This document shows, piece by piece, positions 1 to 64,000 of a DNA stretch of 64,000 nucleotides; within the stretch, counting starts at the first letter, position 1; the number at the start of each line of letters is the position of its first letter. Made by a program: the position numbers and the translations under genes. Source of the stretch: Gammaproteobacteria bacterium (GTDB lineage Bacteria; Pseudomonadota; Gammaproteobacteria; Eutrophobiales; Eutrophobiaceae); assembly GCA_965250225.1 (NCBI GenBank), contig CBDFNQ010000028.1:12438-76437 (forward strand). The letters are read 5' to 3'. The notes beneath the pieces are model-generated. The model was not told the origin of the DNA, made no database searches, and was given only the letters and a program-made list of their open reading frames with translations.

Positions 1-194
1 AGAGACACTATGTGTACCGTGAATTCTTTCGAGTGGATTTATCTGATGAGGATATTCACACGATCAACCATGCCTTCTATTACAATTACCCCTTGGGCAA
101 TGAGCGTTTCAAGGAATCGATTGAGATAACATTACAAAGGCAGATAGGTTTCGATAAACGTGGAAGACCAAAGGCATCAACTGGTCAAAATTAA
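1..194 (+). CDS. REP-associated tyrosine transposase-like (RayT / COG1943 Y1 family), C-terminal part. The frame is open to the window edge, so the gene is cut by the window.
   Basis: The frame stays open from nt 3 (RHYVYREFF...). The tail ...YNYPLGNERFKESIE...GFDKRGRPK resembles the C-terminus of COG1943 transposases. N-terminal fragments of the same family lie at 41163 and ~45100. Confidence 0.5.
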   Translation, partial: RHYVYREFFRVDLSDEDIHTINHAFYYNYPLGNERFKESIEITLQRQIGFDKRGRPKASTGQN

Positions 195-258
195 ATCACT
201 CCGGCACCTTTATACCGTCAACTGGTCAAAATTAAATCACTCCGGCACCTTTATACCG
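177..258. repeat. Perfect 41-bp tandem duplication (2 copies) that includes the last 18 nt of the transposase ORF
   Basis: tcaactggtcaaaattaaatcactccggcacctttataccg occurs at 177-217 and again at 218-258. Confidence 0.9.
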
Positions 259-457
259 CCTTTATTAACCAAGCATAATAGCCACTCCGTGATACGGTCA
301 ATACCCGTGCCATAGCCGACACTGCGAATTCGTAGAGGGTGTCTGGGAGCAGCAGACGCAGCTTGTAGCTCGGTATGATTTTAATCATCGCTCCGATCTA
401 AACAATTATGGGATATTTCCTAAACGAGGACTCATCCCAAAGTCCGAATTACTAGAG

Positions 458-682
458 ATGTACGTGCAACTTACAAAAACTCCTTTTGGTGGTTTTTACA
501 GTGGATCTTCATGGAACGAACATTTAGCTGATTATATAACTTATTACCACATTGAAAAGATGCTAAACGGAACAGTGACAGTTGAATTACTTCGTTCAGG
601 GAATGTAATTGATCGCTACGAGCCTGTCAAAACGACTGCGGCCCGACAGATAGCAAATACTATTCAGGTATTCTATGATTAA
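458..682 (+). CDS. Hypothetical protein (74 aa)
   Basis: ORF only. No motif recognised. Confidence 0.25.
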   Translation: MYVQLTKTPFGGFYSGSSWNEHLADYITYYHIEKMLNGTVTVELLRSGNVIDRYEPVKTTAARQIANTIQVFYD

Positions 683-724
683 GTACCCGCATAACAATAC
701 TTGCAACGCTGGCAATTTTAAGCG

Positions 725-1374
725 TTGCCTGATATACAACAACACTTTAAATCGCAGGTTCACTCTGCGATATACCGCATGAAACAAAGACCCGATGCGA
801 AGTCGTTTGGGAGTTATGACGATCTCTCCGCCCACTATGCGCGCGGGAAAGATTACGAGGTTGCGATCGAAACGCGCCCCGATTCTCCAATAGTGGTAAT
901 TGCACCGCATGCGGGAATGATCGAGAATGGCACATCTGAGATTGCACGTGCTATTGTGGAAAATGATTTTAATATCTACCTTTTTGAGGGGGTGGTGAAA
1001 AGCGGAAATTACCGCGCTCTTCATCTCACAAGTCACTATTTCAACGAACCAGATTGCGTCGAGTTCGTTCTTGTCAAACGGTCGTTGTAGTTCATGGTTG
1101 TCGTGGGCGCGCGAAGGAAATTCTTCTTGGTGGTAGGGATTTAGAACTTAAGGAAAAATTCTTCGAGTCATTCACTCGGCATGGAATTGCAGCACGGAAA
1201 GAAGGCCACAATTTTCCCGCGTTTCGGTCAGACAACATTTGCAATCGTGGGGCAGGTGAAAAAGGAGTTCAGTTTGAGTTTACGACGGCGCTTAGAGGCT
1301 CCGAGGCTGAGGGTCCGGTGGTCAAAGCTATCCGAGAAACTCTACTGGCAATTGCAAATCCACCGCTGAGCTAA
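725..1374 (+). pseudogene. Poly-gamma-glutamate hydrolase-like / DUF867 (phage-related YjqB-like) gene, frameshifted
   Basis: ORFs 725-1090 and 1054-1374 are in different frames. Together they give one family-length protein: IAPHAGMIENGTSEIA...LHLTSHYFNEPD // VVVVHGCRG...ILLGGRD...NICNRGAGEKGVQFEF. The frame switch must lie at about 1060-1088. Confidence 0.7.
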
Positions 1375-1378
1375 ATCA

Positions 1379-2308
1379 TTATTTCAGGCTCTTCACTTCA
1401 AAACCCTCATCATCAAACAACTTTAACAAACCATTTTCACCGGGCAGGTGTAAAGCACCGATGGCGACAAAGGTTTTACCTTTTTTAAAATAAGGCAGTA
1501 TCCGTTCAAGTATTTTATTATTCCGGTCATAGACCATGGTTTGCATATATCTTTCGAATAATGCTTCATCCTGGTGAGGCTGATCATTAAATTTAACAAT
1601 TCCGAGCATGTCATCGTGCATGTGCATGTCGACTAAATTTTTCGTCTCGGCAATAATTTTTTGGCGGTTACAGATGGTATCGGCCAGAATGATCAATTGA
1701 TCGAACAGTGGTATGCTGGAAAAAGAATCGATCAGTTCTTCCATGGTTTCGATCCCGATAATGTCTAAATTACGGGAGCTGGCAAAATTCATTAACACCT
1801 GATCCAGTGTCAGGGCTCGTACTAGTTTTGGTGCACCAATCGTACTGAACGCTGCCCAGGGTTTGATGCGCTTTGCATCTTCTTTTTGATAGCCATAATC
1901 GGTTAATTGATATCCAAGCAAATTGATCAACTCTGGATCAAGTTGTCCTTCCAGTGAGTCACCATTTTCATAAAACATGGCATTTTGAAAAACAGCATTG
2001 CTTTCCTGGTTAACTATGATCTCCATCAAATAAAAACGGCTCTGGAGAATGGCAAGCCGGACTTGAGGTGGAAAACGTGTCGCCAGTTGTTCTTGTGTGT
2101 GGATTGAGCCGTAAATAGTATTTGTCATGCCATCCTTCGACACTTTCCAGATTAAACCATCAGCATAGGGATAATTTTGATAATTTTTATCGAGAGGAGC
2201 CTGTTCCTGTCTGTAGGGTGTGCATTGTTCTTGCAATTCGGCTTCGCCTGCGATGAGTGCAGTGGGAATAAAGAACAGACAGGCTAGTAGAAAATAGTTA
2301 TTATTCAT
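1379..2308 (-). CDS. TraB/GumN family protein, secreted
   Basis: N-terminal signal peptide. GSIH motif near the N-terminus and FVAIGALHLPGENGLL near the C-terminus are typical of TraB/GumN. Confidence 0.7.
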   Translation of the reverse strand: MNNNYFLLACLFFIPTALIAGEAELQEQCTPYRQEQAPLDKNYQNYPYADGLIWKVSKDGMTNTIYGSIHTQEQLATRFPPQVRLAILQSRFYLMEIIVNQESNAVFQNAMFYENGDSLEGQLDPELINLLGYQLTDYGYQKEDAKRIKPWAAFSTIGAPKLVRALTLDQVLMNFASSRNLDIIGIETMEELIDSFSSIPLFDQLIILADTICNRQKIIAETKNLVDMHMHDDMLGIVKFNDQPHQDEALFERYMQTMVYDRNNKILERILPYFKKGKTFVAIGALHLPGENGLLKLFDDEGFEVKSLK

Positions 2309-2373
2309 ACATATATACTATATTGCTGGAAGCAGAATAAAAAGAAATCGGCTTCATTTTTTACCTTAATCTA

Positions 2374-3879
2374 ATGAATACTTCTGACAAATCGTACTCT
2401 TTAATGTTCCTGTCTTTTATAGGCCGCGCTATTTTTATCTGTGCGTTTTTATCCACGCTACAAGGCTGTTCCATGCACCAATACAAAGAAGAGCCCGTAG
2501 ATACGGATGCTTTATTAACTACCATTAGTTCCTGGACAATTGATAATCCAGAATTAAACCGCTTTCTTCTGGACAATGGGTTAACCAATGAGGCAGTAAA
2601 CAGCCGGATATTTTCCATCGAACGTTTGTATCTCACCGGTTTGTTTTATGACCCGGAAATGCAAGTCGCCTATAAAAAATGGCGAAAGACAAGAGTTGTT
2701 AGCGAGCATACTGATTACAGAATAAACCCAGAGTTGTCCATACCGTTTGAGCATCACAGTGATACATCTGGTGGCCAATCGGAATGGACCATAGGTGCAG
2801 TGCTAAGTTTTATTTATGAGCGCAAGGGTAAGCGAGAAGCAAGGCAGGCTGATGCAGAGGTTGATTTACTCAATGCACGGCTGGCATTAATACAACGGGC
2901 GCATACTCAATATGATAATTTTGTTGAACACTATCATAAATACATAATTAGTCAGACCAAATTAACCGAAATCAAAAATGAGATTGAAGTACTTGAGGAA
3001 CTACTTGCCCAGTTGCAGAATCAATATGAATTGGGAGAGGTGAGTCAGTTTGAGATCAGTACGATAAAACTGGAGTTACAACAGCGTGCATTTGAATCAA
3101 GCTTGCAAGAGAATCGGTTACAAGGTCAGAAAGACAGTATGCTTGCCATAACTCATGTCGATCATACGAATTATGGGAGAATGGAGATAGAATATATTCA
3201 TCCACTGGGTTATACGCGAGAGCTGTATCAGAATAGCAGCTTGATAAATGAGGATATCGCATCGTTACAATCTGAATTACTGGACACACATTTATCTTTG
3301 GCTCGACAATTAAATAATTATGCACAGGCCGAAGCAAGATTAAGACTGGAAATTGAAAAACAATATCCGGACATCGTGCTTTCTCCCGGCTTTATATTTG
3401 ATCAGTCCGATAATATCTGGACATTGGGCGCTGCATGGATATTACCTTTGTTTTCGAATTCGAAACAGAATCTAGAAATACTCAAGGCGCTTGAAGAACG
3501 CAGGATCAAACAACAGGAAATTTTGGCCTTACAAAAAAAATTATTGAATCTGCTCTTTCAACGATACCAGTCGGTTAATCGACAAGCTCGGACGATTACG
3601 GTTAGTGATGAGATTGTATCGACAGTGGGACAACAGGCAGATTCCTTACAAAAACAGATTGAACTTGGCGGTATAGACAGGCTTGCTTTGCTGAGAAATC
3701 GTATCGAATTCTATAAGGCCAGACAAGCACAGATAGAAATCTATTATGAAGCGATGAATGCAATGCAGGAATTCGAGCACATGGTGCATAATGACCACGC
3801 CAAGTTAAACATAAGGCAAGCAGTTACATCCTGGATGGCAACTATAAAAGAAAAGAATGCTCATGAACCTGTTTATTAA
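2374..3879 (+). CDS. Efflux outer-membrane factor lipoprotein (TolC/NodT/CzcC-like)
   Basis: Lipobox LSTLQGC. About 500 aa with two long helical repeat halves. First gene of an OMF-MFP-RND triad. Confidence 0.7.
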   Translation: MNTSDKSYSLMFLSFIGRAIFICAFLSTLQGCSMHQYKEEPVDTDALLTTISSWTIDNPELNRFLLDNGLTNEAVNSRIFSIERLYLTGLFYDPEMQVAYKKWRKTRVVSEHTDYRINPELSIPFEHHSDTSGGQSEWTIGAVLSFIYERKGKREARQADAEVDLLNARLALIQRAHTQYDNFVEHYHKYIISQTKLTEIKNEIEVLEELLAQLQNQYELGEVSQFEISTIKLELQQRAFESSLQENRLQGQKDSMLAITHVDHTNYGRMEIEYIHPLGYTRELYQNSSLINEDIASLQSELLDTHLSLARQLNNYAQAEARLRLEIEKQYPDIVLSPGFIFDQSDNIWTLGAAWILPLFSNSKQNLEILKALEERRIKQQEILALQKKLLNLLFQRYQSVNRQARTITVSDEIVSTVGQQADSLQKQIELGGIDRLALLRNRIEFYKARQAQIEIYYEAMNAMQEFEHMVHNDHAKLNIRQAVTSWMATIKEKNAHEPVY

Positions 3880-4939
3880 AATTTTATTATTTTTAATTGT
3901 CGTTCTATTGGTGCTGTTTCTGATCGAGCGAACAACTAGTTTGGATCTTGGCCTACTAAATGAACAAGTGAGTCCAGGTCATGAAGAAAGAGACAATGAC
4001 GGTGGCGACCAGGATAAGGTTCGTATAATTGATGGTTATAAAGCGGTTGAGCTTGATGGCGATGTAGTTGAAGCAGCAGGTATCAAATATGAAAAATTAA
4101 CCGCCGTAACATTCAAACCAGAATTTCCAGCTTATGCTGAAGCCATTGACATAGCGCCGTTGGTTTTGCTGAAAACGAAATACAACAATTTACTGGCTGA
4201 GAAAAATATTCTGCAAAACAATTTGCACAGCCTCAATCAGATATACAAACGTGCAGAGGCCTTACACAAGAATAAAAGTCTTTCTACCCGTGAACTGGAA
4301 CAAAACCGTGCTGATCGAGATCTCAAATCATCTGAATTAAGTGCGCTGACTACCCGCATGGAGAATCTTGCTTACGAAATAAAATCAAACTGGGGTAATG
4401 AAATCAGCGGTCTTGTTCTGACGAGTGACAAACAGGAAACGTTTACTCAACTGGCAACGCACCAGGCATCATTAATATTAATATCACTTTTAAAAGATCA
4501 ATCCTTGAGTAGTGAACAACAAACTGTATTCGTTAGTAGTAACAATCAACACGATTCAGCTTTAGTGGCTACTTATCTGGATCGGGCAAACCAGATCAGT
4601 AATCCTTTGTACGGCGAAAGTTATATATATGTTGTGGAGTCAAAAAAATTCAGGCCCGGTGTGCGCTTGTTTGCCTGGATAGAAGAAGAGGGCGAGAATT
4701 TGTCTGGTCTGGTGATCCCTGACAGTGCAATTATCTGGTATGCCAGTGAACCCTGGATATATATAAAACTAGAAGATGATTTATTTGTGCGCAAGCCTGT
4801 TGGTAAAGCAAGAAAACTTTCTGATGGTTGGTTGATAGACGAAACTTTATTTCATAATGTGCAGGTTGTCACCCAAGGTGGACAAACATTATTGTCAGAG
4901 GAATTTAAGTGGGCTATACCTGATGAAGAAGACGACTAA
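3857..4939 (+). CDS. Efflux periplasmic adaptor (membrane fusion protein)
   Basis: N-terminal TM helix and a long coiled-coil segment. Lies between the OMF and the RND pump. 23-nt overlap with the upstream gene. Confidence 0.55.
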   Translation: MLMNLFIKILLFLIVVLLVLFLIERTTSLDLGLLNEQVSPGHEERDNDGGDQDKVRIIDGYKAVELDGDVVEAAGIKYEKLTAVTFKPEFPAYAEAIDIAPLVLLKTKYNNLLAEKNILQNNLHSLNQIYKRAEALHKNKSLSTRELEQNRADRDLKSSELSALTTRMENLAYEIKSNWGNEISGLVLTSDKQETFTQLATHQASLILISLLKDQSLSSEQQTVFVSSNNQHDSALVATYLDRANQISNPLYGESYIYVVESKKFRPGVRLFAWIEEEGENLSGLVIPDSAIIWYASEPWIYIKLEDDLFVRKPVGKARKLSDGWLIDETLFHNVQVVTQGGQTLLSEEFKWAIPDEEDD

Positions 4940-5202
4940 CTGAGCATGTCGCACGCATGTTATTTTTTCCTCATACTTCGTTAAAAATGTGCTCGTATTG
5001 TCATTTATTAATTATAAACTCCTCACCTGCGCGCATTTTTACCTCGTCTTATGTACAGGACGTACGGTATTCCGATTTTGCAGGACGACTATATGGATGT
5101 AGTCGGTTGATAATGTCTGGAACAGATTGTCTAGCAAAAATCGGTGAGAAAAAGATTCCAATCCGTGCAACCCACTCAGACTATTTTCGGGTTTATTAAA
5201 TT

Positions 5203-8200
5203 ATGCTTTCAACACTGGTACGTTTTTCCATTAATTACCGTGGTGTGGTGATTACTTGTGCAATACTACTCATGTTTTATAGTGTCTATCGTTTGTCCCG
5301 TGCTGGTCTCGATATCTTTCCTGAATTTTCTCCTAATTTAATCGTTGTGCAAACAGAAGCGCCTGGATATTCAACTGATCAGGTTGAGATACTGGTAACA
5401 CGTCCGATTGAAACGGCATTATCAGGCATGATTGGTATTGACCATGTGCGTTCCGAATCTATTCAGGGTCTATCCATCGTTAATATCTATTTTGAAGAAG
5501 ACACAGACATCTATCGTAATCGGCAACTTGTTTCAGAACGTCTAACGGGTTTATCTGGCTTATTACCAGAAGGCGTCGGACCTGCTGTTCCAGTACCCAT
5601 GGCATCTTCTTCGGCAACTATTCTTACCATGGGCGTAACTTCTAACAGTAAGGATTTGATGGAGTTACGAAGCATTGTTGATTGGAACCTGGTGCCAACT
5701 ATATTGAGCGTACCTGGTGTGGCAGACGTCAACGTGTTTGGTGGTGAGGTAAAACAATTACAAATTCAGATCGATGAAAAAAAACTTGAACAATACAGCC
5801 TTGGCATCAATGAAATTACTGAGGCGGCAAAACAGGCGACCGGAATTTACGGAGCTGGATTCATTGAAAACATCAATCAACGATTAACCCTTAGCTTGAC
5901 TGATTTACCTGAAGATATAAATGAATTGAAAAGGGTTGTTGTCAAACATATCGATGGCGTCAGTATAACATTGGGTGATGTTGCTACGATTGAATATGGT
6001 GCTAAACCTGCGTTTGGTAAAGCGGCGATCCTTGGTGAAGAAGGGGTGGTGTTGATGGTGATTGGTCAATATGGCGCCAATACTCTGAATGTTTCTAATG
6101 CCGTTGAAGAAGCGATTAATGGACTGGATAAAATTTTCGCTGCAAATGAGATCAAACTACATCCAACATTATTTCGGCCAGCTAATTATATAGAACGATC
6201 CGTGTCCAGCATTACCGGACATTTATTCATCGGTGGTCTGTTTGTTATCGCAGTGCTGGTAGTATTCCTGTTTAATTTCAGAACGGCGTTTATTTCGGTG
6301 ATGGCAATCCCCTTATCATTATTAACCGCTGTGTTAGTTTTGTTAGAAATGGGTATTAATCTGAATATTATGGTGATTGGAGGATTGGCGATTGCACTAG
6401 GTGAGGTGGTCGATGATGCAATCATTGATACCGAAAATATTTTCAGACGTTTACGACAAAATAAATTGTTACCAAAGCCTTTGCCGATGAAAGAAGTCGT
6501 CTATAACGCATCAATGGAAGTCAGAGGCTCTGTTGTTTATGCGAGTTTCATTGTGGCTCTGGTGTTTGTGCCATTATTGAATCTAACCGGTATTACTGGC
6601 CGCCTGTTTCAACCGCTGGGCACTGCTTACATATTATCTATTATGATGTCACTGCTGGTTGCGCTTACCGTCACACCAGCACTGTGCTACATACTTTTAG
6701 CCAAAAATAGATTAAGAAATATCGAACCGCCTATTATTAAATTGATACAACCTTACTATGGTAAGGCATTAACACTGATATCGCGTTCGCCCTATTTGGT
6801 ATTCACCGTTACCATTTTATTCTGTCTGGCAGGTCTGTCGGTGTTACCCAATGTTGGCGGTCAATTTATTCCAAATCTGAGAGAAGGCCATTACATAGCA
6901 CATACCTCGAGCATCTCTGGAACCTCATTGAAGGAATCAATACGTGTTGGTAATCAATTAACGAAAACATTTTTAGAAGTACCGGGTGTGGTTTCTGTTT
7001 CTTTCTGGTCTGGCAGGGCAGAACGTGGAGCCGATACCTTTGGTAGTCATTATAGCGAACATGAGATCGATCTTGAAAATACATTAAGTGGTGGTGAACA
7101 ACAGATTGTGCTGGATGAAATTCGTAAAACATTAAATGACTTTCCCGGTTTACGTTTTGAAGTACATAATTTTTTATCTGAACGTATACACGAAACCATC
7201 TCCGGGTATACCACACCGATTGTTGTCAATATATATGGCAAAGATCTCGATGCTATGGATAGAAAGGCAACGGAAGTGGCTGCGTTAATGAAAACCATTG
7301 AAGGTGCAAGTGGTGTTCAGGTGCAGTCATCATCAGCAACACCATTATTGCAAATCGCATTAAAACTGGAAAAATTAAAACAATACGGTCTTGCTCCACT
7401 AGAAATTGTTAATACGATTAAAACGTCGTTTGAAGGTTTGTCGGTAGCGAAAGTTCAGGAAGACAATCGTATCTTTGACGTGTCTGTTATCTTACCAGAG
7501 ATTAAACGTCAGACTCCGGAAGATGTGTTGCAACTACCGATTAAAACGCCTGGCGGCCTGATCCTGCCGTTAAAAGAATTTGCCGACATACGTCAACAGA
7601 GCGGTCGTTATAATATTTTGCATCAGGATGGGCAACGACTGCAGAGTATCACCAGTAATGTGGTTGGTCGTGACATTGTCGGATTTATGAATGAACTGGA
7701 AGAGACCGTATTGGCTAAAGTGCAATTCAGTGCAGAGCTTTATCCTGAGTTCACGGGTGCAGCGATTGAACAGGCAAAGGCAAAAGAGGAATTAATCATT
7801 CTTTCTTCTCTGGTTATGGCTGTCGTTTTAATGCTTATATACATTGCAACCGGAAGTTTTAGAAATGTGATGTTAATGCTTGTGAATTTACCGTTTGCAT
7901 TGGTCGGTGGTGTTATTGCTGTCTTGCTTACGGGTAGTAATTTATCAGTGGGTTCTCTGGTCGGTTTTGTCACACTCTTTGGAATCACGATACGCAATTC
8001 AATTATGCTGGTTTCCCATTATCAATATCTGGTGGAGGAGGAAGGTCTTCCATGGAATCTGGATGTAGCCATTCAGGGAGCGCAGGAACGCCTGCCTTCA
8101 ATATTGATGACTGCGTTAGTCACAGCATTAGCTATGTTACCAATCGCTATAGGTAGTGATAACCCAGGTCGTGAAATCATGGGGCCGATGGCAGCCATCA

Positions 8201-8295
8201 TTGTCGGTGGTCTAGCTTCTTCGACCATATTAAATCTGCTGATCATGCCTTCCATGATGTTAAATTTCGGTTTTTTTGCAGAAACCAATGACTAA
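5203..8295 (+). CDS. RND efflux transporter permease (1030 aa)
   Basis: 12-TM RND architecture. Motif GLAIALGEVVDDAIIDTENIFRRL. Two large periplasmic loops. Confidence 0.9.
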   Translation: MLSTLVRFSINYRGVVITCAILLMFYSVYRLSRAGLDIFPEFSPNLIVVQTEAPGYSTDQVEILVTRPIETALSGMIGIDHVRSESIQGLSIVNIYFEEDTDIYRNRQLVSERLTGLSGLLPEGVGPAVPVPMASSSATILTMGVTSNSKDLMELRSIVDWNLVPTILSVPGVADVNVFGGEVKQLQIQIDEKKLEQYSLGINEITEAAKQATGIYGAGFIENINQRLTLSLTDLPEDINELKRVVVKHIDGVSITLGDVATIEYGAKPAFGKAAILGEEGVVLMVIGQYGANTLNVSNAVEEAINGLDKIFAANEIKLHPTLFRPANYIERSVSSITGHLFIGGLFVIAVLVVFLFNFRTAFISVMAIPLSLLTAVLVLLEMGINLNIMVIGGLAIALGEVVDDAIIDTENIFRRLRQNKLLPKPLPMKEVVYNASMEVRGSVVYASFIVALVFVPLLNLTGITGRLFQPLGTAYILSIMMSLLVALTVTPALCYILLAKNRLRNIEPPIIKLIQPYYGKALTLISRSPYLVFTVTILFCLAGLSVLPNVGGQFIPNLREGHYIAHTSSISGTSLKESIRVGNQLTKTFLEVPGVVSVSFWSGRAERGADTFGSHYSEHEIDLENTLSGGEQQIVLDEIRKTLNDFPGLRFEVHNFLSERIHETISGYTTPIVVNIYGKDLDAMDRKATEVAALMKTIEGASGVQVQSSSATPLLQIALKLEKLKQYGLAPLEIVNTIKTSFEGLSVAKVQEDNRIFDVSVILPEIKRQTPEDVLQLPIKTPGGLILPLKEFADIRQQSGRYNILHQDGQRLQSITSNVVGRDIVGFMNELEETVLAKVQFSAELYPEFTGAAIEQAKAKEELIILSSLVMAVVLMLIYIATGSFRNVMLMLVNLPFALVGGVIAVLLTGSNLSVGSLVGFVTLFGITIRNSIMLVSHYQYLVEEEGLPWNLDVAIQGAQERLPSILMTALVTALAMLPIAIGSDNPGREIMGPMAAIIVGGLASSTILNLLIMPSMMLNFGFFAETND

Positions 8296-8560
8296 TTGAT
8301 GAATTTCCTGTTAGAAATAATCATTATTCCATTGAAAAATGACCGTTTTTCAATGCTCTAAAATTAGTGCTACAGAAAATGTCAATTTCATCACATTTCG
8401 TGCAAATTGATTAAAAAAGTCATAAAATACCCTACAAGTGACGGCACAAGTCACAACTTGATTTAGAGGGCATATCAAAAGACCCTGCACCTGCTTTTAG
8501 GTATATTTTTTTATTATCAATAGAAATATCGGGCGCTGATTTATCGTTCATGGAGACGAT

Positions 8561-10324
8561 ATGAGCACAGCAACAGCTTTTGATAAGACCTTTTCTGAAT
8601 TTGAGTTTCACCCGGTTATTGATGCCCCGTGTGAGACCAGCCATCATCGCCTGGATGATATTGTTTTAAGATTGGGGCGTGGAAAAAAACTGTTTGCCGG
8701 TCTTTCAATTGATGAACGTCTTCAGTTAATAGATTCATTTCAGAAAGGTTATCTTAACGTTGCAAAACGCAGCGTGCAGGCAAGCTGTGCCGCAAAAGGC
8801 ATCGAGTTTGGCACCCCTACAGAAGGGGAAGAATGGGCTTCAGGGCCTTTATGTGTGATCCGACACTTACGCCTATTAAAAGAGTCGCTTGAACAAATCA
8901 AGAAGACCGGCACTACCACAATCAACAAGCCAGTACATCTGACAACCCAACAACTCAGTATTCCTGTCTTCCCAAATAGTTTGGTCGATAGCTGCCTGTT
9001 TAAAGATGTAAATGTCGAGATGCGATTGCAAAAACACGTCACTAAAGCCGATCTTGAAGAAAATCGCGCCTCTTTTTATCGAAAGAAAAATCATGGTGGC
9101 AAACTGGTTCTTATTCTAGGGGCAGGTAATCTGGCATCCATTCCAATCATGGATGTTTTGACCAAGATGTTTAATGAGGGTAAGAGCTGTATTCTCAAAA
9201 TGAATCCGGTCAACGCCTACCTCGGGATGTTCATTGAAGAGGCATTCAGAGAAGCGATTGAAAAAGATTTCCTTGCCGTTGTGTATGGCAGAGTAGAAGA
9301 AGCCAAATATTTATTAAAGCATAAAGAAGTTGACGAAGTTCATATCACAGGTTCAAACAAAACACATGATTATATATTCTGGGGCCCTCCAGGCCCGGAA
9401 CGCGCTGAGCGAATGGCACGCAATAACCCTGTTATTAATAAGGAGAGTACGTCAGCATTGGGTAATGTCTCGCCGGTTATTATCTATCCGGGCGAATACA
9501 CACAACAGGAACTGGAATATCAGGCAGAAGACATTGCTGGCGCTTTAGGTTTTAATTCTGGATTTATGTGCTCGGTTCCGGTGTCTTTGGTTACCTGGAA
9601 TAACTGGCCACAGCGTGATTTATTTCTAAATTTACTTGAACAAAAAATACAGAAGCTTGAAAAACGGCGCGCATACTATCCTGGTGCTTATGAGCGTTGG
9701 GAAACTGCTAATACAAGCGGTATGAGTTTTAAGTTATTGGGTGAAACAAAAAATCATACTACCCCCTGGATTTTTGCCAGAGGCCTGAAAGAAAATAATC
9801 ATGATATGCAACTGTTCAAACAAGAACCATTTTGCTCTGTATTGGCGGAAACCGTGATCGATGCTGAAAACACTGCAGATTATCTTGAAAAGGCTGTGAA
9901 TTTTGTCAACGAGAAACTTTGGGGCACCTTAACAGCAAGTTTGATTATCGATCCTAGATCAGAAACAAAATCAGCTATTGCAACACAGCTTGAAAAAGCG
10001 ATTAATGAACTGGAATACGGAACAATCGCCATTAACTCTTCTTTTACTGCACTCAGTTTTATGACCGCGACAGCAGCGTGGGGCGCCTATCCAGGTTCTG
10101 TTCTCAGCAATATTCAAAGTGGTAATGGTTGGCTGCACAATACGACCATGATTGAGGATGTCGAAAAGATGGTCGCGCGGTTTCCTATCAAAAGCTCACG
10201 TAAACCATTTTACTTTCCGAGTCACAAGAAAAAATTACAGCTGGTACAAAAGTTGATTGATCATGAAATTAATCAAAAATGGAATAAAGTGCCATTGATT
10301 TTATTGGATATGGTGTTTGCTTAA
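8561..10324 (+). CDS. Aldehyde dehydrogenase superfamily protein (long, 587 aa form)
   Basis: LGAGNLASIP (NAD-binding-like), ALGNVSPVII, GFNSGFMCSVP (candidate catalytic Cys) and QEPFCSVL (EExFGPV-like). Confidence 0.5.
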   Translation: MSTATAFDKTFSEFEFHPVIDAPCETSHHRLDDIVLRLGRGKKLFAGLSIDERLQLIDSFQKGYLNVAKRSVQASCAAKGIEFGTPTEGEEWASGPLCVIRHLRLLKESLEQIKKTGTTTINKPVHLTTQQLSIPVFPNSLVDSCLFKDVNVEMRLQKHVTKADLEENRASFYRKKNHGGKLVLILGAGNLASIPIMDVLTKMFNEGKSCILKMNPVNAYLGMFIEEAFREAIEKDFLAVVYGRVEEAKYLLKHKEVDEVHITGSNKTHDYIFWGPPGPERAERMARNNPVINKESTSALGNVSPVIIYPGEYTQQELEYQAEDIAGALGFNSGFMCSVPVSLVTWNNWPQRDLFLNLLEQKIQKLEKRRAYYPGAYERWETANTSGMSFKLLGETKNHTTPWIFARGLKENNHDMQLFKQEPFCSVLAETVIDAENTADYLEKAVNFVNEKLWGTLTASLIIDPRSETKSAIATQLEKAINELEYGTIAINSSFTALSFMTATAAWGAYPGSVLSNIQSGNGWLHNTTMIEDVEKMVARFPIKSSRKPFYFPSHKKKLQLVQKLIDHEINQKWNKVPLILLDMVFA

Positions 10325-10377
10325 TTATTAAAGATATTGCTATTTTATAGTTACTGTAATGACGTTATAGTAACTCT

Positions 10378-11010
10378 ATGGTTGACGACACAATACGTTT
10401 TTATTTTAGTTTCCGTAGTCCTTATTCCTGCCTGGGCTTATTTCGTTTCTACCATTTCTTACCAAAACTAGGTGTTCAATATCAATTAATTCCCCTAGTA
10501 CCTCCAAAAGAATTTACTGAAAAGCCAATAGCCGCGCCTGACAAACTACAATACATCATTACGGATGTTGCTCGTATTTTTAAGGCATACGGTCTGCCGA
10601 TAAAGATGCCCGATCCCTTTGATGTAGATTGGGGAATTCCTCACACAGCATTTGTTTATGCTGACCAGCAAAATAAAGGATTGAAATTTGCATATCAGGC
10701 ATATATGGCACGTTATTGTGAAGGTAAAAATCTTGCTGAAGAGTCGGCATTAATCGAAATAGCGGTTAAATGTGAACTTGACCCTGATGCCTTGCTTTCG
10801 GCACTCACTCAACGGAAATTTCAAAAAGAATTATTACGATCAAGAAGAACAATGACAGAAGATGCAATATTTGGTGTTCCAACCTTCGTTTATCATGACG
10901 ACAAATACTGGGGTAATGATCGTTTTGACTGGTTGGTGCGGCAGGTCTACCAGGATCAGGGAAAAACAGTCACTGATTTGAGTATCGATCCCATGTCAAA
11001 AGTCTTCTAG
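10378..11010 (+). CDS. DsbA-like thioredoxin fold protein, 2-hydroxychromene-2-carboxylate isomerase family
   Basis: FYFSFRSPYSCLG at the N-terminus and FGVPTFVYHDDKYWGNDR near the C-terminus. Confidence 0.6.
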   Translation: MVDDTIRFYFSFRSPYSCLGLFRFYHFLPKLGVQYQLIPLVPPKEFTEKPIAAPDKLQYIITDVARIFKAYGLPIKMPDPFDVDWGIPHTAFVYADQQNKGLKFAYQAYMARYCEGKNLAEESALIEIAVKCELDPDALLSALTQRKFQKELLRSRRTMTEDAIFGVPTFVYHDDKYWGNDRFDWLVRQVYQDQGKTVTDLSIDPMSKVF

Positions 11011-11095
11011 TTTTTTACTCATTTCCACATTAGAATAGTAATTGCTAATTTCATCTAATCAAAAGTTAGGAAGACTGAAATTCCACAATTATATT

Positions 11096-12364
11096 ATGGC
11101 CATACACGTATTAATCATTGATGATTCGGAAGAGTATCGTGCTCTTATAAAAATCTGGCTCAGAAAAGAGATCGAAGACATTGAAATTGTAGAATACGAT
11201 GTTAAAAGCCTGGGAAAACCAAATGGGACTTTTGACTGGTCACCGTACGATGTTTTGCTGCTGGATTATAATCTTGGGAATAATGAAGATGGTCTGGAAT
11301 GGCTTAAAGAATTTGGCACTGTAGATGGTTTCCCACCAACGGTTGTTTTGACTGCGGAAGGTGATGAGTACGTGGCAGTGAGGGCCGTGAAGTTAGGTGC
11401 CTGTGATTATATCAATAAAAAAGATGTTACTGGCAAACGTCTTGTGGAGATGCTTTCGACCGCAATTGAATATACCCCAAGAAAACGTGCACATCATGAT
11501 CAGCAAGTCGAGGATGCCAGTCAAATGCTCGAGGAGTTTCGCAGTGAGGACAATGGATCAAGTATGGATATGGAGTACAAGTTCGTCAGCAGAATAGGTG
11601 GCGGACTGACTTCAGATGTGTTTTTGGCAGAGAGAAATGCTGACAAACAAAGTGTTGTATTAAAAATTCTCAATGTTTCCAACGTTAAAAGTGAAATTTA
11701 TGTAAAACGTTTTATCCAGGAGGCTAAATTATTAGCTGAAATGAATAACCCGTTTGTGGCCAGGATTTTTGATTATGGTGTGACCAATAATCAATATGTT
11801 TATATTGTTATGGAATTTTTCCCCCGTGGTGATATGAAGCAACGTCTTGAGCTGAAATTTGATGCTGAAATCGCTACCTTATATATCAATCATCTCATTC
11901 ACGGTCTTGCAGCGATACATAAAGTCGGAATCATCCATCGCGACATCAAGCCAGCAAACATAATGTTTCGAGGAGATGATAGTCTGGCATTGGCTGATTT
12001 TGGCATCTCAAAAAAATTAAGTGAAAATGATGAACTTACAGCTGTTGGGCAAGTATTGGGAACACCTCATTATATGAGTCCTGAGCAGGGTCAGGGTAAA
12101 CCCACAGATGAACGATCGGATATTTATAGTACGGGTATTATGTACTTTGAATTATTAACGAAGCAAAAACCGTTTGTTGGCAATTCTCCTTCGGCATTAA
12201 TTTATCAACATGTCCATTCTGAGATACCAAAACTACCTAAAGACTTGCATAAATATCAAAGCATTATCGACAAGGCGATGGCCAAGGATCCGAATGATCG
12301 TTATCAGTCTGCCGAGGAATTAATTGAGGTCATTAATCTGGCTGAAGAAGGAACCTTTAGTTAG
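11096..12364 (+). CDS. Response-regulator receiver domain fused to a Hanks-type Ser/Thr protein kinase
   Basis: REC: VLIIDDSEEY...DVLLLDYNL...VVLTAEGD...KLGACDYINK. Kinase: GGGLTSDV, VVLKIL, HRDIKPANIM, DFGISK, GTPHYMSPEQ. Start moved to the ATG at 11096. Confidence 0.8.
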   Translation: MAIHVLIIDDSEEYRALIKIWLRKEIEDIEIVEYDVKSLGKPNGTFDWSPYDVLLLDYNLGNNEDGLEWLKEFGTVDGFPPTVVLTAEGDEYVAVRAVKLGACDYINKKDVTGKRLVEMLSTAIEYTPRKRAHHDQQVEDASQMLEEFRSEDNGSSMDMEYKFVSRIGGGLTSDVFLAERNADKQSVVLKILNVSNVKSEIYVKRFIQEAKLLAEMNNPFVARIFDYGVTNNQYVYIVMEFFPRGDMKQRLELKFDAEIATLYINHLIHGLAAIHKVGIIHRDIKPANIMFRGDDSLALADFGISKKLSENDELTAVGQVLGTPHYMSPEQGQGKPTDERSDIYSTGIMYFELLTKQKPFVGNSPSALIYQHVHSEIPKLPKDLHKYQSIIDKAMAKDPNDRYQSAEELIEVINLAEEGTFS

Positions 12365-12524
12365 GGAATTTCTGATTCATTCTGAACGAAGTAGATTGTG
12401 TCCTAAAATTTTCAGATTCAAGATGCGAATCGCACGTAATAGTCAGCTATTGCGAAGATTTGCAACGTAGAAACTGGGTATTTTAGGTTCAAGATACGAG
12501 TTCATGAATGAATCAGAGATTCCC
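12364..12524. repeat. 161-bp element bounded by ~19-24-bp terminal inverted repeats (MITE-like or a large intergenic hairpin)
   Basis: gggaatttctgattcattc at 12364 and gaatgaatcagagattccc ending at 12524. An inner pair cctaaaat/attttagg is also present. It fills the gap between two convergent stop codons. Confidence 0.5.
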
Positions 12525-12529
12525 ATAAA

Positions 12530-13750
12530 TCAGGAATCCTGGGTAATTTTGTTTTTATCTTTTAATTGCTGTAGCCACCACCTTGCATGTTCTCTGGTTT
12601 TTTTGTAAGACAACGCTTTTGTGAATGAATCCCTGGACAATTCCTGATCATTTAATTCATAAAAAGCAATACCTGTTAACAACAGAGCCTGTGCTGTTTG
12701 TTCTTTATTATCATGCGATATTACTTGCGATAAATGTTCAATAGCCTTTTCCCATTGGCTTGATTCATAATAAAGTTGTCCCAGACGGAAAAATAATTCC
12801 GGGTCTCGATCTGTTTCAGTGATTTTCTCAAGTGCAGAGATGGCTTTTGTTTTTTCATGAGCAAGCATCCAGCTATTGGCAAGGAGTTCAAGATTCGATT
12901 TGGATGTTGTCAATTTGCCTTTTTGAATTTCTTTTTCTAACAACATCGCCGCCTTAATGGGTATATCAAGATAAAGATACGTATTGGCAAGACTGATAAT
13001 TTGTTGCTTGTCAAGAAATCCTTTTTTATAGGCAAGTTCATTTATAGCCAAAGATCTTTTATCTTGTTTGGCTAACTGGTACGCTGCCATCAGTTGCATC
13101 CAGTTTTGTTTTTTTGTCGGTTCCAGACGTACTAGTTTTTCAAATATGTTTGCTGCATTGCTGTATTGTTTAGTTTGAATATAGGCGGAAGCCAGTAATT
13201 CGTACCAATTCATTGGTACTTTATTTGTTTTTGATATGGCATTGTTCAAATGCGGTATCATTTTATTGTAGTCATTTAGATGATAAAAAATAGTTGCAGC
13301 AAGGAGGTGTGCATCGGCATTTGGATCTGGTTCATACTCAAGCCATTTTTCCAGATATTTCAAGGCTTCTTTATAAGATTCGTCGAAAGCTAAAAGACGT
13401 GCGATATTCAATTCAAGTTCATGCTGAATGTTTTTCGGAAGTTTGTTAATTTCTGCAGCATTTATAAAAGCTTGTCTGGCATTTTTTGTATCATTGGTCT
13501 GGTAATAAGCATGTCCAAGCATCTGATAGGTGACGGCCAGGTCATACGGTTTATCCTGAATTTGTTTTAATAAGATTTTTAATATTTTAATGGCGTCACG
13601 AGGCTGGTCATTTGTCATCAATTGTTGGGATTCATTGATGATCTGATAGCTTGATTCAGATAATGTTTGTTCCTGCCCAGCTGCATTGATTTCAATGCTA
13701 AACAATGAATGAGAAACAAATAAGACAGAAATGATGAATGTAATTTTCAT
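12530..13750 (-). CDS. Tetratricopeptide-repeat protein, last gene of the TonB2-type operon (TtpD-like)
   Basis: Signal peptide and many TPR-like helical pairs. Sits directly downstream of tonB, as in Vibrio TonB2 clusters. Confidence 0.65.
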   Translation of the reverse strand: MKITFIISVLFVSHSLFSIEINAAGQEQTLSESSYQIINESQQLMTNDQPRDAIKILKILLKQIQDKPYDLAVTYQMLGHAYYQTNDTKNARQAFINAAEINKLPKNIQHELELNIARLLAFDESYKEALKYLEKWLEYEPDPNADAHLLAATIFYHLNDYNKMIPHLNNAISKTNKVPMNWYELLASAYIQTKQYSNAANIFEKLVRLEPTKKQNWMQLMAAYQLAKQDKRSLAINELAYKKGFLDKQQIISLANTYLYLDIPIKAAMLLEKEIQKGKLTTSKSNLELLANSWMLAHEKTKAISALEKITETDRDPELFFRLGQLYYESSQWEKAIEHLSQVISHDNKEQTAQALLLTGIAFYELNDQELSRDSFTKALSYKKTREHARWWLQQLKDKNKITQDS

Positions 13751-14441
13751 TGTTAAATATTATTTTAATTTGAAAATTTACAGTTTGTCTGGTACGAACT
13801 TCTCTAGCTTCGCCATTTTCGATCTCAGGATTAAATTGCCATTTGGTAATGACTTTTAATACCGCGCGATCAAACATTTCTGGTGGATCGGATTTGACTA
13901 TGACAGGGTCTTTAACAGTACCGTCTTTTGTAATGGTAAGTTCAACGATAACCACACCTTCTATGCCAGAACGTAAGGCACGTCTGGGATAGGCTGGAGG
14001 GATCTTAATCGTTGGTATTAAGTTAGTTAGCACCTCTGGTTTTGATAGTGGTTGTGCAGCTGTAGGTTTCGTAGATTTAATAAAATCTCCTATGAATGGT
14101 GTGCCATTAATGTTCATAGGTATATCCAGGCCTGGCATGCTGATCTCAAGTGGGGTTACATCAGGTTTGCTGATGTCAGGTTGAATCATATCCGGTGGAG
14201 GAGGTGCTTCATCGGGTGGAGGTGGTTCTTCAACTTCTTCTTGGATAATTTTATCAGGTGATTCCATCTGTTCTTTGAAGCGAATGAAATCGACAAAATT
14301 AATAGCTTCAATGATTGGTGGGCGAAATTGTTCATTGGTGACTAATTGCATAATAAAATAAAAAATTAGAAAATTAGCGACCAGGGCGCAAGCTACGAAA
14401 GCAGGTAGTCGCGGAACTCTTTCTGTCATGTCCTTTAACAT
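13698..14441 (-). CDS. tonB: Energy transducer TonB
   Basis: N-terminal anchor, Pro-rich spacer EEPPPPDEAPPPPD, and C-terminal TonB domain (YPRRALRSGIEGVVIVELTI...). The 3' tail overlaps the next gene by 53 nt and may be read-through (see findings). Confidence 0.8.
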   Translation of the reverse strand: MLKDMTERVPRLPAFVACALVANFLIFYFIMQLVTNEQFRPPIIEAINFVDFIRFKEQMESPDKIIQEEVEEPPPPDEAPPPPDMIQPDISKPDVTPLEISMPGLDIPMNINGTPFIGDFIKSTKPTAAQPLSKPEVLTNLIPTIKIPPAYPRRALRSGIEGVVIVELTITKDGTVKDPVIVKSDPPEMFDRAVLKVITKWQFNPEIENGEAREVRTRQTVNFQIKIIFNNENYIHHFCLICFSFIV

Positions 14442-14859
14442 TGCGTAATGTTTATTCTTTTTTTTGCTGCGATTGAGACGTTACTGACACCTGCAAGTCG
14501 AACCTGATCGAGCACATCAACGGTAATACCAGTATCGGCTTTTTTTATCCGCCATAATGATAACCGTGCCTTCCGGGTTTTTGTGCCGTTAGGCGTTCTA
14601 TATGTGCGCGAATGGAACGTAACTCAACTTGTCTGTTATCGATCCAGACTTCACCGACTTCGTTTATACCAATGATTAACGTTCCCTGTTCCTGCCGTAC
14701 AGCCGTTTGTGCGGAAGGCCGGTTGACTTCAATGCCGGACTCTTTGGTAAATGAAGCGGTGACCAGAAAAAAGATCAACAGGATGAAGACCATGTCTATC
14801 AATGGTGTTAAATTAATATTTGAGCTAACGTTATCTTCTGTTGTATGACGATTTCGCAT
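14435..14859 (-). pseudogene. exbD: ExbD biopolymer transport protein with two frameshifts
   Basis: Frame a gives MRNR...NLTPLIDMVFILLIFF...ERLTAQ. Frame b gives NPEGTVIIMADKK. Frame c gives ADTGITVDVLDQVRLAGVSNVSIAAKK. The switches sit at the T5 run 14578-14582 and the T7 run 14541-14547. Confidence 0.75.
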
Positions 14860-14868
14860 AGGTGTTTA

Positions 14869-15382
14869 TCAGTGAGTTAATAAATCTCTGGTTTCATCCA
14901 GCTGGATTTGCGCGCGACGTTTCAGGTCAGTGCTAAAATACAAGCCTACTATTGATGTAACCAGGCCGGCTGTGGTTGGTAATAATGCCTGTGAGATGCC
15001 ATCTGCTATGCCACGGGCGTTACCCGTACCAAAGACATTGATCACTTCAAAGATTGCGATCATTCCGGTGACGGTGCCGAGCAGGCCGAGCAATGGTAAT
15101 ACAGCAATTAATGCGTTGATAGGGATCATGTTGTGTTTTGTATTCATACTGATGTCAGCAAGAAATCCTTCGCGAAGTTTCATTGAATGCCAGGAAATTT
15201 TATTAGTACGTTGTTCCCAACGACGAATGATCACGTCCAGTTGTTTTTTGTAGCCGTAAATAAAAAAAAAAGTAGCGTTCAATGATTAAGATCCAGAGTA
15301 AAATTGAGGTGAATAAAATGACTATCAGGACAGTGCCTCCCTGATCAAAAAAATCTCTGAAGTTGTTTATCCAATCAAGCAT
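14869..15382 (-). pseudogene. exbB: ExbB (MotA/TolQ/ExbB proton channel) with one frameshift
   Basis: From ATG 15382: MLDWINNFRDFFDQGGTVLIVILFTSILLWILIIERYFFF. This continues in the next frame as IYGYKKQLD...PLLGLLGTVTGMI... The switch sits at the 10-nt A run 15262-15271 (T10 in the gene sense). Confidence 0.75.
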
Positions 15383-16689
15383 TAGACTGTTTTCTACGGT
15401 TCGTTTCTGCTAACTGGGCGATAAAACCTTTGCTTTTTTCATCAAGGATCTGGATCACATTATTGCTTTTGCTCGATACAAAACTGTGTAATAGTAATAA
15501 TGGAATAGCAACGACCAATCCCATGACAGTTGTCACCAGGGCTTGGGAAATGCCACTGGACATAGTTCGAGGATCACCCGTTCCAAACAAGGTGATTGAT
15601 TGAAATGTTTCAATAATCCCCGTGACGGTACCCAACAAGCCAAGCAGCGGGGCTATGGCTGCCAGTAATGACAGGATGCTCATACCGCGTTGTAATGCGG
15701 GCAATTCTTTTAGAATTGCTTCATCCATTTTGAATTCCAGTGTTTCAGTATCGATGTCCGGGTTCTTGACATAGACTTCCATGATTCGACCGAGGGGGTT
15801 ATTGTCTGGTGTTTTATGACTGAGTTGAGTTTGTACTTTTTTTATTTGTCTGAGTCAGTCTGAGTAGCCGGATGATTGCTATCAACAAACCAACAATGCC
15901 AACAACAATAATAATATAACCTATCAATCCTCCCTGTTCGATGCGCTCAAAGATGTTGGGTTCTTGCACTAACAACGCCAGCATCTCGCCACGTGTGGGA
16001 TCGAGTGCAATCGGGTATAGGTCAGAAGGTTGCCCAGCAGATAATTTTTCATGCTTTGCATTTTCAAGATCGCTGGCCATAGTCTGAAATCTTGCTGTGG
16101 GTTGTCGTCCCGGTTCCACTAGTTTGCCAGTCTCAGGTAGAAAACGTAGATAATGACCGTTTGAGTAGGTATTAAAAACACCCACACGCGTTACTGATTG
16201 TTCAACCTCTTCGCCAGTATTAAGGATAATATTTGCCGGGAAGCTGACAACCTTTGCAGATTCTGCCATTTCATCCAGCACCAATAGCCACAGATCTTCC
16301 AGTTCCTTGATCGACGGTAATTCCTTGCTACCAGCTAATTTATCTATCCCTTCATCTCTACCGGGTTTTTGTGCAGTGACGATCGATGTATCAATAATGC
16401 TATCAACTTCATTGGCAATTTGACGTACGACACCATGCAATTCATCGAGTGAACCAATTCGTTGTTTTAAAATATTCTCCTGGGTTTTTATCGCGACTTC
16501 GTTTTCATCATAGCGGGATCGTAATCGTTTGCTACGAGCTTCTTCATTGACATATTTTGTTTTTGCTTCATTCAAAACTACAGATTGTTTATCTTTGGCA
16601 GATTTGAATGTTTCAACACGTTGTAGTAATTCCTTTTTTTCCAGCAGGCGTTCTTTTTTAACTTGCTTAACCAATTCATCAAGACTCAT
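15375..16689 (-). pseudogene. ttpC: TtpC-like large MotA/TolQ/ExbB family protein with one frameshift
   Basis: The 291-aa N-terminal ORF (coiled coil plus first TM) and the 135-aa C-terminal ORF (PLLGLLGTVTGIIETF...GDP) are two halves of one gene. The conserved NPLGRI motif lies in the downstream frame just before its ATG. The switch sits at the T7 run 15837-15843. Confidence 0.7.
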
Positions 16690-16758
16690 TGCATTGTCTT
16701 GAGAAAATAAGGGTTGTGATAAAATTAATGCGAAAACAAGGTGTGAGTGTACGCAGGA

Positions 16759-17532
16759 TCATTGTATTTTCTCCGGCGCTTTGACAGGAATTCTAAACAG
16801 ATCAGGCGGTGCCTGGTTGCGTGCTATCTTAAGACCTTTCTGCACACCACTATGATAGGACTTATCAAGTGCAGCCCATCTTTTCTCCCCTGCATGCCAT
16901 TGACCAATGGCCTTCTTATCCAGGGTGGAATAGATCAATGTTAATCGGCCTATACGTAATATATCAACGGTTTGTGATTTATCGTTAATGAGGATCGTAT
17001 CTTCATAGGCCTCAATCGTTCGGCCATATTCCATCTCAATTTGATAGGCCTCCATGACACGACGAAACTTATCGGGCAGTGTCACGTCAGGTCTGTCCAT
17101 CATTTCTTTAATAAGTAGCAGACGCTCCTGTCTCTCTTTTGTTAAAAAAGGAAAATCAAGAGAAATAAATACCTCCAGAACTTCAATCATTCGTAGCATC
17201 AACGGCACAATGTCCCGTTGCGTACTTTCGATATACCCCATTTGTCTTTCTATCGAGATCAATGAGTTTTGTTGGTTCTCGATCAGAACTTCAAGTTGAT
17301 TGTTATAACGGGTTAAACTGTCAGTCGAATGCAGAAGTGTTTTGTATTCTTGCTGCATATCACGAGTGTTATTTGCAAGAGAGTCGATTGTTTGCTGGGT
17401 TTGAATATTATTTTTCTGTGATTCCAGCGTGTTATCAACCGCTGATTTCAACGCATCATCTGCGGTCACAACGAAACTGAAAAATATCAACGAGATAATG
17501 ACTAGAGTCGAAATAACAGGTTTGTATATCAT
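16759..17532 (-). CDS. DUF3450-type periplasmic coiled-coil protein, first gene of the TonB2 operon (TtpB-like)
   Basis: Signal peptide and coiled-coil N-terminal half. Sits upstream of ttpC as in Vibrio TonB2 clusters. Confidence 0.6.
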   Translation of the reverse strand: MIYKPVISTLVIISLIFFSFVVTADDALKSAVDNTLESQKNNIQTQQTIDSLANNTRDMQQEYKTLLHSTDSLTRYNNQLEVLIENQQNSLISIERQMGYIESTQRDIVPLMLRMIEVLEVFISLDFPFLTKERQERLLLIKEMMDRPDVTLPDKFRRVMEAYQIEMEYGRTIEAYEDTILINDKSQTVDILRIGRLTLIYSTLDKKAIGQWHAGEKRWAALDKSYHSGVQKGLKIARNQAPPDLFRIPVKAPEKIQ

Positions 17533-17717
17533 TGGTAATCCTTGATCAATTTACAGTAAAACGGTTTTAGTATCCTTGAATGAGTGTATGGAAATTATCG
17601 GGAAATTTGACCGGGAGTTTTTCCTGAATATTGCACACACTCTTAAATTGTGTGTTCAAGTCGAATTATAATCTACAGCAACAATCAGAATAACTAGAAA
17701 ACTTTGTGGAGAAATTA

Positions 17718-20136
17718 ATGTTGGTATTGGATTGTCTCGGTAGAAAACGGTTGTTGTTTGCTATTTTGTTCTTTCAAAGTGCAAAACATTATTGCTCAAA
17801 CAGATGGTTTGGCAGATGGTCTGGCAGATAGCCAGACAGACGAACTTGAGGATGTAACGGTGATTGGAGTCACACCGACCCATGGGGTAGGCCTGCCTGA
17901 AAATCAAATTCCTTTTAATGTGCAATCTGCCACCAGTGCTGATCTGGAAGAATCTCAAAGTTTCGATCTGACCGATTACATCAATCGTAATCTGGGAAGC
18001 GTGACGCTGAATGATGCCCAGAACAATCCATTGCAATCAGATGTTCAATATAGAGGTTTCACACTCTCTCCCTTATTAGGTTTGCCACAGGGTTTATCCG
18101 TATTTCAAAACGGTGTGCGTATCAATGAACCTTTCGGTGACTCAATAAACTTTGATCTGCTGCCTGAATCTTCCATCGGCAGTATTAATCTGGTCGGTGG
18201 TGCGAATCCCTTATTTGGTTTGAATACCCTTGGTGGTGCGTTAACTGTGAGAACCAAAAATGGTTTTACACATGAAGGACACAGTCTTGAAACCTATGGT
18301 GGTTCGTTTGGACGTTTTGTGACCACTGTTGAAAGTGGCGCGAATAATGGACAGTGGGGTTATTTCGTTACGGGAAATTATTTTGACGAGGATGGTTGGC
18401 GTGACGCGTCTGAATCCGATGCTCTGAATTTTTTCAGTACTGTGGGATACCGTGATCAGGACACAACCCTGGATATTGGCATTAATCATGGCGATACCGA
18501 TCTGGTTGGAAATGGATCAACCCCTGTCGAGCTTGAAGCCCTGGATAGAGAAGCCGTATTTACCTCTCCTGATCAGACAAAAAATAATTTGACGATGGTG
18601 ATAGCCGAAGGGACGCATTGGTTAAATGAGTCAACCCAGTTATCGGGCAATGTTTTTTATCGTAATAATGAAACAGACTCTTTCAATGGTGATGGCACTG
18701 AATATGAGGACTGTGCATTAAACGGCGGCCCTGCTGGTTTTTTGTGTGAAGAAGGCGACACTGTCCCGATCGATGATCAAAACGGCAATACGGTTGCTGT
18801 AGTAAATGCGAATGGCACAGAAAGAAATGCTCTGAATAATATTAGTGATCGTGAACAGGAAGGATTTGGTGGTTCTTTGCAATCAACTTTTCTCAGTGAT
18901 TTATTTGGTAGAGAAAATCAATTTATTATTGGTAGTGCCTATCAACAAGGGCTGATTGATTTTACCTCTATTGTTGAAGTGGCGACCTTAGTCTGTGAAT
19001 TTAATGGTGATGATTGCACCTTGCCTGGAGCTGATCGCAGTACAGTAGCCTCTGGTTTGTTTATCCCTGAAGAGGGCACAAAGATAAAGGCACATAATCG
19101 TACATGGTCAATTTATCTAACGGACACAATTTCAGTGACCGATCAACTTAATCTCACTTTGTCTGGACGTTATAATAATTCACATATTGTTTTAGGTGAC
19201 CGCAGCAATCAGAATACTTTAGTTGAACCGAGTAGTCCCCAAGATTTGAATGGTGAACATGATTTCCAACGTTTTAACCCGGCAGTGGGTTTGACCTACA
19301 CTTTCTTGGGTGGCACGAATGTGTTCGGTAGTTACAGTGAATCTTCACGTGCACCGACACCTATTGAATTACTCTGTGCGGATGAGAGTGCTCCCTGTAC
19401 CTTGCCAAACGCATTCCTTGCTGATCCACCATTGGAACAAGTTGTCACTAAAAGTTTTGAAGGAGGTTTCCGTGGCGTGTTCAATGATATTGATTACTCT
19501 ATAGCCGGTTTTCACAGTACCAATACTGACGATATTATTTTTACCAGCACCGGTGGCATAGGTTCGAATGAAGGCTTTTTTAGAAATGTGGGCGACACAC
19601 AACGGGTCGGTGTTGAATTAGGGCTGTCGGGAGAAATTAACAGGCTGAACTGGTTTATGAATTACAGCTTTGTGGGTGCAACATTTGAAACAGCATTCCA
19701 GGCTGCCAGTGCCAATCATCCGTTGGCAGATGCCAATGGTGAAATTGCAGTGCAAGCTGGCGATAATATTCCTGGTGTTCCACAACATTCATTAAAGCTA
19801 GGTGGATTATTTAGCGTGACCAATCAATTAGATATTGGGGCGAACATGCTCTTTAATTCTGAACAATACATTAGAGGTGATGAAGCAAATTTACTGGATG
19901 CGATAGATAGTTACGTTGTTGTTAGCCTGAATGGAACATACAAAGTGAATAGTCGTTTCACTGTATTTGCTCGGATTAATAATTTATTCGATACCGATTA
20001 TGAAACGTTTGGATTGCTTGGTGAGCCTGGTGAAGTATTTGATGGCTCGGGCGCAACACCTGCCTTTACTAACCCACGTTTTATTGGTGTCGGTGCACCT
20101 ATCTCCGGTTTTGTTGGGATCAAAATTTTACTCTAA
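17718..20136 (+). CDS. TonB-dependent outer-membrane receptor. The 5' end is probably frameshifted.
   Basis: Plug region (DVTVIG, FDLTDYINR, RGF...VFQNGVRINEPFGD) and a long beta-barrel. A good RBS (GGAG) and ATG at 17718 encode a signal-peptide-like MLVLDCLGRKRLLFAILFFQSA in the frame one base off from the main ORF (17758 onward). Confidence 0.8.
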
Positions 20137-20163
20137 CAATAATTTCTCTCTCCTCTCTCTAAT

Positions 20164-20194
20164 GAACGGGCCATATTGTCCCGTTCTTTTTATT
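20164..20194 (+). terminator. Rho-independent terminator after the receptor gene
   Basis: gaacggg-ccatattgt-cccgttc followed by tttttatt. Confidence 0.6.
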
Positions 20195-20263
20195 CAGAAT
20201 TCTTTATACTGTATTTTGTTAAATCCCAGGGACTTCTGATTAATTTGTCCAGAGCTTCTCTAA

Positions 20264-21637
20264 ATGAGTTTTTATATGAGCCTACGATTACGATTAAGTT
20301 TGTTAATCACATTGGTATTTTTACTAATACTGGTAGCAACGGGCTATGTAGTAATAGAAAATGCACGCCGGGCAATCGAAGATGAAATTCATTCCAGTGC
20401 GCAACTGACATTACAGTTGATTGAAATTGCATTTGCTAGTGTTGAGGAAAAACAGGCGGATAAAAAAATCAGTTTGGTTGAGGAAATCTCAGAACTGGAA
20501 AGCTCACGACATTTAACGATTGATCTGATCCGTCATAGCAACTCACGCCATGCGCCATTTTTTCCTGAACGAGCCATTTTAGCAGATGCACCAGACTGGT
20601 TTGTGCAACGAGTAAAACCCGTTCCTATTGAATTTAGAAGAACATTGCCCACACCGAATCTACCCATAGAACTGGTTATCAAGGCAAACCCTTCGGATGA
20701 AATTACCGAGGCCTGGAATGAAACAAAAGGGGTGCTCATTTTGTTAACCTTATTTGTGTTAATTGCCATAACATTGGTTTATTACACATTAGGTCGCGGC
20801 CTGAAACCGATCGATAATATCCTACATGCCCTGGAAGAGATAGAACAAGGTAACTATCAATTGCGTCTACCAGATTTTAATTTACCTGAATTAAGCAAGA
20901 TATCTCAAAAATTTAATCATATGGCTGCGGTCATGCAAAAAAGCCGTGATGAAAATCGTGCCCTGACTCAACGATCTTTAGCTATTCAGGAACAGGAAAG
21001 GCAAGATTTGGCCTATGCTTTACACGATGAACTGGGGCAATCGATCACTGCAGTGAAAGCTGTTGCAGCATCAATTAAATCGCAGGATCAGTCGGTGACT
21101 GAAATCAACAAGAGTGTGGATGCGATCATTGATGTATCCGATCAAATGTATGATGTTGCGCGTACTATGATACAGCGTTTGCGACCATCCGTGTTAGATG
21201 AACTGGGAATTGTTCGGGCATTACAGGAAATGATTGATGACTGGAATGTTCATCATGGTGATCTGTTTTGTCATTTTAATTTTTTCGGTCAGTTAGATAA
21301 ACTTGGTGATACCATAAATATTATGCTTTACAGAATTGTGCAGGAAAGTTTGACGAATGTGGCAAAGCATGCAGAAGCAGATAGTGTTCATATAAATATA
21401 CATCGAACTCTGGATATTAAAACTAATAATGATTCTCAAAGTAAAGAAACCGGGGCAGGAGAGATCACATTATTCATTGAAGACAATGGTATTGGTTTTG
21501 ACACAAACAAAACATCACAGGGTCTGGGTTTATTAGGGATGAGAGAGCGCGTGGAATCATTAGGTGGTGAAATCTCCATAGATAGTTCTGAAGACAATGG
21601 TGTGGAAATCAAAGTGACAATTCCTTGTGAACAATAA
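20264..21637 (+). CDS. Sensor histidine kinase (TM-HAMP-HisKA_3-HATPase, NarX/UhpB type)
   Basis: Two TM segments, a HAMP-like linker, H-box HDELGQSITAVK, and ATPase motifs (NVAKHA, DNGIGF, GLGLLGMRER). Confidence 0.8.
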   Translation: MSFYMSLRLRLSLLITLVFLLILVATGYVVIENARRAIEDEIHSSAQLTLQLIEIAFASVEEKQADKKISLVEEISELESSRHLTIDLIRHSNSRHAPFFPERAILADAPDWFVQRVKPVPIEFRRTLPTPNLPIELVIKANPSDEITEAWNETKGVLILLTLFVLIAITLVYYTLGRGLKPIDNILHALEEIEQGNYQLRLPDFNLPELSKISQKFNHMAAVMQKSRDENRALTQRSLAIQEQERQDLAYALHDELGQSITAVKAVAASIKSQDQSVTEINKSVDAIIDVSDQMYDVARTMIQRLRPSVLDELGIVRALQEMIDDWNVHHGDLFCHFNFFGQLDKLGDTINIMLYRIVQESLTNVAKHAEADSVHINIHRTLDIKTNNDSQSKETGAGEITLFIEDNGIGFDTNKTSQGLGLLGMRERVESLGGEISIDSSEDNGVEIKVTIPCEQ

Positions 21638-21666
21638 TGAAATATTATTATGAATAGAGTTATCTC

Positions 21667-22317
21667 ATGAATAAAGAAATGGAAAAAATAAAAGTATTAC
21701 TAGTGGATGATCACGCGGTTGTCAGAGCTGGTTACGAAATGTTGTTAAAAAATTCCACTGACATAGAAGTGTTGGTACAAGCGGAAAGTGGTGAGCAGGC
21801 GATCAAGGCTTATATCGAACACCAACCTGATGTCATCGTTATGGATCTGTCTTTACCTGGTATCGGTGGACTTGAAGCGATCCGTCGCATTATAGCGCGT
21901 GACTCTACGGCCAGGATTTTAGTCTTCAGTATGCATGATGATACGATATTTGTTGAACAAGCTTTGCAGGCAGGTGCCAAAGGTTATATCCCTAAAAGCA
22001 GTTCGCCGGATGCACTGGCGGATGGAATTCGAGCAATCTATAAAGGCGAAACATACGTTGATGCAAATATTGCTGAACGTATTGCTAGCAGTAAAGTTAG
22101 AGGTGAAAACACACCATTCAGTAATCTATCAACACGCGAGTTTGAGATATTTTGTTTGCTTGCAAAAGGACTTAACACCAGTGAGATAGCCAAGTGTTTA
22201 TCAATCAGCTATAAAACCGTTGCAAACTACAGCACACAGATAAAAAATAAATTAGACGTGTCTACCGTTGCGGAGTTAGCACGTATGGCGATTCGATATA
22301 AAATTATAGATGCCTGA
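21667..22317 (+). CDS. NarL/LuxR-family response regulator (AgmR/ErbR-like by context)
   Basis: REC (LLVDDHAVVR...VIVMDLSLPG) plus a LuxR HTH (LSTREFEIFCLLAKGLNTSEIAKCLSISYKTV). Confidence 0.85.
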   Translation: MNKEMEKIKVLLVDDHAVVRAGYEMLLKNSTDIEVLVQAESGEQAIKAYIEHQPDVIVMDLSLPGIGGLEAIRRIIARDSTARILVFSMHDDTIFVEQALQAGAKGYIPKSSSPDALADGIRAIYKGETYVDANIAERIASSKVRGENTPFSNLSTREFEIFCLLAKGLNTSEIAKCLSISYKTVANYSTQIKNKLDVSTVAELARMAIRYKIIDA

Positions 22318-22385
22318 TGCTTGCTTGGCTTCATACCAACACGACTTTCGCCGGTATGGCGGAGTTCTCATTATCATTTTTCGTC

Positions 22386-22432
22386 TTTCCGGCCTCCGAG
22401 CCGGAATCCACCGGCATTAGCCGGAATAATGG
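22386..22432. repeat. Palindromic repeat unit of the ttccSgc-N-gcSggaatcca family
   Basis: ttccggc-ctccga-gccggaatcca followed by ccggcattagccgg. Related units lie at 37594, 37972 and 39026. Confidence 0.6.
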
Positions 22433-22583
22433 ATGTATTGTTTCGAACAATCCTTGTCCATTATTCTATTCCTATTACAATTGGATTCTGGTCGCAGCTT
22501 GTCCTCGAAGTGTTTAGTCCAGAGCCAGAAATGAGCGATAGTGTTACAATAACGAAAGCATAGACAAAAAGTATCTTTGGAAT

Positions 22584-23540
22584 TTAATCGTCAATAACAA
22601 CACCCCAGGGGAAACTTCCAACTTCGATCGTTTTGATGTTGCTATTGGTGGCAGTATCAATCATTGAAACTGTACCGCTTACGCCATCTGTTGTGAAAAT
22701 GTGAGAACCATCTTTACTCATGGCAAGTCCCCAGATACGTTTGCCAACCGGAATGGTGCTGATTACTTCCATACTATCGGCATCCATGACAATAACCTGG
22801 TTCGCACGACCACCCGCAACATAAAGTGTTTTTTCGTCTTTACTCAATAACACATCTTTGGGTTTGGCCTTTTCGTCACCAATAGAACCCACCGCTAATA
22901 CCTTATAGGTTTCCATATCTACCTTTTTAACTTCACCACTGATCTCCGAAGTGGAGTATGCGATATTTCCCGCTTTGGTAAAGGTGACTGCTCGTGGTCG
23001 AGCACCGACCAGAATATTTCCAACGATCTTGTGCGATGGCACCTCGATCACATGCAACATGTTGGTGGATTCACTGGTGACAATAACTTTGGTTCCGTCT
23101 GGTGAGACAGCAACGCCTTCTGGTTCAAGCCCCACCTTGATTTCCGCCAACAGTTCACCGGTTTTAGGATTATAGACAGTCGCCTTGGCATCATCTTCAT
23201 TTGAAATATAAATATTTCCATTGGGGTGTACAGCAAAGGTCTCCGGATCAGAACCAGATTCAAATTTGCGTAATATTTCGAGGGTTTCAGGATCAACCAC
23301 AGCAATGGAATTTTCTTCACTGACGGCAACGTACAATTCCGAACCATCCGGCGCTAATCCAATGCCGCGTGGCCGATCACCAATATCGATCGTTGCTTCG
23401 ACTTGGAATGTTTCGCCATTAATGACACTGACTGTATCCGACTTTTCATTGGTTACGAAAATACGGCCAGTCGGTTCCGCCTGGATATTAGTGATACTCA
23501 GGCCTAAGGCAAGGGCCGCAGTCATCATGTGTTGTTTCAT
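22584..23540 (-). CDS. YVTN-type beta-propeller repeat protein (PQQ-dependent catabolism-associated type)
   Basis: Signal peptide. Repeated units IFVTNEKSDTVSVI / LYVAVSEENSIAVVD / IYISNEDDAKATVY / VIVTSESTNMLHVI. Confidence 0.6.
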   Translation of the reverse strand: MKQHMMTAALALGLSITNIQAEPTGRIFVTNEKSDTVSVINGETFQVEATIDIGDRPRGIGLAPDGSELYVAVSEENSIAVVDPETLEILRKFESGSDPETFAVHPNGNIYISNEDDAKATVYNPKTGELLAEIKVGLEPEGVAVSPDGTKVIVTSESTNMLHVIEVPSHKIVGNILVGARPRAVTFTKAGNIAYSTSEISGEVKKVDMETYKVLAVGSIGDEKAKPKDVLLSKDEKTLYVAGGRANQVIVMDADSMEVISTIPVGKRIWGLAMSKDGSHIFTTDGVSGTVSMIDTATNSNIKTIEVGSFPWGVVIDD

Positions 23541-23572
23541 GTGTTTTTCCTCGTGAAATTATTTAATAATTT

Positions 23573-24391
23573 TTACTTTAAGCAATCTGTTAGTCCCAGA
23601 CTTTCTACCGTGGGTGGCTTTGCGATTCCGCGTACTGGTGCCTCGGCGATTGTTTTACCATTTTCAACAATGAGTACTGGTTGTCTCAGCTGGCCGGTAT
23701 TACGAAAATCCATATTGATACCTTTCTGACCATCAAAGCTAAGATTTGTTTTTAGAAACTCTAACATGTCTCCTGCATTGGTCAGATTTTCACGCGCCAC
23801 GGTGTCTGAAACCATTTTTATCGCAGCCCAGCCAGCCCATGCCTCATCATTCATTTCTGACTTCTGGGCTTTCTTGAAGCGTTTGTTTAAATCACGTGCG
23901 GCAAACTTTACAAAATCTACATTCCAGGCTTGGGCGCTGGCATTAGAATCTGGCTTTTTTTGTTGCCACTGAGCCAGTGCATCGGCTTTCATCTGGGCAC
24001 TGGGAAGAATATGCAGTTGGTTCGCACTGCAGCCAATGCGTAGATCGTCGTCATCAAGCGTGATATTCAGGATTGCCGTGTTCGGCATTTTGCTGCCAAT
24101 GGTTTCCAGCGAGTTTTTATTGCCCGCGGCAATCACCGCTATGACAGAACTGGGGATAGCATTATCAAGATCACCAACATTGCCTACAAGGACATCGTAA
24201 TGTTGGCCGAGGAACTGTCCTTGTAGATTCGCCTCACTGAGTCCTTGCTGAACACCCTGGTAGGCGGAACCGTTTGTATCACCTATGTACAAAAACGTGA
24301 CATCGATGTTTTCAGCATAACTCATTGAATTAGATAGAAATAAAAGACTGATAGCCAGTGTTTTTATTGTATGTTTCCCGACTTGTTTCAT
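23573..24391 (-). CDS. Periplasmic substrate-binding-like protein (LivJ-like fold, PQQ-alcohol-dehydrogenase-system type by context)
   Basis: Signal peptide. The N-terminal pattern VTFLYIGD...AYQGVQQGLSEANLQG resembles branched-chain type binding proteins. At 272 aa it is shorter than I would expect. Confidence 0.4.
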   Translation of the reverse strand: MKQVGKHTIKTLAISLLFLSNSMSYAENIDVTFLYIGDTNGSAYQGVQQGLSEANLQGQFLGQHYDVLVGNVGDLDNAIPSSVIAVIAAGNKNSLETIGSKMPNTAILNITLDDDDLRIGCSANQLHILPSAQMKADALAQWQQKKPDSNASAQAWNVDFVKFAARDLNKRFKKAQKSEMNDEAWAGWAAIKMVSDTVARENLTNAGDMLEFLKTNLSFDGQKGINMDFRNTGQLRQPVLIVENGKTIAEAPVRGIAKPPTVESLGLTDCLK

Positions 24392-24563
24392 GGATGTTCC
24401 TTGCTGATTTAATGTGATAATGATTCCTATTCTAACATCATAGACAATCGATAAAGGGTGGAAGTTTGTGTGATTATTTCCTGAATACTGACTTAAGCTA
24501 CATCGGTGTCATGCTTGAAAAGCACTTACTTAAGGTAAAAACCGTTAGAAAATACAGCTTTCA

Positions 24564-24648
24564 CCACGAAGAGCACGGAGGACGCAGAGAAAAATAGACT
24601 GGAAAACAAGACACTCTCTTAATCTCTGTGCTTCCAGTGAGCTCAGTG
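24564..24648. repeat. Imperfect long hairpin of the 'cacgaagagcacggagg' type
   Basis: ccacgaagagcacggaggacgcagag ... ctctgtgcttccagtgagctcagtg with a ~34-nt loop. Confidence 0.4.
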
Positions 24649-24694
24649 CCGATCGGCTTTTTACGAGAATATCTCGTTAAGTTAAGTGCCATTA

Positions 24695-24717
24695 GTGTCA
24701 GACTTAAGCCTGACACT
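24695..24717. repeat. Copy of the GTCAGGCTTAAGCCTGAC palindrome family
   Basis: gtgtcagacttaagcctgacac. Confidence 0.6.
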
Positions 24718-24730
24718 TAACATGCCTTTC

Positions 24731-24919
24731 TGTTGTATTAATACAACACAATACTATTTTACCTATCCATCACAGATAAAAATGATGAAAAATTCGATCT
24801 TAATCTTTATTATTAGATTTCTTAAGTTAACCCTATGAATAGAGTGAAAAATTCAATATTGTAATAATCTTTTGTTGTAAAATAACAACGTTATTTGGAA
24901 TGTTTCAACAAATTTGTTG
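24731..24919. promoter_or_regulatory. Three GTTGT/ACAAC palindromes in the AT-rich porin upstream region (candidate operators)
   Basis: tgttgtattaatacaaca (24731-24748), gttgtaaaataacaac (24874-24889) and caacaaatttgttg (24906-24919). Confidence 0.35.
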
Positions 24920-25098
24920 TAAAAAAGTAGAAAAATGTTGCGAGAGCATAAAAAATTGTGTATCTTGCTTGGGTCTTATTATTTTTTAAGTCACTCGTGA
25001 GTGATCTCAATAAGTACTAACTCGCAATTGGGGGGAAGTCTGGGGGAGATCGAATATTTAAAATCTCTAGAGTTATTTTAGTTTTTCCTGAGGAGGAA

Positions 25099-26307
25099 AT
25101 GATGAAATCAAATAAACTTTTAAAAGGTGCATGCGTTGCCGCAGTGGCAGCAATGTTACCTCTATCACAAGCAGCCAATGCTGAGGTTAATATCTCAGGC
25201 TGGATTAATGAAGGTATTACTTTCTATGATGACGGTGTCAATAGCGATGCAGTACAGGTTACTGATAACGGTACTACTTTGGGTAGTCGTATCACACTGT
25301 CTGGCTCAACTGCACTGCCAAACAGTGGTTTGACAGCGGGCTTTGAAACCATCTTGGAACCAAGATCTTCAGACCCAGCTAATGTGTTAGGCCTTGGTTC
25401 TACTGGCGCATTCAACAGCGATACAAACGGTCAAGCTATTGGCGTGTTAGGTTCTAGCGTTAATGTTGGTGGTGCCTTTGGTAAGATCACTGTTGGCCTG
25501 CAAAGTATGCCGACTGATAACATTGCGGTTCTGGCTGATCCTTCATTGACCTTATGGTCTTCTATCTCTCCAGTATTCCGTGGCAATGGTGCTACCATCC
25601 AGGGTTTGGGTGCTGGCGCAACAAACACTACATGGGGTTCTTTCCTGCAGTGTTTGACCGTACCTGGTCTGGGTATTGGTATTGACTGTAACGGTATCTA
25701 TCGTAATGGTGTTCGTTATGACTTGCCTGCTTTTGGTCCTGTCAGCGTTGCCGTTGGTGCTGCGAACGATGATGTTTATGATGTCGCAGTGAAATATAGT
25801 GGCCAACTGGGTCGTATGACCGCTAATGTACACGGTGGTTATGCCATTAACCAGGGCGGTGGTGGTTCAAACGCTGGTGGTTCTGAGTCTGAAACCTTTC
25901 AAATTCAAGCGGGTTTGCTGGATCCAGTGACCGGTCTGTTCGGTTCTATCGCCTTCCAAACGGAAGAAGCTGATGGTGTTGCTGTTGGCGCACTTACAGG
26001 TGATGATACCGATGCATACTGGTTCAAAGGTGGTATCAAGAAAGGCTTCAACAGCTTGGGCGATACGGCAATTACCTTTAACTATGGTATGTACAATGAC
26101 CAGTTTGGTGCTGGCGGTAACGGCATCACCGGTTCTGAAGTAGAACGTATCGGTGTTTCTGTTGACCAGTATTTTGGTAGCAGCTTGATCCTCTACGGTG
26201 TCTATGAGCAACTGGATCTGGATGTCGACGGTGCTGGTACCGCTGCTTTTTATAGTGGCGCACAAGAGCTGGATGTCTTTACTCTTGGTTTGACCTACTT
26301 CTTCTAA
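25099..26307 (+). CDS. Outer-membrane porin (Gram-negative general porin type)
   Basis: Signal peptide ending AANA. Gly/Tyr/Asp-rich alternating beta-strand pattern. C-terminal ...TLGLTYFF. Strong RBS aggagga. Codon usage differs visibly from the neighbours. Confidence 0.85.
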   Translation: MMKSNKLLKGACVAAVAAMLPLSQAANAEVNISGWINEGITFYDDGVNSDAVQVTDNGTTLGSRITLSGSTALPNSGLTAGFETILEPRSSDPANVLGLGSTGAFNSDTNGQAIGVLGSSVNVGGAFGKITVGLQSMPTDNIAVLADPSLTLWSSISPVFRGNGATIQGLGAGATNTTWGSFLQCLTVPGLGIGIDCNGIYRNGVRYDLPAFGPVSVAVGAANDDVYDVAVKYSGQLGRMTANVHGGYAINQGGGGSNAGGSESETFQIQAGLLDPVTGLFGSIAFQTEEADGVAVGALTGDDTDAYWFKGGIKKGFNSLGDTAITFNYGMYNDQFGAGGNGITGSEVERIGVSVDQYFGSSLILYGVYEQLDLDVDGAGTAAFYSGAQELDVFTLGLTYFF

Positions 26308-26337
26308 GATTTATTTAGAAGATAGTTATGATACAAA

Positions 26338-26360
26338 GGTGTCAGGCTTAAACCTGATAT
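26338..26360. repeat. Copy of the GTCAGGCTTAAGCCTGAC palindrome family
   Basis: ggtgtcaggcttaaacctgatat. Confidence 0.55.
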
Positions 26361-26365
26361 CCTAT

Positions 26366-26395
26366 AAAAAAGACCTCTTCGGAGGTCTTTTTTTT
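26366..26395 (+). terminator. Rho-independent terminator of the porin gene
   Basis: aagacctc-ttcg-gaggtctt followed by a T run (8 consecutive T counting the last two stem bases). Confidence 0.85.
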
Positions 26396-26540
26396 GTCCA
26401 TCATACCTACCGGCGCGACCGCCAAGGAAGGTGAGAGAGTAGGAAATGAAGGAACAATCTCCTGCTACAGCCGGTATCCAGTATGAGACATCAAGCTTAT
26501 GCCTGACACCAGGAACCGTGATAGTCTTTGCGTCTAGATA

Positions 26541-26568
26541 TTGACATTGCGGCTCTTAGAGCTACAAT
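26541..26568 (+). promoter_or_regulatory. Sigma-70-like promoter of the phd/PIN operon, with a palindrome in the spacer
   Basis: TTGACA (26541-26546), a 16-nt spacer containing gctct-t-agagc, then TACAAT (26563-26568). Confidence 0.45.
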
Positions 26569-26603
26569 AGCTATAAATTTAACAGTGTTAGAGATCAGTA
26601 GAG

Positions 26604-26849
26604 ATGAAAACATTGGGTGCCCGAGAAGCAAAAGAAAACTTTGGTAGTCTTATAGACACGGTCCAACGTGAACCTGTGACTATCCTGAAAAACGGACGTC
26701 CTTCTGCGGTCGTCGTCTCACCAGAAGATTATGCTCGAATGGGAGGCAGTCGTCAGCGTATTATGGACTTGCAGAAACAAATAGCGGAGCAAGCAGAAGG
26801 CAGTGGATTAACGGCAGACATTTTAGCTGCCATAGTGAATGAGCGATAA
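26604..26849 (+). CDS. Phd/YefM-family antitoxin
   Basis: MKTLGAREAKENFGSLIDTVQREPVTILKNGRPSAVVVSPEDY. 11-nt overlap with the PIN gene. Confidence 0.75.
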   Translation: MKTLGAREAKENFGSLIDTVQREPVTILKNGRPSAVVVSPEDYARMGGSRQRIMDLQKQIAEQAEGSGLTADILAAIVNER

Positions 26850-27258
26850 ACCTCGCATCATCATTGATACCAATATCCTGATTAGTAGTATGGCATTTAT
26901 GGAGAGCGTCCCACAACAGGCTGTAAACAGGGCTCTGGAATTAGGTGTATTACTTTTTACACTGGCTACTTTGGAGGAATTTAAAGAGGTTATATTACGT
27001 CCAAAGTTCGACAAATATATTGAGCGTGATCTTCGAATAGCCTATTTTTTTGAAATTTCCACCTCATCCTTGATGGTGAAACCTAAAGCCTGTTCACACG
27101 TTTGCCGTGACTTAAATGATCAAAAATTTCTGGAAGCATATCAAGGTGGAGAGGCCGAGTATTTGATTAGTGGTGATCAGGATTTATTGATTTTGAAAAA
27201 TGACGCGTTACAAGTGTTAAGTCTCGATGAGTTTTTATCCGTGGTTAAAGAGAGATGA
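26839..27258 (+). CDS. PIN-domain toxin
   Basis: IIIDTNILISS at the N-terminus, ...DQKFLEAY...YLISGDQDLL. Paired with an upstream antitoxin. Confidence 0.75.
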   Translation: MSDKPRIIIDTNILISSMAFMESVPQQAVNRALELGVLLFTLATLEEFKEVILRPKFDKYIERDLRIAYFFEISTSSLMVKPKACSHVCRDLNDQKFLEAYQGGEAEYLISGDQDLLILKNDALQVLSLDEFLSVVKER

Positions 27259-27272
27259 TCATAACACTCTGT

Positions 27273-27299
27273 AAAAGACCTCTTTTTAGATCTTTTTTT
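27273..27299 (+). repeat. Degenerate second copy of the porin terminator sequence
   Basis: aaaagacctctttttagatcttttttt versus aaaagacctcttcggaggtctttttttt at 26367-26394. Confidence 0.5.
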
Positions 27300-27376
27300 C
27301 ATTCGTTATTTAAATGTTGTAAACTTCCTGAGCTCTATAGACTCTAATCTGCTCAAGACGAAAAACTATTATTATT

Positions 27377-28336
27377 ATGAAAATGCTTAAAATTCAATTC
27401 ATTACTTTGTTTATTATCAGTCAGTTATTGTTATCAAGTAATACTTTTGCCCTCGATTTATTTGGTGAAGATGAAGATGTTATTTGGGAAGTCGGCAAGA
27501 ACGTTTATTTTAAATACGCTGAGCAAGATGATTCTAAATTTGGTAAGAATGATCATCCTGCCAAGTTAGACGTAAAAGACATCAGTCTGGCACTGGAATC
27601 TCTGGAAATCTGGCAAAAGGAGACAGTTGGTTCCGATGAAGAACCAGAGTTCGTCTTTACCTTTAAACAATCGCGATATCTTGGAGAATATCTTGCCAAA
27701 GGGCTGAGAAATGCAAAACCTGAACAGGACATCATTTTTGCATTGGATAAAAAGAGTGATCGATTGTTTGGCTTAAAGACAGACACGTTTTATGTCGCAG
27801 GTCGTGCATTTTATAAAGAGGGTAAGTTGAGTATTATCTTGGGTGACTATGATCGACCACGTTTAGAAGGTTATGAAGCCGCCTATGATCCAACACATGT
27901 CGGTATTGTGAAATATCAATTTAATCATGGTTCTCGTTCTGGCAATTTTCTTGGGACACCTTTTGATAAAGCGGTTATTAAAATACCAGGTGTTGAAAAT
28001 AAAAAATTCAAGAAAAGCAGACGCGACTGGTTTGTGATTGATGTGAAACTCGCAGCAGAAAGTTATATAGCAATAAAACAAGCAAGAGAAAATCCAGTCA
28101 CACAAAGAGATAAACAATTTGAAATTGAATCGGCAAAGTTAGCCAAAGAACGACGCGAGATGCGTCTGGAATTGGCCAGAATACGAAAACAAATGAAAGA
28201 ATCCGACGGTACAAATGGTCAACAAGGTCTATCTATTGAAGAGAGACTGAAAAAACTAGACGGATTAAAGCAGCAGGATTTAATATCTGAAAGTGAATAT
28301 GATCAGCAGAGAAATAAAATTTTAGAAGAACTTTAA
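27377..28336 (+). CDS. Secreted hypothetical protein with a C-terminal SHOCT-like domain
   Basis: Signal peptide. C-terminus LSIEERLKKLDGLKQQDLISESEYDQQRNKILEEL. Confidence 0.45.
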   Translation: MKMLKIQFITLFIISQLLLSSNTFALDLFGEDEDVIWEVGKNVYFKYAEQDDSKFGKNDHPAKLDVKDISLALESLEIWQKETVGSDEEPEFVFTFKQSRYLGEYLAKGLRNAKPEQDIIFALDKKSDRLFGLKTDTFYVAGRAFYKEGKLSIILGDYDRPRLEGYEAAYDPTHVGIVKYQFNHGSRSGNFLGTPFDKAVIKIPGVENKKFKKSRRDWFVIDVKLAAESYIAIKQARENPVTQRDKQFEIESAKLAKERREMRLELARIRKQMKESDGTNGQQGLSIEERLKKLDGLKQQDLISESEYDQQRNKILEEL

Positions 28337-28350
28337 ATATTAACATTTTA

Positions 28351-28368
28351 GACAGGCTTAAGCCTGTC
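28351..28368. repeat. Perfect 18-bp palindrome GACAGGCTTAAGCCTGTC
   Basis: Read directly, 15 nt after the stop codon. Confidence 0.8.
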
Positions 28369-28414
28369 ATCGTAGAAGTAATAGGATGATGATACTTAAT
28401 CAGGGAGAAATATT

Positions 28415-28615
28415 ATGTCAATGATGATAAGTGAGCTATATGATGCTTTGAAATCTGCCGGTGCAGATGAGGACAAAGCCAGAGATGCCGCGTCTGCGGT
28501 CGCTAGGTTTGATGACAGATTTAATAAAATTGAAGCTGAGTTTATGTTGCTTAAATGGATGGTTGCATTTAATTTGGCATTCACTATGGCAGTTCTATGG
28601 AAAATTTTCAGTTAA
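28415..28615 (+). CDS. Small tail-anchored protein (DUF1640-like)
   Basis: LYDALKSAGADEDKARDAASAVA helix followed by the C-terminal TM LLKWMVAFNLAFTMAVLW. RBS gggag. Confidence 0.4.
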   Translation: MSMMISELYDALKSAGADEDKARDAASAVARFDDRFNKIEAEFMLLKWMVAFNLAFTMAVLWKIFS

Positions 28616-28630
28616 AATAATCGGGTAAAT

Positions 28631-28650
28631 GATCGGGCTTAAGCCTGACC
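28631..28650. repeat. Copy of the GCTTAAGC-centred palindrome family
   Basis: gatcgggcttaagcctgacc. Confidence 0.55.
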
Positions 28651-28678
28651 CCACAGAAATCTTTTGCAAGCCCTTAAT

Positions 28679-29629
28679 ATGAGAACCTTGTATCCAGAGC
28701 TCGAACCTAATTTTCATTCGTTCTTAGAAACACAATCCAACGATAAAATCTATCTTGAAGAATGTGGTAACCCAGAAGGGATCCCCGTGATTTTTCTTCA
28801 TGGCGGCCCAGGTTCTGGTTGTAATGAAAATCATCGCCGTTATTTTAATCCTGAAAAATATAGAATCATTATCTTTGACCAAAGAGGGTGTAACCGTTCG
28901 ACTCCACAGGGTGGTATAAGGTTTAATACAACCCAGGATATTCTTTCCGATATGGAAGCCATCCGTAAACAATTAAAAATTATCAAATGGGTTGTTTTTG
29001 GCGGCTCGTGGGGTTCAACACTTGCTTTACTTTACGCAGAGCAATGTCCAAAAAATATTTCTGGTATTATTTTGCGCGGAAGTTTTTTGGCGCGGCAAAC
29101 GGATCTTGACTGGTTCTTAAGTAAAGGCGTTGGTAAAATCTTTCCTGATTACTGGAATGAATTTTCTCAATCATTTTCAGATTTTCAATTTGAAAATCCA
29201 ATCAAGACCATTTCAAATCTAATGTTTTCAGATGATCGTGAGCAACAACTCAAGGTTTCAATTGCCTGGGCAACGTGGGCAGGTCGTATAGTGACATCCA
29301 ACATTACTTCTCAATATAGACTGGAAGTTGATGATGAAGATAAATTAATCAATGAAACTCGAATTGAAATGCATTATGCATTGAATCGCTATTTTATTTC
29401 TAAAAATCAGATCCTCGAGAATATTGATAAAATCCCTGATGTACAGATTAGTATTATTCATGGCAGAAAAGATCTTACCTGCTTGCCAGAGTCTTCCTGG
29501 TTGTTACACAAGGAAATAGTAGGTTCGGATTTAACAATTGTTTCAGATGCCGGGCATTTGGCCAGTGAACCCGCTATGATTGATGCACTGATAGCAGCAA
29601 CGGATAAAATGGCTAAATTATTATCATGA
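28679..29629 (+). CDS. pip: Prolyl aminopeptidase (proline iminopeptidase)
   Basis: LYPELEP...FLHGGPGSG...GGSWGSTLAL (nucleophile elbow)...SDAGH. Alpha/beta hydrolase of the right length. Confidence 0.85.
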   Translation: MRTLYPELEPNFHSFLETQSNDKIYLEECGNPEGIPVIFLHGGPGSGCNENHRRYFNPEKYRIIIFDQRGCNRSTPQGGIRFNTTQDILSDMEAIRKQLKIIKWVVFGGSWGSTLALLYAEQCPKNISGIILRGSFLARQTDLDWFLSKGVGKIFPDYWNEFSQSFSDFQFENPIKTISNLMFSDDREQQLKVSIAWATWAGRIVTSNITSQYRLEVDDEDKLINETRIEMHYALNRYFISKNQILENIDKIPDVQISIIHGRKDLTCLPESSWLLHKEIVGSDLTIVSDAGHLASEPAMIDALIAATDKMAKLLS

Positions 29630-30444
29630 TAAATCATTATAAAAAACCATTGCTTATGGGAATTCTAAACGCAACCCCAGATAGTTTTTCTGATGGTGGC
29701 CTACATAATGAATTTGATTCGGCGATTTCACATGTTCGATCGATGATTGAACAAGGTGCAGATATGGTCGATGTCGGTGGTGAATCAACGCGGCCAGGTT
29801 CAGAAAGAGTTAGTGTTGAAGAACAGCTGGATAGAACGATTGATATTATCGCTGAGTGTCGTAAACAAGTTCCACAACAGATTGAAATCAGTATTGATAC
29901 AACGAGAGCACCCGTAGCTGAAAAAGCACTCAATGTTGGTGCTACAATTATCAATGATGTTTCTGCTGGTAGCGAAGACCCTGAAATATTTTCTCTGGCT
30001 GCGGAACGTAAAATACCGATTTGTCTCATGCATATGCAAGGCAGTCCTGGAAACATGCAGGATAATCCAACTTATGACGATGTTGTTGAAGATATAAAGC
30101 GGTACTTACTGGAAAGAGTTGAAATAGCCATCAAGGCCGGAGTTGAAAAAGAACGGGTCATTCTTGACCCGGGTATTGGCTTTGGAAAAACTCGCGATCA
30201 CAATCTCCAGCTTCTAAACAATCTGAATGTGTTTGTAGAGACTGGATTTAATATATTATTGGGTACGAGTCGCAAGCGTTTTATGGGGACTCTTTGTAAT
30301 GTTACTGAAGCTGATGAATTGGTATCAGCAACCTGTGCAACAACAGCTTTAGGTGTACAGGCAGGTGTCCGTATCTTTCGTGTACATGATGTTAAAGAAA
30401 ACCGCCAGGCAGCCGATGTTGCATATGCTATTTTAAATCAATGA
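29626..30444 (+). CDS. folP: Dihydropteroate synthase
   Basis: GILNATPDSFSDGG, DVGGESTRPG, INDVS, DPGIGFGKT, SRKRF. ATGA overlap with pip. Confidence 0.9.
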   Translation: MINHYKKPLLMGILNATPDSFSDGGLHNEFDSAISHVRSMIEQGADMVDVGGESTRPGSERVSVEEQLDRTIDIIAECRKQVPQQIEISIDTTRAPVAEKALNVGATIINDVSAGSEDPEIFSLAAERKIPICLMHMQGSPGNMQDNPTYDDVVEDIKRYLLERVEIAIKAGVEKERVILDPGIGFGKTRDHNLQLLNNLNVFVETGFNILLGTSRKRFMGTLCNVTEADELVSATCATTALGVQAGVRIFRVHDVKENRQAADVAYAILNQ

Positions 30445-30522
30445 GTTATAAATATTCTTGCCTATTTTATACAAATTGACTACAGTTAATGTCATCTTAT
30501 TACAATGTAATTCAATTTAATT

Positions 30523-30744
30523 ATGACACAAATTACTGCCAGGCTACCTGAAGAATTAATGCAATCACTTGATGCCGTAGTGCTCGCAAGTGGGCGTCCA
30601 CGATCTGAATTGATCCGTAAAGCGATCGAAGCTTACGTGGAAGATTACAAGGATCTGTCTTTGGCATTGGATCGACTCAGAGATCCATCTGATCCTGTTT
30701 TAGATTGGGAAGACGTAAAACGTGAATTACTTGCTGAAAATTAA
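30523..30744 (+). CDS. Ribbon-helix-helix (CopG/RelB-type) antitoxin
   Basis: ITARLPEELMQSLDAVV...RSELIRKAIEAYVED. Overlaps the toxin gene. Confidence 0.7.
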   Translation: MTQITARLPEELMQSLDAVVLASGRPRSELIRKAIEAYVEDYKDLSLALDRLRDPSDPVLDWEDVKRELLAEN

Positions 30745-30979
30745 AGCCAGTGCAAAGAAATCTCTTCAAAAAATAGATAAACAAGATCGTACTCGTTTGA
30801 TCAAGGCGATTGATGAACTTCTTGAACATCCGTATAAAGGTAGTCAGTTGAAAGGTGAACTGACTGGTCTAAGAAGAATTAGAGTCGGTCCATATCGAAT
30901 TATCTATGAAATACAAAAACACGAACTGATAATACTTGTCCTTAGAGTAGGGTATCGTAAAGAAATTTATCGATTTTAA
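30722..30979 (+). CDS. RelE/ParE-family toxin
   Basis: KASAKKSLQKIDKQDRTRLIKAIDEL...LRRIRVGPYRIIYEIQKHELIILVLRVGYRKEIY. Confidence 0.75.
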   Translation: MNYLLKIKASAKKSLQKIDKQDRTRLIKAIDELLEHPYKGSQLKGELTGLRRIRVGPYRIIYEIQKHELIILVLRVGYRKEIYRF

Positions 30980-30989
30980 ATTAAAAGTT

Positions 30990-32150
30990 TTAAATTATTT
31001 CTTCTGAAGCTATTTTTTTCGAGTTCTTCATGTTCCTGAATAGGACCGGTTTCTCCTCAAGTTCAGGTGTGCCGGCAATTCTGCCAATACCATCTACGGT
31101 ATCAACCAATTCCTGATGGTGAGGTGATTTACTACAGACTGGGTCGGCATTGGTTGCATCACCTGTGAGCATAAAAGCCTGACATCGACAGCCACCTAAA
31201 TCCTTTTCTTTTTCGGGGCAAGTCCTGCAAGGTTCTTTCATCCATTTCAGACCACGAAATTTATTGAAGTCAGGTGATTCATTCCATATCCAGTCAATAC
31301 TATGATCCTGTACGCTGGGCAATTCCAGTCCGGGTAATTGACGGGCAGCATGACAAGGCAGGGCGAGACCATCAGGCGTGATAGTAAGAAAAATAGCTCC
31401 CCATCCATCCATACATTTTTTCGGTCTGTCTTCAAAGTAGTCAGGAATGACATAATAAATCTTCATTTTGCCCTTTAGTTTTTCCTGATATTCTTTTGCC
31501 ACCGTTTCGGCATTTGCTAACTGTTCTCGAGTAGGGATGAGATAGTTTTTGTTATGAAAGGCCCAACCATAATACTGTGTCGTTGCTAACTCAACGTAGT
31601 CCGCATCAAGTGATACGGCAAGATCCAGAATTTCTTTCACATAAGGTTCATTCTGACGATGTAAAACAAAACAGAGTACCATGGGGTAACCATGTTTTTT
31701 GACGGCTCGGGCCATTTCCAGTTTGTGTTCGAAGGCATCCGTTCCCGCAATAAAATTATTCAGATCGGCACTACTGGCCTGGAAACTAACCTGTATATGA
31801 TCAAGTCCTGCTTCTTTGAATGCCTTGACTCTTTTTTCGTCCATGCCAATACCTGAGGTAATCAGGTTTGTGTAGAAGCCCAGTTGTCTCGCTTCAGCGA
31901 TTAACTCTTCCAGGTCGGGACGTGTTAGAGGCTCACCACCGGAAAATCCCAACTGCGTTGAGCCCATCTTGCGGGCTTCACGCATAACCCGTATCCAGTC
32001 TTCGGTGCTGAGCTCATTTTTATATTTTGCCATGTCCACAGGGTTAGAGCAGTAAGGGCACTGCAGTGGACAAGCATAAGTGAGTTCTGCCAGTAGCCAG
32101 AGTGGAGGATTTATTTTATTTGTATTGGACCCAGCCGTTTTCATGGGCAA
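30990..32150 (-). CDS. pqqE: PQQ biosynthesis radical SAM protein PqqE
   Basis: [19 protein letters not shown] (CxxxCxxC), SPASM-like C-terminal cysteines. Gene order pqqBCDE. Confidence 0.9.
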
Positions 32151-32409
32151 CCTCCAGGAATTTTTTTACATCATTATCAAGTTCAGTATCAGGATATTGT
32201 TTCTGCAATTGTCTGATAATTGCAGTGACATTATTTTTTCCATCGCATAATTTTAAAATTTCTGCTGAGCTTTGTCCCAGCTTCACCATGCCTTCCGGAT
32301 ACAATACGACGTGGCAATCCTGTACTTCTTCCCATTGGAGTCGATGTGTTGAAGCTATTTCCGGAACGACATCTAGTGTCAATTTTTCATTTACATCATC
32401 ATTCAGCAT
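32116..32409 (-). CDS. pqqD: PQQ biosynthesis peptide chaperone PqqD
   Basis: [36 protein letters not shown]. Overlaps pqqE. Confidence 0.85.
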
Positions 32410-32422
32410 CTTATTTTCTTAC

Positions 32423-33154
32423 TCAGTCAACATTATGATAAGGCGGTTTATTCTCAATATACGCCATCCACATACAATCACACATGGTCCAAAGGACATT
32501 CAGCTTAAATTGTAGAACATCTAGCATCATTTCCTGTTGCTCACGTGTTTTATAATAATCCAGAGTTATTTCAAGACCTCGTTCTACATCACGGCGCGCT
32601 TCTGTAAGACGTTTACTGAAGTAACGGAAACCTTTTTCCTGGTCTATCCAGGGGTATTTATCCGGCCAGTTATCGATTCGATCCTGATGGATCGTCGGTG
32701 CAAATAATTCAGTTAAAGAGGAACTGGCTGAAACCTGCCAGGGTTGTTGTTTGGCAAAATTGATGTAGGCATCAATGGCAAACTTAACACCTGGTAAAAG
32801 ATGTTTATGTGACAAGAGTTCATCTCGAGGCAAGCCGACAGCATCTCCAAGTTCCAACCAGGCTTCGATACCTCCAGTATCTTCTTCGTTGCCATCGTGA
32901 TCGATTATACGTTGTATCCAGTGACGACGAACTTCACGATCCCAGCAGTTGGACATGACCGCAGCATCTTTTACCGGGATGGCAACCTGATAATAAAAAC
33001 GATTGGCAACCCAGCCTTGTACAGCTTCTTTATCAAGTTCGCCATTATTCATCATGATGTGGAACTCATGATTTCTATGATAGTACTTACCCTTGTCACG
33101 TAGTTTTTGTTCGAATTCTTCTTTTGACCAGGGTGTATCTACTTCAGTACTCAT
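32423..33154 (-). CDS. pqqC: Pyrroloquinoline-quinone synthase PqqC
   Basis: [33 protein letters not shown]...[13 protein letters not shown]. Confidence 0.9.
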
Positions 33155-33174
33155 ATTTCTATTTCTCCGACTAA

Positions 33175-34089
33175 TTAAATGATTATGTCCATGCCATCGT
33201 AGGACACTTCAATTCCTGCCTCTTTCAGTTTCGCATGTTCATTTGATTCTTCATCAAGGATGGGATTGGTATTGTTGATGTGGATTAAAATTTTACGTGG
33301 TTTATTAATACTGCTAAGTATTTCCATAATCCCACCTTTTCCGGATTGATCCAGATGCCCCATTTCTTTGGCCCGTTTGTCACTGATTCCTTCATTAGAC
33401 ATTTCATCATCTGTCCATACAGTGCCGTCAATCAGTACACAATCAGCATTTTCCATATATTTCACGACATGATCTTCAATTTCCCCCAGACCTGGGGCAT
33501 AAAATAAATTTTTACCTGTAGATGTATCTTCTACACGGTAACCAACATTGTCTCCGGCTACGGTATTATGTCTATGTGGTGAAAAGGGGGGCGCTTCACT
33601 TTTTAAAGGAACAGCTGTAAATATAAGGTTGTCCGCTTTAGGGATTGTAAAAGGTGTTTGATCTGTATCGACTTCGTGCCAGTTTACTCCTCGAAAGTGA
33701 CTTAAAATATTAAAAATTGGGTATCCAGTTGTCATATCTTCGTGAACTGCTGCCGTACAGTATATGTCCCAGGGTTCGATATGTTCTCGCATAATAATCA
33801 AACCGGTGGTGTGATCAATCTGGGCATCACAAAGAATAATACTACAGATCCCGGTATCTCGGACTTGTCGTGCAGGTTGCAGCGGTGGGAAAGATTCAAT
33901 TTGTGCACGGATATCCGGTGAGGCATTAAATAATACCCAGTCCTCACCGTTGCCGCTGATAGTGATGGAAGATTGAGTTCGTGCTGAGCTTTTGATTTCC
34001 CCTGAGCGCAGACGTTTACAGTTATTGCAGTTGCAATTCCACTGGGGAAAACCACCTCCTGCGCCTGTACCTAATAGTCGTATGTGCAT
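33175..34089 (-). CDS. pqqB: PQQ biosynthesis protein PqqB (metallo-beta-lactamase fold)
   Basis: [24 protein letters not shown]...[11 protein letters not shown]. Confidence 0.9.
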
Positions 34090-34363
34090 TAAATTGTTCG
34101 TACTCGTTATTGATATTGTTGAAAATCAGGGCAAAATGCACCGAAAATAATGGATGACAGAGCCAGAACCATGCCAGCGGAATTTCGACATCGAAATCTT
34201 AAGCTGGTAAAATTAAAAAGTATATTATAATTAGTAAGTTATGAAATATACCCCTTGCCTCAATAGACATTGTAACGTACTTTGTCCTTCCGTTATGAAC
34301 GTTTTCCTGTGTGTCTTGAACCACTAAATTGGTTGAAATAAACCAATATGACGAAATTTTCAA

Positions 34364-35863
34364 ATGTCTGATCACATACTATTTTTAACTGGCAAGCTTG
34401 CTGAAAAGCGACTTAACCGGGTTCTTGAATCCATGGAAACGTCTGATTTTAGCTATGAAGTCAGAAACATCGGTGTCAGTGTCGCTGCGTTAATGACAAC
34501 TGATATGATCAAACGCCGTTTAAAAGAGATGAATGATGTGGATCGGATCATTGTTCCCGGTTTATGTCGAGGTGATCTGGAATTGCTCTCAAGCGATATC
34601 GGAATTCCGGTTTTACGTGGTACGGTTGATCTGAAAGACTTACCAACGTTTTTTGGACAGGATTGTAAACCGATCGATTTGAGTCGATATGATACTAAGA
34701 TATTCGCCGAGATCGTCGATGCGCCAATGCAGGATATTGAATTCATTTTACAGCGCGCAGAAAAATACAGACGGGATGGTGCTGATGTTATTGATGTTGG
34801 TTGTCTTCCGGACACACCCTTTCCACATTTAGAAGAGTCGATCCAGGCTCTAAAACACGCTGGTTTTACAGTCAGTGTTGATTCACTCGAAGAAGATGAT
34901 TTACTTCGCGGCGGTAAAGCCGGGGCTGATTATTTATTGAGTTTAAAAGAAAGCACGGCCTGGATAGCAGATAAGGTTGATTCCATACCGATCCTGATCC
35001 CGAACAAACACGAAGACATGGATTCGCTGTATCGTGTCATTGAACAGTTTGCTAAAGATGATCGTCCTTTTCTGGCAGATCCTATCCTTGATCCTATCCA
35101 TTTTGGTTTCACAAAATCAATCGTCCGTTATCATGAACTACGACAACAATGTCCTGATATTGAAATCATGATGGGGATTGGTAATTTAACCGAGTTGACC
35201 GAGGCAGATACGAGCGGTATTAATGCCATGCTATTCGGATTAATATCCGAGATGCACGTGACTGCAGTATTGGCAACAGAAGTCAGTCCACATGCACGGT
35301 CTGCAATCCGTGAGGCAGATAAAGCCAGGCGCATGATGTTCGCTGCAAGAGAAGAAGAGAGTTTGCCAAAAGGTCTGGATAATTCTTTGTTGACCACACA
35401 CGCACGCAAACCTTTCCCCTACAGTGCAGATGAAATTAGGGAACTGTCAACAGAGGTGAAGGATCCGAATTTTCGTGTACAGATATCGGAAGAAGGTATC
35501 CATGTTTATAATCGTGATGGACTAGTTTCGGAGGTTGACCCTTTTACCTTATTTCCTCAGCTGGATATCTTGCATGACGATGCGCCGCATGCATTTTATA
35601 TGGGGGTTGAGCTGGCCAAGGCACAAATTGCCTGGCAACTCGGCAAGCGTTATAACCAGGATGAAGAGCTGGAATGGGGCGCTGCCTTACCAGAAAAAAC
35701 CGATTCTGAACAAGATGCTTTATCAAAGGCTGCACATAATATTAAACAACGTAAGAAAGGATTATTCAAAGAAGAGGGTTCTACTGTCAAAATGAGTAAA
35801 GAACAACGCAAGAAGAAAACCAAGGCAAAGAAAACCAAATCAATGAAGAAACCAAAAACATGA
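34364..35863 (+). CDS. Dihydropteroate-synthase-like protein of the tetrahydromethanopterin pathway type, with a Lys-rich C-terminal tail
   Basis: Pterin-binding-like core (DVIDVGC, IMMGIGNLTELTEADTSG) with an N-terminal extra domain. Clustered with DUF447 and mfnB genes as in methylotrophs. Tail KEQRKKKTKAKKTKSMKKPKT. Confidence 0.65.
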   Translation: MSDHILFLTGKLAEKRLNRVLESMETSDFSYEVRNIGVSVAALMTTDMIKRRLKEMNDVDRIIVPGLCRGDLELLSSDIGIPVLRGTVDLKDLPTFFGQDCKPIDLSRYDTKIFAEIVDAPMQDIEFILQRAEKYRRDGADVIDVGCLPDTPFPHLEESIQALKHAGFTVSVDSLEEDDLLRGGKAGADYLLSLKESTAWIADKVDSIPILIPNKHEDMDSLYRVIEQFAKDDRPFLADPILDPIHFGFTKSIVRYHELRQQCPDIEIMMGIGNLTELTEADTSGINAMLFGLISEMHVTAVLATEVSPHARSAIREADKARRMMFAAREEESLPKGLDNSLLTTHARKPFPYSADEIRELSTEVKDPNFRVQISEEGIHVYNRDGLVSEVDPFTLFPQLDILHDDAPHAFYMGVELAKAQIAWQLGKRYNQDEELEWGAALPEKTDSEQDALSKAAHNIKQRKKGLFKEEGSTVKMSKEQRKKKTKAKKTKSMKKPKT

Positions 35864-36435
35864 TCCATGAATTAATTGTCACCAGTTTGAATGAAGATGG
35901 TAGTGTACACATCGCTCCCATGGGCATACGCGAAGAGGATGGGTTAATTGTTATAGCACCGTTTAAACCATCAACATCATTGGAAAATATTAAACGCGAA
36001 CAATCTGTTGTCATTAACATGACAGATAATGTAAAAATCTTTGCCGGTTGTTTAACCGGGCGAAAAGATTGGGAAACAGTTCCGGCAGTAAAGATTAAAG
36101 GTCAATATTTAAAAGAGACATTGACCCATAGGGAACTTGAGGTTGTGCGTTTTGAAGAAAATGAAGTAAGGCCACAATTTTTCTGTAAAGTTATTCATGA
36201 AAAAACTCACAAACCGTTTTCTGGTTTTAATCGTGCACAGTCTGCTGTGTTGGAAACAGCTATTCTTGCGAGTAGATTACATATGCTCCCTGTAGAAAAA
36301 ATTAATACGGAAATTGAATATCATAAAATTGCCATTGAAAAAACAGCTGGTGAAAACGAGCTCGAAGCATGGGGTTGGCTAATGGATAAGATTGAACAGT
36401 TTAAAAAAAATAATCAGGAAAAAGATTTCGCATGA
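35860..36435 (+). CDS. DUF447-family (FMN-binding split-barrel-like) protein, H4MPT-linked C1 pathway associated
   Basis: IHELIVTSLNEDGSVHIAPMGI. ATGA overlaps on both sides. Cluster context. Confidence 0.55.
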   Translation: MIHELIVTSLNEDGSVHIAPMGIREEDGLIVIAPFKPSTSLENIKREQSVVINMTDNVKIFAGCLTGRKDWETVPAVKIKGQYLKETLTHRELEVVRFEENEVRPQFFCKVIHEKTHKPFSGFNRAQSAVLETAILASRLHMLPVEKINTEIEYHKIAIEKTAGENELEAWGWLMDKIEQFKKNNQEKDFA

Positions 36436-37151
36436 GTGGGATGTTAGCCAGTGTTCGTTCCCTTGAAGAGGCACATATTGTTTTTAATGCCGGTGCAGAT
36501 ATTATTGATCTTAAAGAACCTGAGTCTGGTGCACTGGGTGCGGTTAGTTATGATGTTGCTAAAACAGTCGTCAAGGACTTTAAAAATAAAATTCTGATCA
36601 GCGCTACTATAGGTGATTTGCCTATCGATGCAGATATCATTGATAAAGCTATCAGAAAAATGGCCGTAACGAATGTGGATATTATTAAAGTGGGCATCTT
36701 TAGCAATTCCTTAACAACAGAATTTTTAAATTGTTTTCAGAAACACACAAAAAAAGGTGTGAAAATCGTCCTGGTATTTTTTGCTGATCAAGCTATAGAC
36801 ATTGGACCTGTTTTTAAATCCATAGATTCTAATATCATTTACGGTGTCATGCTGGATACTGCAGATAAACATTCTGGCCCGCTTTTAAAACACAGAACAT
36901 TAAAGCAACTTAGTTCCTTCATTAATTTAGCCAAGGGTAAAAATTTAATCTCTGGACTAGCAGGTTCATTACGATCACAAGATATATCAATCATTTTGCC
37001 ATTACAGGCAGATTATTTGGGTTTTCGAGGAGCCCTTTGTGATCAATCACAACGCACCTCTTTTTTGGATGAATTATCAGTCTACAGGATTCGTTCAAAA
37101 ATACCGGATAGCAGTCTAAACTTAGTAGAGAGCAATATTGAACTTACATAA
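36432..37151 (+). CDS. mfnB: (5-formylfuran-3-yl)methyl phosphate synthase-like (MfnB / former DUF556)
   Basis: MLASVRSLEEAHIVFNAGADIIDLKEPESGALGAV...IIKVG...GLAGSL. Confidence 0.65.
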   Translation: MSGMLASVRSLEEAHIVFNAGADIIDLKEPESGALGAVSYDVAKTVVKDFKNKILISATIGDLPIDADIIDKAIRKMAVTNVDIIKVGIFSNSLTTEFLNCFQKHTKKGVKIVLVFFADQAIDIGPVFKSIDSNIIYGVMLDTADKHSGPLLKHRTLKQLSSFINLAKGKNLISGLAGSLRSQDISIILPLQADYLGFRGALCDQSQRTSFLDELSVYRIRSKIPDSSLNLVESNIELT

Positions 37152-37169
37152 GTTCGGGAGAGGAAAACA

Positions 37170-37559
37170 ATGGCACAATGGCGAAAGAAAGAAAAAGACG
37201 CAACCTATAGTGAGGAAGAAATAGAGGCCCGTTTAAAAGATGAATTGCCAAACTGGTATTACGAGGGCAGTTGGATCCGTCGAAAATACAAAACCAGTGG
37301 ATGGAAAGGAACGTTAATGGTTGTGAATACAGTAGGGCATCTGGCAGAAGCCGCCTGGCATCACCCTGACCTAACGGTTTCCTATGCCTTCGTTATTGTG
37401 AAATTAATGAATCATGCAGCGAAAGGTATTACAGATAAAGATTTTGAACTCGCTAAAAAAATTGAAGATGTTGTTCAATGGCGACCGGGGACAGAAGAGG
37501 GCAGTGCTCTGGATGGCACGCCGGATGATCCAAGATTTAAATATATTAAGTACGATTGA
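37170..37559 (+). CDS. Pterin-4-alpha-carbinolamine dehydratase family protein
   Basis: LPNWYYEGSWIRRKYKTSGW...VGHLAEAAWHHPDLTVSYAFVIVKLMNHAAKGITDKD. Confidence 0.75.
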   Translation: MAQWRKKEKDATYSEEEIEARLKDELPNWYYEGSWIRRKYKTSGWKGTLMVVNTVGHLAEAAWHHPDLTVSYAFVIVKLMNHAAKGITDKDFELAKKIEDVVQWRPGTEEGSALDGTPDDPRFKYIKYD

Positions 37560-37593
37560 TTAAATTATTCCTGCTGAGACAATTCAAATACGT

Positions 37594-37622
37594 CGTCATT
37601 CCCGCGTAGGCGGGAATCCAGT
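37594..37622. repeat. Palindromic 29-nt unit, left bracket of the GIY-YIG gene
   Basis: cgtcattcccgcgtaggcgggaatccagt. Confidence 0.8.
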
Positions 37623-37660
37623 GCGCGGCTAAGAATAGGTACATTTATTGGAGACCAGGG

Positions 37661-37954
37661 ATGGCTAAACAAAATGCTGTGTATATCCTTACCAGTAAAC
37701 GAAATAGTACTTTGTATATCGGTGTCACCAGCAATCTTGTTCAGCGTATCTGGCAACATCGGAATAAGCAGACTGATGGTTTTAGTCAGAAGCATAACGT
37801 GAAGCAACTGGTTTACTTCGAGCTACACCAGAAAATAGAGTATGCTATCCTTCGGGAAAAACAGCTGAAGAAGTGGAATCGAAAATGGAAATTACGCTTG
37901 ATTGAGAAACATAATCCTCAATGGATAGATCTATGGGAGCAGATCATTCAGTAG
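37661..37954 (+). CDS. Small GIY-YIG nuclease family protein (COG2827 type)
   Basis: VYILTSKRNSTLYIGVTSNLVQRIWQHRN...REKQLKKWNRKWK. Confidence 0.8.
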   Translation: MAKQNAVYILTSKRNSTLYIGVTSNLVQRIWQHRNKQTDGFSQKHNVKQLVYFELHQKIEYAILREKQLKKWNRKWKLRLIEKHNPQWIDLWEQIIQ

Positions 37955-37971
37955 ATACTAGCACTATCGCA

Positions 37972-38000
37972 ACTGGATTCCCGCCTACACGGGAATGACG
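37972..38000. repeat. Inverted copy of the 29-nt unit, right bracket of the GIY-YIG gene
   Basis: actggattcccgcctacacgggaatgacg, the reverse complement of the 37594 unit with one mismatch. Confidence 0.8.
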
Positions 38001-38228
38001 AAGGAGAATTTGTGGATGTCTGCCATTGTCATCTTTCAGACTGTAAGATCAGGTTAAATTCTGTTTTGAGAAATTACTAGATCAGGCCTGAGCTATTACA
38101 TCTGGTTTTTCTGCATTAGTTCCTATTTACTTTTCCCTTCTGGTGTTGGTTAGAATCGGTAATTGAGATCGAATCTTTCGGTCATTCTGGATCGGCTGAG
38201 TCATTTCTGCCATAAGTCTATTATTATC

Positions 38229-38741
38229 TTATTGCTTGAGTTTCTTCTCTTGCCGGGTTTTATAATCCTGTAGATGCCAACGTACAAAATCGTGTCTCAT
38301 TGCATCTCGAATGAAGGCGGCGGCATTGGAAACATCAAATTCCTCTAGTCTGCTGAGGGCGTCACCATCCAGCACGGCTAATAAGGCACACATATCCTGG
38401 GCGGGTTCTTCATCAGCGAGGAAGATGAGTTCGATTAATAATTCGAAGAGGTCGATTGTTTTGTGTTGTTCCAGTAGTGGAGTGAGTTCGTCAAGTAGCT
38501 GGTGGCTCCGCATTGGCAGGCTGTGTTTGTGTGTTTCTAATTGTTGCCGGAGATAGGTTTGTAAGGTTTCGCAGTGGATGTGCATGGAGGGTAGTGCATC
38601 ATCGGTCGACGGATTGACCTCGTATTCATCGGTATCTTCAGCTATGTCAAGTGCCGAAGAACGGGAATCAAGGGGGAAAAGATAAGAGATATTTTTAAAG
38701 TCGACAGTGTTTGCCGTACAATCGTGTGTAGTCATGATCAA
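38229..38741 (-). CDS. Hypothetical acidic protein (170 aa)
   Basis: ORF only. No motif recognised. Visibly more GC-rich than its flanks. Confidence 0.35.
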   Translation of the reverse strand: MIMTTHDCTANTVDFKNISYLFPLDSRSSALDIAEDTDEYEVNPSTDDALPSMHIHCETLQTYLRQQLETHKHSLPMRSHQLLDELTPLLEQHKTIDLFELLIELIFLADEEPAQDMCALLAVLDGDALSRLEEFDVSNAAAFIRDAMRHDFVRWHLQDYKTRQEKKLKQ

Positions 38742-38970
38742 CTCCTGATGATAAGTTGGTTATGATTAGCTCGTCCTTGGTGTTACATGCACCTTGGATG
38801 GGCGTCTAATTTTAAAGAGCGCTTCTTAAATTATTTCCAGGATTTGTTTAAGAAAAGTGCCTTTAAATATAATGGATACAACGGATGTTATTATATAACG
38901 TTGGAGATCTGCATACAATAAATTTTGTCTATTATCTAAGCCACAGATTAAGAAAATATAGACGGTTGCA

Positions 38971-39145
38971 CTAGTTAACCTCAGCTCGGGATAAGAGACG
39001 AATTTTATAAATTCGAAGAAACTGCCGTCATTCCGGCAGTTTTTAAGCCGGAATCCAGTTAATAAACACGAGTTTTTCACTAAAAAGGTTTGGAATAACG
39101 AACATATTACTCTGTATTTTTTATCCCGAGTTTAGGTTAGTTAAG
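38971..39145. repeat. ~175-bp element with ~24-bp imperfect terminal inverted repeats that encloses a ttccggc/gccggaatccagt unit
   Basis: ctagttaacctcagctcgggataa (38971-38994) and ttatcccgagtttaggttagttaag (39121-39145). Inner unit cgtcattccggc...gccggaatccagt at 39026-39059. Confidence 0.45.
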
Positions 39146-39189
39146 TTGAGTCCATGCATTAAATTTAAGTTGAATTATTATTGTTTAAG

Positions 39190-39771
39190 ATGAATATGCT
39201 AAATAAAACCAGTCACAGAGAAGCTTATTATCAATACTTGTCAATTGTAAATAAGTTGTATGAATTAGAGGAAAAGGCAGGGATTAAACAGCAAACTATC
39301 CACTGTAAGGATAATGAGGAAATCAGAGATTCTTATTTCAATATTGAAGATCTTGATTTGCGTAAAAAATTAATAAAATTTAGACGACAATATGATCGAC
39401 TAAATAACGAATATCAGCCAGAAGGTATCTCATCTACACGTAATTCCAGTGCCAATTCTACCAACAAATATATACGTATAATACATGATCATCTCCGTCA
39501 GGTTCTGTGCTGGATCATTGCAATGTGTTTGGCTATTGCATTTGTTTATATCGGTAATCAGAATCTGGAATTTACTAGCGTTTTGTACGTTGCAATTATT
39601 GGCATTTTTATGGGTATGTTTTTTATAGAAAAAACGCGTATATGGGCGGCAACAAAACCAAAGATTAAATCCAGGATGAAACGCAAAAAAGAAAATAACG
39701 CGGATGATTATCAGGATATATTTAGCCTGAAAGAGGAAGAATCCGGTTTGCAAAATGTTCCTCTGGATTAG
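39190..39771 (+). CDS. Hypothetical membrane protein (two C-terminal TM helices)
   Basis: ORF. Hydrophobic stretches VLCWIIAMCLAIAFVYI and VLYVAIIGIFMGMFFI. Confidence 0.35.
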   Translation: MNMLNKTSHREAYYQYLSIVNKLYELEEKAGIKQQTIHCKDNEEIRDSYFNIEDLDLRKKLIKFRRQYDRLNNEYQPEGISSTRNSSANSTNKYIRIIHDHLRQVLCWIIAMCLAIAFVYIGNQNLEFTSVLYVAIIGIFMGMFFIEKTRIWAATKPKIKSRMKRKKENNADDYQDIFSLKEEESGLQNVPLD

Positions 39772-39792
39772 AGAATAAAAAACGACTTTTCA

Positions 39793-39828
39793 ATCAAATA
39801 CCACCCGCTTTGCGAGCGGTATTTGATT
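39793..39828. terminator. Hairpin between convergent genes (possible bidirectional terminator)
   Basis: atcaaatacc-acccgctttgcgagc-ggtatttgat. Confidence 0.35.
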
Positions 39829-40114
39829 ACAAATTATTTGGCCATTGAATAGAACTATGAATTACACGTAATAAATATACCGTTTCACCGATGATTTGAT
39901 AGGGAATGATATAAGGTATATCGGTAATGATTAACTCTCGTGTTTTAGGATGGCGACCCGGTCTACCAATTGCCGGGTGTTTGGATAATTGTGTTTCAGC
40001 AGAATTGATGATTTTTAATATCGTTGTTATTGCGGCCCTGGGATTATCTTCTCTTATATATTCTTCAATATGATTTAAGTCCTGGTTGGCTTTCTCAGTC
40101 CATTGAACGCGCAA
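39827..40114 (-). CDS. ParE/RelE-family toxin
   Basis: VQWTEKANQDLNHIEEYIREDNPRAA...PGRHPKTRELIITDIPYIIPYQIIGETVYLLRVIHS. Confidence 0.75.
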   Translation of the reverse strand: MRVQWTEKANQDLNHIEEYIREDNPRAAITTILKIINSAETQLSKHPAIGRPGRHPKTRELIITDIPYIIPYQIIGETVYLLRVIHSSIQWPNNL

Positions 40115-40343
40115 GTTTATTCTCCCAATCCTTTTTGAGTTCTTCGTGTGAAATGATACGGCCTTCTTTTATGTCATCCATGCCAGCCTCAACAGCTTTT
40201 AGGTACCATTCTTCATATTCAAGATATTGATCAACGGCCTGATTAATCAGCCAACCACGGGATCGATTCGTAGTTTTCGCTAATTTATCAATACGTTGTA
40301 GCTTTTCTTCCCCCATTCTTACGGAGGCTACTTTTCCGGTCAT
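40095..40343 (-). CDS. Ribbon-helix-helix antitoxin (ParD/CopG type)
   Basis: ASVRMGEEKLQRIDKLAKTTNRSRGWLINQAVDQYLE. 20-nt overlap with the toxin gene. Confidence 0.7.
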   Translation of the reverse strand: MTGKVASVRMGEEKLQRIDKLAKTTNRSRGWLINQAVDQYLEYEEWYLKAVEAGMDDIKEGRIISHEELKKDWENKLARSMD

Positions 40344-40538
40344 TGTGGTTACCTGTAGTATTATGTATACAAGGTAATACTAGACTGTTTGAATAAATTT
40401 TCAAGGGTTCGAGAGAGTAAAGATTCAGTGATTTCGTTAATCATGATTCCTAACAAATAAAATGGATGTCTATTAAATAGTCAGTCGTGAAAAACCCATA
40501 ACATATTGAATATCATATAAATAATTGATATTTTAGTG

Positions 40539-40593
40539 GTTTGGAATTGCAAGATTTTGTATAATAAGCCTCTAATTTCTTGCAATTCCAAAC
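40539..40593. repeat. Perfect 15-bp-stem hairpin with a 25-nt loop
   Basis: gtttggaattgcaag ... cttgcaattccaaac. Confidence 0.7.
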
Positions 40594-40629
40594 AACAAAA
40601 TGACACCGAAAAAGACTGATTACTCGCCT

Positions 40630-40733
40630 AAATCAAGAGGGTCAGAGTACTTGAAAAAAAGTTCTGTAAATCATTTTATAATTTTGTCTTACTTGTAATG
40701 ATTCATTTTCAAGTACTCTGACCCTCTTGATTT
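40630..40733. mobile_element. 104-bp MITE-like element with perfect 28-bp terminal inverted repeats
   Basis: aaatcaagagggtcagagtacttgaaaa (40630-40657) and ttttcaagtactctgaccctcttgattt (40706-40733). The same terminus recurs at 43664 and 45400. Confidence 0.65.
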
Positions 40734-40872
40734 GCTCTCTTGATTTGCTCTCTTGATTTGCTCTCTTGATTTGCTCTTGATTTGCTCTTGATTTCTGCTC
40801 TTGATTTCTGCTCTTGATTTCTGCTCTTGATTTCTGCTCTTGATTTCTGCTCTTGATTTCTGCTCTTGATTT
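40726..40872. repeat. Tandem array of 12 cttgattt cores (periods 13, 11 and 13 bp) growing out of the MITE terminus
   Basis: Four units with spacer g-ctct, two with g-ct or ct, then six with ctgct. Read directly. Confidence 0.9.
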
Positions 40873-41162
40873 ATATTTGTAAACAGTTGGTAATTTATTT
40901 AAATAGAGATTATATTTTATATATCCGCAGGGAAGGATAAGGTGGATAAGGATCCAGAAGGATCAATTCTCTTTTCCTTTCCTGAGTAAATAATAATTAA
41001 ATCTCTGGCTATAGAGAGAACAATATGGATATTTACCAATATCATATTGGGGGAATACTATATCTCAATGCGACGTTCCGAATCAAAACGGAGCAAGCAC
41101 CACTCGTCTTAATTGTTTTCACCTTTTAAAAATTATCACGAAACCGAAACAAAGGATTTGTG

Positions 41163-41324
41163 ATGCCAAGAAAGCAAAGGATCATCCTACCCGGTTACCC
41201 CGTACATATCTTTCAACGCGGTCATAATCGGTTAGACACGTTTTATGCTGACGAAGATTATCGTTTCTATCTTGATGCCCTCAATAAAGCCAGCAAACAA
41301 TATAGTTGTGTGGTTCATGCCTAG
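41163..41324 (+). pseudogene. RayT/COG1943 tyrosine transposase, N-terminal fragment (53 codons)
   Basis: MPRKQRIILPGYPVHIFQRGHNRLDTFYADEDYRFYLDALNKASKQYSCVVHA then a stop. It is cut where the HUH motif should follow. Confidence 0.6.
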
Positions 41325-41655
41325 TATAAGATCCGCTATCTTGAACGAATCTATTTTATCATTCTTGGCCTTGCCACCATAGAATGGCTTTCATGTACAA
41401 GGCATGCCCTAGTATGAAATCCACACCGATATCATCACAGAAGTCCGATGCCCAGTACCAACAGTGCATACACTCAACACCGACGACGACATTACCGATA
41501 TAGGGTTCAAGTAAGTCATTGAGTTTATCCGGTGTTGCTGATATTTCTTTATGACAACAGATCTTTCCTTCCTGGTCGATGATACAAACGTATAGTGAAC
41601 GGGCGTGTAAATCGATTCCGCAGTAATACGGGTGTGTGTTATTGTAGAAGTTCAT
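41322..41655 (-). pseudogene. IS110-family transposase, N-terminal fragment, frameshifted and truncated
   Basis: MNFYNNTHPYYCGIDLHARSLYVCIIDQEGK...VGVECMHCWYW...GHALYMKAI. After a 1-nt insertion the other frame reads HGGKAKNDKIDSFKIADL. It ends against the RayT fragment. Confidence 0.6.
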
Positions 41656-41793
41656 TGAGCTTTCTCCGGTTGGTTTAGGTGCCATCCACTTTAGCTCATC
41701 GCTAAACTGGAGGGGACGGCTCAATGAGTATCAATGCCATTAACGCGGACAAATTTTCCGCAGAGCGCGGCGTTAAATGTCAAAGGAGAGAGT

Positions 41794-42060
41794 ATGAAAA
41801 AGTTCGAAGCTGTATTTGTTAGTGATACCTATAAATCCAAATGCTTTGCATATATATCACTAGCTAAAAATATGCATGATATGCTAAACGTTGGGGTTTT
41901 ATATAATAAGAAAAAGGAAGAAACTCAAGGAGACTCGGGAAGTTATAGCCTCGAGCAAAAGATATTAAAAACAGAACCTGAATGTCTAAAATGGGCTGAG
42001 CAATTTGCATCAGATTTTTTTGAATGCAACGTTTCATTTAAACAAGAAGATCCCACTTAA
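41794..42060 (+). CDS. Hypothetical small protein (88 aa)
   Basis: ORF with RBS aaaggagag 5 nt upstream of the ATG. No motif recognised. Confidence 0.3.
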   Translation: MKKFEAVFVSDTYKSKCFAYISLAKNMHDMLNVGVLYNKKKEETQGDSGSYSLEQKILKTEPECLKWAEQFASDFFECNVSFKQEDPT

Positions 42061-42135
42061 CAAGTTACGGCAGCAGAAAAATCTTCCACTCGCGCTCCAG
42101 TTTTTCTGTTGCGTAAAACGTTATAGAGAAAGCAA

Positions 42136-43260
42136 ATGAATACTAATTTTTATGTTTTTGAAGTGTTCCCATGGAATAGTAATTTTGAGACAGGGAACTC
42201 AATAATTGATGAACATCATAAAGTGCTAGTCTCTTTGTTGAACAAGTTGGCCATTACTCTAATAAATCAAGATAAAGCAGAAATAGATTCAACGTTTGAA
42301 GAGTTAACTGCATATGCAAATAAGCATTTTGCTTATGAGGAGGAAATCTGGAGTAACTACTTCACTGATGACCCATGGCTTTTATCACATAATAAAACTC
42401 ATTCTTCTTTCCTTCCATCTGTGATGGACATCAAAAAACAGGCTGCAGACAAACCATTACCAGACATAATAGAAAACGTAGTTCACTTTCTAGTAAAGTG
42501 GCTAATATTTCATATCATTGATACGGACAAGCGTATGGTATTAGTGATGAATGCTCTAGAGTCTGGAGCAACAATCGATGAGGCTAAACACTTAGCAGAA
42601 GAGAAAATGACGGGGTCTAAACTAATTCTAATTGATGCAATACTTAAAATGTATGAAGGATTGTCTTCCAGGACTCTTTCTTTAATGAGAGAGATGAAGG
42701 CAAAGAAAGAGGCCGAGGAACAGCTTAATGAGGCAAATAATAAATTGGAAGCACTGATTATTACAGATCCGCTAACTTGCTTGTTCAATAGAAGACACTT
42801 TGACAATACTTTTGAATTATTGAAACGTAAGGCAATGCGAGATAAAAAAATATTATGTTTCATGCTTATAGATATAGATTATTTCAAAAATATTAATGAT
42901 TATTATGGTCATTTGATCGGTGATCAGGCTCTCGAACAGCTTGGTTCTTGTCTGCTTGAACTTTGCCGTCGCCCTGAAGATATGGCATTTCGGATCGGCG
43001 GAGACGAGTTTAGCGTTTTAACAATAAATAAAGGTAAAAAACATGCTTTCCAATTTGCTGAAAAAATTAGAATGGCAATTGAGGATTTAAAGGTTACTAA
43101 TAAACAAAGTGAGGCAAGCGACTATATGACCGTTTCCATTGGTGTCATTCATAAAATCCCTTGTATTAAAGATAATCAAGATGAATTCATTAAAGTTGCA
43201 GATAAAAGGCTTTATAAGGCTAAAACTTTAGGTAGAAACAAAGTTGTAATATCTCACTAA
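42136..43260 (+). CDS. Bacteriohemerythrin domain fused to a GGDEF diguanylate cyclase
   Basis: FPWNSNFETGNSIIDEHHKVLVSLLNKL...ANKHFAYEEE...HFLVKWLIFHI (hemerythrin His/Glu ligand pattern). C-terminal DPLTCLFNRR...DIDYFKNINDYYGH...RIGGDEFSVL. Confidence 0.8.
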   Translation: MNTNFYVFEVFPWNSNFETGNSIIDEHHKVLVSLLNKLAITLINQDKAEIDSTFEELTAYANKHFAYEEEIWSNYFTDDPWLLSHNKTHSSFLPSVMDIKKQAADKPLPDIIENVVHFLVKWLIFHIIDTDKRMVLVMNALESGATIDEAKHLAEEKMTGSKLILIDAILKMYEGLSSRTLSLMREMKAKKEAEEQLNEANNKLEALIITDPLTCLFNRRHFDNTFELLKRKAMRDKKILCFMLIDIDYFKNINDYYGHLIGDQALEQLGSCLLELCRRPEDMAFRIGGDEFSVLTINKGKKHAFQFAEKIRMAIEDLKVTNKQSEASDYMTVSIGVIHKIPCIKDNQDEFIKVADKRLYKAKTLGRNKVVISH

Positions 43261-43413
43261 TATATCAATATAATCAGCTCGACCCTGTAAATATTTCTGT
43301 GTAACGGCCAAGTTTAAATGTAATCCGTTAGTCGGTATTCGAACTCAATGATAAATCGATTGAGTGCAAGTCGGAGTATTTCAAGATAGTTGTCGCGTAA
43401 ACGTAAAAAATAG

Positions 43414-43662
43414 TTAAGCCGCCCTCTTAACCGTAGATGTATATTCATTGGCTTTATCAGGGTTTAATAACACCTCCTGAACAGGTTCCCAATTCCTTGT
43501 GTTACCTGACCAACGCTGCGGATATTTTGCTTTGGCTGCCTGATAAACTTGATGGCGTTTCGCCAGAATTGTTTTATCGTTTCCCGCGTGGCGTTGTGCC
43601 GGCGTCACAAATTTAATCGCACTATGAAGATGCTCATGGTTATACCAGCTGACAAAACCTGA
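43414..43662 (-). pseudogene. C-terminal remnant of a DDE (rve/integrase-core, IS3 or IS481-like) transposase
   Basis: VSWYNHEHLHSAIKFVTPAQRHAGNDKTILAKRHQVYQAAKAKYPQRWSGNTRNW. The upstream part is replaced by the MITE end at 43664. Confidence 0.5.
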
Positions 43663-43682
43663 GAAATCAAGAGGGTCAGAGC

Positions 43683-45043
43683 CTGAGGTATCCCCACGAA
43701 TCTCAAGATAGCCATTGATGTTTTCGTAAGAGACATTGGAATTCTTGTTCAGCCATACTGATATGTTTATCAGGCAACAAGACCCTTGTATTCTGAATCA
43801 TATGTAAGCCGATAAAGAGTACAGATAACACCCGTTTGTGTCTCACGGAATTCGCCTGAAATTGATAGTGTTGCTCACTAAGCACTGTGGCCAATCCTAA
43901 TAACCATAGAACCATCATAGCGAGACTCGCCAACAACAATAAAATTTGTAAGCGCATGACCGAAGCCGTGCGATGATAGGTCAAACTTAAACCAAATCGA
44001 TGGCTCTTCACATCACGGAAACTCTCTTCTATTTGCATCCTTAATCGGTAAAGGCGAGTAATTTTTTTGGCGAACTTGGCAGTAACGGGTAATGAGGTGG
44101 CGAGTAACCAGGGTTCACGTTGTGCTTTCGCATTTTTACGACTATGGCTATTTTTTGCAGTTTCACCTAGACGATTCTTGTGTTTACGTCCTTTCAATTT
44201 ACCTTTGTAAACGACGAACTGACAATGAATTTTGTTACGTACCGTGAGTACGCCTTCTCCCAGATGTTTGGGAGCTGCTGAAGCCCATTGGTAACATCGT
44301 TTCGCATCAAACCAACGTCCACCTGACGTCCAGCGCATATCATGACGATTACGTACACGTCCCACCCAATCCCAGCCTATCGATTCCACCAATTGAAACC
44401 AGGTCGTTCTAAACCCCGCATCGGTGATTAATATTGGTCGGCAGCTGTTCGGCAAGAGCAGTTTAAACTGATGGAGAAATTGCTCATGTGTTTTTAACTT
44501 CTCTTTGGTCTTAATCGTATGCACTTCCTCATACAAGGTGATTGCACGGCCTTCAGAGGCAATGGCTGCGCGCAGGACAAAGTGTTGTTTGTACTCATCC
44601 ATATCCGACCAATCAATCAGTATTATCGGACGTATTTGTGTCCCCACCAATTGATGACATAACGCACGATAGACTTCAATGCTCTCCTGATGAAGATGCT
44701 GATTGGATAACAGGCGATCTGCTCGTTTAATATTGTGTTTATGGCTGGTTTGGCTGTCTATGGAACGCCCCAAGTCGGTTACCGTTAAACGTTGTCCTCT
44801 CAATGCAGCCAGCACATTGGCTTCGACCGAGGCACGTCGAGTTTGATGCATATCGGGACAAGTATTCTGTATCAATTTGTGTAACACTTTCTGTGCCTGC
44901 ATGATGAAATACTCCTAATGTTGACCAAGTTTCACAACTCGATCTGATCGGAATTCATCATGTAGGTTCACATCACTATGCTGTTTTTTTATAAACCGTT
45001 GTTTTTGATCGACTTTTTATAATTATTCGTGGGGATACCTCAG
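43683..45043 (-). mobile_element. Intact IS4-family insertion sequence with IS10-like ends
   Basis: Terminal inverted repeats ctgaggtatccccacgaa (43683-43700) and ttcgtggggatacctcag (45026-45043). Flanking direct repeat ggtcagag (7-9 bp). Single 399-aa transposase ORF. Confidence 0.85.
43703..44902 (-). CDS. IS4-family DDE transposase
   Basis: ILIDWSD, LITDAGF, and the YREK signature YRLRMQIEESFRDVK. Confidence 0.85.
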   Translation of the reverse strand: MQAQKVLHKLIQNTCPDMHQTRRASVEANVLAALRGQRLTVTDLGRSIDSQTSHKHNIKRADRLLSNQHLHQESIEVYRALCHQLVGTQIRPIILIDWSDMDEYKQHFVLRAAIASEGRAITLYEEVHTIKTKEKLKTHEQFLHQFKLLLPNSCRPILITDAGFRTTWFQLVESIGWDWVGRVRNRHDMRWTSGGRWFDAKRCYQWASAAPKHLGEGVLTVRNKIHCQFVVYKGKLKGRKHKNRLGETAKNSHSRKNAKAQREPWLLATSLPVTAKFAKKITRLYRLRMQIEESFRDVKSHRFGLSLTYHRTASVMRLQILLLLASLAMMVLWLLGLATVLSEQHYQFQANSVRHKRVLSVLFIGLHMIQNTRVLLPDKHISMAEQEFQCLLRKHQWLS

Positions 45044-45099
45044 GGTCAGAGTACTTGAAAAATAAATTAAAGGACATTCAATCTATATAAAATAATGAC

Positions 45100-45240
45100 A
45101 AAGGACTTGATATACCAAGATACCCAAGGATAACCCTAGCCGGGATACCTAGTACATATTATTCAAAATGTTAATAGTCGATCAATGAAGTTTCATGCTG
45201 ACGATGATTACCGATTTTATCTTGATGCAATCAATGGAAG
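45100..45240 (+). pseudogene. Degenerate RayT N-terminal fragment
   Basis: Nucleotide-level similarity by eye to 41150-41300 (e.g. ...catgctgacgatgattaccgattttatcttgatgc...) with stops and frameshifts. Confidence 0.4.
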
Positions 45241-45399
45241 AAATAGATGTTGCTCTAAATAAAGATTAAGTGTTGGGTAATGATAAATTAGAAAGATCAT
45301 ACTGATTTTGATACAAAGGATAATAACTTTCTAATAAGATGGAGATAGAATAAGTGAATCATTCAAGTGGACGTTACTATAAAATTATTTGCAGAATCC

Positions 45400-45427
45400 T
45401 TTTCAAGCACTCTGTCCCCTTGAATTT
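45400..45427. repeat. Degenerate right-hand inverted repeat of the MITE-type element
   Basis: ttttcaagcactctgtccccttgaattt versus ttttcaagtactctgaccctcttgattt. Confidence 0.5.
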
Positions 45428-45474
45428 CTTTTTCTATCTCCACCATCCATGGCGGTCGTAATAAAAGACTATTC

Positions 45475-48400
45475 TCAGTCACTAGTCTCTGGGTCATATC
45501 CTAAGTTTGGCATCAACCAACGTTCTACCTGTGTTCTACTCATTGCTTTCCTATGAGAATAGTCTTCGACCTGATCTCTATTGATCTTGCCCAATCCAAA
45601 GTAACGTGAATCAGGATGTGAGAAATAAAAGCCACTGACGGCGGCTGTCGGATACATAGCAAAACTTTCAGTAATGGTAATTTCAGTATTCTTTTCAACG
45701 TTGAGTAATTTCCAGAGCAATCCTTTCTCGGTATGATCCGGGCAGGCAGGATAACCGGGGGCAGGCCGGATGCCTTGATATTTTTCTGCGATGAGTGCGT
45801 CATTGTCTAGGCCTTCGTCCAGTGTGTATCCCCAGAATTCTTTTCTGATTCTTTGATGTAATCGTTCAGCAAAGGCCTCGGCAAAACGATCGGCGAGTGC
45901 CTTTAATATAATCGCGCTGTAATCGTCGTGGTCGTCTTCAAATTGTTTAATGCGATCTTCCATACCAAAGCCTGTGGCGACAGCAAAGGCACCGATATAA
46001 TCTTTTACATGGGTTTCTTCCGGCGCAAGAAAATCCGCCAATGCATAATTGGCTTGGCCCGGTGGTTTTTGCGTTTGTTGTCTTAATGAATGTAATGTTG
46101 TTAACAAGCCATCCCTTTTTTCGCTGGTATAGACATCTATGTCATCGTGGCCAATGGAGTTAGCTGGAAATAAACCGAATACGCCTTTTGCGGCAAACCA
46201 TTTTTCTGAAACAATCTTTTCCAGCATGTCCTTTGCATCTTCAAAGAGTTTTGTTGCTTCCTTACCAACAATTTTATCTTCTAGTATGCGTGGGTATTTT
46301 CCGGCGAGTTCCCAGGCGATAAAGAACGGTGTCCAGTCTATGCATTCGGCTAACTCATCCAGGGGATAATCGTCGAACACGGCGATACCCAATTCTTTTG
46401 GTACGGGTGGTGTGTACTTTTTCCAATCCGCTTGAAATCGATTTGCTCTTGCCTGTTCAATCGTCAACCATTTTATTTTCGATTGTTTGCCTTTGTGTCG
46501 TTCACGCACGGTGTCGTATTCAGTTTTTATTTCTTTAACGAAATCCTCTTTCATATCAACACTGAGTAACTTCGTTGAAACGCCAACCGCACGGGATGCA
46601 TCTTTTACATGCACTACTGTTTGTTCATAACCGGGATCAATTTTCACAGCCGTATGGGCGCGTGATGTTGTTGCTCCGCCGATCATGATGGGTAGAATAA
46701 AATTCTGCCGTTGCATTTCTTTGGCAACGTGTACCATTTCATCCAGTGACGGTGTAATGAGCCCGCTTAAGCCGATTATGTCGGCTTTTTGTTCGCGAGC
46801 GGTATCGAGTATCTTTTGCGCAGGCACCATGACACCGAGATCAATGATTTCAAAATTATTACATTGCAAAACAACACCGACAATATTCTTACCGATATCG
46901 TGCACGTCGCCTTTAACCGTTGCCATGATGATCTTGCCGTTACTCTTAATTTCCCCTTCGCCTTTCTCAGCTTCAATGAAGGGCAAGAGATAGGCAACGG
47001 CCTTTTTCATGACACGCGCGCTTTTAACGACTTGTGGCAGAAACATCTTGCCGGCACCAAACAGATCGCCAACGACATTCATGCCATCCATTAACGGACC
47101 TTCAATCACGTGTATCGGTTTGTCTGCCTGCTGACGTACTTCTTCGGTATCTTCTTCGATGAATTCTGCAATACCTTTTACCAGTGCATGTGTCAGCCGT
47201 TCACCAATGGTGCCTTTACGCCATTCAAGATCCACTTTCTTTTCTTTGGTCGCGCCGGGTTTGACTGATTCGGCGAATTCAACGAGGTTATCCGTTGCAT
47301 CATCGCTGCAGTTTAATAACACGTCTTCAATGTTGTGCAATAAGTCTTTTGGTATTTCGTCATAAATGCCTAATTGGCCGGCATTGACTATGCCCATGTC
47401 CATACCCGCCTGGATGCCGTGATACAGAAAGGCAGAATGCATCGCTTCGCGAACCGGGTTATTACCACGGAACGAAAACGAGACGTTACTGAGTCCACCA
47501 CTCACCAGTGCATGAGGAAGATGTTCTTTTATTAAACGCGTTGCTTCAAAGAAGGACACGGCATAGTTATTATGTTCTTCCATGCCTGTGGCAACCGTCA
47601 GGATATTTGGATCAAAGATGATGTCTTCCGGTGGAAAGCCAACTTCATTCACCAAAATATCATATGAGCGCTTACAGACCTCAAAACGACGATCAGTGGT
47701 ATCGGCCTGACCCTGTTCATCAAACGCCATGACCACCACAGCAGCGCCATAGCGTTTTACTAATTTGGCCTGCTTGATAAATTTTTCTTCGCCTTCCTTG
47801 AGGCTGATGGAATTAACAATGCCTTTACCCTGGACACAACGCAGACCGGCTTCGATGACACTCCATTTAGAAGAGTCAATCATGATTGGCACGCGGCTGA
47901 TGTCCGGCTCCGAGGCGATCAGTTTCAGGAACTCGGCCATTAATTCCTCGGATTCGAGCATGCCTTCATCCATACAGACATCGATAATTTGTGCGCCGTT
48001 TTCAACCTGTTGACGAGCGACTTCGAGTGCTGCTTCCAGATCCTCTTCTTCCTTGACGAGTTTCAAAAATCGTGGAGAACCGGCGACATTGGTGCGTTCG
48101 CCGACATTGACAAAATTTAATTCCGATGTGATACCAAATGGCTCCAGACCACTGAGTCTTTGAACGATCGGCAAATCCGGGATCTTTCTCGGCGCGAGTC
48201 CCTTTACCACCTCGGCCATAACGCGAATATGATCGGGTGTGGTGCCACAGCAACCACCGACGATATTTAAAAAGCCGGATTCTGCCCACTCCTTTATATG
48301 CTCTGCCATGGGCTCTGGGTCGAGGTCGTATTCACCGAATTCATTCGGCAATCCGGCATTCGGATGTGCTGAAATATGCGTTTGCGAAAAGCTAGAAAGT

Positions 48401-49230
48401 TCTTCAATATATTGACGTAAGTCTTTGGGACCTAAAGCACAATTAAGTCCAATACTGATGGGATTTGAATGTCGGACTGAATTCCAGAAGGCCTCGCTGG
48501 TTTGCCCGGTTAAGGTGCGGCCAGAAGCATCGGTAATGGTGCCGGAGATCATGATCGGCAGGCGTACATCGTGCTCATCGAAATATTGGTCAATGGCGAA
48601 CAGGGCGGCCTTGGCATTTAGGGTATCGAATATGGTTTCGACCAGTAACAGATCAGAACCACCATCAACCAGGCCTCGAATGGCTTCTGTATAGGCCTCG
48701 ACGAGTTCCATGTAGGTAATATTTCGAAAGCCAGGATTATTCACATCGGGTGAGATCGAACAGGTGCGGTTGGTCGGACCCATCACTCCTGCGACGAATT
48801 TCAGATTTCCTTCGGCCGCTCCTGCGCTTCCTGCGCCCGCGGCATTTGTACTTCCATGTACATCATTTTTCTTTTCATATCTATCAGCGACTTCACGAGC
48901 GAGTTTTGCACCTTCCTTGTTCAATTCATAGACCAGATCTTCCATCTGGTAATCTGCCATTGCAATCGAGGTGGAGTTGAAGGTGTTGGTCTCGACAATA
49001 TCCGCACCGGCATCGAAATACGCAGTATGGATAGCGCGCAGAATATCGGGTTGGGTTAGGGTCAATAGATCATTATTCCCCTGTACGTCACAGGGATGAT
49101 CCGCAAATCGTTCACCACGATAATCCGCTTCCTCTAGTTTATAGGACTGGATCATGGTACCCATGGCGCCATCCAGGATCAGGATGCGTTCTTCGAGAAG
49201 TTTTTTTATCAGGTCTGTTTTGTCTGTCAT
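45475..49230 (-). CDS. metH: Cobalamin-dependent methionine synthase
   Basis: 1251 aa with all modules: Hcy-binding (GAMGT), pterin-binding, B12-binding ([10 protein letters not shown]) and the AdoMet activation domain. Confidence 0.95.
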
Positions 49231-49320
49231 GTCGCTAAAGTTTTAAGTATTGCAAAAGAAGCGATTGAACATTCATGAAGGGTTCCTCGCTTCGCTTATT
49301 GTGTTTATTAACAATTAAGC

Positions 49321-49400
49321 GAGCGCGGTTATCAAATCTATGGTCTGAGCCTGGCGGATCATAAACTTTCAGAACCGTCGCAACGCTCCTCAGACAACGA
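49321..49400 (-). promoter_or_regulatory. SAH (S-adenosylhomocysteine) riboswitch in the metH leader
   Basis: The minus strand reads cugaGGAGCGuUGCGAC-ggttctgaaagtttatgatcc-GCCAGGCUCAGac...AACcGCGCUC. A TATAAT sits on the minus strand at 49411-49406. It lies ~90 nt upstream of the metH ATG. Confidence 0.7.
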
Positions 49401-49450
49401 GCTGGATTATATTCTTGATACTCTCCTGTTTCCAGTAAAGAAGGGCTGAA

Positions 49451-49479
49451 TTGACAATGAATAAATATCCTATTAGATT
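49451..49479 (+). promoter_or_regulatory. Sigma-70-like promoter for the btuB leader
   Basis: TTGACA (49451-49456), a 17-nt spacer, then TAGATT (49474-49479). Confidence 0.4.
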
Positions 49480-49486
49480 CGCAACC

Positions 49487-49700
49487 TCATACCTCAGGTG
49501 CCCTGATTTCAATCGAATGATGGGGTAAACGGGAATTCGGTGTGTTTGTCAGATTGTTGACAACAAATCCGAAGCTGCCCCCGCAACGGTAAGTGAGATA
49601 AGTTCTGTTACCCAGCCACTGTGCCCAGGAATATACATGGACATGGGAAGGCGATAGAACCGATGCATTGCATTTCTCATGAGCCCGGATACCGGCCTGA
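49487..49700 (+). promoter_or_regulatory. Cobalamin riboswitch
   Basis: ggtgcc...aacgggaattcggtg...aatccgaagctgcccccgcaacggtaa...agccactg...gggaaggc, and the B12 box agcccggataccggcc (49682-49697). Confidence 0.85.
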
Positions 49701-49840
49701 CGTTTAATAAACTACGCTGCGGACGGCAGTTAAGGTCGATTTATGGAAGACAGATCATTCTGTGATCCATCATATTGCCTTTCTGATCTCCCAGTTTACA
49801 TACAATCAAGCGGTGTGGCGGGCACCCTGGGGAATTTTTA

Positions 49841-51832
49841 ATGTTAAGAGTAATTTGTCGATATCTTATTTTATTATTTATCTCGAATAGTGCCATTGGA
49901 TCTGATACCAAAGAACTGGAAACACTTGTTGTCAGTGCAACGCGTTGGGAAACGTTGGGTACACCGACAGCAACCAGTGTAAGCACAATAACACGAGATC
50001 AAATTATTGAATCTGGTGCAATAAATATTATAGATGTATTAAAGGGTCAAGGAGGAATACAGGTTCAGGATCTATTTGGAGATGGTAGCCGATCTACTAT
50101 ATCAATGCGTGGATTTGGAAATAACGGTGGTTCCAATACACTTATATTAGTTGATGGTAGGCGTTTGAATAATACGGATTTAAAAACACCAGATTTAAGT
50201 TTTATTTCATTAAAGGATGTTGAACGAATAGAAATCATCCAAGGAAGTGCATCTGTTTTATATGGTGATCATGCAGTTGGTGGAGCAATAAACATCATAA
50301 CCCAAAAAACAGATAAGCTGAATATTGGTGGGGAAGCTGGTTACGGTAGTTACAATCATCAATACCAACAATTAAATGCATCAAATCGATTTGAAAATGG
50401 TGTAGGTGTACGCCTATCAGTTGAAAGACGTTTGTCTGATAATTTTCGTAATCAAAATGCACTCGATAATGACAATTTTTTTTCAAACATAAGTTACGAA
50501 TGGGAACGCGGTGATATTTTTGTTGAATATATCCACACTGATGAAGACCTGCAAACACCCGGTGCAATTTTTCAGCAACAAATCGCTGTTTCACGTAAAT
50601 CAATAGGACCATTCAGTGTAGGCGATTTTAATGACACTGTTTCCGACACAGGACGAATAGGCAGTTCATTTTCATTGACCCCAAACTGGTCGTTTGCTGT
50701 TGAATATACTCATCGTAATGAAGATATCGATGGCTTAATTTCTAATACTGAATTTAATCAACATAGATTGGCTCGTTCATTCAACCCTCGCCTGCGAGGT
50801 AATATTTCTTTAGGTAAACAAAATCTCCAACTTGTTGTTGGAGCTGATATAGAAAACACGGAATATAAAATAATCTCAGGTGTCGGTGACACAATCAATG
50901 ATCAGGAGATGAATGCTGTTTATTCACTTATGACCTGGAAAATAAATCATCAGGTTTCATTGGTTGGAGGTGTACGCTATGCAGAGATGGAAAATGACAG
51001 TTTTAAGCGTGATCCTTTTACTGCCTTTCCATTAGCTATGGATACCTTTGTTCGTAAAGTCAATGAGGATGAACAAACTGCTAATTCGTTCGGTATTTTA
51101 TTTACACCAACTGATAGATGGCGTTTGTTTGCCAAACGTGAAACGACTTTTCGCTTTCCTCTGGCTGACGAACTTACAGGAACGGTTGTTTTGTTTGACG
51201 ATCTTGAAACTCAGACAGGAAGATCTTATGAAGCAGGGATTGAATGGCAAAATTACTCAATACATACCAAGCTGGTTGGGTATAAACTGGATCTGGATGA
51301 TGAAATTGCTTTTGATCCATTACTGAACTTTGGTGTTGGAGCTAATATAAATTTCGATCCAACAGAACGATTGGGTCTAATTTATGAACTGAATATATCA
51401 CCCATTGATGATTTGGATATTGGTGTTCAATATTCATATGTCGATGCCAGTTTTGATAGCGGGCAATTTTCCGGCAATCAAATACCAATGGTGGCTGAAC
51501 ATCAGTTACATTTAAATTCAGCCTATCGTTTCTGGCCAAACTGGAGCTTGTACGGGGAAATATTTATAATAAGTGGCAGAGTTGCTGCTGGTGATCTTGA
51601 TGATGCTTTCTCAAATTTGCTAGGTTATAGTATAGGAAATATTAATCTTAGATATGACAATGATAGTTTTTCACTTTCTGCGAAATTGAATAATATTTTA
51701 GATAAAGAATACAGTAGCTCTGCTGCTACAGGATTTAGTCCGTTTCTTCCTGGCTTTGGAGGAACAGACACAGGCTTTTTTCCAGCTCCAGAACGTAATT
51801 TTATGTTAAGTTTGAGTTATAATTATGATTAA
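49841..51832 (+). CDS. btuB: TonB-dependent vitamin B12 receptor
   Basis: Signal peptide, TonB box ETLVVSATR, plug motifs (RGFG...LILVDGRRLN) and a barrel. Directly behind a cobalamin riboswitch. Confidence 0.85.
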   Translation: MLRVICRYLILLFISNSAIGSDTKELETLVVSATRWETLGTPTATSVSTITRDQIIESGAINIIDVLKGQGGIQVQDLFGDGSRSTISMRGFGNNGGSNTLILVDGRRLNNTDLKTPDLSFISLKDVERIEIIQGSASVLYGDHAVGGAINIITQKTDKLNIGGEAGYGSYNHQYQQLNASNRFENGVGVRLSVERRLSDNFRNQNALDNDNFFSNISYEWERGDIFVEYIHTDEDLQTPGAIFQQQIAVSRKSIGPFSVGDFNDTVSDTGRIGSSFSLTPNWSFAVEYTHRNEDIDGLISNTEFNQHRLARSFNPRLRGNISLGKQNLQLVVGADIENTEYKIISGVGDTINDQEMNAVYSLMTWKINHQVSLVGGVRYAEMENDSFKRDPFTAFPLAMDTFVRKVNEDEQTANSFGILFTPTDRWRLFAKRETTFRFPLADELTGTVVLFDDLETQTGRSYEAGIEWQNYSIHTKLVGYKLDLDDEIAFDPLLNFGVGANINFDPTERLGLIYELNISPIDDLDIGVQYSYVDASFDSGQFSGNQIPMVAEHQLHLNSAYRFWPNWSLYGEIFIISGRVAAGDLDDAFSNLLGYSIGNINLRYDNDSFSLSAKLNNILDKEYSSSAATGFSPFLPGFGGTDTGFFPAPERNFMLSLSYNYD

Positions 51833-51853
51833 TTTATCACGGGGTAGATAAGC

Positions 51854-52387
51854 ATGATACAAATAAAAGGCAATTCTGTTTTTTTATATGGCCTGATTAT
51901 TCTGGTGGTATTATCACGACTCATCCCACATCCGCTCAATTTTACCCCTGTAGGTGCGCTCGGTCTTTTTGCGGGGGCCTATATAATTGATAAAAGAGCA
52001 TGGTTGTTGCCTCTTTGCGCCTTGCTATTGAGTGATTTTGTTATAGGATTTTATGAACCAGTTGCCATGTTGTTTGTATATCTTGGATTTGTCTTGAGTG
52101 TTTTTATTGGGCGATTGATTTTGTTTGAAAAACGCACAGCATTAAGGCTTGGTGGGGCAGCCATCACTTCAGCCACTCTATTCTTCATTGTGTCAAATTT
52201 CGGAACATGGTTAACAGGCATACTTTATCCTATGTCATTCAGTGGATTGATTGAATGTTATATTGCTGCGATACCGTTTTTTGGTAATACCCTTGCGGGG
52301 AATCTCATTTATAGCCTGATTGCTTTCGGACTGTTTGAATATTATCGATCATATAAAGCGGGTGTTGATAAGCTGCTAACAAATTGA
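51854..52387 (+). CDS. Small polytopic membrane protein (DUF6580 / ECF-S-component-like), candidate inner-membrane cobalamin transporter
   Basis: About six hydrophobic helices. LSRLIPHPLNFTPVGALGLFAGAY at the N-terminus. Sits between btuB and the adenosyltransferase. Confidence 0.45.
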   Translation: MIQIKGNSVFLYGLIILVVLSRLIPHPLNFTPVGALGLFAGAYIIDKRAWLLPLCALLLSDFVIGFYEPVAMLFVYLGFVLSVFIGRLILFEKRTALRLGGAAITSATLFFIVSNFGTWLTGILYPMSFSGLIECYIAAIPFFGNTLAGNLIYSLIAFGLFEYYRSYKAGVDKLLTN

Positions 52388-52398
52388 GTAATATTTAA

Positions 52399-52959
52399 AT
52401 GTCAAATAGACTGACCAAAATTTACACCAAAACCGGTGATGGTGGTACAACAGGTTTGGCCGATGGTTCACGTGTGAGTAAGGATTCTTTGCGTGTTGAT
52501 GTGATAGGGGAGCTGGACGAATTAAATAGCGTGATCGGTGTTTTAATGGTCAATCAATTGCCCGATGATATCGATAGTTATTTATTAAATATTCAACACG
52601 GGCTATTCGATATCGGTGGGGAATTGGCAATACCGGGTAATGCAAAGATTCATCCCGGACTCATTGAGAATATAGAAGAAATCATCAAAACCTATAACAG
52701 TGAATTGCCACCATTGAAAGAATTCATATTGCCTGGTGGAAATATATCCGGAGCAGTTTGTCATATGGCACGCAGCGTTTGTCGACGACTGGAAAGAAAG
52801 CTTGTGATGCTTTCTAAAGATGAATACGTTAATCCTTATACTCTTAGTTATATGAATCGTTTATCGGATCTGCTCTTTGTTTTTGCCAGGACATTAGTTT
52901 TACATAAAGGAGATAAGGAAATTTACTGGAAGAGCGAACGATTAAAAAAATTAATATAA
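52399..52959 (+). CDS. PduO-type ATP:cob(I)alamin adenosyltransferase
   Basis: IYTKTGDGGTTGLADGSRVSKDSLRVDVIGELDELNSVIG...MNRLSDLLF. Confidence 0.85.
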   Translation: MSNRLTKIYTKTGDGGTTGLADGSRVSKDSLRVDVIGELDELNSVIGVLMVNQLPDDIDSYLLNIQHGLFDIGGELAIPGNAKIHPGLIENIEEIIKTYNSELPPLKEFILPGGNISGAVCHMARSVCRRLERKLVMLSKDEYVNPYTLSYMNRLSDLLFVFARTLVLHKGDKEIYWKSERLKKLI

Positions 52960-52961
52960 GA

Positions 52962-53621
52962 CTATTTTGTTAGTTTCATCACTCGTCCTTCGCGTTGCAT
53001 ATCGAGTTTGTTTAAAAAAGAGTTGCCGAGCAAGACGACCGTAGGAGAGTCACTGTCGTGTACACTGCCTTTCACATCTCGCAATTCAATATCGCCAACT
53101 TTCACTCTTTTCAAATTCATAATATAGATGGTAGATAGGCCGTTTGCTGTTTGTGATTGTGATTTTTCACCTTCCAGTTTGTAATTCAAACCAATTCGTT
53201 TTGCCACATTACGATTCATGGATACAAATGTTGCGCCAGTGTCGAGAACAAACTCAACCTGAAATCCATTTATACTGCCGCCTAGAAAATACATGCCACG
53301 TGAATTTGGCGCCAGTATCAAGGTTGTTTTTTTCGTTGTGTTTTTGAAGACATTACTAATATGTGAACCAAGCTTTAATGTCCGTTGTTCACCGTTAATC
53401 TCTATTACAGCCTGGTCACTGTTTGCCGAGATCAGCAATACCCCTTCCGGGCTGCGTTTACCCTTTTTAATAAGTCTTTGTTTGCCATCGATATTGAACA
53501 TTGCTTGATCTTTGAATAAAGCAACGACACCTATCTTCTCGACGGCATAGACAATATTTGGTGATAATAGTAGAGAAAACAGCAATAGCCATTTTGGTTT
53601 TGATAAAAACATACTGCGCAT
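52962..53621 (-). CDS. Retropepsin-like (clan AA) aspartic protease, secreted or membrane-anchored
   Basis: Signal/anchor, then FVLDTGATFVSMN (DTG active site). The start is uncertain (53621 or 53660). Confidence 0.65.
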   Translation of the reverse strand: MRSMFLSKPKWLLLFSLLLSPNIVYAVEKIGVVALFKDQAMFNIDGKQRLIKKGKRSPEGVLLISANSDQAVIEINGEQRTLKLGSHISNVFKNTTKKTTLILAPNSRGMYFLGGSINGFQVEFVLDTGATFVSMNRNVAKRIGLNYKLEGEKSQSQTANGLSTIYIMNLKRVKVGDIELRDVKGSVHDSDSPTVVLLGNSFLNKLDMQREGRVMKLTK

Positions 53622-53690
53622 TGTGACATCCTGTTTCAATCTAAGGAACCTCTGTATCATCCGATACTTGAAAAGGTAAAGTATAAGCAG

Positions 53691-54592
53691 TTACTGGTCA
53701 ATACATTCAATAGACCTTCTTTGTAGTATTTTCGTTCGATCCCAATGCGTTATTGCCCATTGTAAAATTTCTTTCGTTGACGCTTTTACTAATGTCACAT
53801 CGGGGTTTTGCTGTAAAAGAATCAAAGTCTCTAATAATAATTTTGCAGACTGTGTTGTGTCTACTGGTCTGGCGTGGGTTTGTTTGCTTAATTTATCACC
53901 GTTTGCATCAACAGCAATGGGCAAGTGGACATAATCTGGAGTGTGAAGGGCCAGTACCTGTTGCAGATAAATCTGTCTTGGTGTCGAATCAAGCAGATCA
54001 TAACCACGTATGATATCTGTAATGCCTGCATCAGCGTCATCAACAACCGTTGCAAGGTGATAACTCATTATTTTATCTGCTCGGTGCACAATAAAATCCC
54101 CGACCTCTTCTTCCAGCTTTGAGTATATTCACCTTGCAAGCCATCATTCAATGTGATTGTTTCCCGAGTCGTTAAAACACGTAAGCAATGCTGTTGAGTG
54201 ACTTCAATGTTATGACGACAGGTTCCAGGATACGGCCCATGCGTTAAATTTTTTCGTGAACAGGTACAAGGATAAGTCAATTTTTTTTCTATTAACTCTG
54301 TAAGAGTAGATTGATAGCGGTTTTGATTATTTTGTTGGTAAACGATATCGCCGTCCCATTCAAAACCGATGGTTTCCAGCGCTTTGAGTATTTCAATGGA
54401 GAATTCGGGTTTGCAGCGTAGATGATCAATATCATCCATACGAATAAACCATTTGCCATTATGATGCCTGGCATCTAGATAGCTGCCGAGTGCTGCTATT
54501 AACGATCCAAAATGTAACGGTCCAGTCGGAGAGGGAGCGAATCTGCCTCGGTATAATTTTTTTTCTTTGGCTGGATTGCCAGTGGAAATCAT
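53691..54592 (-). pseudogene. gluQ: Glutamyl-Q tRNA(Asp) synthetase, frameshifted
   Basis: N-terminal ORF: YRGRFAPSPTGPLHFGSLIAALGSY (HIGH-like)...LQGEYTQ. C-terminal ORF frame: LEEEVGDFIVHRADKIMSYHLATVVDD...LSKQ. The switch lies within 54090-54128. Confidence 0.8.
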
Positions 54593-54672
54593 CTATTCCC
54601 ACTCATCATGAGAATAGCTGATGTTCTTGCTTGAGTACGGAATAGTTGAAAATAAATATCTGTGTAAATAAT

Positions 54673-55281
54673 TTAACGTGCGCGATCGTCATGGTCACTG
54701 AATTGTTTTTTTCTCAATTCTCGGCGCTCTTGTGCTTCTATACAGAGGGTAGCTACCGGTCTGGCTTCAAGACGTTTCAGGCCGATTTCTTCTCCGGTCT
54801 CATCACAATAACCATAAGAACCGTCACCAATCCTGTTCAAGGCAGCATTGATTTTTAACACCAGCTTTCTTTCCCTGTCACGGGTACGAAGTTCCAGACC
54901 AAATTCTTCTTCTTGTGTTGCACGGTCAGCCGGGTCAGGAAAATTACTGGCATCCTCTTTCATGTGCTCGACTGTACGACCAACTTCATCGATAAGCTCT
55001 TGCTTCCAGTCGAGTAATATTTCACGAAAATGCTCAAGCTGAGCGTCGTTCATATAATCTTCATTCTTTTTCGCTTTATATGGAACGAAGTCCTTGCTGG
55101 GACCATCCGTTTTAACGCCTGTCTTTCTGGAAACAGTTTTTTTCTTTGCTGTTTTCTTGGTCACGGCTTTCTTTGCTGTTTTCTTGGCAACATTTTTTTT
55201 GGCGACCTTTTTCTTGGTCACGGCTTTCTTTGCTATTTTCTTAGCTACTTTTTTCTTTGCCGTTTTTTTCTTTTCGGCCAT
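54673..55281 (-). CDS. dksA: DksA-family RNA polymerase-binding factor, with a CxxT/CxxA (Zn-finger-less) C-terminus and a ~55-aa Lys/Ala-rich N-terminal extension
   Basis: YMNDAQLEHFREILLDWKQEL...DPADRATQEEEFGLELRTRDRERKL...YGYCDETGEEIGLKRLEARPVATLCIEAQE. N-terminus AKKKVAKKIAKKAVTKKKVAKKNVAKKTAKKAVTKK. Confidence 0.85.
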   Translation of the reverse strand: MAEKKKTAKKKVAKKIAKKAVTKKKVAKKNVAKKTAKKAVTKKTAKKKTVSRKTGVKTDGPSKDFVPYKAKKNEDYMNDAQLEHFREILLDWKQELIDEVGRTVEHMKEDASNFPDPADRATQEEEFGLELRTRDRERKLVLKINAALNRIGDGSYGYCDETGEEIGLKRLEARPVATLCIEAQERRELRKKQFSDHDDRAR

Positions 55282-55361
55282 GGTTTTAGTTCCTTAAATA
55301 TGAGCTGATAAAAATCAAGCCGACATTTTTACCAGAAAGGATTAACAGAGGCAAACGGGAA

Positions 55362-56075
55362 TTAGCTTTTTTGTTCATTCTTTTTAAATTCATTGACCCA
55401 GAGTTTTGTTGCGCCACAGACAGCGACTGGCATAACAATGAAATTTATCACTGGAATTAAGGCCATAAGCATAGTGGCACTACCAAATCCGAGTGCCAGA
55501 CGTCTGTGTTGTTTGATGATTAATCGTTCTTGTTTAAATGTCATGCCATGGTTAGACATTGGAAAATCAAGGTACTCCAGAGCCAGCATCCAGGCACCGA
55601 AAAGTATCCACAGTAGCTGCAATCCGGGAATAAATAACAAAATTAATAATGGAATTGCACGCACGAGAAAATAGAGAAATTTGCTGATTTCTGAGGCTAT
55701 GGCTTTAATAATTTCCTTGCTGAGAGGCACGCTGGAGCTTGTGATTTTTTTACCATCTAAATGTGATTCTACTGTTTCGGCAAGAAAACCATTGAATGGG
55801 GCGGCAATCAGATTCGCAAGAATAGAAAAAGTGAAGAAAACAATAGTCATAGTCACCAGTATAAATAAAGGCCAGAGTAACCATTCTAGCCATTGCCACC
55901 AACCACTAAAATCCTTCATAAAATCATCCAGTTGATGAATACCAAACAGGATGGCACAGGAGAATAATATAATGTTTACTAAAGTGGGTATTAGCACGTA
56001 TTTTCTGATGCCAGGTTTGCTGATCAAAGCAAAACCGGAAAAGAGATACGAAAACCCACGAATAAACTCATTCAT
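55362..56075 (-). CDS. cysZ: CysZ-family sulfate transporter
   Basis: FIRGFSYLFSGFALISKPGIRKYVLIPTLVNIILF. Polytopic, ~240 aa. Confidence 0.7.
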   Translation of the reverse strand: MNEFIRGFSYLFSGFALISKPGIRKYVLIPTLVNIILFSCAILFGIHQLDDFMKDFSGWWQWLEWLLWPLFILVTMTIVFFTFSILANLIAAPFNGFLAETVESHLDGKKITSSSVPLSKEIIKAIASEISKFLYFLVRAIPLLILLFIPGLQLLWILFGAWMLALEYLDFPMSNHGMTFKQERLIIKQHRRLALGFGSATMLMALIPVINFIVMPVAVCGATKLWVNEFKKNEQKS

Positions 56076-56084
56076 AAACCGTAC

Positions 56085-56474
56085 TCAGGGTAGTTCAACA
56101 CGTGCCGGAGGCTGCCAATGGGTTTGTTTATGTTCTGCTACCACAGTGGTATAGATCCCTCCACGGACATTAAACTTGGCGCTGACACGGAGAAATTTAG
56201 GCGACATTACAGTAACCAGATCTGCCAGGATTTCGTTGGTTACAGCCTCATGAAAGGCTCCCTGGTCACGAAAATGCCAGATATACATTTTTAGAGCCTT
56301 GAGTTCGACACAGAGTTCATCTGGCACATAGGCAATCTCTATTGTGGCGAAGTCCGGCTGGCCAGTTTTAGGGCACAAACAGGTGAATTCAGGCACAGTA
56401 ATGCGAATGGTGTAGTCATTTTCTGGTGCAGGATTGGCAAAGGTTTCTAAAATACCAGGTGCAGCTATCGGCAT
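56085..56474 (-). CDS. queF: NADPH-dependent 7-cyano-7-deazaguanine reductase (unimodular QueF)
   Basis: [21 protein letters not shown]...[13 protein letters not shown]...FHE. Confidence 0.85.
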
Positions 56475-56670
56475 GTTTAATTACTCAATATTTTTAAGCG
56501 GCGAACCATAGCACAAAAATGCTGGGCAGACTTTAGCAGACTTAATAAATTGGATTAATTAGTTAATAAAAATTTAATATATTCATATATTTAAAGCTAT
56601 TATTTAATGTAAATAATAGTTTTAAGTTTCGCTTGTATGAAGCGATTTAACTCTGCTATTGTTACGCCCT

Positions 56671-59600
56671 ATGCGCTTACGCAAGATCAAGTTGTCCGGC
56701 TTTAAATCCTTCGTAGATCCGACCACCCTGACTGTCCCTGGACAGCTAGTCGGTATTGTCGGGCCGAATGGTTGTGGCAAATCCAATATAATCGACGCTG
56801 TTACCTGGGTTATGGGCGAATCTTCGGCCAAACACCTTCGCGGTGATTCGCTGACCGATGTGATTTTTAATGGTTCGACTAACCGACAACCCGTTAGTCA
56901 AGCTTCGGTAGAGCTGCTGTTTGACAACAGCGAGAAAAAAATCACTGGCGAATTTGCCAGCTACAATGAAATTTCCATCAAGCGCAAAATCAATCGGGAA
57001 GCCATATCCACCTATTACCTCAACGGTACTCGTTGTCGAAGACGTGATATCACTGCGTTATTCCTCGGAACGGGTTTAGGTCCAAGAAGCTATTCCATCA
57101 TTGAACAAGGCATGATTTCACGCTTGATCGAGGCCAAACCTGAAGAGCTACGCGTTTTTATTGAAGAAGCTGCCGGGATATCCAAGTACAGAGAACGACG
57201 TCGTGAAACTGAAAATCGTATCCGTCATGCCAAAGAAAACATCGCTCGTTTGAATGACATTCAGGAAGAACTGGAAAAACAACTGTCACATCTTCATCGC
57301 CAGGCCAAAGCAGCTGAGCGTTATAAGTTATTAAAAGTTGATGAACGCAAATACGAATCCGAATTACTGGCATTGAACTGGAAAGAATTAGAAGAAAAAA
57401 GTAATAAAGAACAATTACTAACAAGAGAAAGCGAAACTAAAGTTGAAAAAGCAATTGCAGATTTGCGTCAACGAGAGAGCGATATTGAAAAACAACGCAG
57501 CGGTTTGTCTGATGCCAATGAACATTTTAACCAACGACAAACGTCTTTCTATCAAGTCGGTGGTGATATCTCAAAATTAGAACAGACCATCAAGCATACT
57601 CAGGAACGGATTGAGGCGAGTAAGAATGATTTGCAGCTGGCTGAAACACAGACAGTCGAACTGGAACAGCAATACAGGCAGGATCAAGAAAGACTGAAAC
57701 AATTGTCTGAAGAATCTGTCAATCTTCAACCAGAACTATTAGGTTCGCGCTCCGAAAGTGATAAGGCCTATGAAGGTTTGAATCTGGCTGAACAGGCAAT
57801 GCAAAGTTGGCAGACCGAATGGGATACGTTTAATGAGCAATCTGCCAATTATATTCAAAGACTACAGGTAAATCGAACACGCAGTGAATACCTTGAGGGT
57901 GCCCAGGAAGAACAAACGTATCGGTTTCAGAGCCTGACTGAAGAATATGAGAGCATCGACCCTTCAGTTATCAAGCAATCACTGACTGAGAAAAAAACAG
58001 CCATTGAACAGGCCAACACTGAATTCGAACATACCAAAACACTCATGGACAAGGAACAACAAGCCCTCAGTCAGCTGACCGAACAACATCAGACAATGTT
58101 GGACGAACAGGCCAAACAACGTGAAGAGAAACAACGTTACGCTGCTCGTTTAGAGAGTTTGAAGGCATTACAGGAAAGTGCCTACGGTGAAGATGACCCG
58201 ACAATCAAAACCTGGTTGCAGGACAACCAGTTAGATACTGCAGCCAGACTTGCTCAGCAACTCGATATAGACAACGAATGGGCCGCAGCCTTTGAAGTTG
58301 TTCTGTCTGATCATTTGCAAGCCGTCTGCGTAAATGATTTGGAAACTGCGGCGAATAACTTATCGCAATTTAACTCCGGTAGCCTGGAATTGATGCAGAT
58401 CAATAGTGACACATTTACTCCGCAAGAAAGACAGTGGCCGAGTTTGTCCGAAAAAATTACATCACCAGAATCAGTAAAATCAATCGTTGCAGATATTTTC
58501 ATTGCCAATAATCTATCTGCTGCACTTGAGATACGTCCTTTACTAGTCGCTGGCCAGTCAGTGGTGAGTAAAGATGGTATCTGGTTAGGAAGGAACTGGG
58601 TACGGATTATCCGGGCAAAAGGTCAGGATGCCAGTTTGATTTCACGGGAACAGGAAATTCAGAAATTGAATCAACAGCTTGAATCTTTATCTCAAGGGCT
58701 GGTGTCACTGGAGAATGATTTGTCTAACAGCAAACGTGAGCTGGACATTAAATCGAATAATATTGATGAACTCAGAAATAATGCACAAAGACAACAAACC
58801 GTTGTATCGGAACTAAAAGGCCAGTTGGTAGCGAGTGAATCTCAGCTCGACCAGTTATCCAGCCGTTCAGAAAAGATCAATGAACAACTTGAAGAACTTG
58901 AGCACAATCGCAATCGTGAAAAGGATGAGCTGCAACGGCTTGGAGCAGAATTGGTGGAAACAGAGACACTAACGGGCGCCATGGATCAACAGAAATCTCA
59001 ATTGATGTTAATGCGAGATCAGTATCGGGAATCTTTGAATACCGCCAGGACTGCCTGGCAAACAACACATGAGCAAAGTCATGGGATAGCACTACAACTT
59101 GAGGCAATAACCTCGCAAAACGCTTCTCTTGAACAGGCTGTCAAACGTAATGAAATGCAACTGGAACATGTTCGCCATCGTCGTCAGGAGTTGAGCAAAC
59201 TGATTGGTGAATCCACTGAACCATTAGTCACCATGCAAACTGAACTGGATGGTAAGCTGTCTGATAAAGTTAATGCTGAGAAGACGTTAACGGAAGCGCG
59301 CGTGGCGGTGCAAACAATTGAGTCTGAGATTCGCAAACTGGAAGAACAACGGACACAGAATGAACAAGTTGTGTTGAGTCGTCGTGAGGAACTTGAAAAG
59401 GTGCGGATGACAGCACAAGAAACCCGGATACGTCGGGAGGCCATCGAGGAGCAATTTGAGTCTGCCGATCAGGAACTCAAAACAGTTCTGGAAGAATTAC
59501 CAGAACAGGCAGTTCAGAAGGAATGGCAAGAACAACTTGAATCCATTACCCGTAAGATCCAGCGTTTGGGCGCAATCAATCTGGCAGCCATTGATGAGCA

Positions 59601-60183
59601 TTCACAGTTATCGGAACGTAAAAACTATCTGGATAGTCAGCAAGCAGATATTAATGAGGCGCTGGAAACACTGGAAACGGCGATCCGAAAAATTGATCAG
59701 GAAACAAAATCTCGATTCAAGGAAACCTTCGATAATTTAAATACCAATCTGAAAGAAACTTTCCCGCAAATTTTTGGTGGAGGTAGTGCCTATCTGGAAT
59801 TGACCAGTCAAGATTTACTGGAAACTGGCATTACTGTGATGGCGCGGCCACCGGGCAAACGCAATACCACCATCCATTTATTATCAGGTGGTGAAAAGGC
59901 ATTAACCGCTGTAGCGTTAGTATTCTCAATTTTCAAACTGAATCCTGCGCCTTTTTGCATACTCGATGAGGTTGATGCGCCGCTTGATGATGCCAACACT
60001 GAACGATTTAGTGAATTGGTTAAGTCCATGTCTGATGAAGTGCAATTTATTGTGATTACACATAATAAAATTACTATGGAGATAGCACAGCAATTACTTG
60101 GTGTGACCATGCACGAGCCGGGTGTCTCCCGCCTTGTCAGCGTGGATGTGGATGCTGCCGTCGAGATGGCAGCTAGCGCCTAA
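56671..60183 (+). CDS. smc: Chromosome segregation protein SMC
   Basis: MRLRKIKLSGFKSFVD...GIVGPNGCGKSNIIDA (Walker A), a long coiled coil with a hinge, LSGGEKALTAVAL, ILDEVDAPLD. Confidence 0.9.
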   Translation: MRLRKIKLSGFKSFVDPTTLTVPGQLVGIVGPNGCGKSNIIDAVTWVMGESSAKHLRGDSLTDVIFNGSTNRQPVSQASVELLFDNSEKKITGEFASYNEISIKRKINREAISTYYLNGTRCRRRDITALFLGTGLGPRSYSIIEQGMISRLIEAKPEELRVFIEEAAGISKYRERRRETENRIRHAKENIARLNDIQEELEKQLSHLHRQAKAAERYKLLKVDERKYESELLALNWKELEEKSNKEQLLTRESETKVEKAIADLRQRESDIEKQRSGLSDANEHFNQRQTSFYQVGGDISKLEQTIKHTQERIEASKNDLQLAETQTVELEQQYRQDQERLKQLSEESVNLQPELLGSRSESDKAYEGLNLAEQAMQSWQTEWDTFNEQSANYIQRLQVNRTRSEYLEGAQEEQTYRFQSLTEEYESIDPSVIKQSLTEKKTAIEQANTEFEHTKTLMDKEQQALSQLTEQHQTMLDEQAKQREEKQRYAARLESLKALQESAYGEDDPTIKTWLQDNQLDTAARLAQQLDIDNEWAAAFEVVLSDHLQAVCVNDLETAANNLSQFNSGSLELMQINSDTFTPQERQWPSLSEKITSPESVKSIVADIFIANNLSAALEIRPLLVAGQSVVSKDGIWLGRNWVRIIRAKGQDASLISREQEIQKLNQQLESLSQGLVSLENDLSNSKRELDIKSNNIDELRNNAQRQQTVVSELKGQLVASESQLDQLSSRSEKINEQLEELEHNRNREKDELQRLGAELVETETLTGAMDQQKSQLMLMRDQYRESLNTARTAWQTTHEQSHGIALQLEAITSQNASLEQAVKRNEMQLEHVRHRRQELSKLIGESTEPLVTMQTELDGKLSDKVNAEKTLTEARVAVQTIESEIRKLEEQRTQNEQVVLSRREELEKVRMTAQETRIRREAIEEQFESADQELKTVLEELPEQAVQKEWQEQLESITRKIQRLGAINLAAIDEHSQLSERKNYLDSQQADINEALETLETAIRKIDQETKSRFKETFDNLNTNLKETFPQIFGGGSAYLELTSQDLLETGITVMARPPGKRNTTIHLLSGGEKALTAVALVFSIFKLNPAPFCILDEVDAPLDDANTERFSELVKSMSDEVQFIVITHNKITMEIAQQLLGVTMHEPGVSRLVSVDVDAAVEMAASA

Positions 60184-60254
60184 CATTTCTTTTGACGGAA
60201 AATGCTTCCTTTCTTAATTGGAGGAAAAATTCGTGCAAGGTGGTAATTTCATAA

Positions 60255-61028
60255 ATGGATAGCTTACGCTGGGTTTTGTTAACAATCGGTGCATTAATCG
60301 TTCTGGGAATTTATCTCTGGGATTTTTACGCGAATAAACGCAAACCTAAACGCCATACCGAAGTTATTTTCAACCCCGATCCAGATTCTGAACTTCCTAT
60401 GACAGCTTTCGATGATGAACCACGTGATTATATCGATGCTATTTCAGGTTTGAATAAAATTCTCCACGAAGAGGAAAACAATAAGAAAGAAAAATCTGAC
60501 AGCCAAACGGTGATTCGAAGAGGAAAAATTTCCAGAAAATACAATGTGGATGATGATTTCTTTGGTAAGCCCTTAGTGAATGATGTGCTTGAAGGAGAGG
60601 AGCTTCCGCCAGAAGATGAGATATTGATCCTACGAGTTATTGCAAAGGAAGGTAAAGTATTCGAGGGGCTAAAATTATTAACGGCCACCAAAAATGTTGA
60701 GATGAAATTCGGTAATATGAATATTTTTCATCATTATGGTGTTGGGCAAATGAAGAGCGACAAACCTTTATTCAGTTTGGCCAACATGTTTGAGCCTGGC
60801 GAATTTAATTTACAGGAAATGGATTCGTTTACTACCAAAGGTGTGGTTATTTATATGTCTTTACCAACGAGTGTCGATGCTATTCCTGGTTTTGAATTAA
60901 TGTTAAGCACCTGCCAACGTCTTGCCGATGAGCTTGGGGGAGAGTTAAGAGGCATGACGAATGAAGCACTTGATGATCATGTCATACAGTCGATGCGTGA
61001 AAAAGCCCAACGTTTTGCAAATACTTAA
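60255..61028 (+). CDS. zipA: Cell division protein ZipA
   Basis: N-terminal TM helix, charged linker and a C-terminal FtsZ-binding domain (ILILRVIAKEG...FHHY...FSLANMFEPGEF). smc-zipA-ligA order. Confidence 0.8.
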   Translation: MDSLRWVLLTIGALIVLGIYLWDFYANKRKPKRHTEVIFNPDPDSELPMTAFDDEPRDYIDAISGLNKILHEEENNKKEKSDSQTVIRRGKISRKYNVDDDFFGKPLVNDVLEGEELPPEDEILILRVIAKEGKVFEGLKLLTATKNVEMKFGNMNIFHHYGVGQMKSDKPLFSLANMFEPGEFNLQEMDSFTTKGVVIYMSLPTSVDAIPGFELMLSTCQRLADELGGELRGMTNEALDDHVIQSMREKAQRFANT

Positions 61029-61048
61029 AAAATCTAAAAGCCTGTTGA

Positions 61049-63064
<2,016 letters not shown>

Positions 63065-63126
63065 GAACAAGCTTAAGCCAGTCCTCGAAAAAATAAGAAT
63101 GACTTCAGTCCGATACCAAGGACGAT

Positions 63127-63957
63127 TTACTCTGCGATAATAACCCGATTTCTGCCTTCCGATTTTGCTTTATAAAGTGCTTTGTCTGCACGTTGTAATA
63201 GTGCATCTTTCGTCCCAGCAGAATTTTGTGTGGCCACACCAATACTCGCAGTAACTCGTATGTCGTGATTTTGATGTGGGCAATGCATTTTTTCAACTGC
63301 TTCTCGAATACGGTTTGCGAGCAACAAGGCACCATCTTCCTGGGTATTCCTTAACAAAATGAGAAATTCTTCACCGCCGTATCGAAATATAATATCACTT
63401 CGACGAACACAAGCTTTCATGGATTCAGCAAGGGATTTCAGGACAGCATCACCTGCGATGTGTCCATAGGTGTCATTAATATTTTTAAATTTATCAAGAT
63501 CGAGCATTAATACAGACAATGATAGATTGTGTCTATTTGCAAAATCGAGTTCCTGATCCAGGGCGTTGTCCATCGCAGCACGATTATTTAAATCGGTCAG
63601 TGGATCACGGTAGGCGGTTTCAACAGCGCGTTTATACAATAAAGAATTGCGTACAGGATAAAGCAGCGCAGCGATTAAGGCCTCGAGTTGATTCAGTTCT
63701 TCTTTTGTAAAAGGTTTAGCTCGGTAAAAACTCACTTCTCCCAGGTTTTTTTTCAGTAATACCAGTTTGTAACTGTAGCTGTGAAGATCATTTTTACCAA
63801 AATCGATACTAATATTTTCATTCAGATTTTTATAACTAAAACCATCGTGAGGGATAAAGGCACTGACTTCATCATCATAGAGCTCGAGCAGCTTACGCAG
63901 GTCGAGTGTACTTTGTAGCGTATTTGCCAGTCCTAAAAAATGTTGCTCCTCATTCAT
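63127..63957 (-). CDS. GGDEF-domain diguanylate cyclase with an N-terminal sensory domain
   Basis: DPLTDLNNR...DLDKFKNINDTYGHIAGD...RYGGEEFLILL...ADKALYKAKSEGRNR. Confidence 0.8.
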   Translation of the reverse strand: MNEEQHFLGLANTLQSTLDLRKLLELYDDEVSAFIPHDGFSYKNLNENISIDFGKNDLHSYSYKLVLLKKNLGEVSFYRAKPFTKEELNQLEALIAALLYPVRNSLLYKRAVETAYRDPLTDLNNRAAMDNALDQELDFANRHNLSLSVLMLDLDKFKNINDTYGHIAGDAVLKSLAESMKACVRRSDIIFRYGGEEFLILLRNTQEDGALLLANRIREAVEKMHCPHQNHDIRVTASIGVATQNSAGTKDALLQRADKALYKAKSEGRNRVIIAE

Positions 63958-64000
63958 GCTATGTCTCTGAGCATTCGCCTGACTTTGGTTGTTCTGTTGT

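Follow-up and report, generated by a model that had tools for sequence, protein, structure and literature searches.

Does the locus for TonB-dependent energy transduction in this window (the whole stretch of DNA analysed, 64,000 nucleotides) carry genuinely broken genes, or do they only appear broken as read? Domain matches identify a minus-strand cluster as a TonB2-type energy-transduction operon of six genes, ttpB-ttpC-exbB-exbD-tonB-ttpD, with a divergent TonB-dependent receptor, and thereby bear out the locus type and gene names given in the initial annotation. As read, the region contains the following features.

16759-17532, minus strand: ttpB (DUF3450), first operon gene; intact, 257 aa, full-length match to PF11932 (E = 1.8e-78)
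15375-16762, minus strand: ttpC, split; delimited by profile-search domains and tblastn
14869-15382, minus strand: exbB, split; head of 59 aa at 15203-15382, body of 137 aa at 14869-15282
14435-14859, minus strand: exbD, read through three successive frames; called product a 104-aa stump (14545-14859)
13698-14441, minus strand: tonB as read; 247 aa, with a TonB_C domain and a 21-aa tail
12530-13750, minus strand: ttpD-like TPR protein, last operon gene; intact, 406 aa, matching Pfam TPR families
17533-17717, no strand: divergent intergenic region between ttpB and the receptor
17718-20136, plus strand: TonB-dependent receptor with plug and barrel domains, the match spanning 17758-20136
20264-22317, plus strand: MoxY/LapD-N-type histidine kinase (457 aa) and LuxR-type response regulator (216 aa)

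The N-terminal piece of ttpC (15814-16689, 291 aa) has no start-linked signal peptide, and the second piece (15375-15782, 135 aa) carries the MotA/ExbB domain (MotA_ExbB match), which in exbB is confined to the body piece. The exbD stump covers only positions 6-90 of the 128 of the ExbD domain, and the tail of tonB overlaps ttpD by 53 nt. In the receptor, frame 0 holds the ribosome-binding site, the start codon ATG (17718) and the signal peptide's n- and h-regions, and frame +1 holds the plug and barrel; the called product begins at a GTG (17779) and comprises 785 aa without a signal peptide.

Four relatives, in which TtpC is 60-71% identical, were compared. The initial annotation had considered that such relatives might hold the same split ORFs as separate functional genes; instead, every operon gene is one intact ORF in all four, with TtpB of 255-261 aa, TtpC of 445-452 aa and TtpD of 405-411 aa, the last aligning end to end. 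The kinase/regulator pair directly adjoins ttpB in all four, with no receptor between. Every protein of the window forms a singleton cluster, all from a single 154,218-bp contig.

The same six genes occur in the same order in the Vibrio TonB2 system (ttpB2-ttpC2-exbB2-exbD2-tonB2-ttpD2; PMC6957404), with a DUF3450 TtpB of about 257 aa, a TtpC of about 450 aa whose C-terminal part is a MotA/TolQ/ExbB domain and a TPR-type TtpD of about 406 aa. Unlike that system, five genes of the locus are frameshifted as read, the operon of this lineage adjoins the MoxY-type kinase and LuxR-type regulator, and no Fur box rises above background in 17533-17717, where the best match (11/19 positions) equals the modal best score of equal-sized windows. 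Kinship to the Vibrionaceae and Alteromonadaceae versions is only distant (TtpC 36-39%). A receptor immediately beside ttpB recalls the Vibrio TonB3-type operon, which is headed by an outer-membrane receptor gene (PMC6957404), but here the receptor is divergently transcribed and is missing from that position in all four relatives.

Frame switches in ttpC, exbB and exbD were mapped by tblastn with the intact proteins of one relative (L001) as queries, and each site was repaired by deleting one base. The sites are as follows.

Site 1, 16733-16757, minus strand: start region of ttpC; candidate runs are sense TTTT (16733-16736) or CC (16740-16741)
Site 2, 15837-15843, minus strand: ttpC; sense A7 (AAT AAA AAA + 1)
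Site 3, 15262-15271, minus strand: exbB; sense T10, repaired to TTT TTT TTT (FFF)
Site 4, 14578-14582, minus strand: exbD; sense A5, where relatives have CAA AAY (A4)
Site 5, 14540-14546, minus strand: exbD; sense A7 (GAT AAA AAA + 1)
Site 6, 14458-14465, minus strand: exbD; sense A8, repaired to ...SIAAKKE-stop (stop at 14452-14454)
Site 7, 13763-13766, minus strand: tonB; sense AAAA, repaired to ...VNFQIK-stop
Site 8, 17783-17786, plus strand: receptor; AAAA, repaired to ...LLFAILFFQSANIIAQTDG...

All seven sites proposed in the initial annotation hold by tblastn, repair and the ORFs of relatives, with small corrections. The TtpC query passes from frame -2 to -3 at about 15838-15842, and the repaired junction reads ...VQTQLSHKTPDNN..., with H rather than the I first given. 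ExbB passes from frame -1 to -2 at 15245-15270, at the 10-nt run proposed (15262-15271), and its repaired product has 170 aa (170-171 aa in relatives). ExbD runs through frames -2, -3 and -1 with switches at 14575-14582 and 14538-14545, confirming both internal shifts; the second run lies at 14540-14546 rather than 14541-14547. The repaired protein has 134 aa, as in all four relatives, and the proposed ...SIAAKKE end is identical in two of them (L055 and L056). Repaired tonB terminates as had been predicted, and the relatives' TonB proteins (232-235 aa) end in ...NF(T/N/K)LK(N/K/E)-stop, 1-6 nt ahead of ttpD. The receptor is indeed one base out of frame; because the signal peptide of a homologue (P0129), 'FIFAIALFTGTNANAQ', aligns with LLFAILFFQSA in frame 0 and then NIIAQ in frame 1, we place the shift at 17783-17786, one of two runs originally offered, as alignment with the signal peptides of P0129-P0135 supports. 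Site 1 had escaped notice. There the ATGA stop/start overlap of ttpB and ttpC is conserved (ATG 16762-16760), the hydrophobic signal segment is readable only in the next frame, and repair gives MILRTLT(L/PCF)..ALILSQPLFSQDNA, which resembles the signal peptides of relatives; this is an eighth frameshift, an extra base somewhere within 16733-16757, additional to the earlier seven.

Once all eight bases are removed, the protein lengths are those of relatives and no repaired frame contains a nonsense codon. The repaired genes show no rate acceleration against the outgroup L001, and at columns conserved at 95% or more there is no excess of changes in TtpC (8 versus 3-7 in the nearest relatives) or in the receptor (4 versus a mean of 2.6).

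Every one of the eight events adds one base, and all fall within 13763-17786. Elsewhere in the window, loss of a single base splits each of two otherwise well-conserved genes, gluQRS (53691-54592; halves scoring 193 and 149 bits) and a DUF867 gene (722-1371), a pattern consistent with an assembly containing indel errors. Eight of ten frameshifts thus lie in 6% of the window (P about 1e-8), in line with the non-uniformity already noted, whereas neither the common sign nor the two frameshifts of opposite sign had been recognised.

Draft assemblies from pyrosequencing or long-read consensus are known to carry homopolymer indel errors: single-base changes of run length that split well-conserved genes without other defects, become only moderately more probable with run length and are usually spread assembly-wide. 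The breaks described here share these traits except the last, since eight fall in 4 kb and only two in the other 60 kb. That remainder is clean in the long genes metH, smc, ligA and RND and at all remaining 7-8-nt runs, which excludes a problem general to the platform; a special local cause, a drop in coverage or quality, must be assumed, and this weighs against sequence error. The break pattern probably resembles local poor sequence more than biology, and we lean, at slightly better than even confidence, towards local sequencing or consensus errors as the source of the eight bases. The extra bases would then be absent from the organism's DNA: A/T runs would have been miscalled one base too long in a poorly covered stretch of ~4 kb, whether through very low coverage, reliance on one read of lower quality or a patch that escaped polishing, in an otherwise clean contig. 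We infer this technical origin from the pattern of the breaks.

Against sequence error counts the position of the affected stretch wholly inside one functional module, as selective loss of one system would look. Recent real inactivation is accordingly a tentative alternative of appreciable weight, though well short of even: the TonB2 module and receptor would no longer be used, a first frameshift would kill the operon, and A/T runs would then collect further single-base insertions, possibly in a lineage with defective mismatch repair and an insertion bias. The V. vulnificus system needs all six of its proteins to function (PMC6957404). No unrelated neighbour is affected, and damage is absent from the long essential genes and from every other long run, as selection but not random error predicts. 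Other decay-like features, which also count against sequence error, are the broken gluQRS and DUF867 genes and mobile-element debris (an IS3/IS481 integrase remnant that contains an IS4-like element, an IS110 fragment, and fragments of RAYT).

The sign of the events tells against inactivation. Eight insertions out of eight have P = 0.004 without bias and P = 1.5e-4 to 1.5e-5 if deletions are favoured 2-3x, as they are in wild-type Vibrio (PMC5854121). Mismatch-repair-deficient P. aeruginosa and P. fluorescens have a documented insertion bias (PMC4702332, PMC4316635), which can reach 3.3-fold in such bacteria (PMC4702332), a point against sequence error, at which P rises to 0.12; however, a genome-wide insertion bias is not evident here, because the outside frameshifts have the opposite sign.

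Run length also tells against inactivation. By original length, hits fell in 3 of 98 runs of 3 nt, 1 of 43 of 4 nt, 0 of 8 of 5 nt, 2 of 8 of 6 nt, 1 of 3 of 7 nt and the single run of 9 nt, so that half the events lie in runs of 3-4 nt while several 6-7-nt runs of the same stretch were spared. In mismatch-repair-deficient yeast the A/T-run rate climbs from 9.7e-10 (n = 3) to 1.3e-5 (n = 8), about 6.7-fold per nt (PMC3755907), a slope that predicts only 0.19 hits in runs of up to 4 nt, where 4 were observed (P = 5e-5; P = 0.01 for a slope of 4-fold per nt), and in mismatch-repair-deficient P. aeruginosa all indels lie in runs, of mean length 6 nt (PMC4702332). The dependence seen here is far too shallow for replication slippage. 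The lack of nonsense codons, deletions, excess conserved-site replacements and rate acceleration also argues against decay, but the nonsense argument (P(0) 0.02 to 0.54) is weakened because indels outnumber substitutions in mismatch-repair-deficient yeast (PMC3755907). Moreover, the events are packed into one unbroken segment of 4.0 kb, although the module spans 7.6 kb, and spare ttpD and 2.3 kb of the receptor barrel (P about 0.05 under uniform decay of the module). Finally, a BtuB-like receptor in the window is intact, as is its cobalamin riboswitch; this receptor still needs TonB energy, and the organism thus still needs a working TonB system.

Miscalls, real decay and a switch or slippage had been listed unranked, and the evidence ranks them in that order. 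Endosymbionts provide documented cases of slippage on tracts of 9-10 A/T, and in insect endosymbionts poly(A)-tract frameshifts are rescued by transcriptional slippage. Phase-variable (contingency) TonB-dependent receptor genes occur in Neisseria and Haemophilus. No homopolymer in the 64 kb is longer than the T10 tract of exbB, which lies close to the start of the gene (codons 38-40), and runs this long are highly unstable in mismatch-repair-deficient cells (PMC4702332); the contingency concept is discussed in general elsewhere (PMC4702332, PMC5854121). For this tract only, with a true length of 9 or 10, a population-variable switch or slippage rescue giving on/off or partial expression is conceivable yet improbable, as relatives have W(F/Y)(F/Y) there, with no long run or frameshift. 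The likeness to contingency genes, namely a receptor whose signal-peptide region is frameshifted and a long tract in the 5' part of an energy-transduction gene, is offset by a receptor run of only 4 nt and multiple hits per gene. Frameshifts in A/T runs and one tract of 10 nt are shared with the endosymbiont cases, but the other seven tracts lack the length needed, no frameshift is conserved in relatives, and the genome is neither reduced nor AT-extreme (about 40% GC, with IS elements and toxin-antitoxin pairs). For the cluster as a whole the idea fails because eight separate corrections would be needed, four of them at non-slipping runs of 4, 4, 4 and 5 nt; the seven beyond exbB alone, each corrected independently per operon transcript, would leave essentially no product.

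Equally doubtful is a real, localised +1 burst, a single episode of error-prone synthesis over about 4 kb, such as a low-fidelity polymerase might cause when filling a gap or repairing a break, that damaged the whole module at once. It would cover contiguity, single sign, weak run-length dependence and missing substitutional decay together, but its predictions do not differ from those of a poor read, the assumption is ad hoc, and we found no documented bacterial process that yields +1 insertions alone with a density of about 2 per kb across 4 kb. Ribosomal frameshifting of a programmed +1 kind, or natural splitting of the genes into pieces that act as separate subunits, is hardly credible, having nothing beyond the common sign in its favour and being already contradicted by single ORFs at every site in all four relatives; moreover, no motif is common to the sites, and the pieces as read lack start codons, signal peptides or essential domains.

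If local sequence errors are indeed the explanation, the genes would be intact and the system functional, and the locus would be an ordinary TonB2-type operon with a divergent receptor.

The locus is a single-strand operon in the order ttpB-ttpC-exbB-exbD-tonB-ttpD, running from 17532 to 12530, as assigned by Pfam domains and by tblastn with the proteins of L001, a relative's locus with an intact operon. The same order is found in L001 and in three further intact loci of relatives (L055, L056 and L057). In its six genes and their arrangement it resembles the TonB2 system of Vibrio vulnificus, in which the arrangement was defined and genetics showed that uptake through TonB-dependent receptors is energized only with all six proteins (PMC6957404).

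Genes of the TonB2-type locus as deposited, with protein lengths in the four relatives (L001 and L055-L057)
16759-17532, minus strand: ttpB, DUF3450 by Pfam (PF11932, E = 1.8e-78), 257 aa; relatives 255-261 aa
15814-16689 and 15375-15782, minus strand: ttpC in two pieces, C-terminal MotA/TolQ/ExbB domain; relatives 445-452 aa
15203-15382 and 14869-15282, minus strand: exbB in two pieces; relatives 170-171 aa
14545-14859, minus strand: exbD stump; relatives 134 aa
13698-14441, minus strand: tonB; relatives 232-235 aa
12530-13750, minus strand: ttpD, TPR families by Pfam, 406 aa; relatives 405-411 aa
From 17718, divergent, plus strand: TonB-dependent receptor with plug and barrel domains, 805 aa when intact

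TtpB and TtpD, at 257 and 406 aa, have the sizes of their TonB2-system counterparts (~255-260 aa for the DUF3450 protein and ~405-425 aa for the TPR protein). TtpC is normally one polypeptide of ~450 aa that begins with a signal or membrane segment and ends in a MotA/TolQ/ExbB domain; here it is read as pieces of 291 and 135 aa, and its signal segment lacks a start codon. Only when two bases are removed does it become a 461-aa protein, 60-71% identical to its relatives. As deposited, ExbB is split, ExbD is cut to 104 aa and TonB ends in 21 foreign residues, whereas deletion of one base per site gives ExbB, ExbD and TonB of 170, 134 and 226 aa that match those of the relatives.

A tblastn comparison with the L001 proteins revealed where TtpC, ExbB and ExbD change frame (twice in ExbD), and codon-level comparison fixed the sites. 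All eight sites in the locus carry one extra base.

Sites of the extra bases
Site 1, 16733-16757: start of ttpC; the ttpB stop and the start codon (ATG 16762-16760) share a conserved ATGA, and the hydrophobic signal segment is found only in the next frame
Site 2, 15837-15843: ttpC, A7 in the sense strand
Site 3, 15262-15271: exbB, T10 in the sense strand
Site 4, 14578-14582: exbD, A5 in the sense strand, A4 in relatives
Site 5, 14540-14546: exbD, A7 in the sense strand
Site 6, 14458-14465: exbD, A8 in the sense strand; the repaired end, SIAAKKE-stop, is that of L055 and L056 and gives exactly 134 aa
Site 7, 13763-13766: tonB, AAAA in the sense strand; the repaired end is NFQIK-stop, and as deposited the 21-aa tail overlaps ttpD by 53 nt
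Site 8, 17783-17786: receptor, AAAA; one frame holds the ribosome-binding site, ATG and 'RKRLLFAILFFQSA', and the next frame holds 'NIIAQTDG...' with the barrel

The initial annotation had proposed seven +1 frameshifts, three of them as candidates; site 1 is new. It had also set the second exbD run at 14541-14547, one base from its actual position, and had given Ile for the residue at the ttpC junction, which is His. Once joined, the two receptor frames align with the signal peptides of relatives' receptors, for example 'KSTFIFAIALFTGTNANAQ' in P0129. Alternative starts in the barrel frame are confined to TTG 17758 and GTG 17779, neither of which yields a signal peptide. Peptides predicted to span the junctions of the repaired proteins are ERYFFFIYGYK, TQTNKKVQTQLSHK and AQNPEGTVIIMADKKADTGITVDVLDQVR.

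A scan of species-representative genomes returned only distant loci (≤55% identity, the best being L001, with 55% over the query, the N-terminal TtpC fragment), because the scan relies on shared 8-mers. Protein-level searching with repaired TtpC as query reached closer relatives (64-71% identity), and three of their loci were compared (L055-L057). In these and in L001, every operon gene is one ORF, in frame at all of the frameshift sites. The same split ORFs kept as separate genes in relatives, named at the outset as an observation that would overturn the frameshift reading, are absent; thus, the split ORFs are not a conserved gene structure. The 291-aa TtpC fragment is a singleton in the protein search, from a 154,218-bp contig, and all window proteins tested form singleton clusters from one contig. 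Repaired ExbB, ExbD and TonB have no exact match in the protein collection, and searches with TtpC, the receptor and LigA found nothing above 73% identity (nearest TtpC 71%, nearest LigA 68%). Among contigs encoding ttpB or the called TtpC fragment, no second assembly of the same species was found.

A MoxY/LapD-N-type histidine kinase and a LuxR-type regulator directly adjoin ttpB in all four relatives. The receptor lies between ttpB and this pair in the window only and is missing from that position in all four. In the window, the pair occupies 20264-22317, and genes of a PQQ system are near (a beta-propeller gene at 22584-23540 and pqqB/C/D/E at 30990-34089). The best match to a Fur box in 17533-17717 covers 11 of 19 positions, the same as background. 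With a MoxY-type pair as conserved neighbor and no Fur box above background, iron control of the operon has no clear support here; the adjacent kinase and regulator may control it instead. Together with the PQQ genes, these neighbors hint that the system may serve something other than iron uptake. A 272-aa ORF in the same region (23573-24391, minus strand) matches only positions 222-331 of 347 of a model for the ABC substrate-binding protein of PQQ-dehydrogenase systems, and may be a truncated gene; 700 nt upstream of it are non-coding. Elsewhere, an RND permease (5203-8295, plus strand) is 88.5% identical to that of L057 and ~60% to those of L055 and L056, and its neighboring genes are 52-66% identical to L057, a pattern that may reflect transfer or paralogue replacement.

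The whole 64-kb window was scanned for single-base edits that fuse ORFs, non-coding gaps were inspected, and suspicious ORFs were compared with NCBIfam. This screen covered 20 other ORFs; where synteny allowed, genes that no family model covers were compared in length with their counterparts in relatives. Most merges proved to be genes that overlap naturally, such as pqqD and pqqE. Frameshifts beyond the locus are confined to two genes, each lacking a single base in a short A run. The gene gluQRS (tRNA glutamyl-Q34 synthetase; 53691-54592, minus strand) is split into ORFs of 174 and 132 aa that both give strong matches to the family model, at 193 and 149 bits, with the break near 54095-54105; the lost base probably reduced A4 to A3 in 'TCAAAGC'. 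The second, a DUF867-like gene (poly-gamma-glutamate hydrolase family, assigned by eye from motifs; 722-1371, plus strand), is broken near 1065-1085, opposite in sign to the frameshifts of the TonB2 locus. All other 7-8-nt runs and long genes are in frame. Of the 10 frameshifts in the window, 8 fall within 6% of its length (P about 1e-8).

An apparent transposase frameshift near 43.7 kb is instead a complete IS4-like gene (399 aa, 43703-44902) nested in a C-terminal IS3/IS481-type integrase remnant (43417-43797), the two together spanning 43417-44902 on the minus strand. Other mobile remnants are an IS110-family transposase fragment (41359-41724; first 84 of 343 profile positions) and two fragments resembling REP-associated tyrosine transposases (RAYT), one N-terminal (41130-41321) and one C-terminal (3-191). 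A 13-nt unit (CTCTTGATTTCTG) is repeated in 11.8 tandem copies at 40724-40872, in a gene-poor region flanked by a ParE/RHH toxin-antitoxin pair on one side and the transposase fragments on the other, and a 41-nt unit is perfectly duplicated in tandem at 177-258. Three toxin-antitoxin pairs appear intact by eye from their translations: Phd/YefM-like with a downstream 139-aa ORF (26592-27258), RelB/RelE-like (30511-30976) and RHH/ParE-like (39830-40379).

We lean, narrowly, toward a local stretch of poor sequence as the source of the eight extra bases. Such a stretch could arise from very low coverage, a patch left unpolished or a lone read of lower quality. Because the rest of the window is clean, this reading requires a special local cause, and a DNA repeat search found no copy of the affected zone elsewhere in the window that could have served as a source of mis-assembly.

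That requirement favors the main competitor, a recent genuine inactivation of the TonB2 module, which we regard as a serious though lesser possibility. Also in its favor, the affected stretch lies wholly inside one functional module, and the window holds other broken or fragmentary genes (gluQRS, the DUF867 gene, and IS and RAYT remnants). Against it stands the pattern of the indels. All eight are insertions, for which P = 0.004 if there were no bias. Wild-type Vibrio shows a deletion bias and mostly multi-nucleotide indels (PMC5854121), and under that bias P falls to 1e-4 to 1e-5; if insertions are favored 3.3-fold, as in P. aeruginosa deficient in mismatch repair (PMC4702332), P = 0.12. By original run length, the runs hit were 3 of 98 at 3 nt, 1 of 43 at 4, 0 of 8 at 5, 2 of 8 at 6, 1 of 3 at 7 and 1 of 1 at 9. 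In repair-deficient yeast, the slippage rate climbs ~6.7-fold per nucleotide, from 9.7e-10 at n = 3 to 1.3e-5 at n = 8 (PMC3755907), and in repair-deficient P. aeruginosa every indel lies in a run, with a mean length of 6 nt (PMC4702332). Slopes of this kind predict 0.2-0.8 hits in runs of ≤4 nt, whereas four were observed (P = 5e-5 to 0.01). Slippage would produce steep run-length dependence and both signs; half of the hits are in 3-4-nt runs and every one is an insertion. The hits in short runs thus contradict a repair-deficient regime, which could explain the sign, whereas the insertion-only sign and uniform 1-nt size contradict a wild-type regime, which would tolerate short-run hits.

Marks of a pseudogene are likewise missing. 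The 1,800 repaired codons contain no nonsense codon, although 2.4-4.2% of substitutions would make one; depending on the indel-to-substitution ratio, 0.6-4 would be expected (P of none, 0.54-0.02). Relative to the outgroup L001, the module shows no faster evolution than the flanking kinase and regulator genes. Changes at columns conserved at ≥95% are in no clear excess in TtpC (8, versus 3-7 in its nearest relatives) or in the receptor (4, versus a mean of 2.6). Lengths are kept, and nonsense codons, deletions and faster protein evolution are all absent, in tests that are blind below ~1% divergence. All hits fall in a contiguous 4.0 kb, and both ttpD and 2.3 kb of receptor barrel are spared; uniform decay of the 7.6-kb module would give this with P about 0.05. 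A BtuB-like TonB-dependent receptor (663 aa, 49841-51832) is intact, as is its cobalamin riboswitch (49479-49714, plus strand), which shows that the organism still uses TonB-dependent uptake; other TonB systems may lie outside the window. Back to back with this riboswitch, in one intergenic region, is an SAH riboswitch upstream of metH (49314-49397, minus strand).

The remaining explanations are much weaker. The extra bases could be real products of one localized, insertion-only and run-length-insensitive episode of mutagenesis over ~4 kb; this is consistent with the data, but it has no known precedent and we think it very unlikely. If true, a complete TonB2 module and its receptor would have been knocked out in an otherwise intact genome. 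Equally improbable is a homopolymer switch or transcriptional rescue at the 10-nt exbB tract, the only long tract (≥ ~7 nt) near a 5′ end (codons 38-40). The other sites are 4-8-nt runs, often near 3′ ends and up to three per gene; an A/T tract of ≥ ~9 nt, as transcriptional slippage would use, occurs at one of the eight; and the frameshifts are not retained in relatives. Such a device could not account for eight sites that include four runs of 4-5 nt. Programmed frameshifting, or split genes whose pieces function separately, is hardly credible given the intact orthologues in relatives.

If intact, TtpB, TtpC, ExbB, ExbD, TonB and TtpD would, judging from their families, form an inner-membrane complex powered by the proton-motive force that energizes TonB-dependent receptors, presumably including the adjacent 805-aa one. 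Whichever reading holds, the sign of the indels, their dependence on run length and a lack of substitutional decay can tell miscalls from gene decay without reads. Should the extra bases be technical, the case carries a practical lesson: a poor stretch of ~4 kb in the contig has caused five genes of a normal TonB2-type system to be mis-called as fragments, with the receptor called without its signal peptide, and would inflate pseudogene counts for a lineage that is otherwise unsampled. If they are real, one TonB-dependent uptake system would have been lost very recently, a common event of modest interest.
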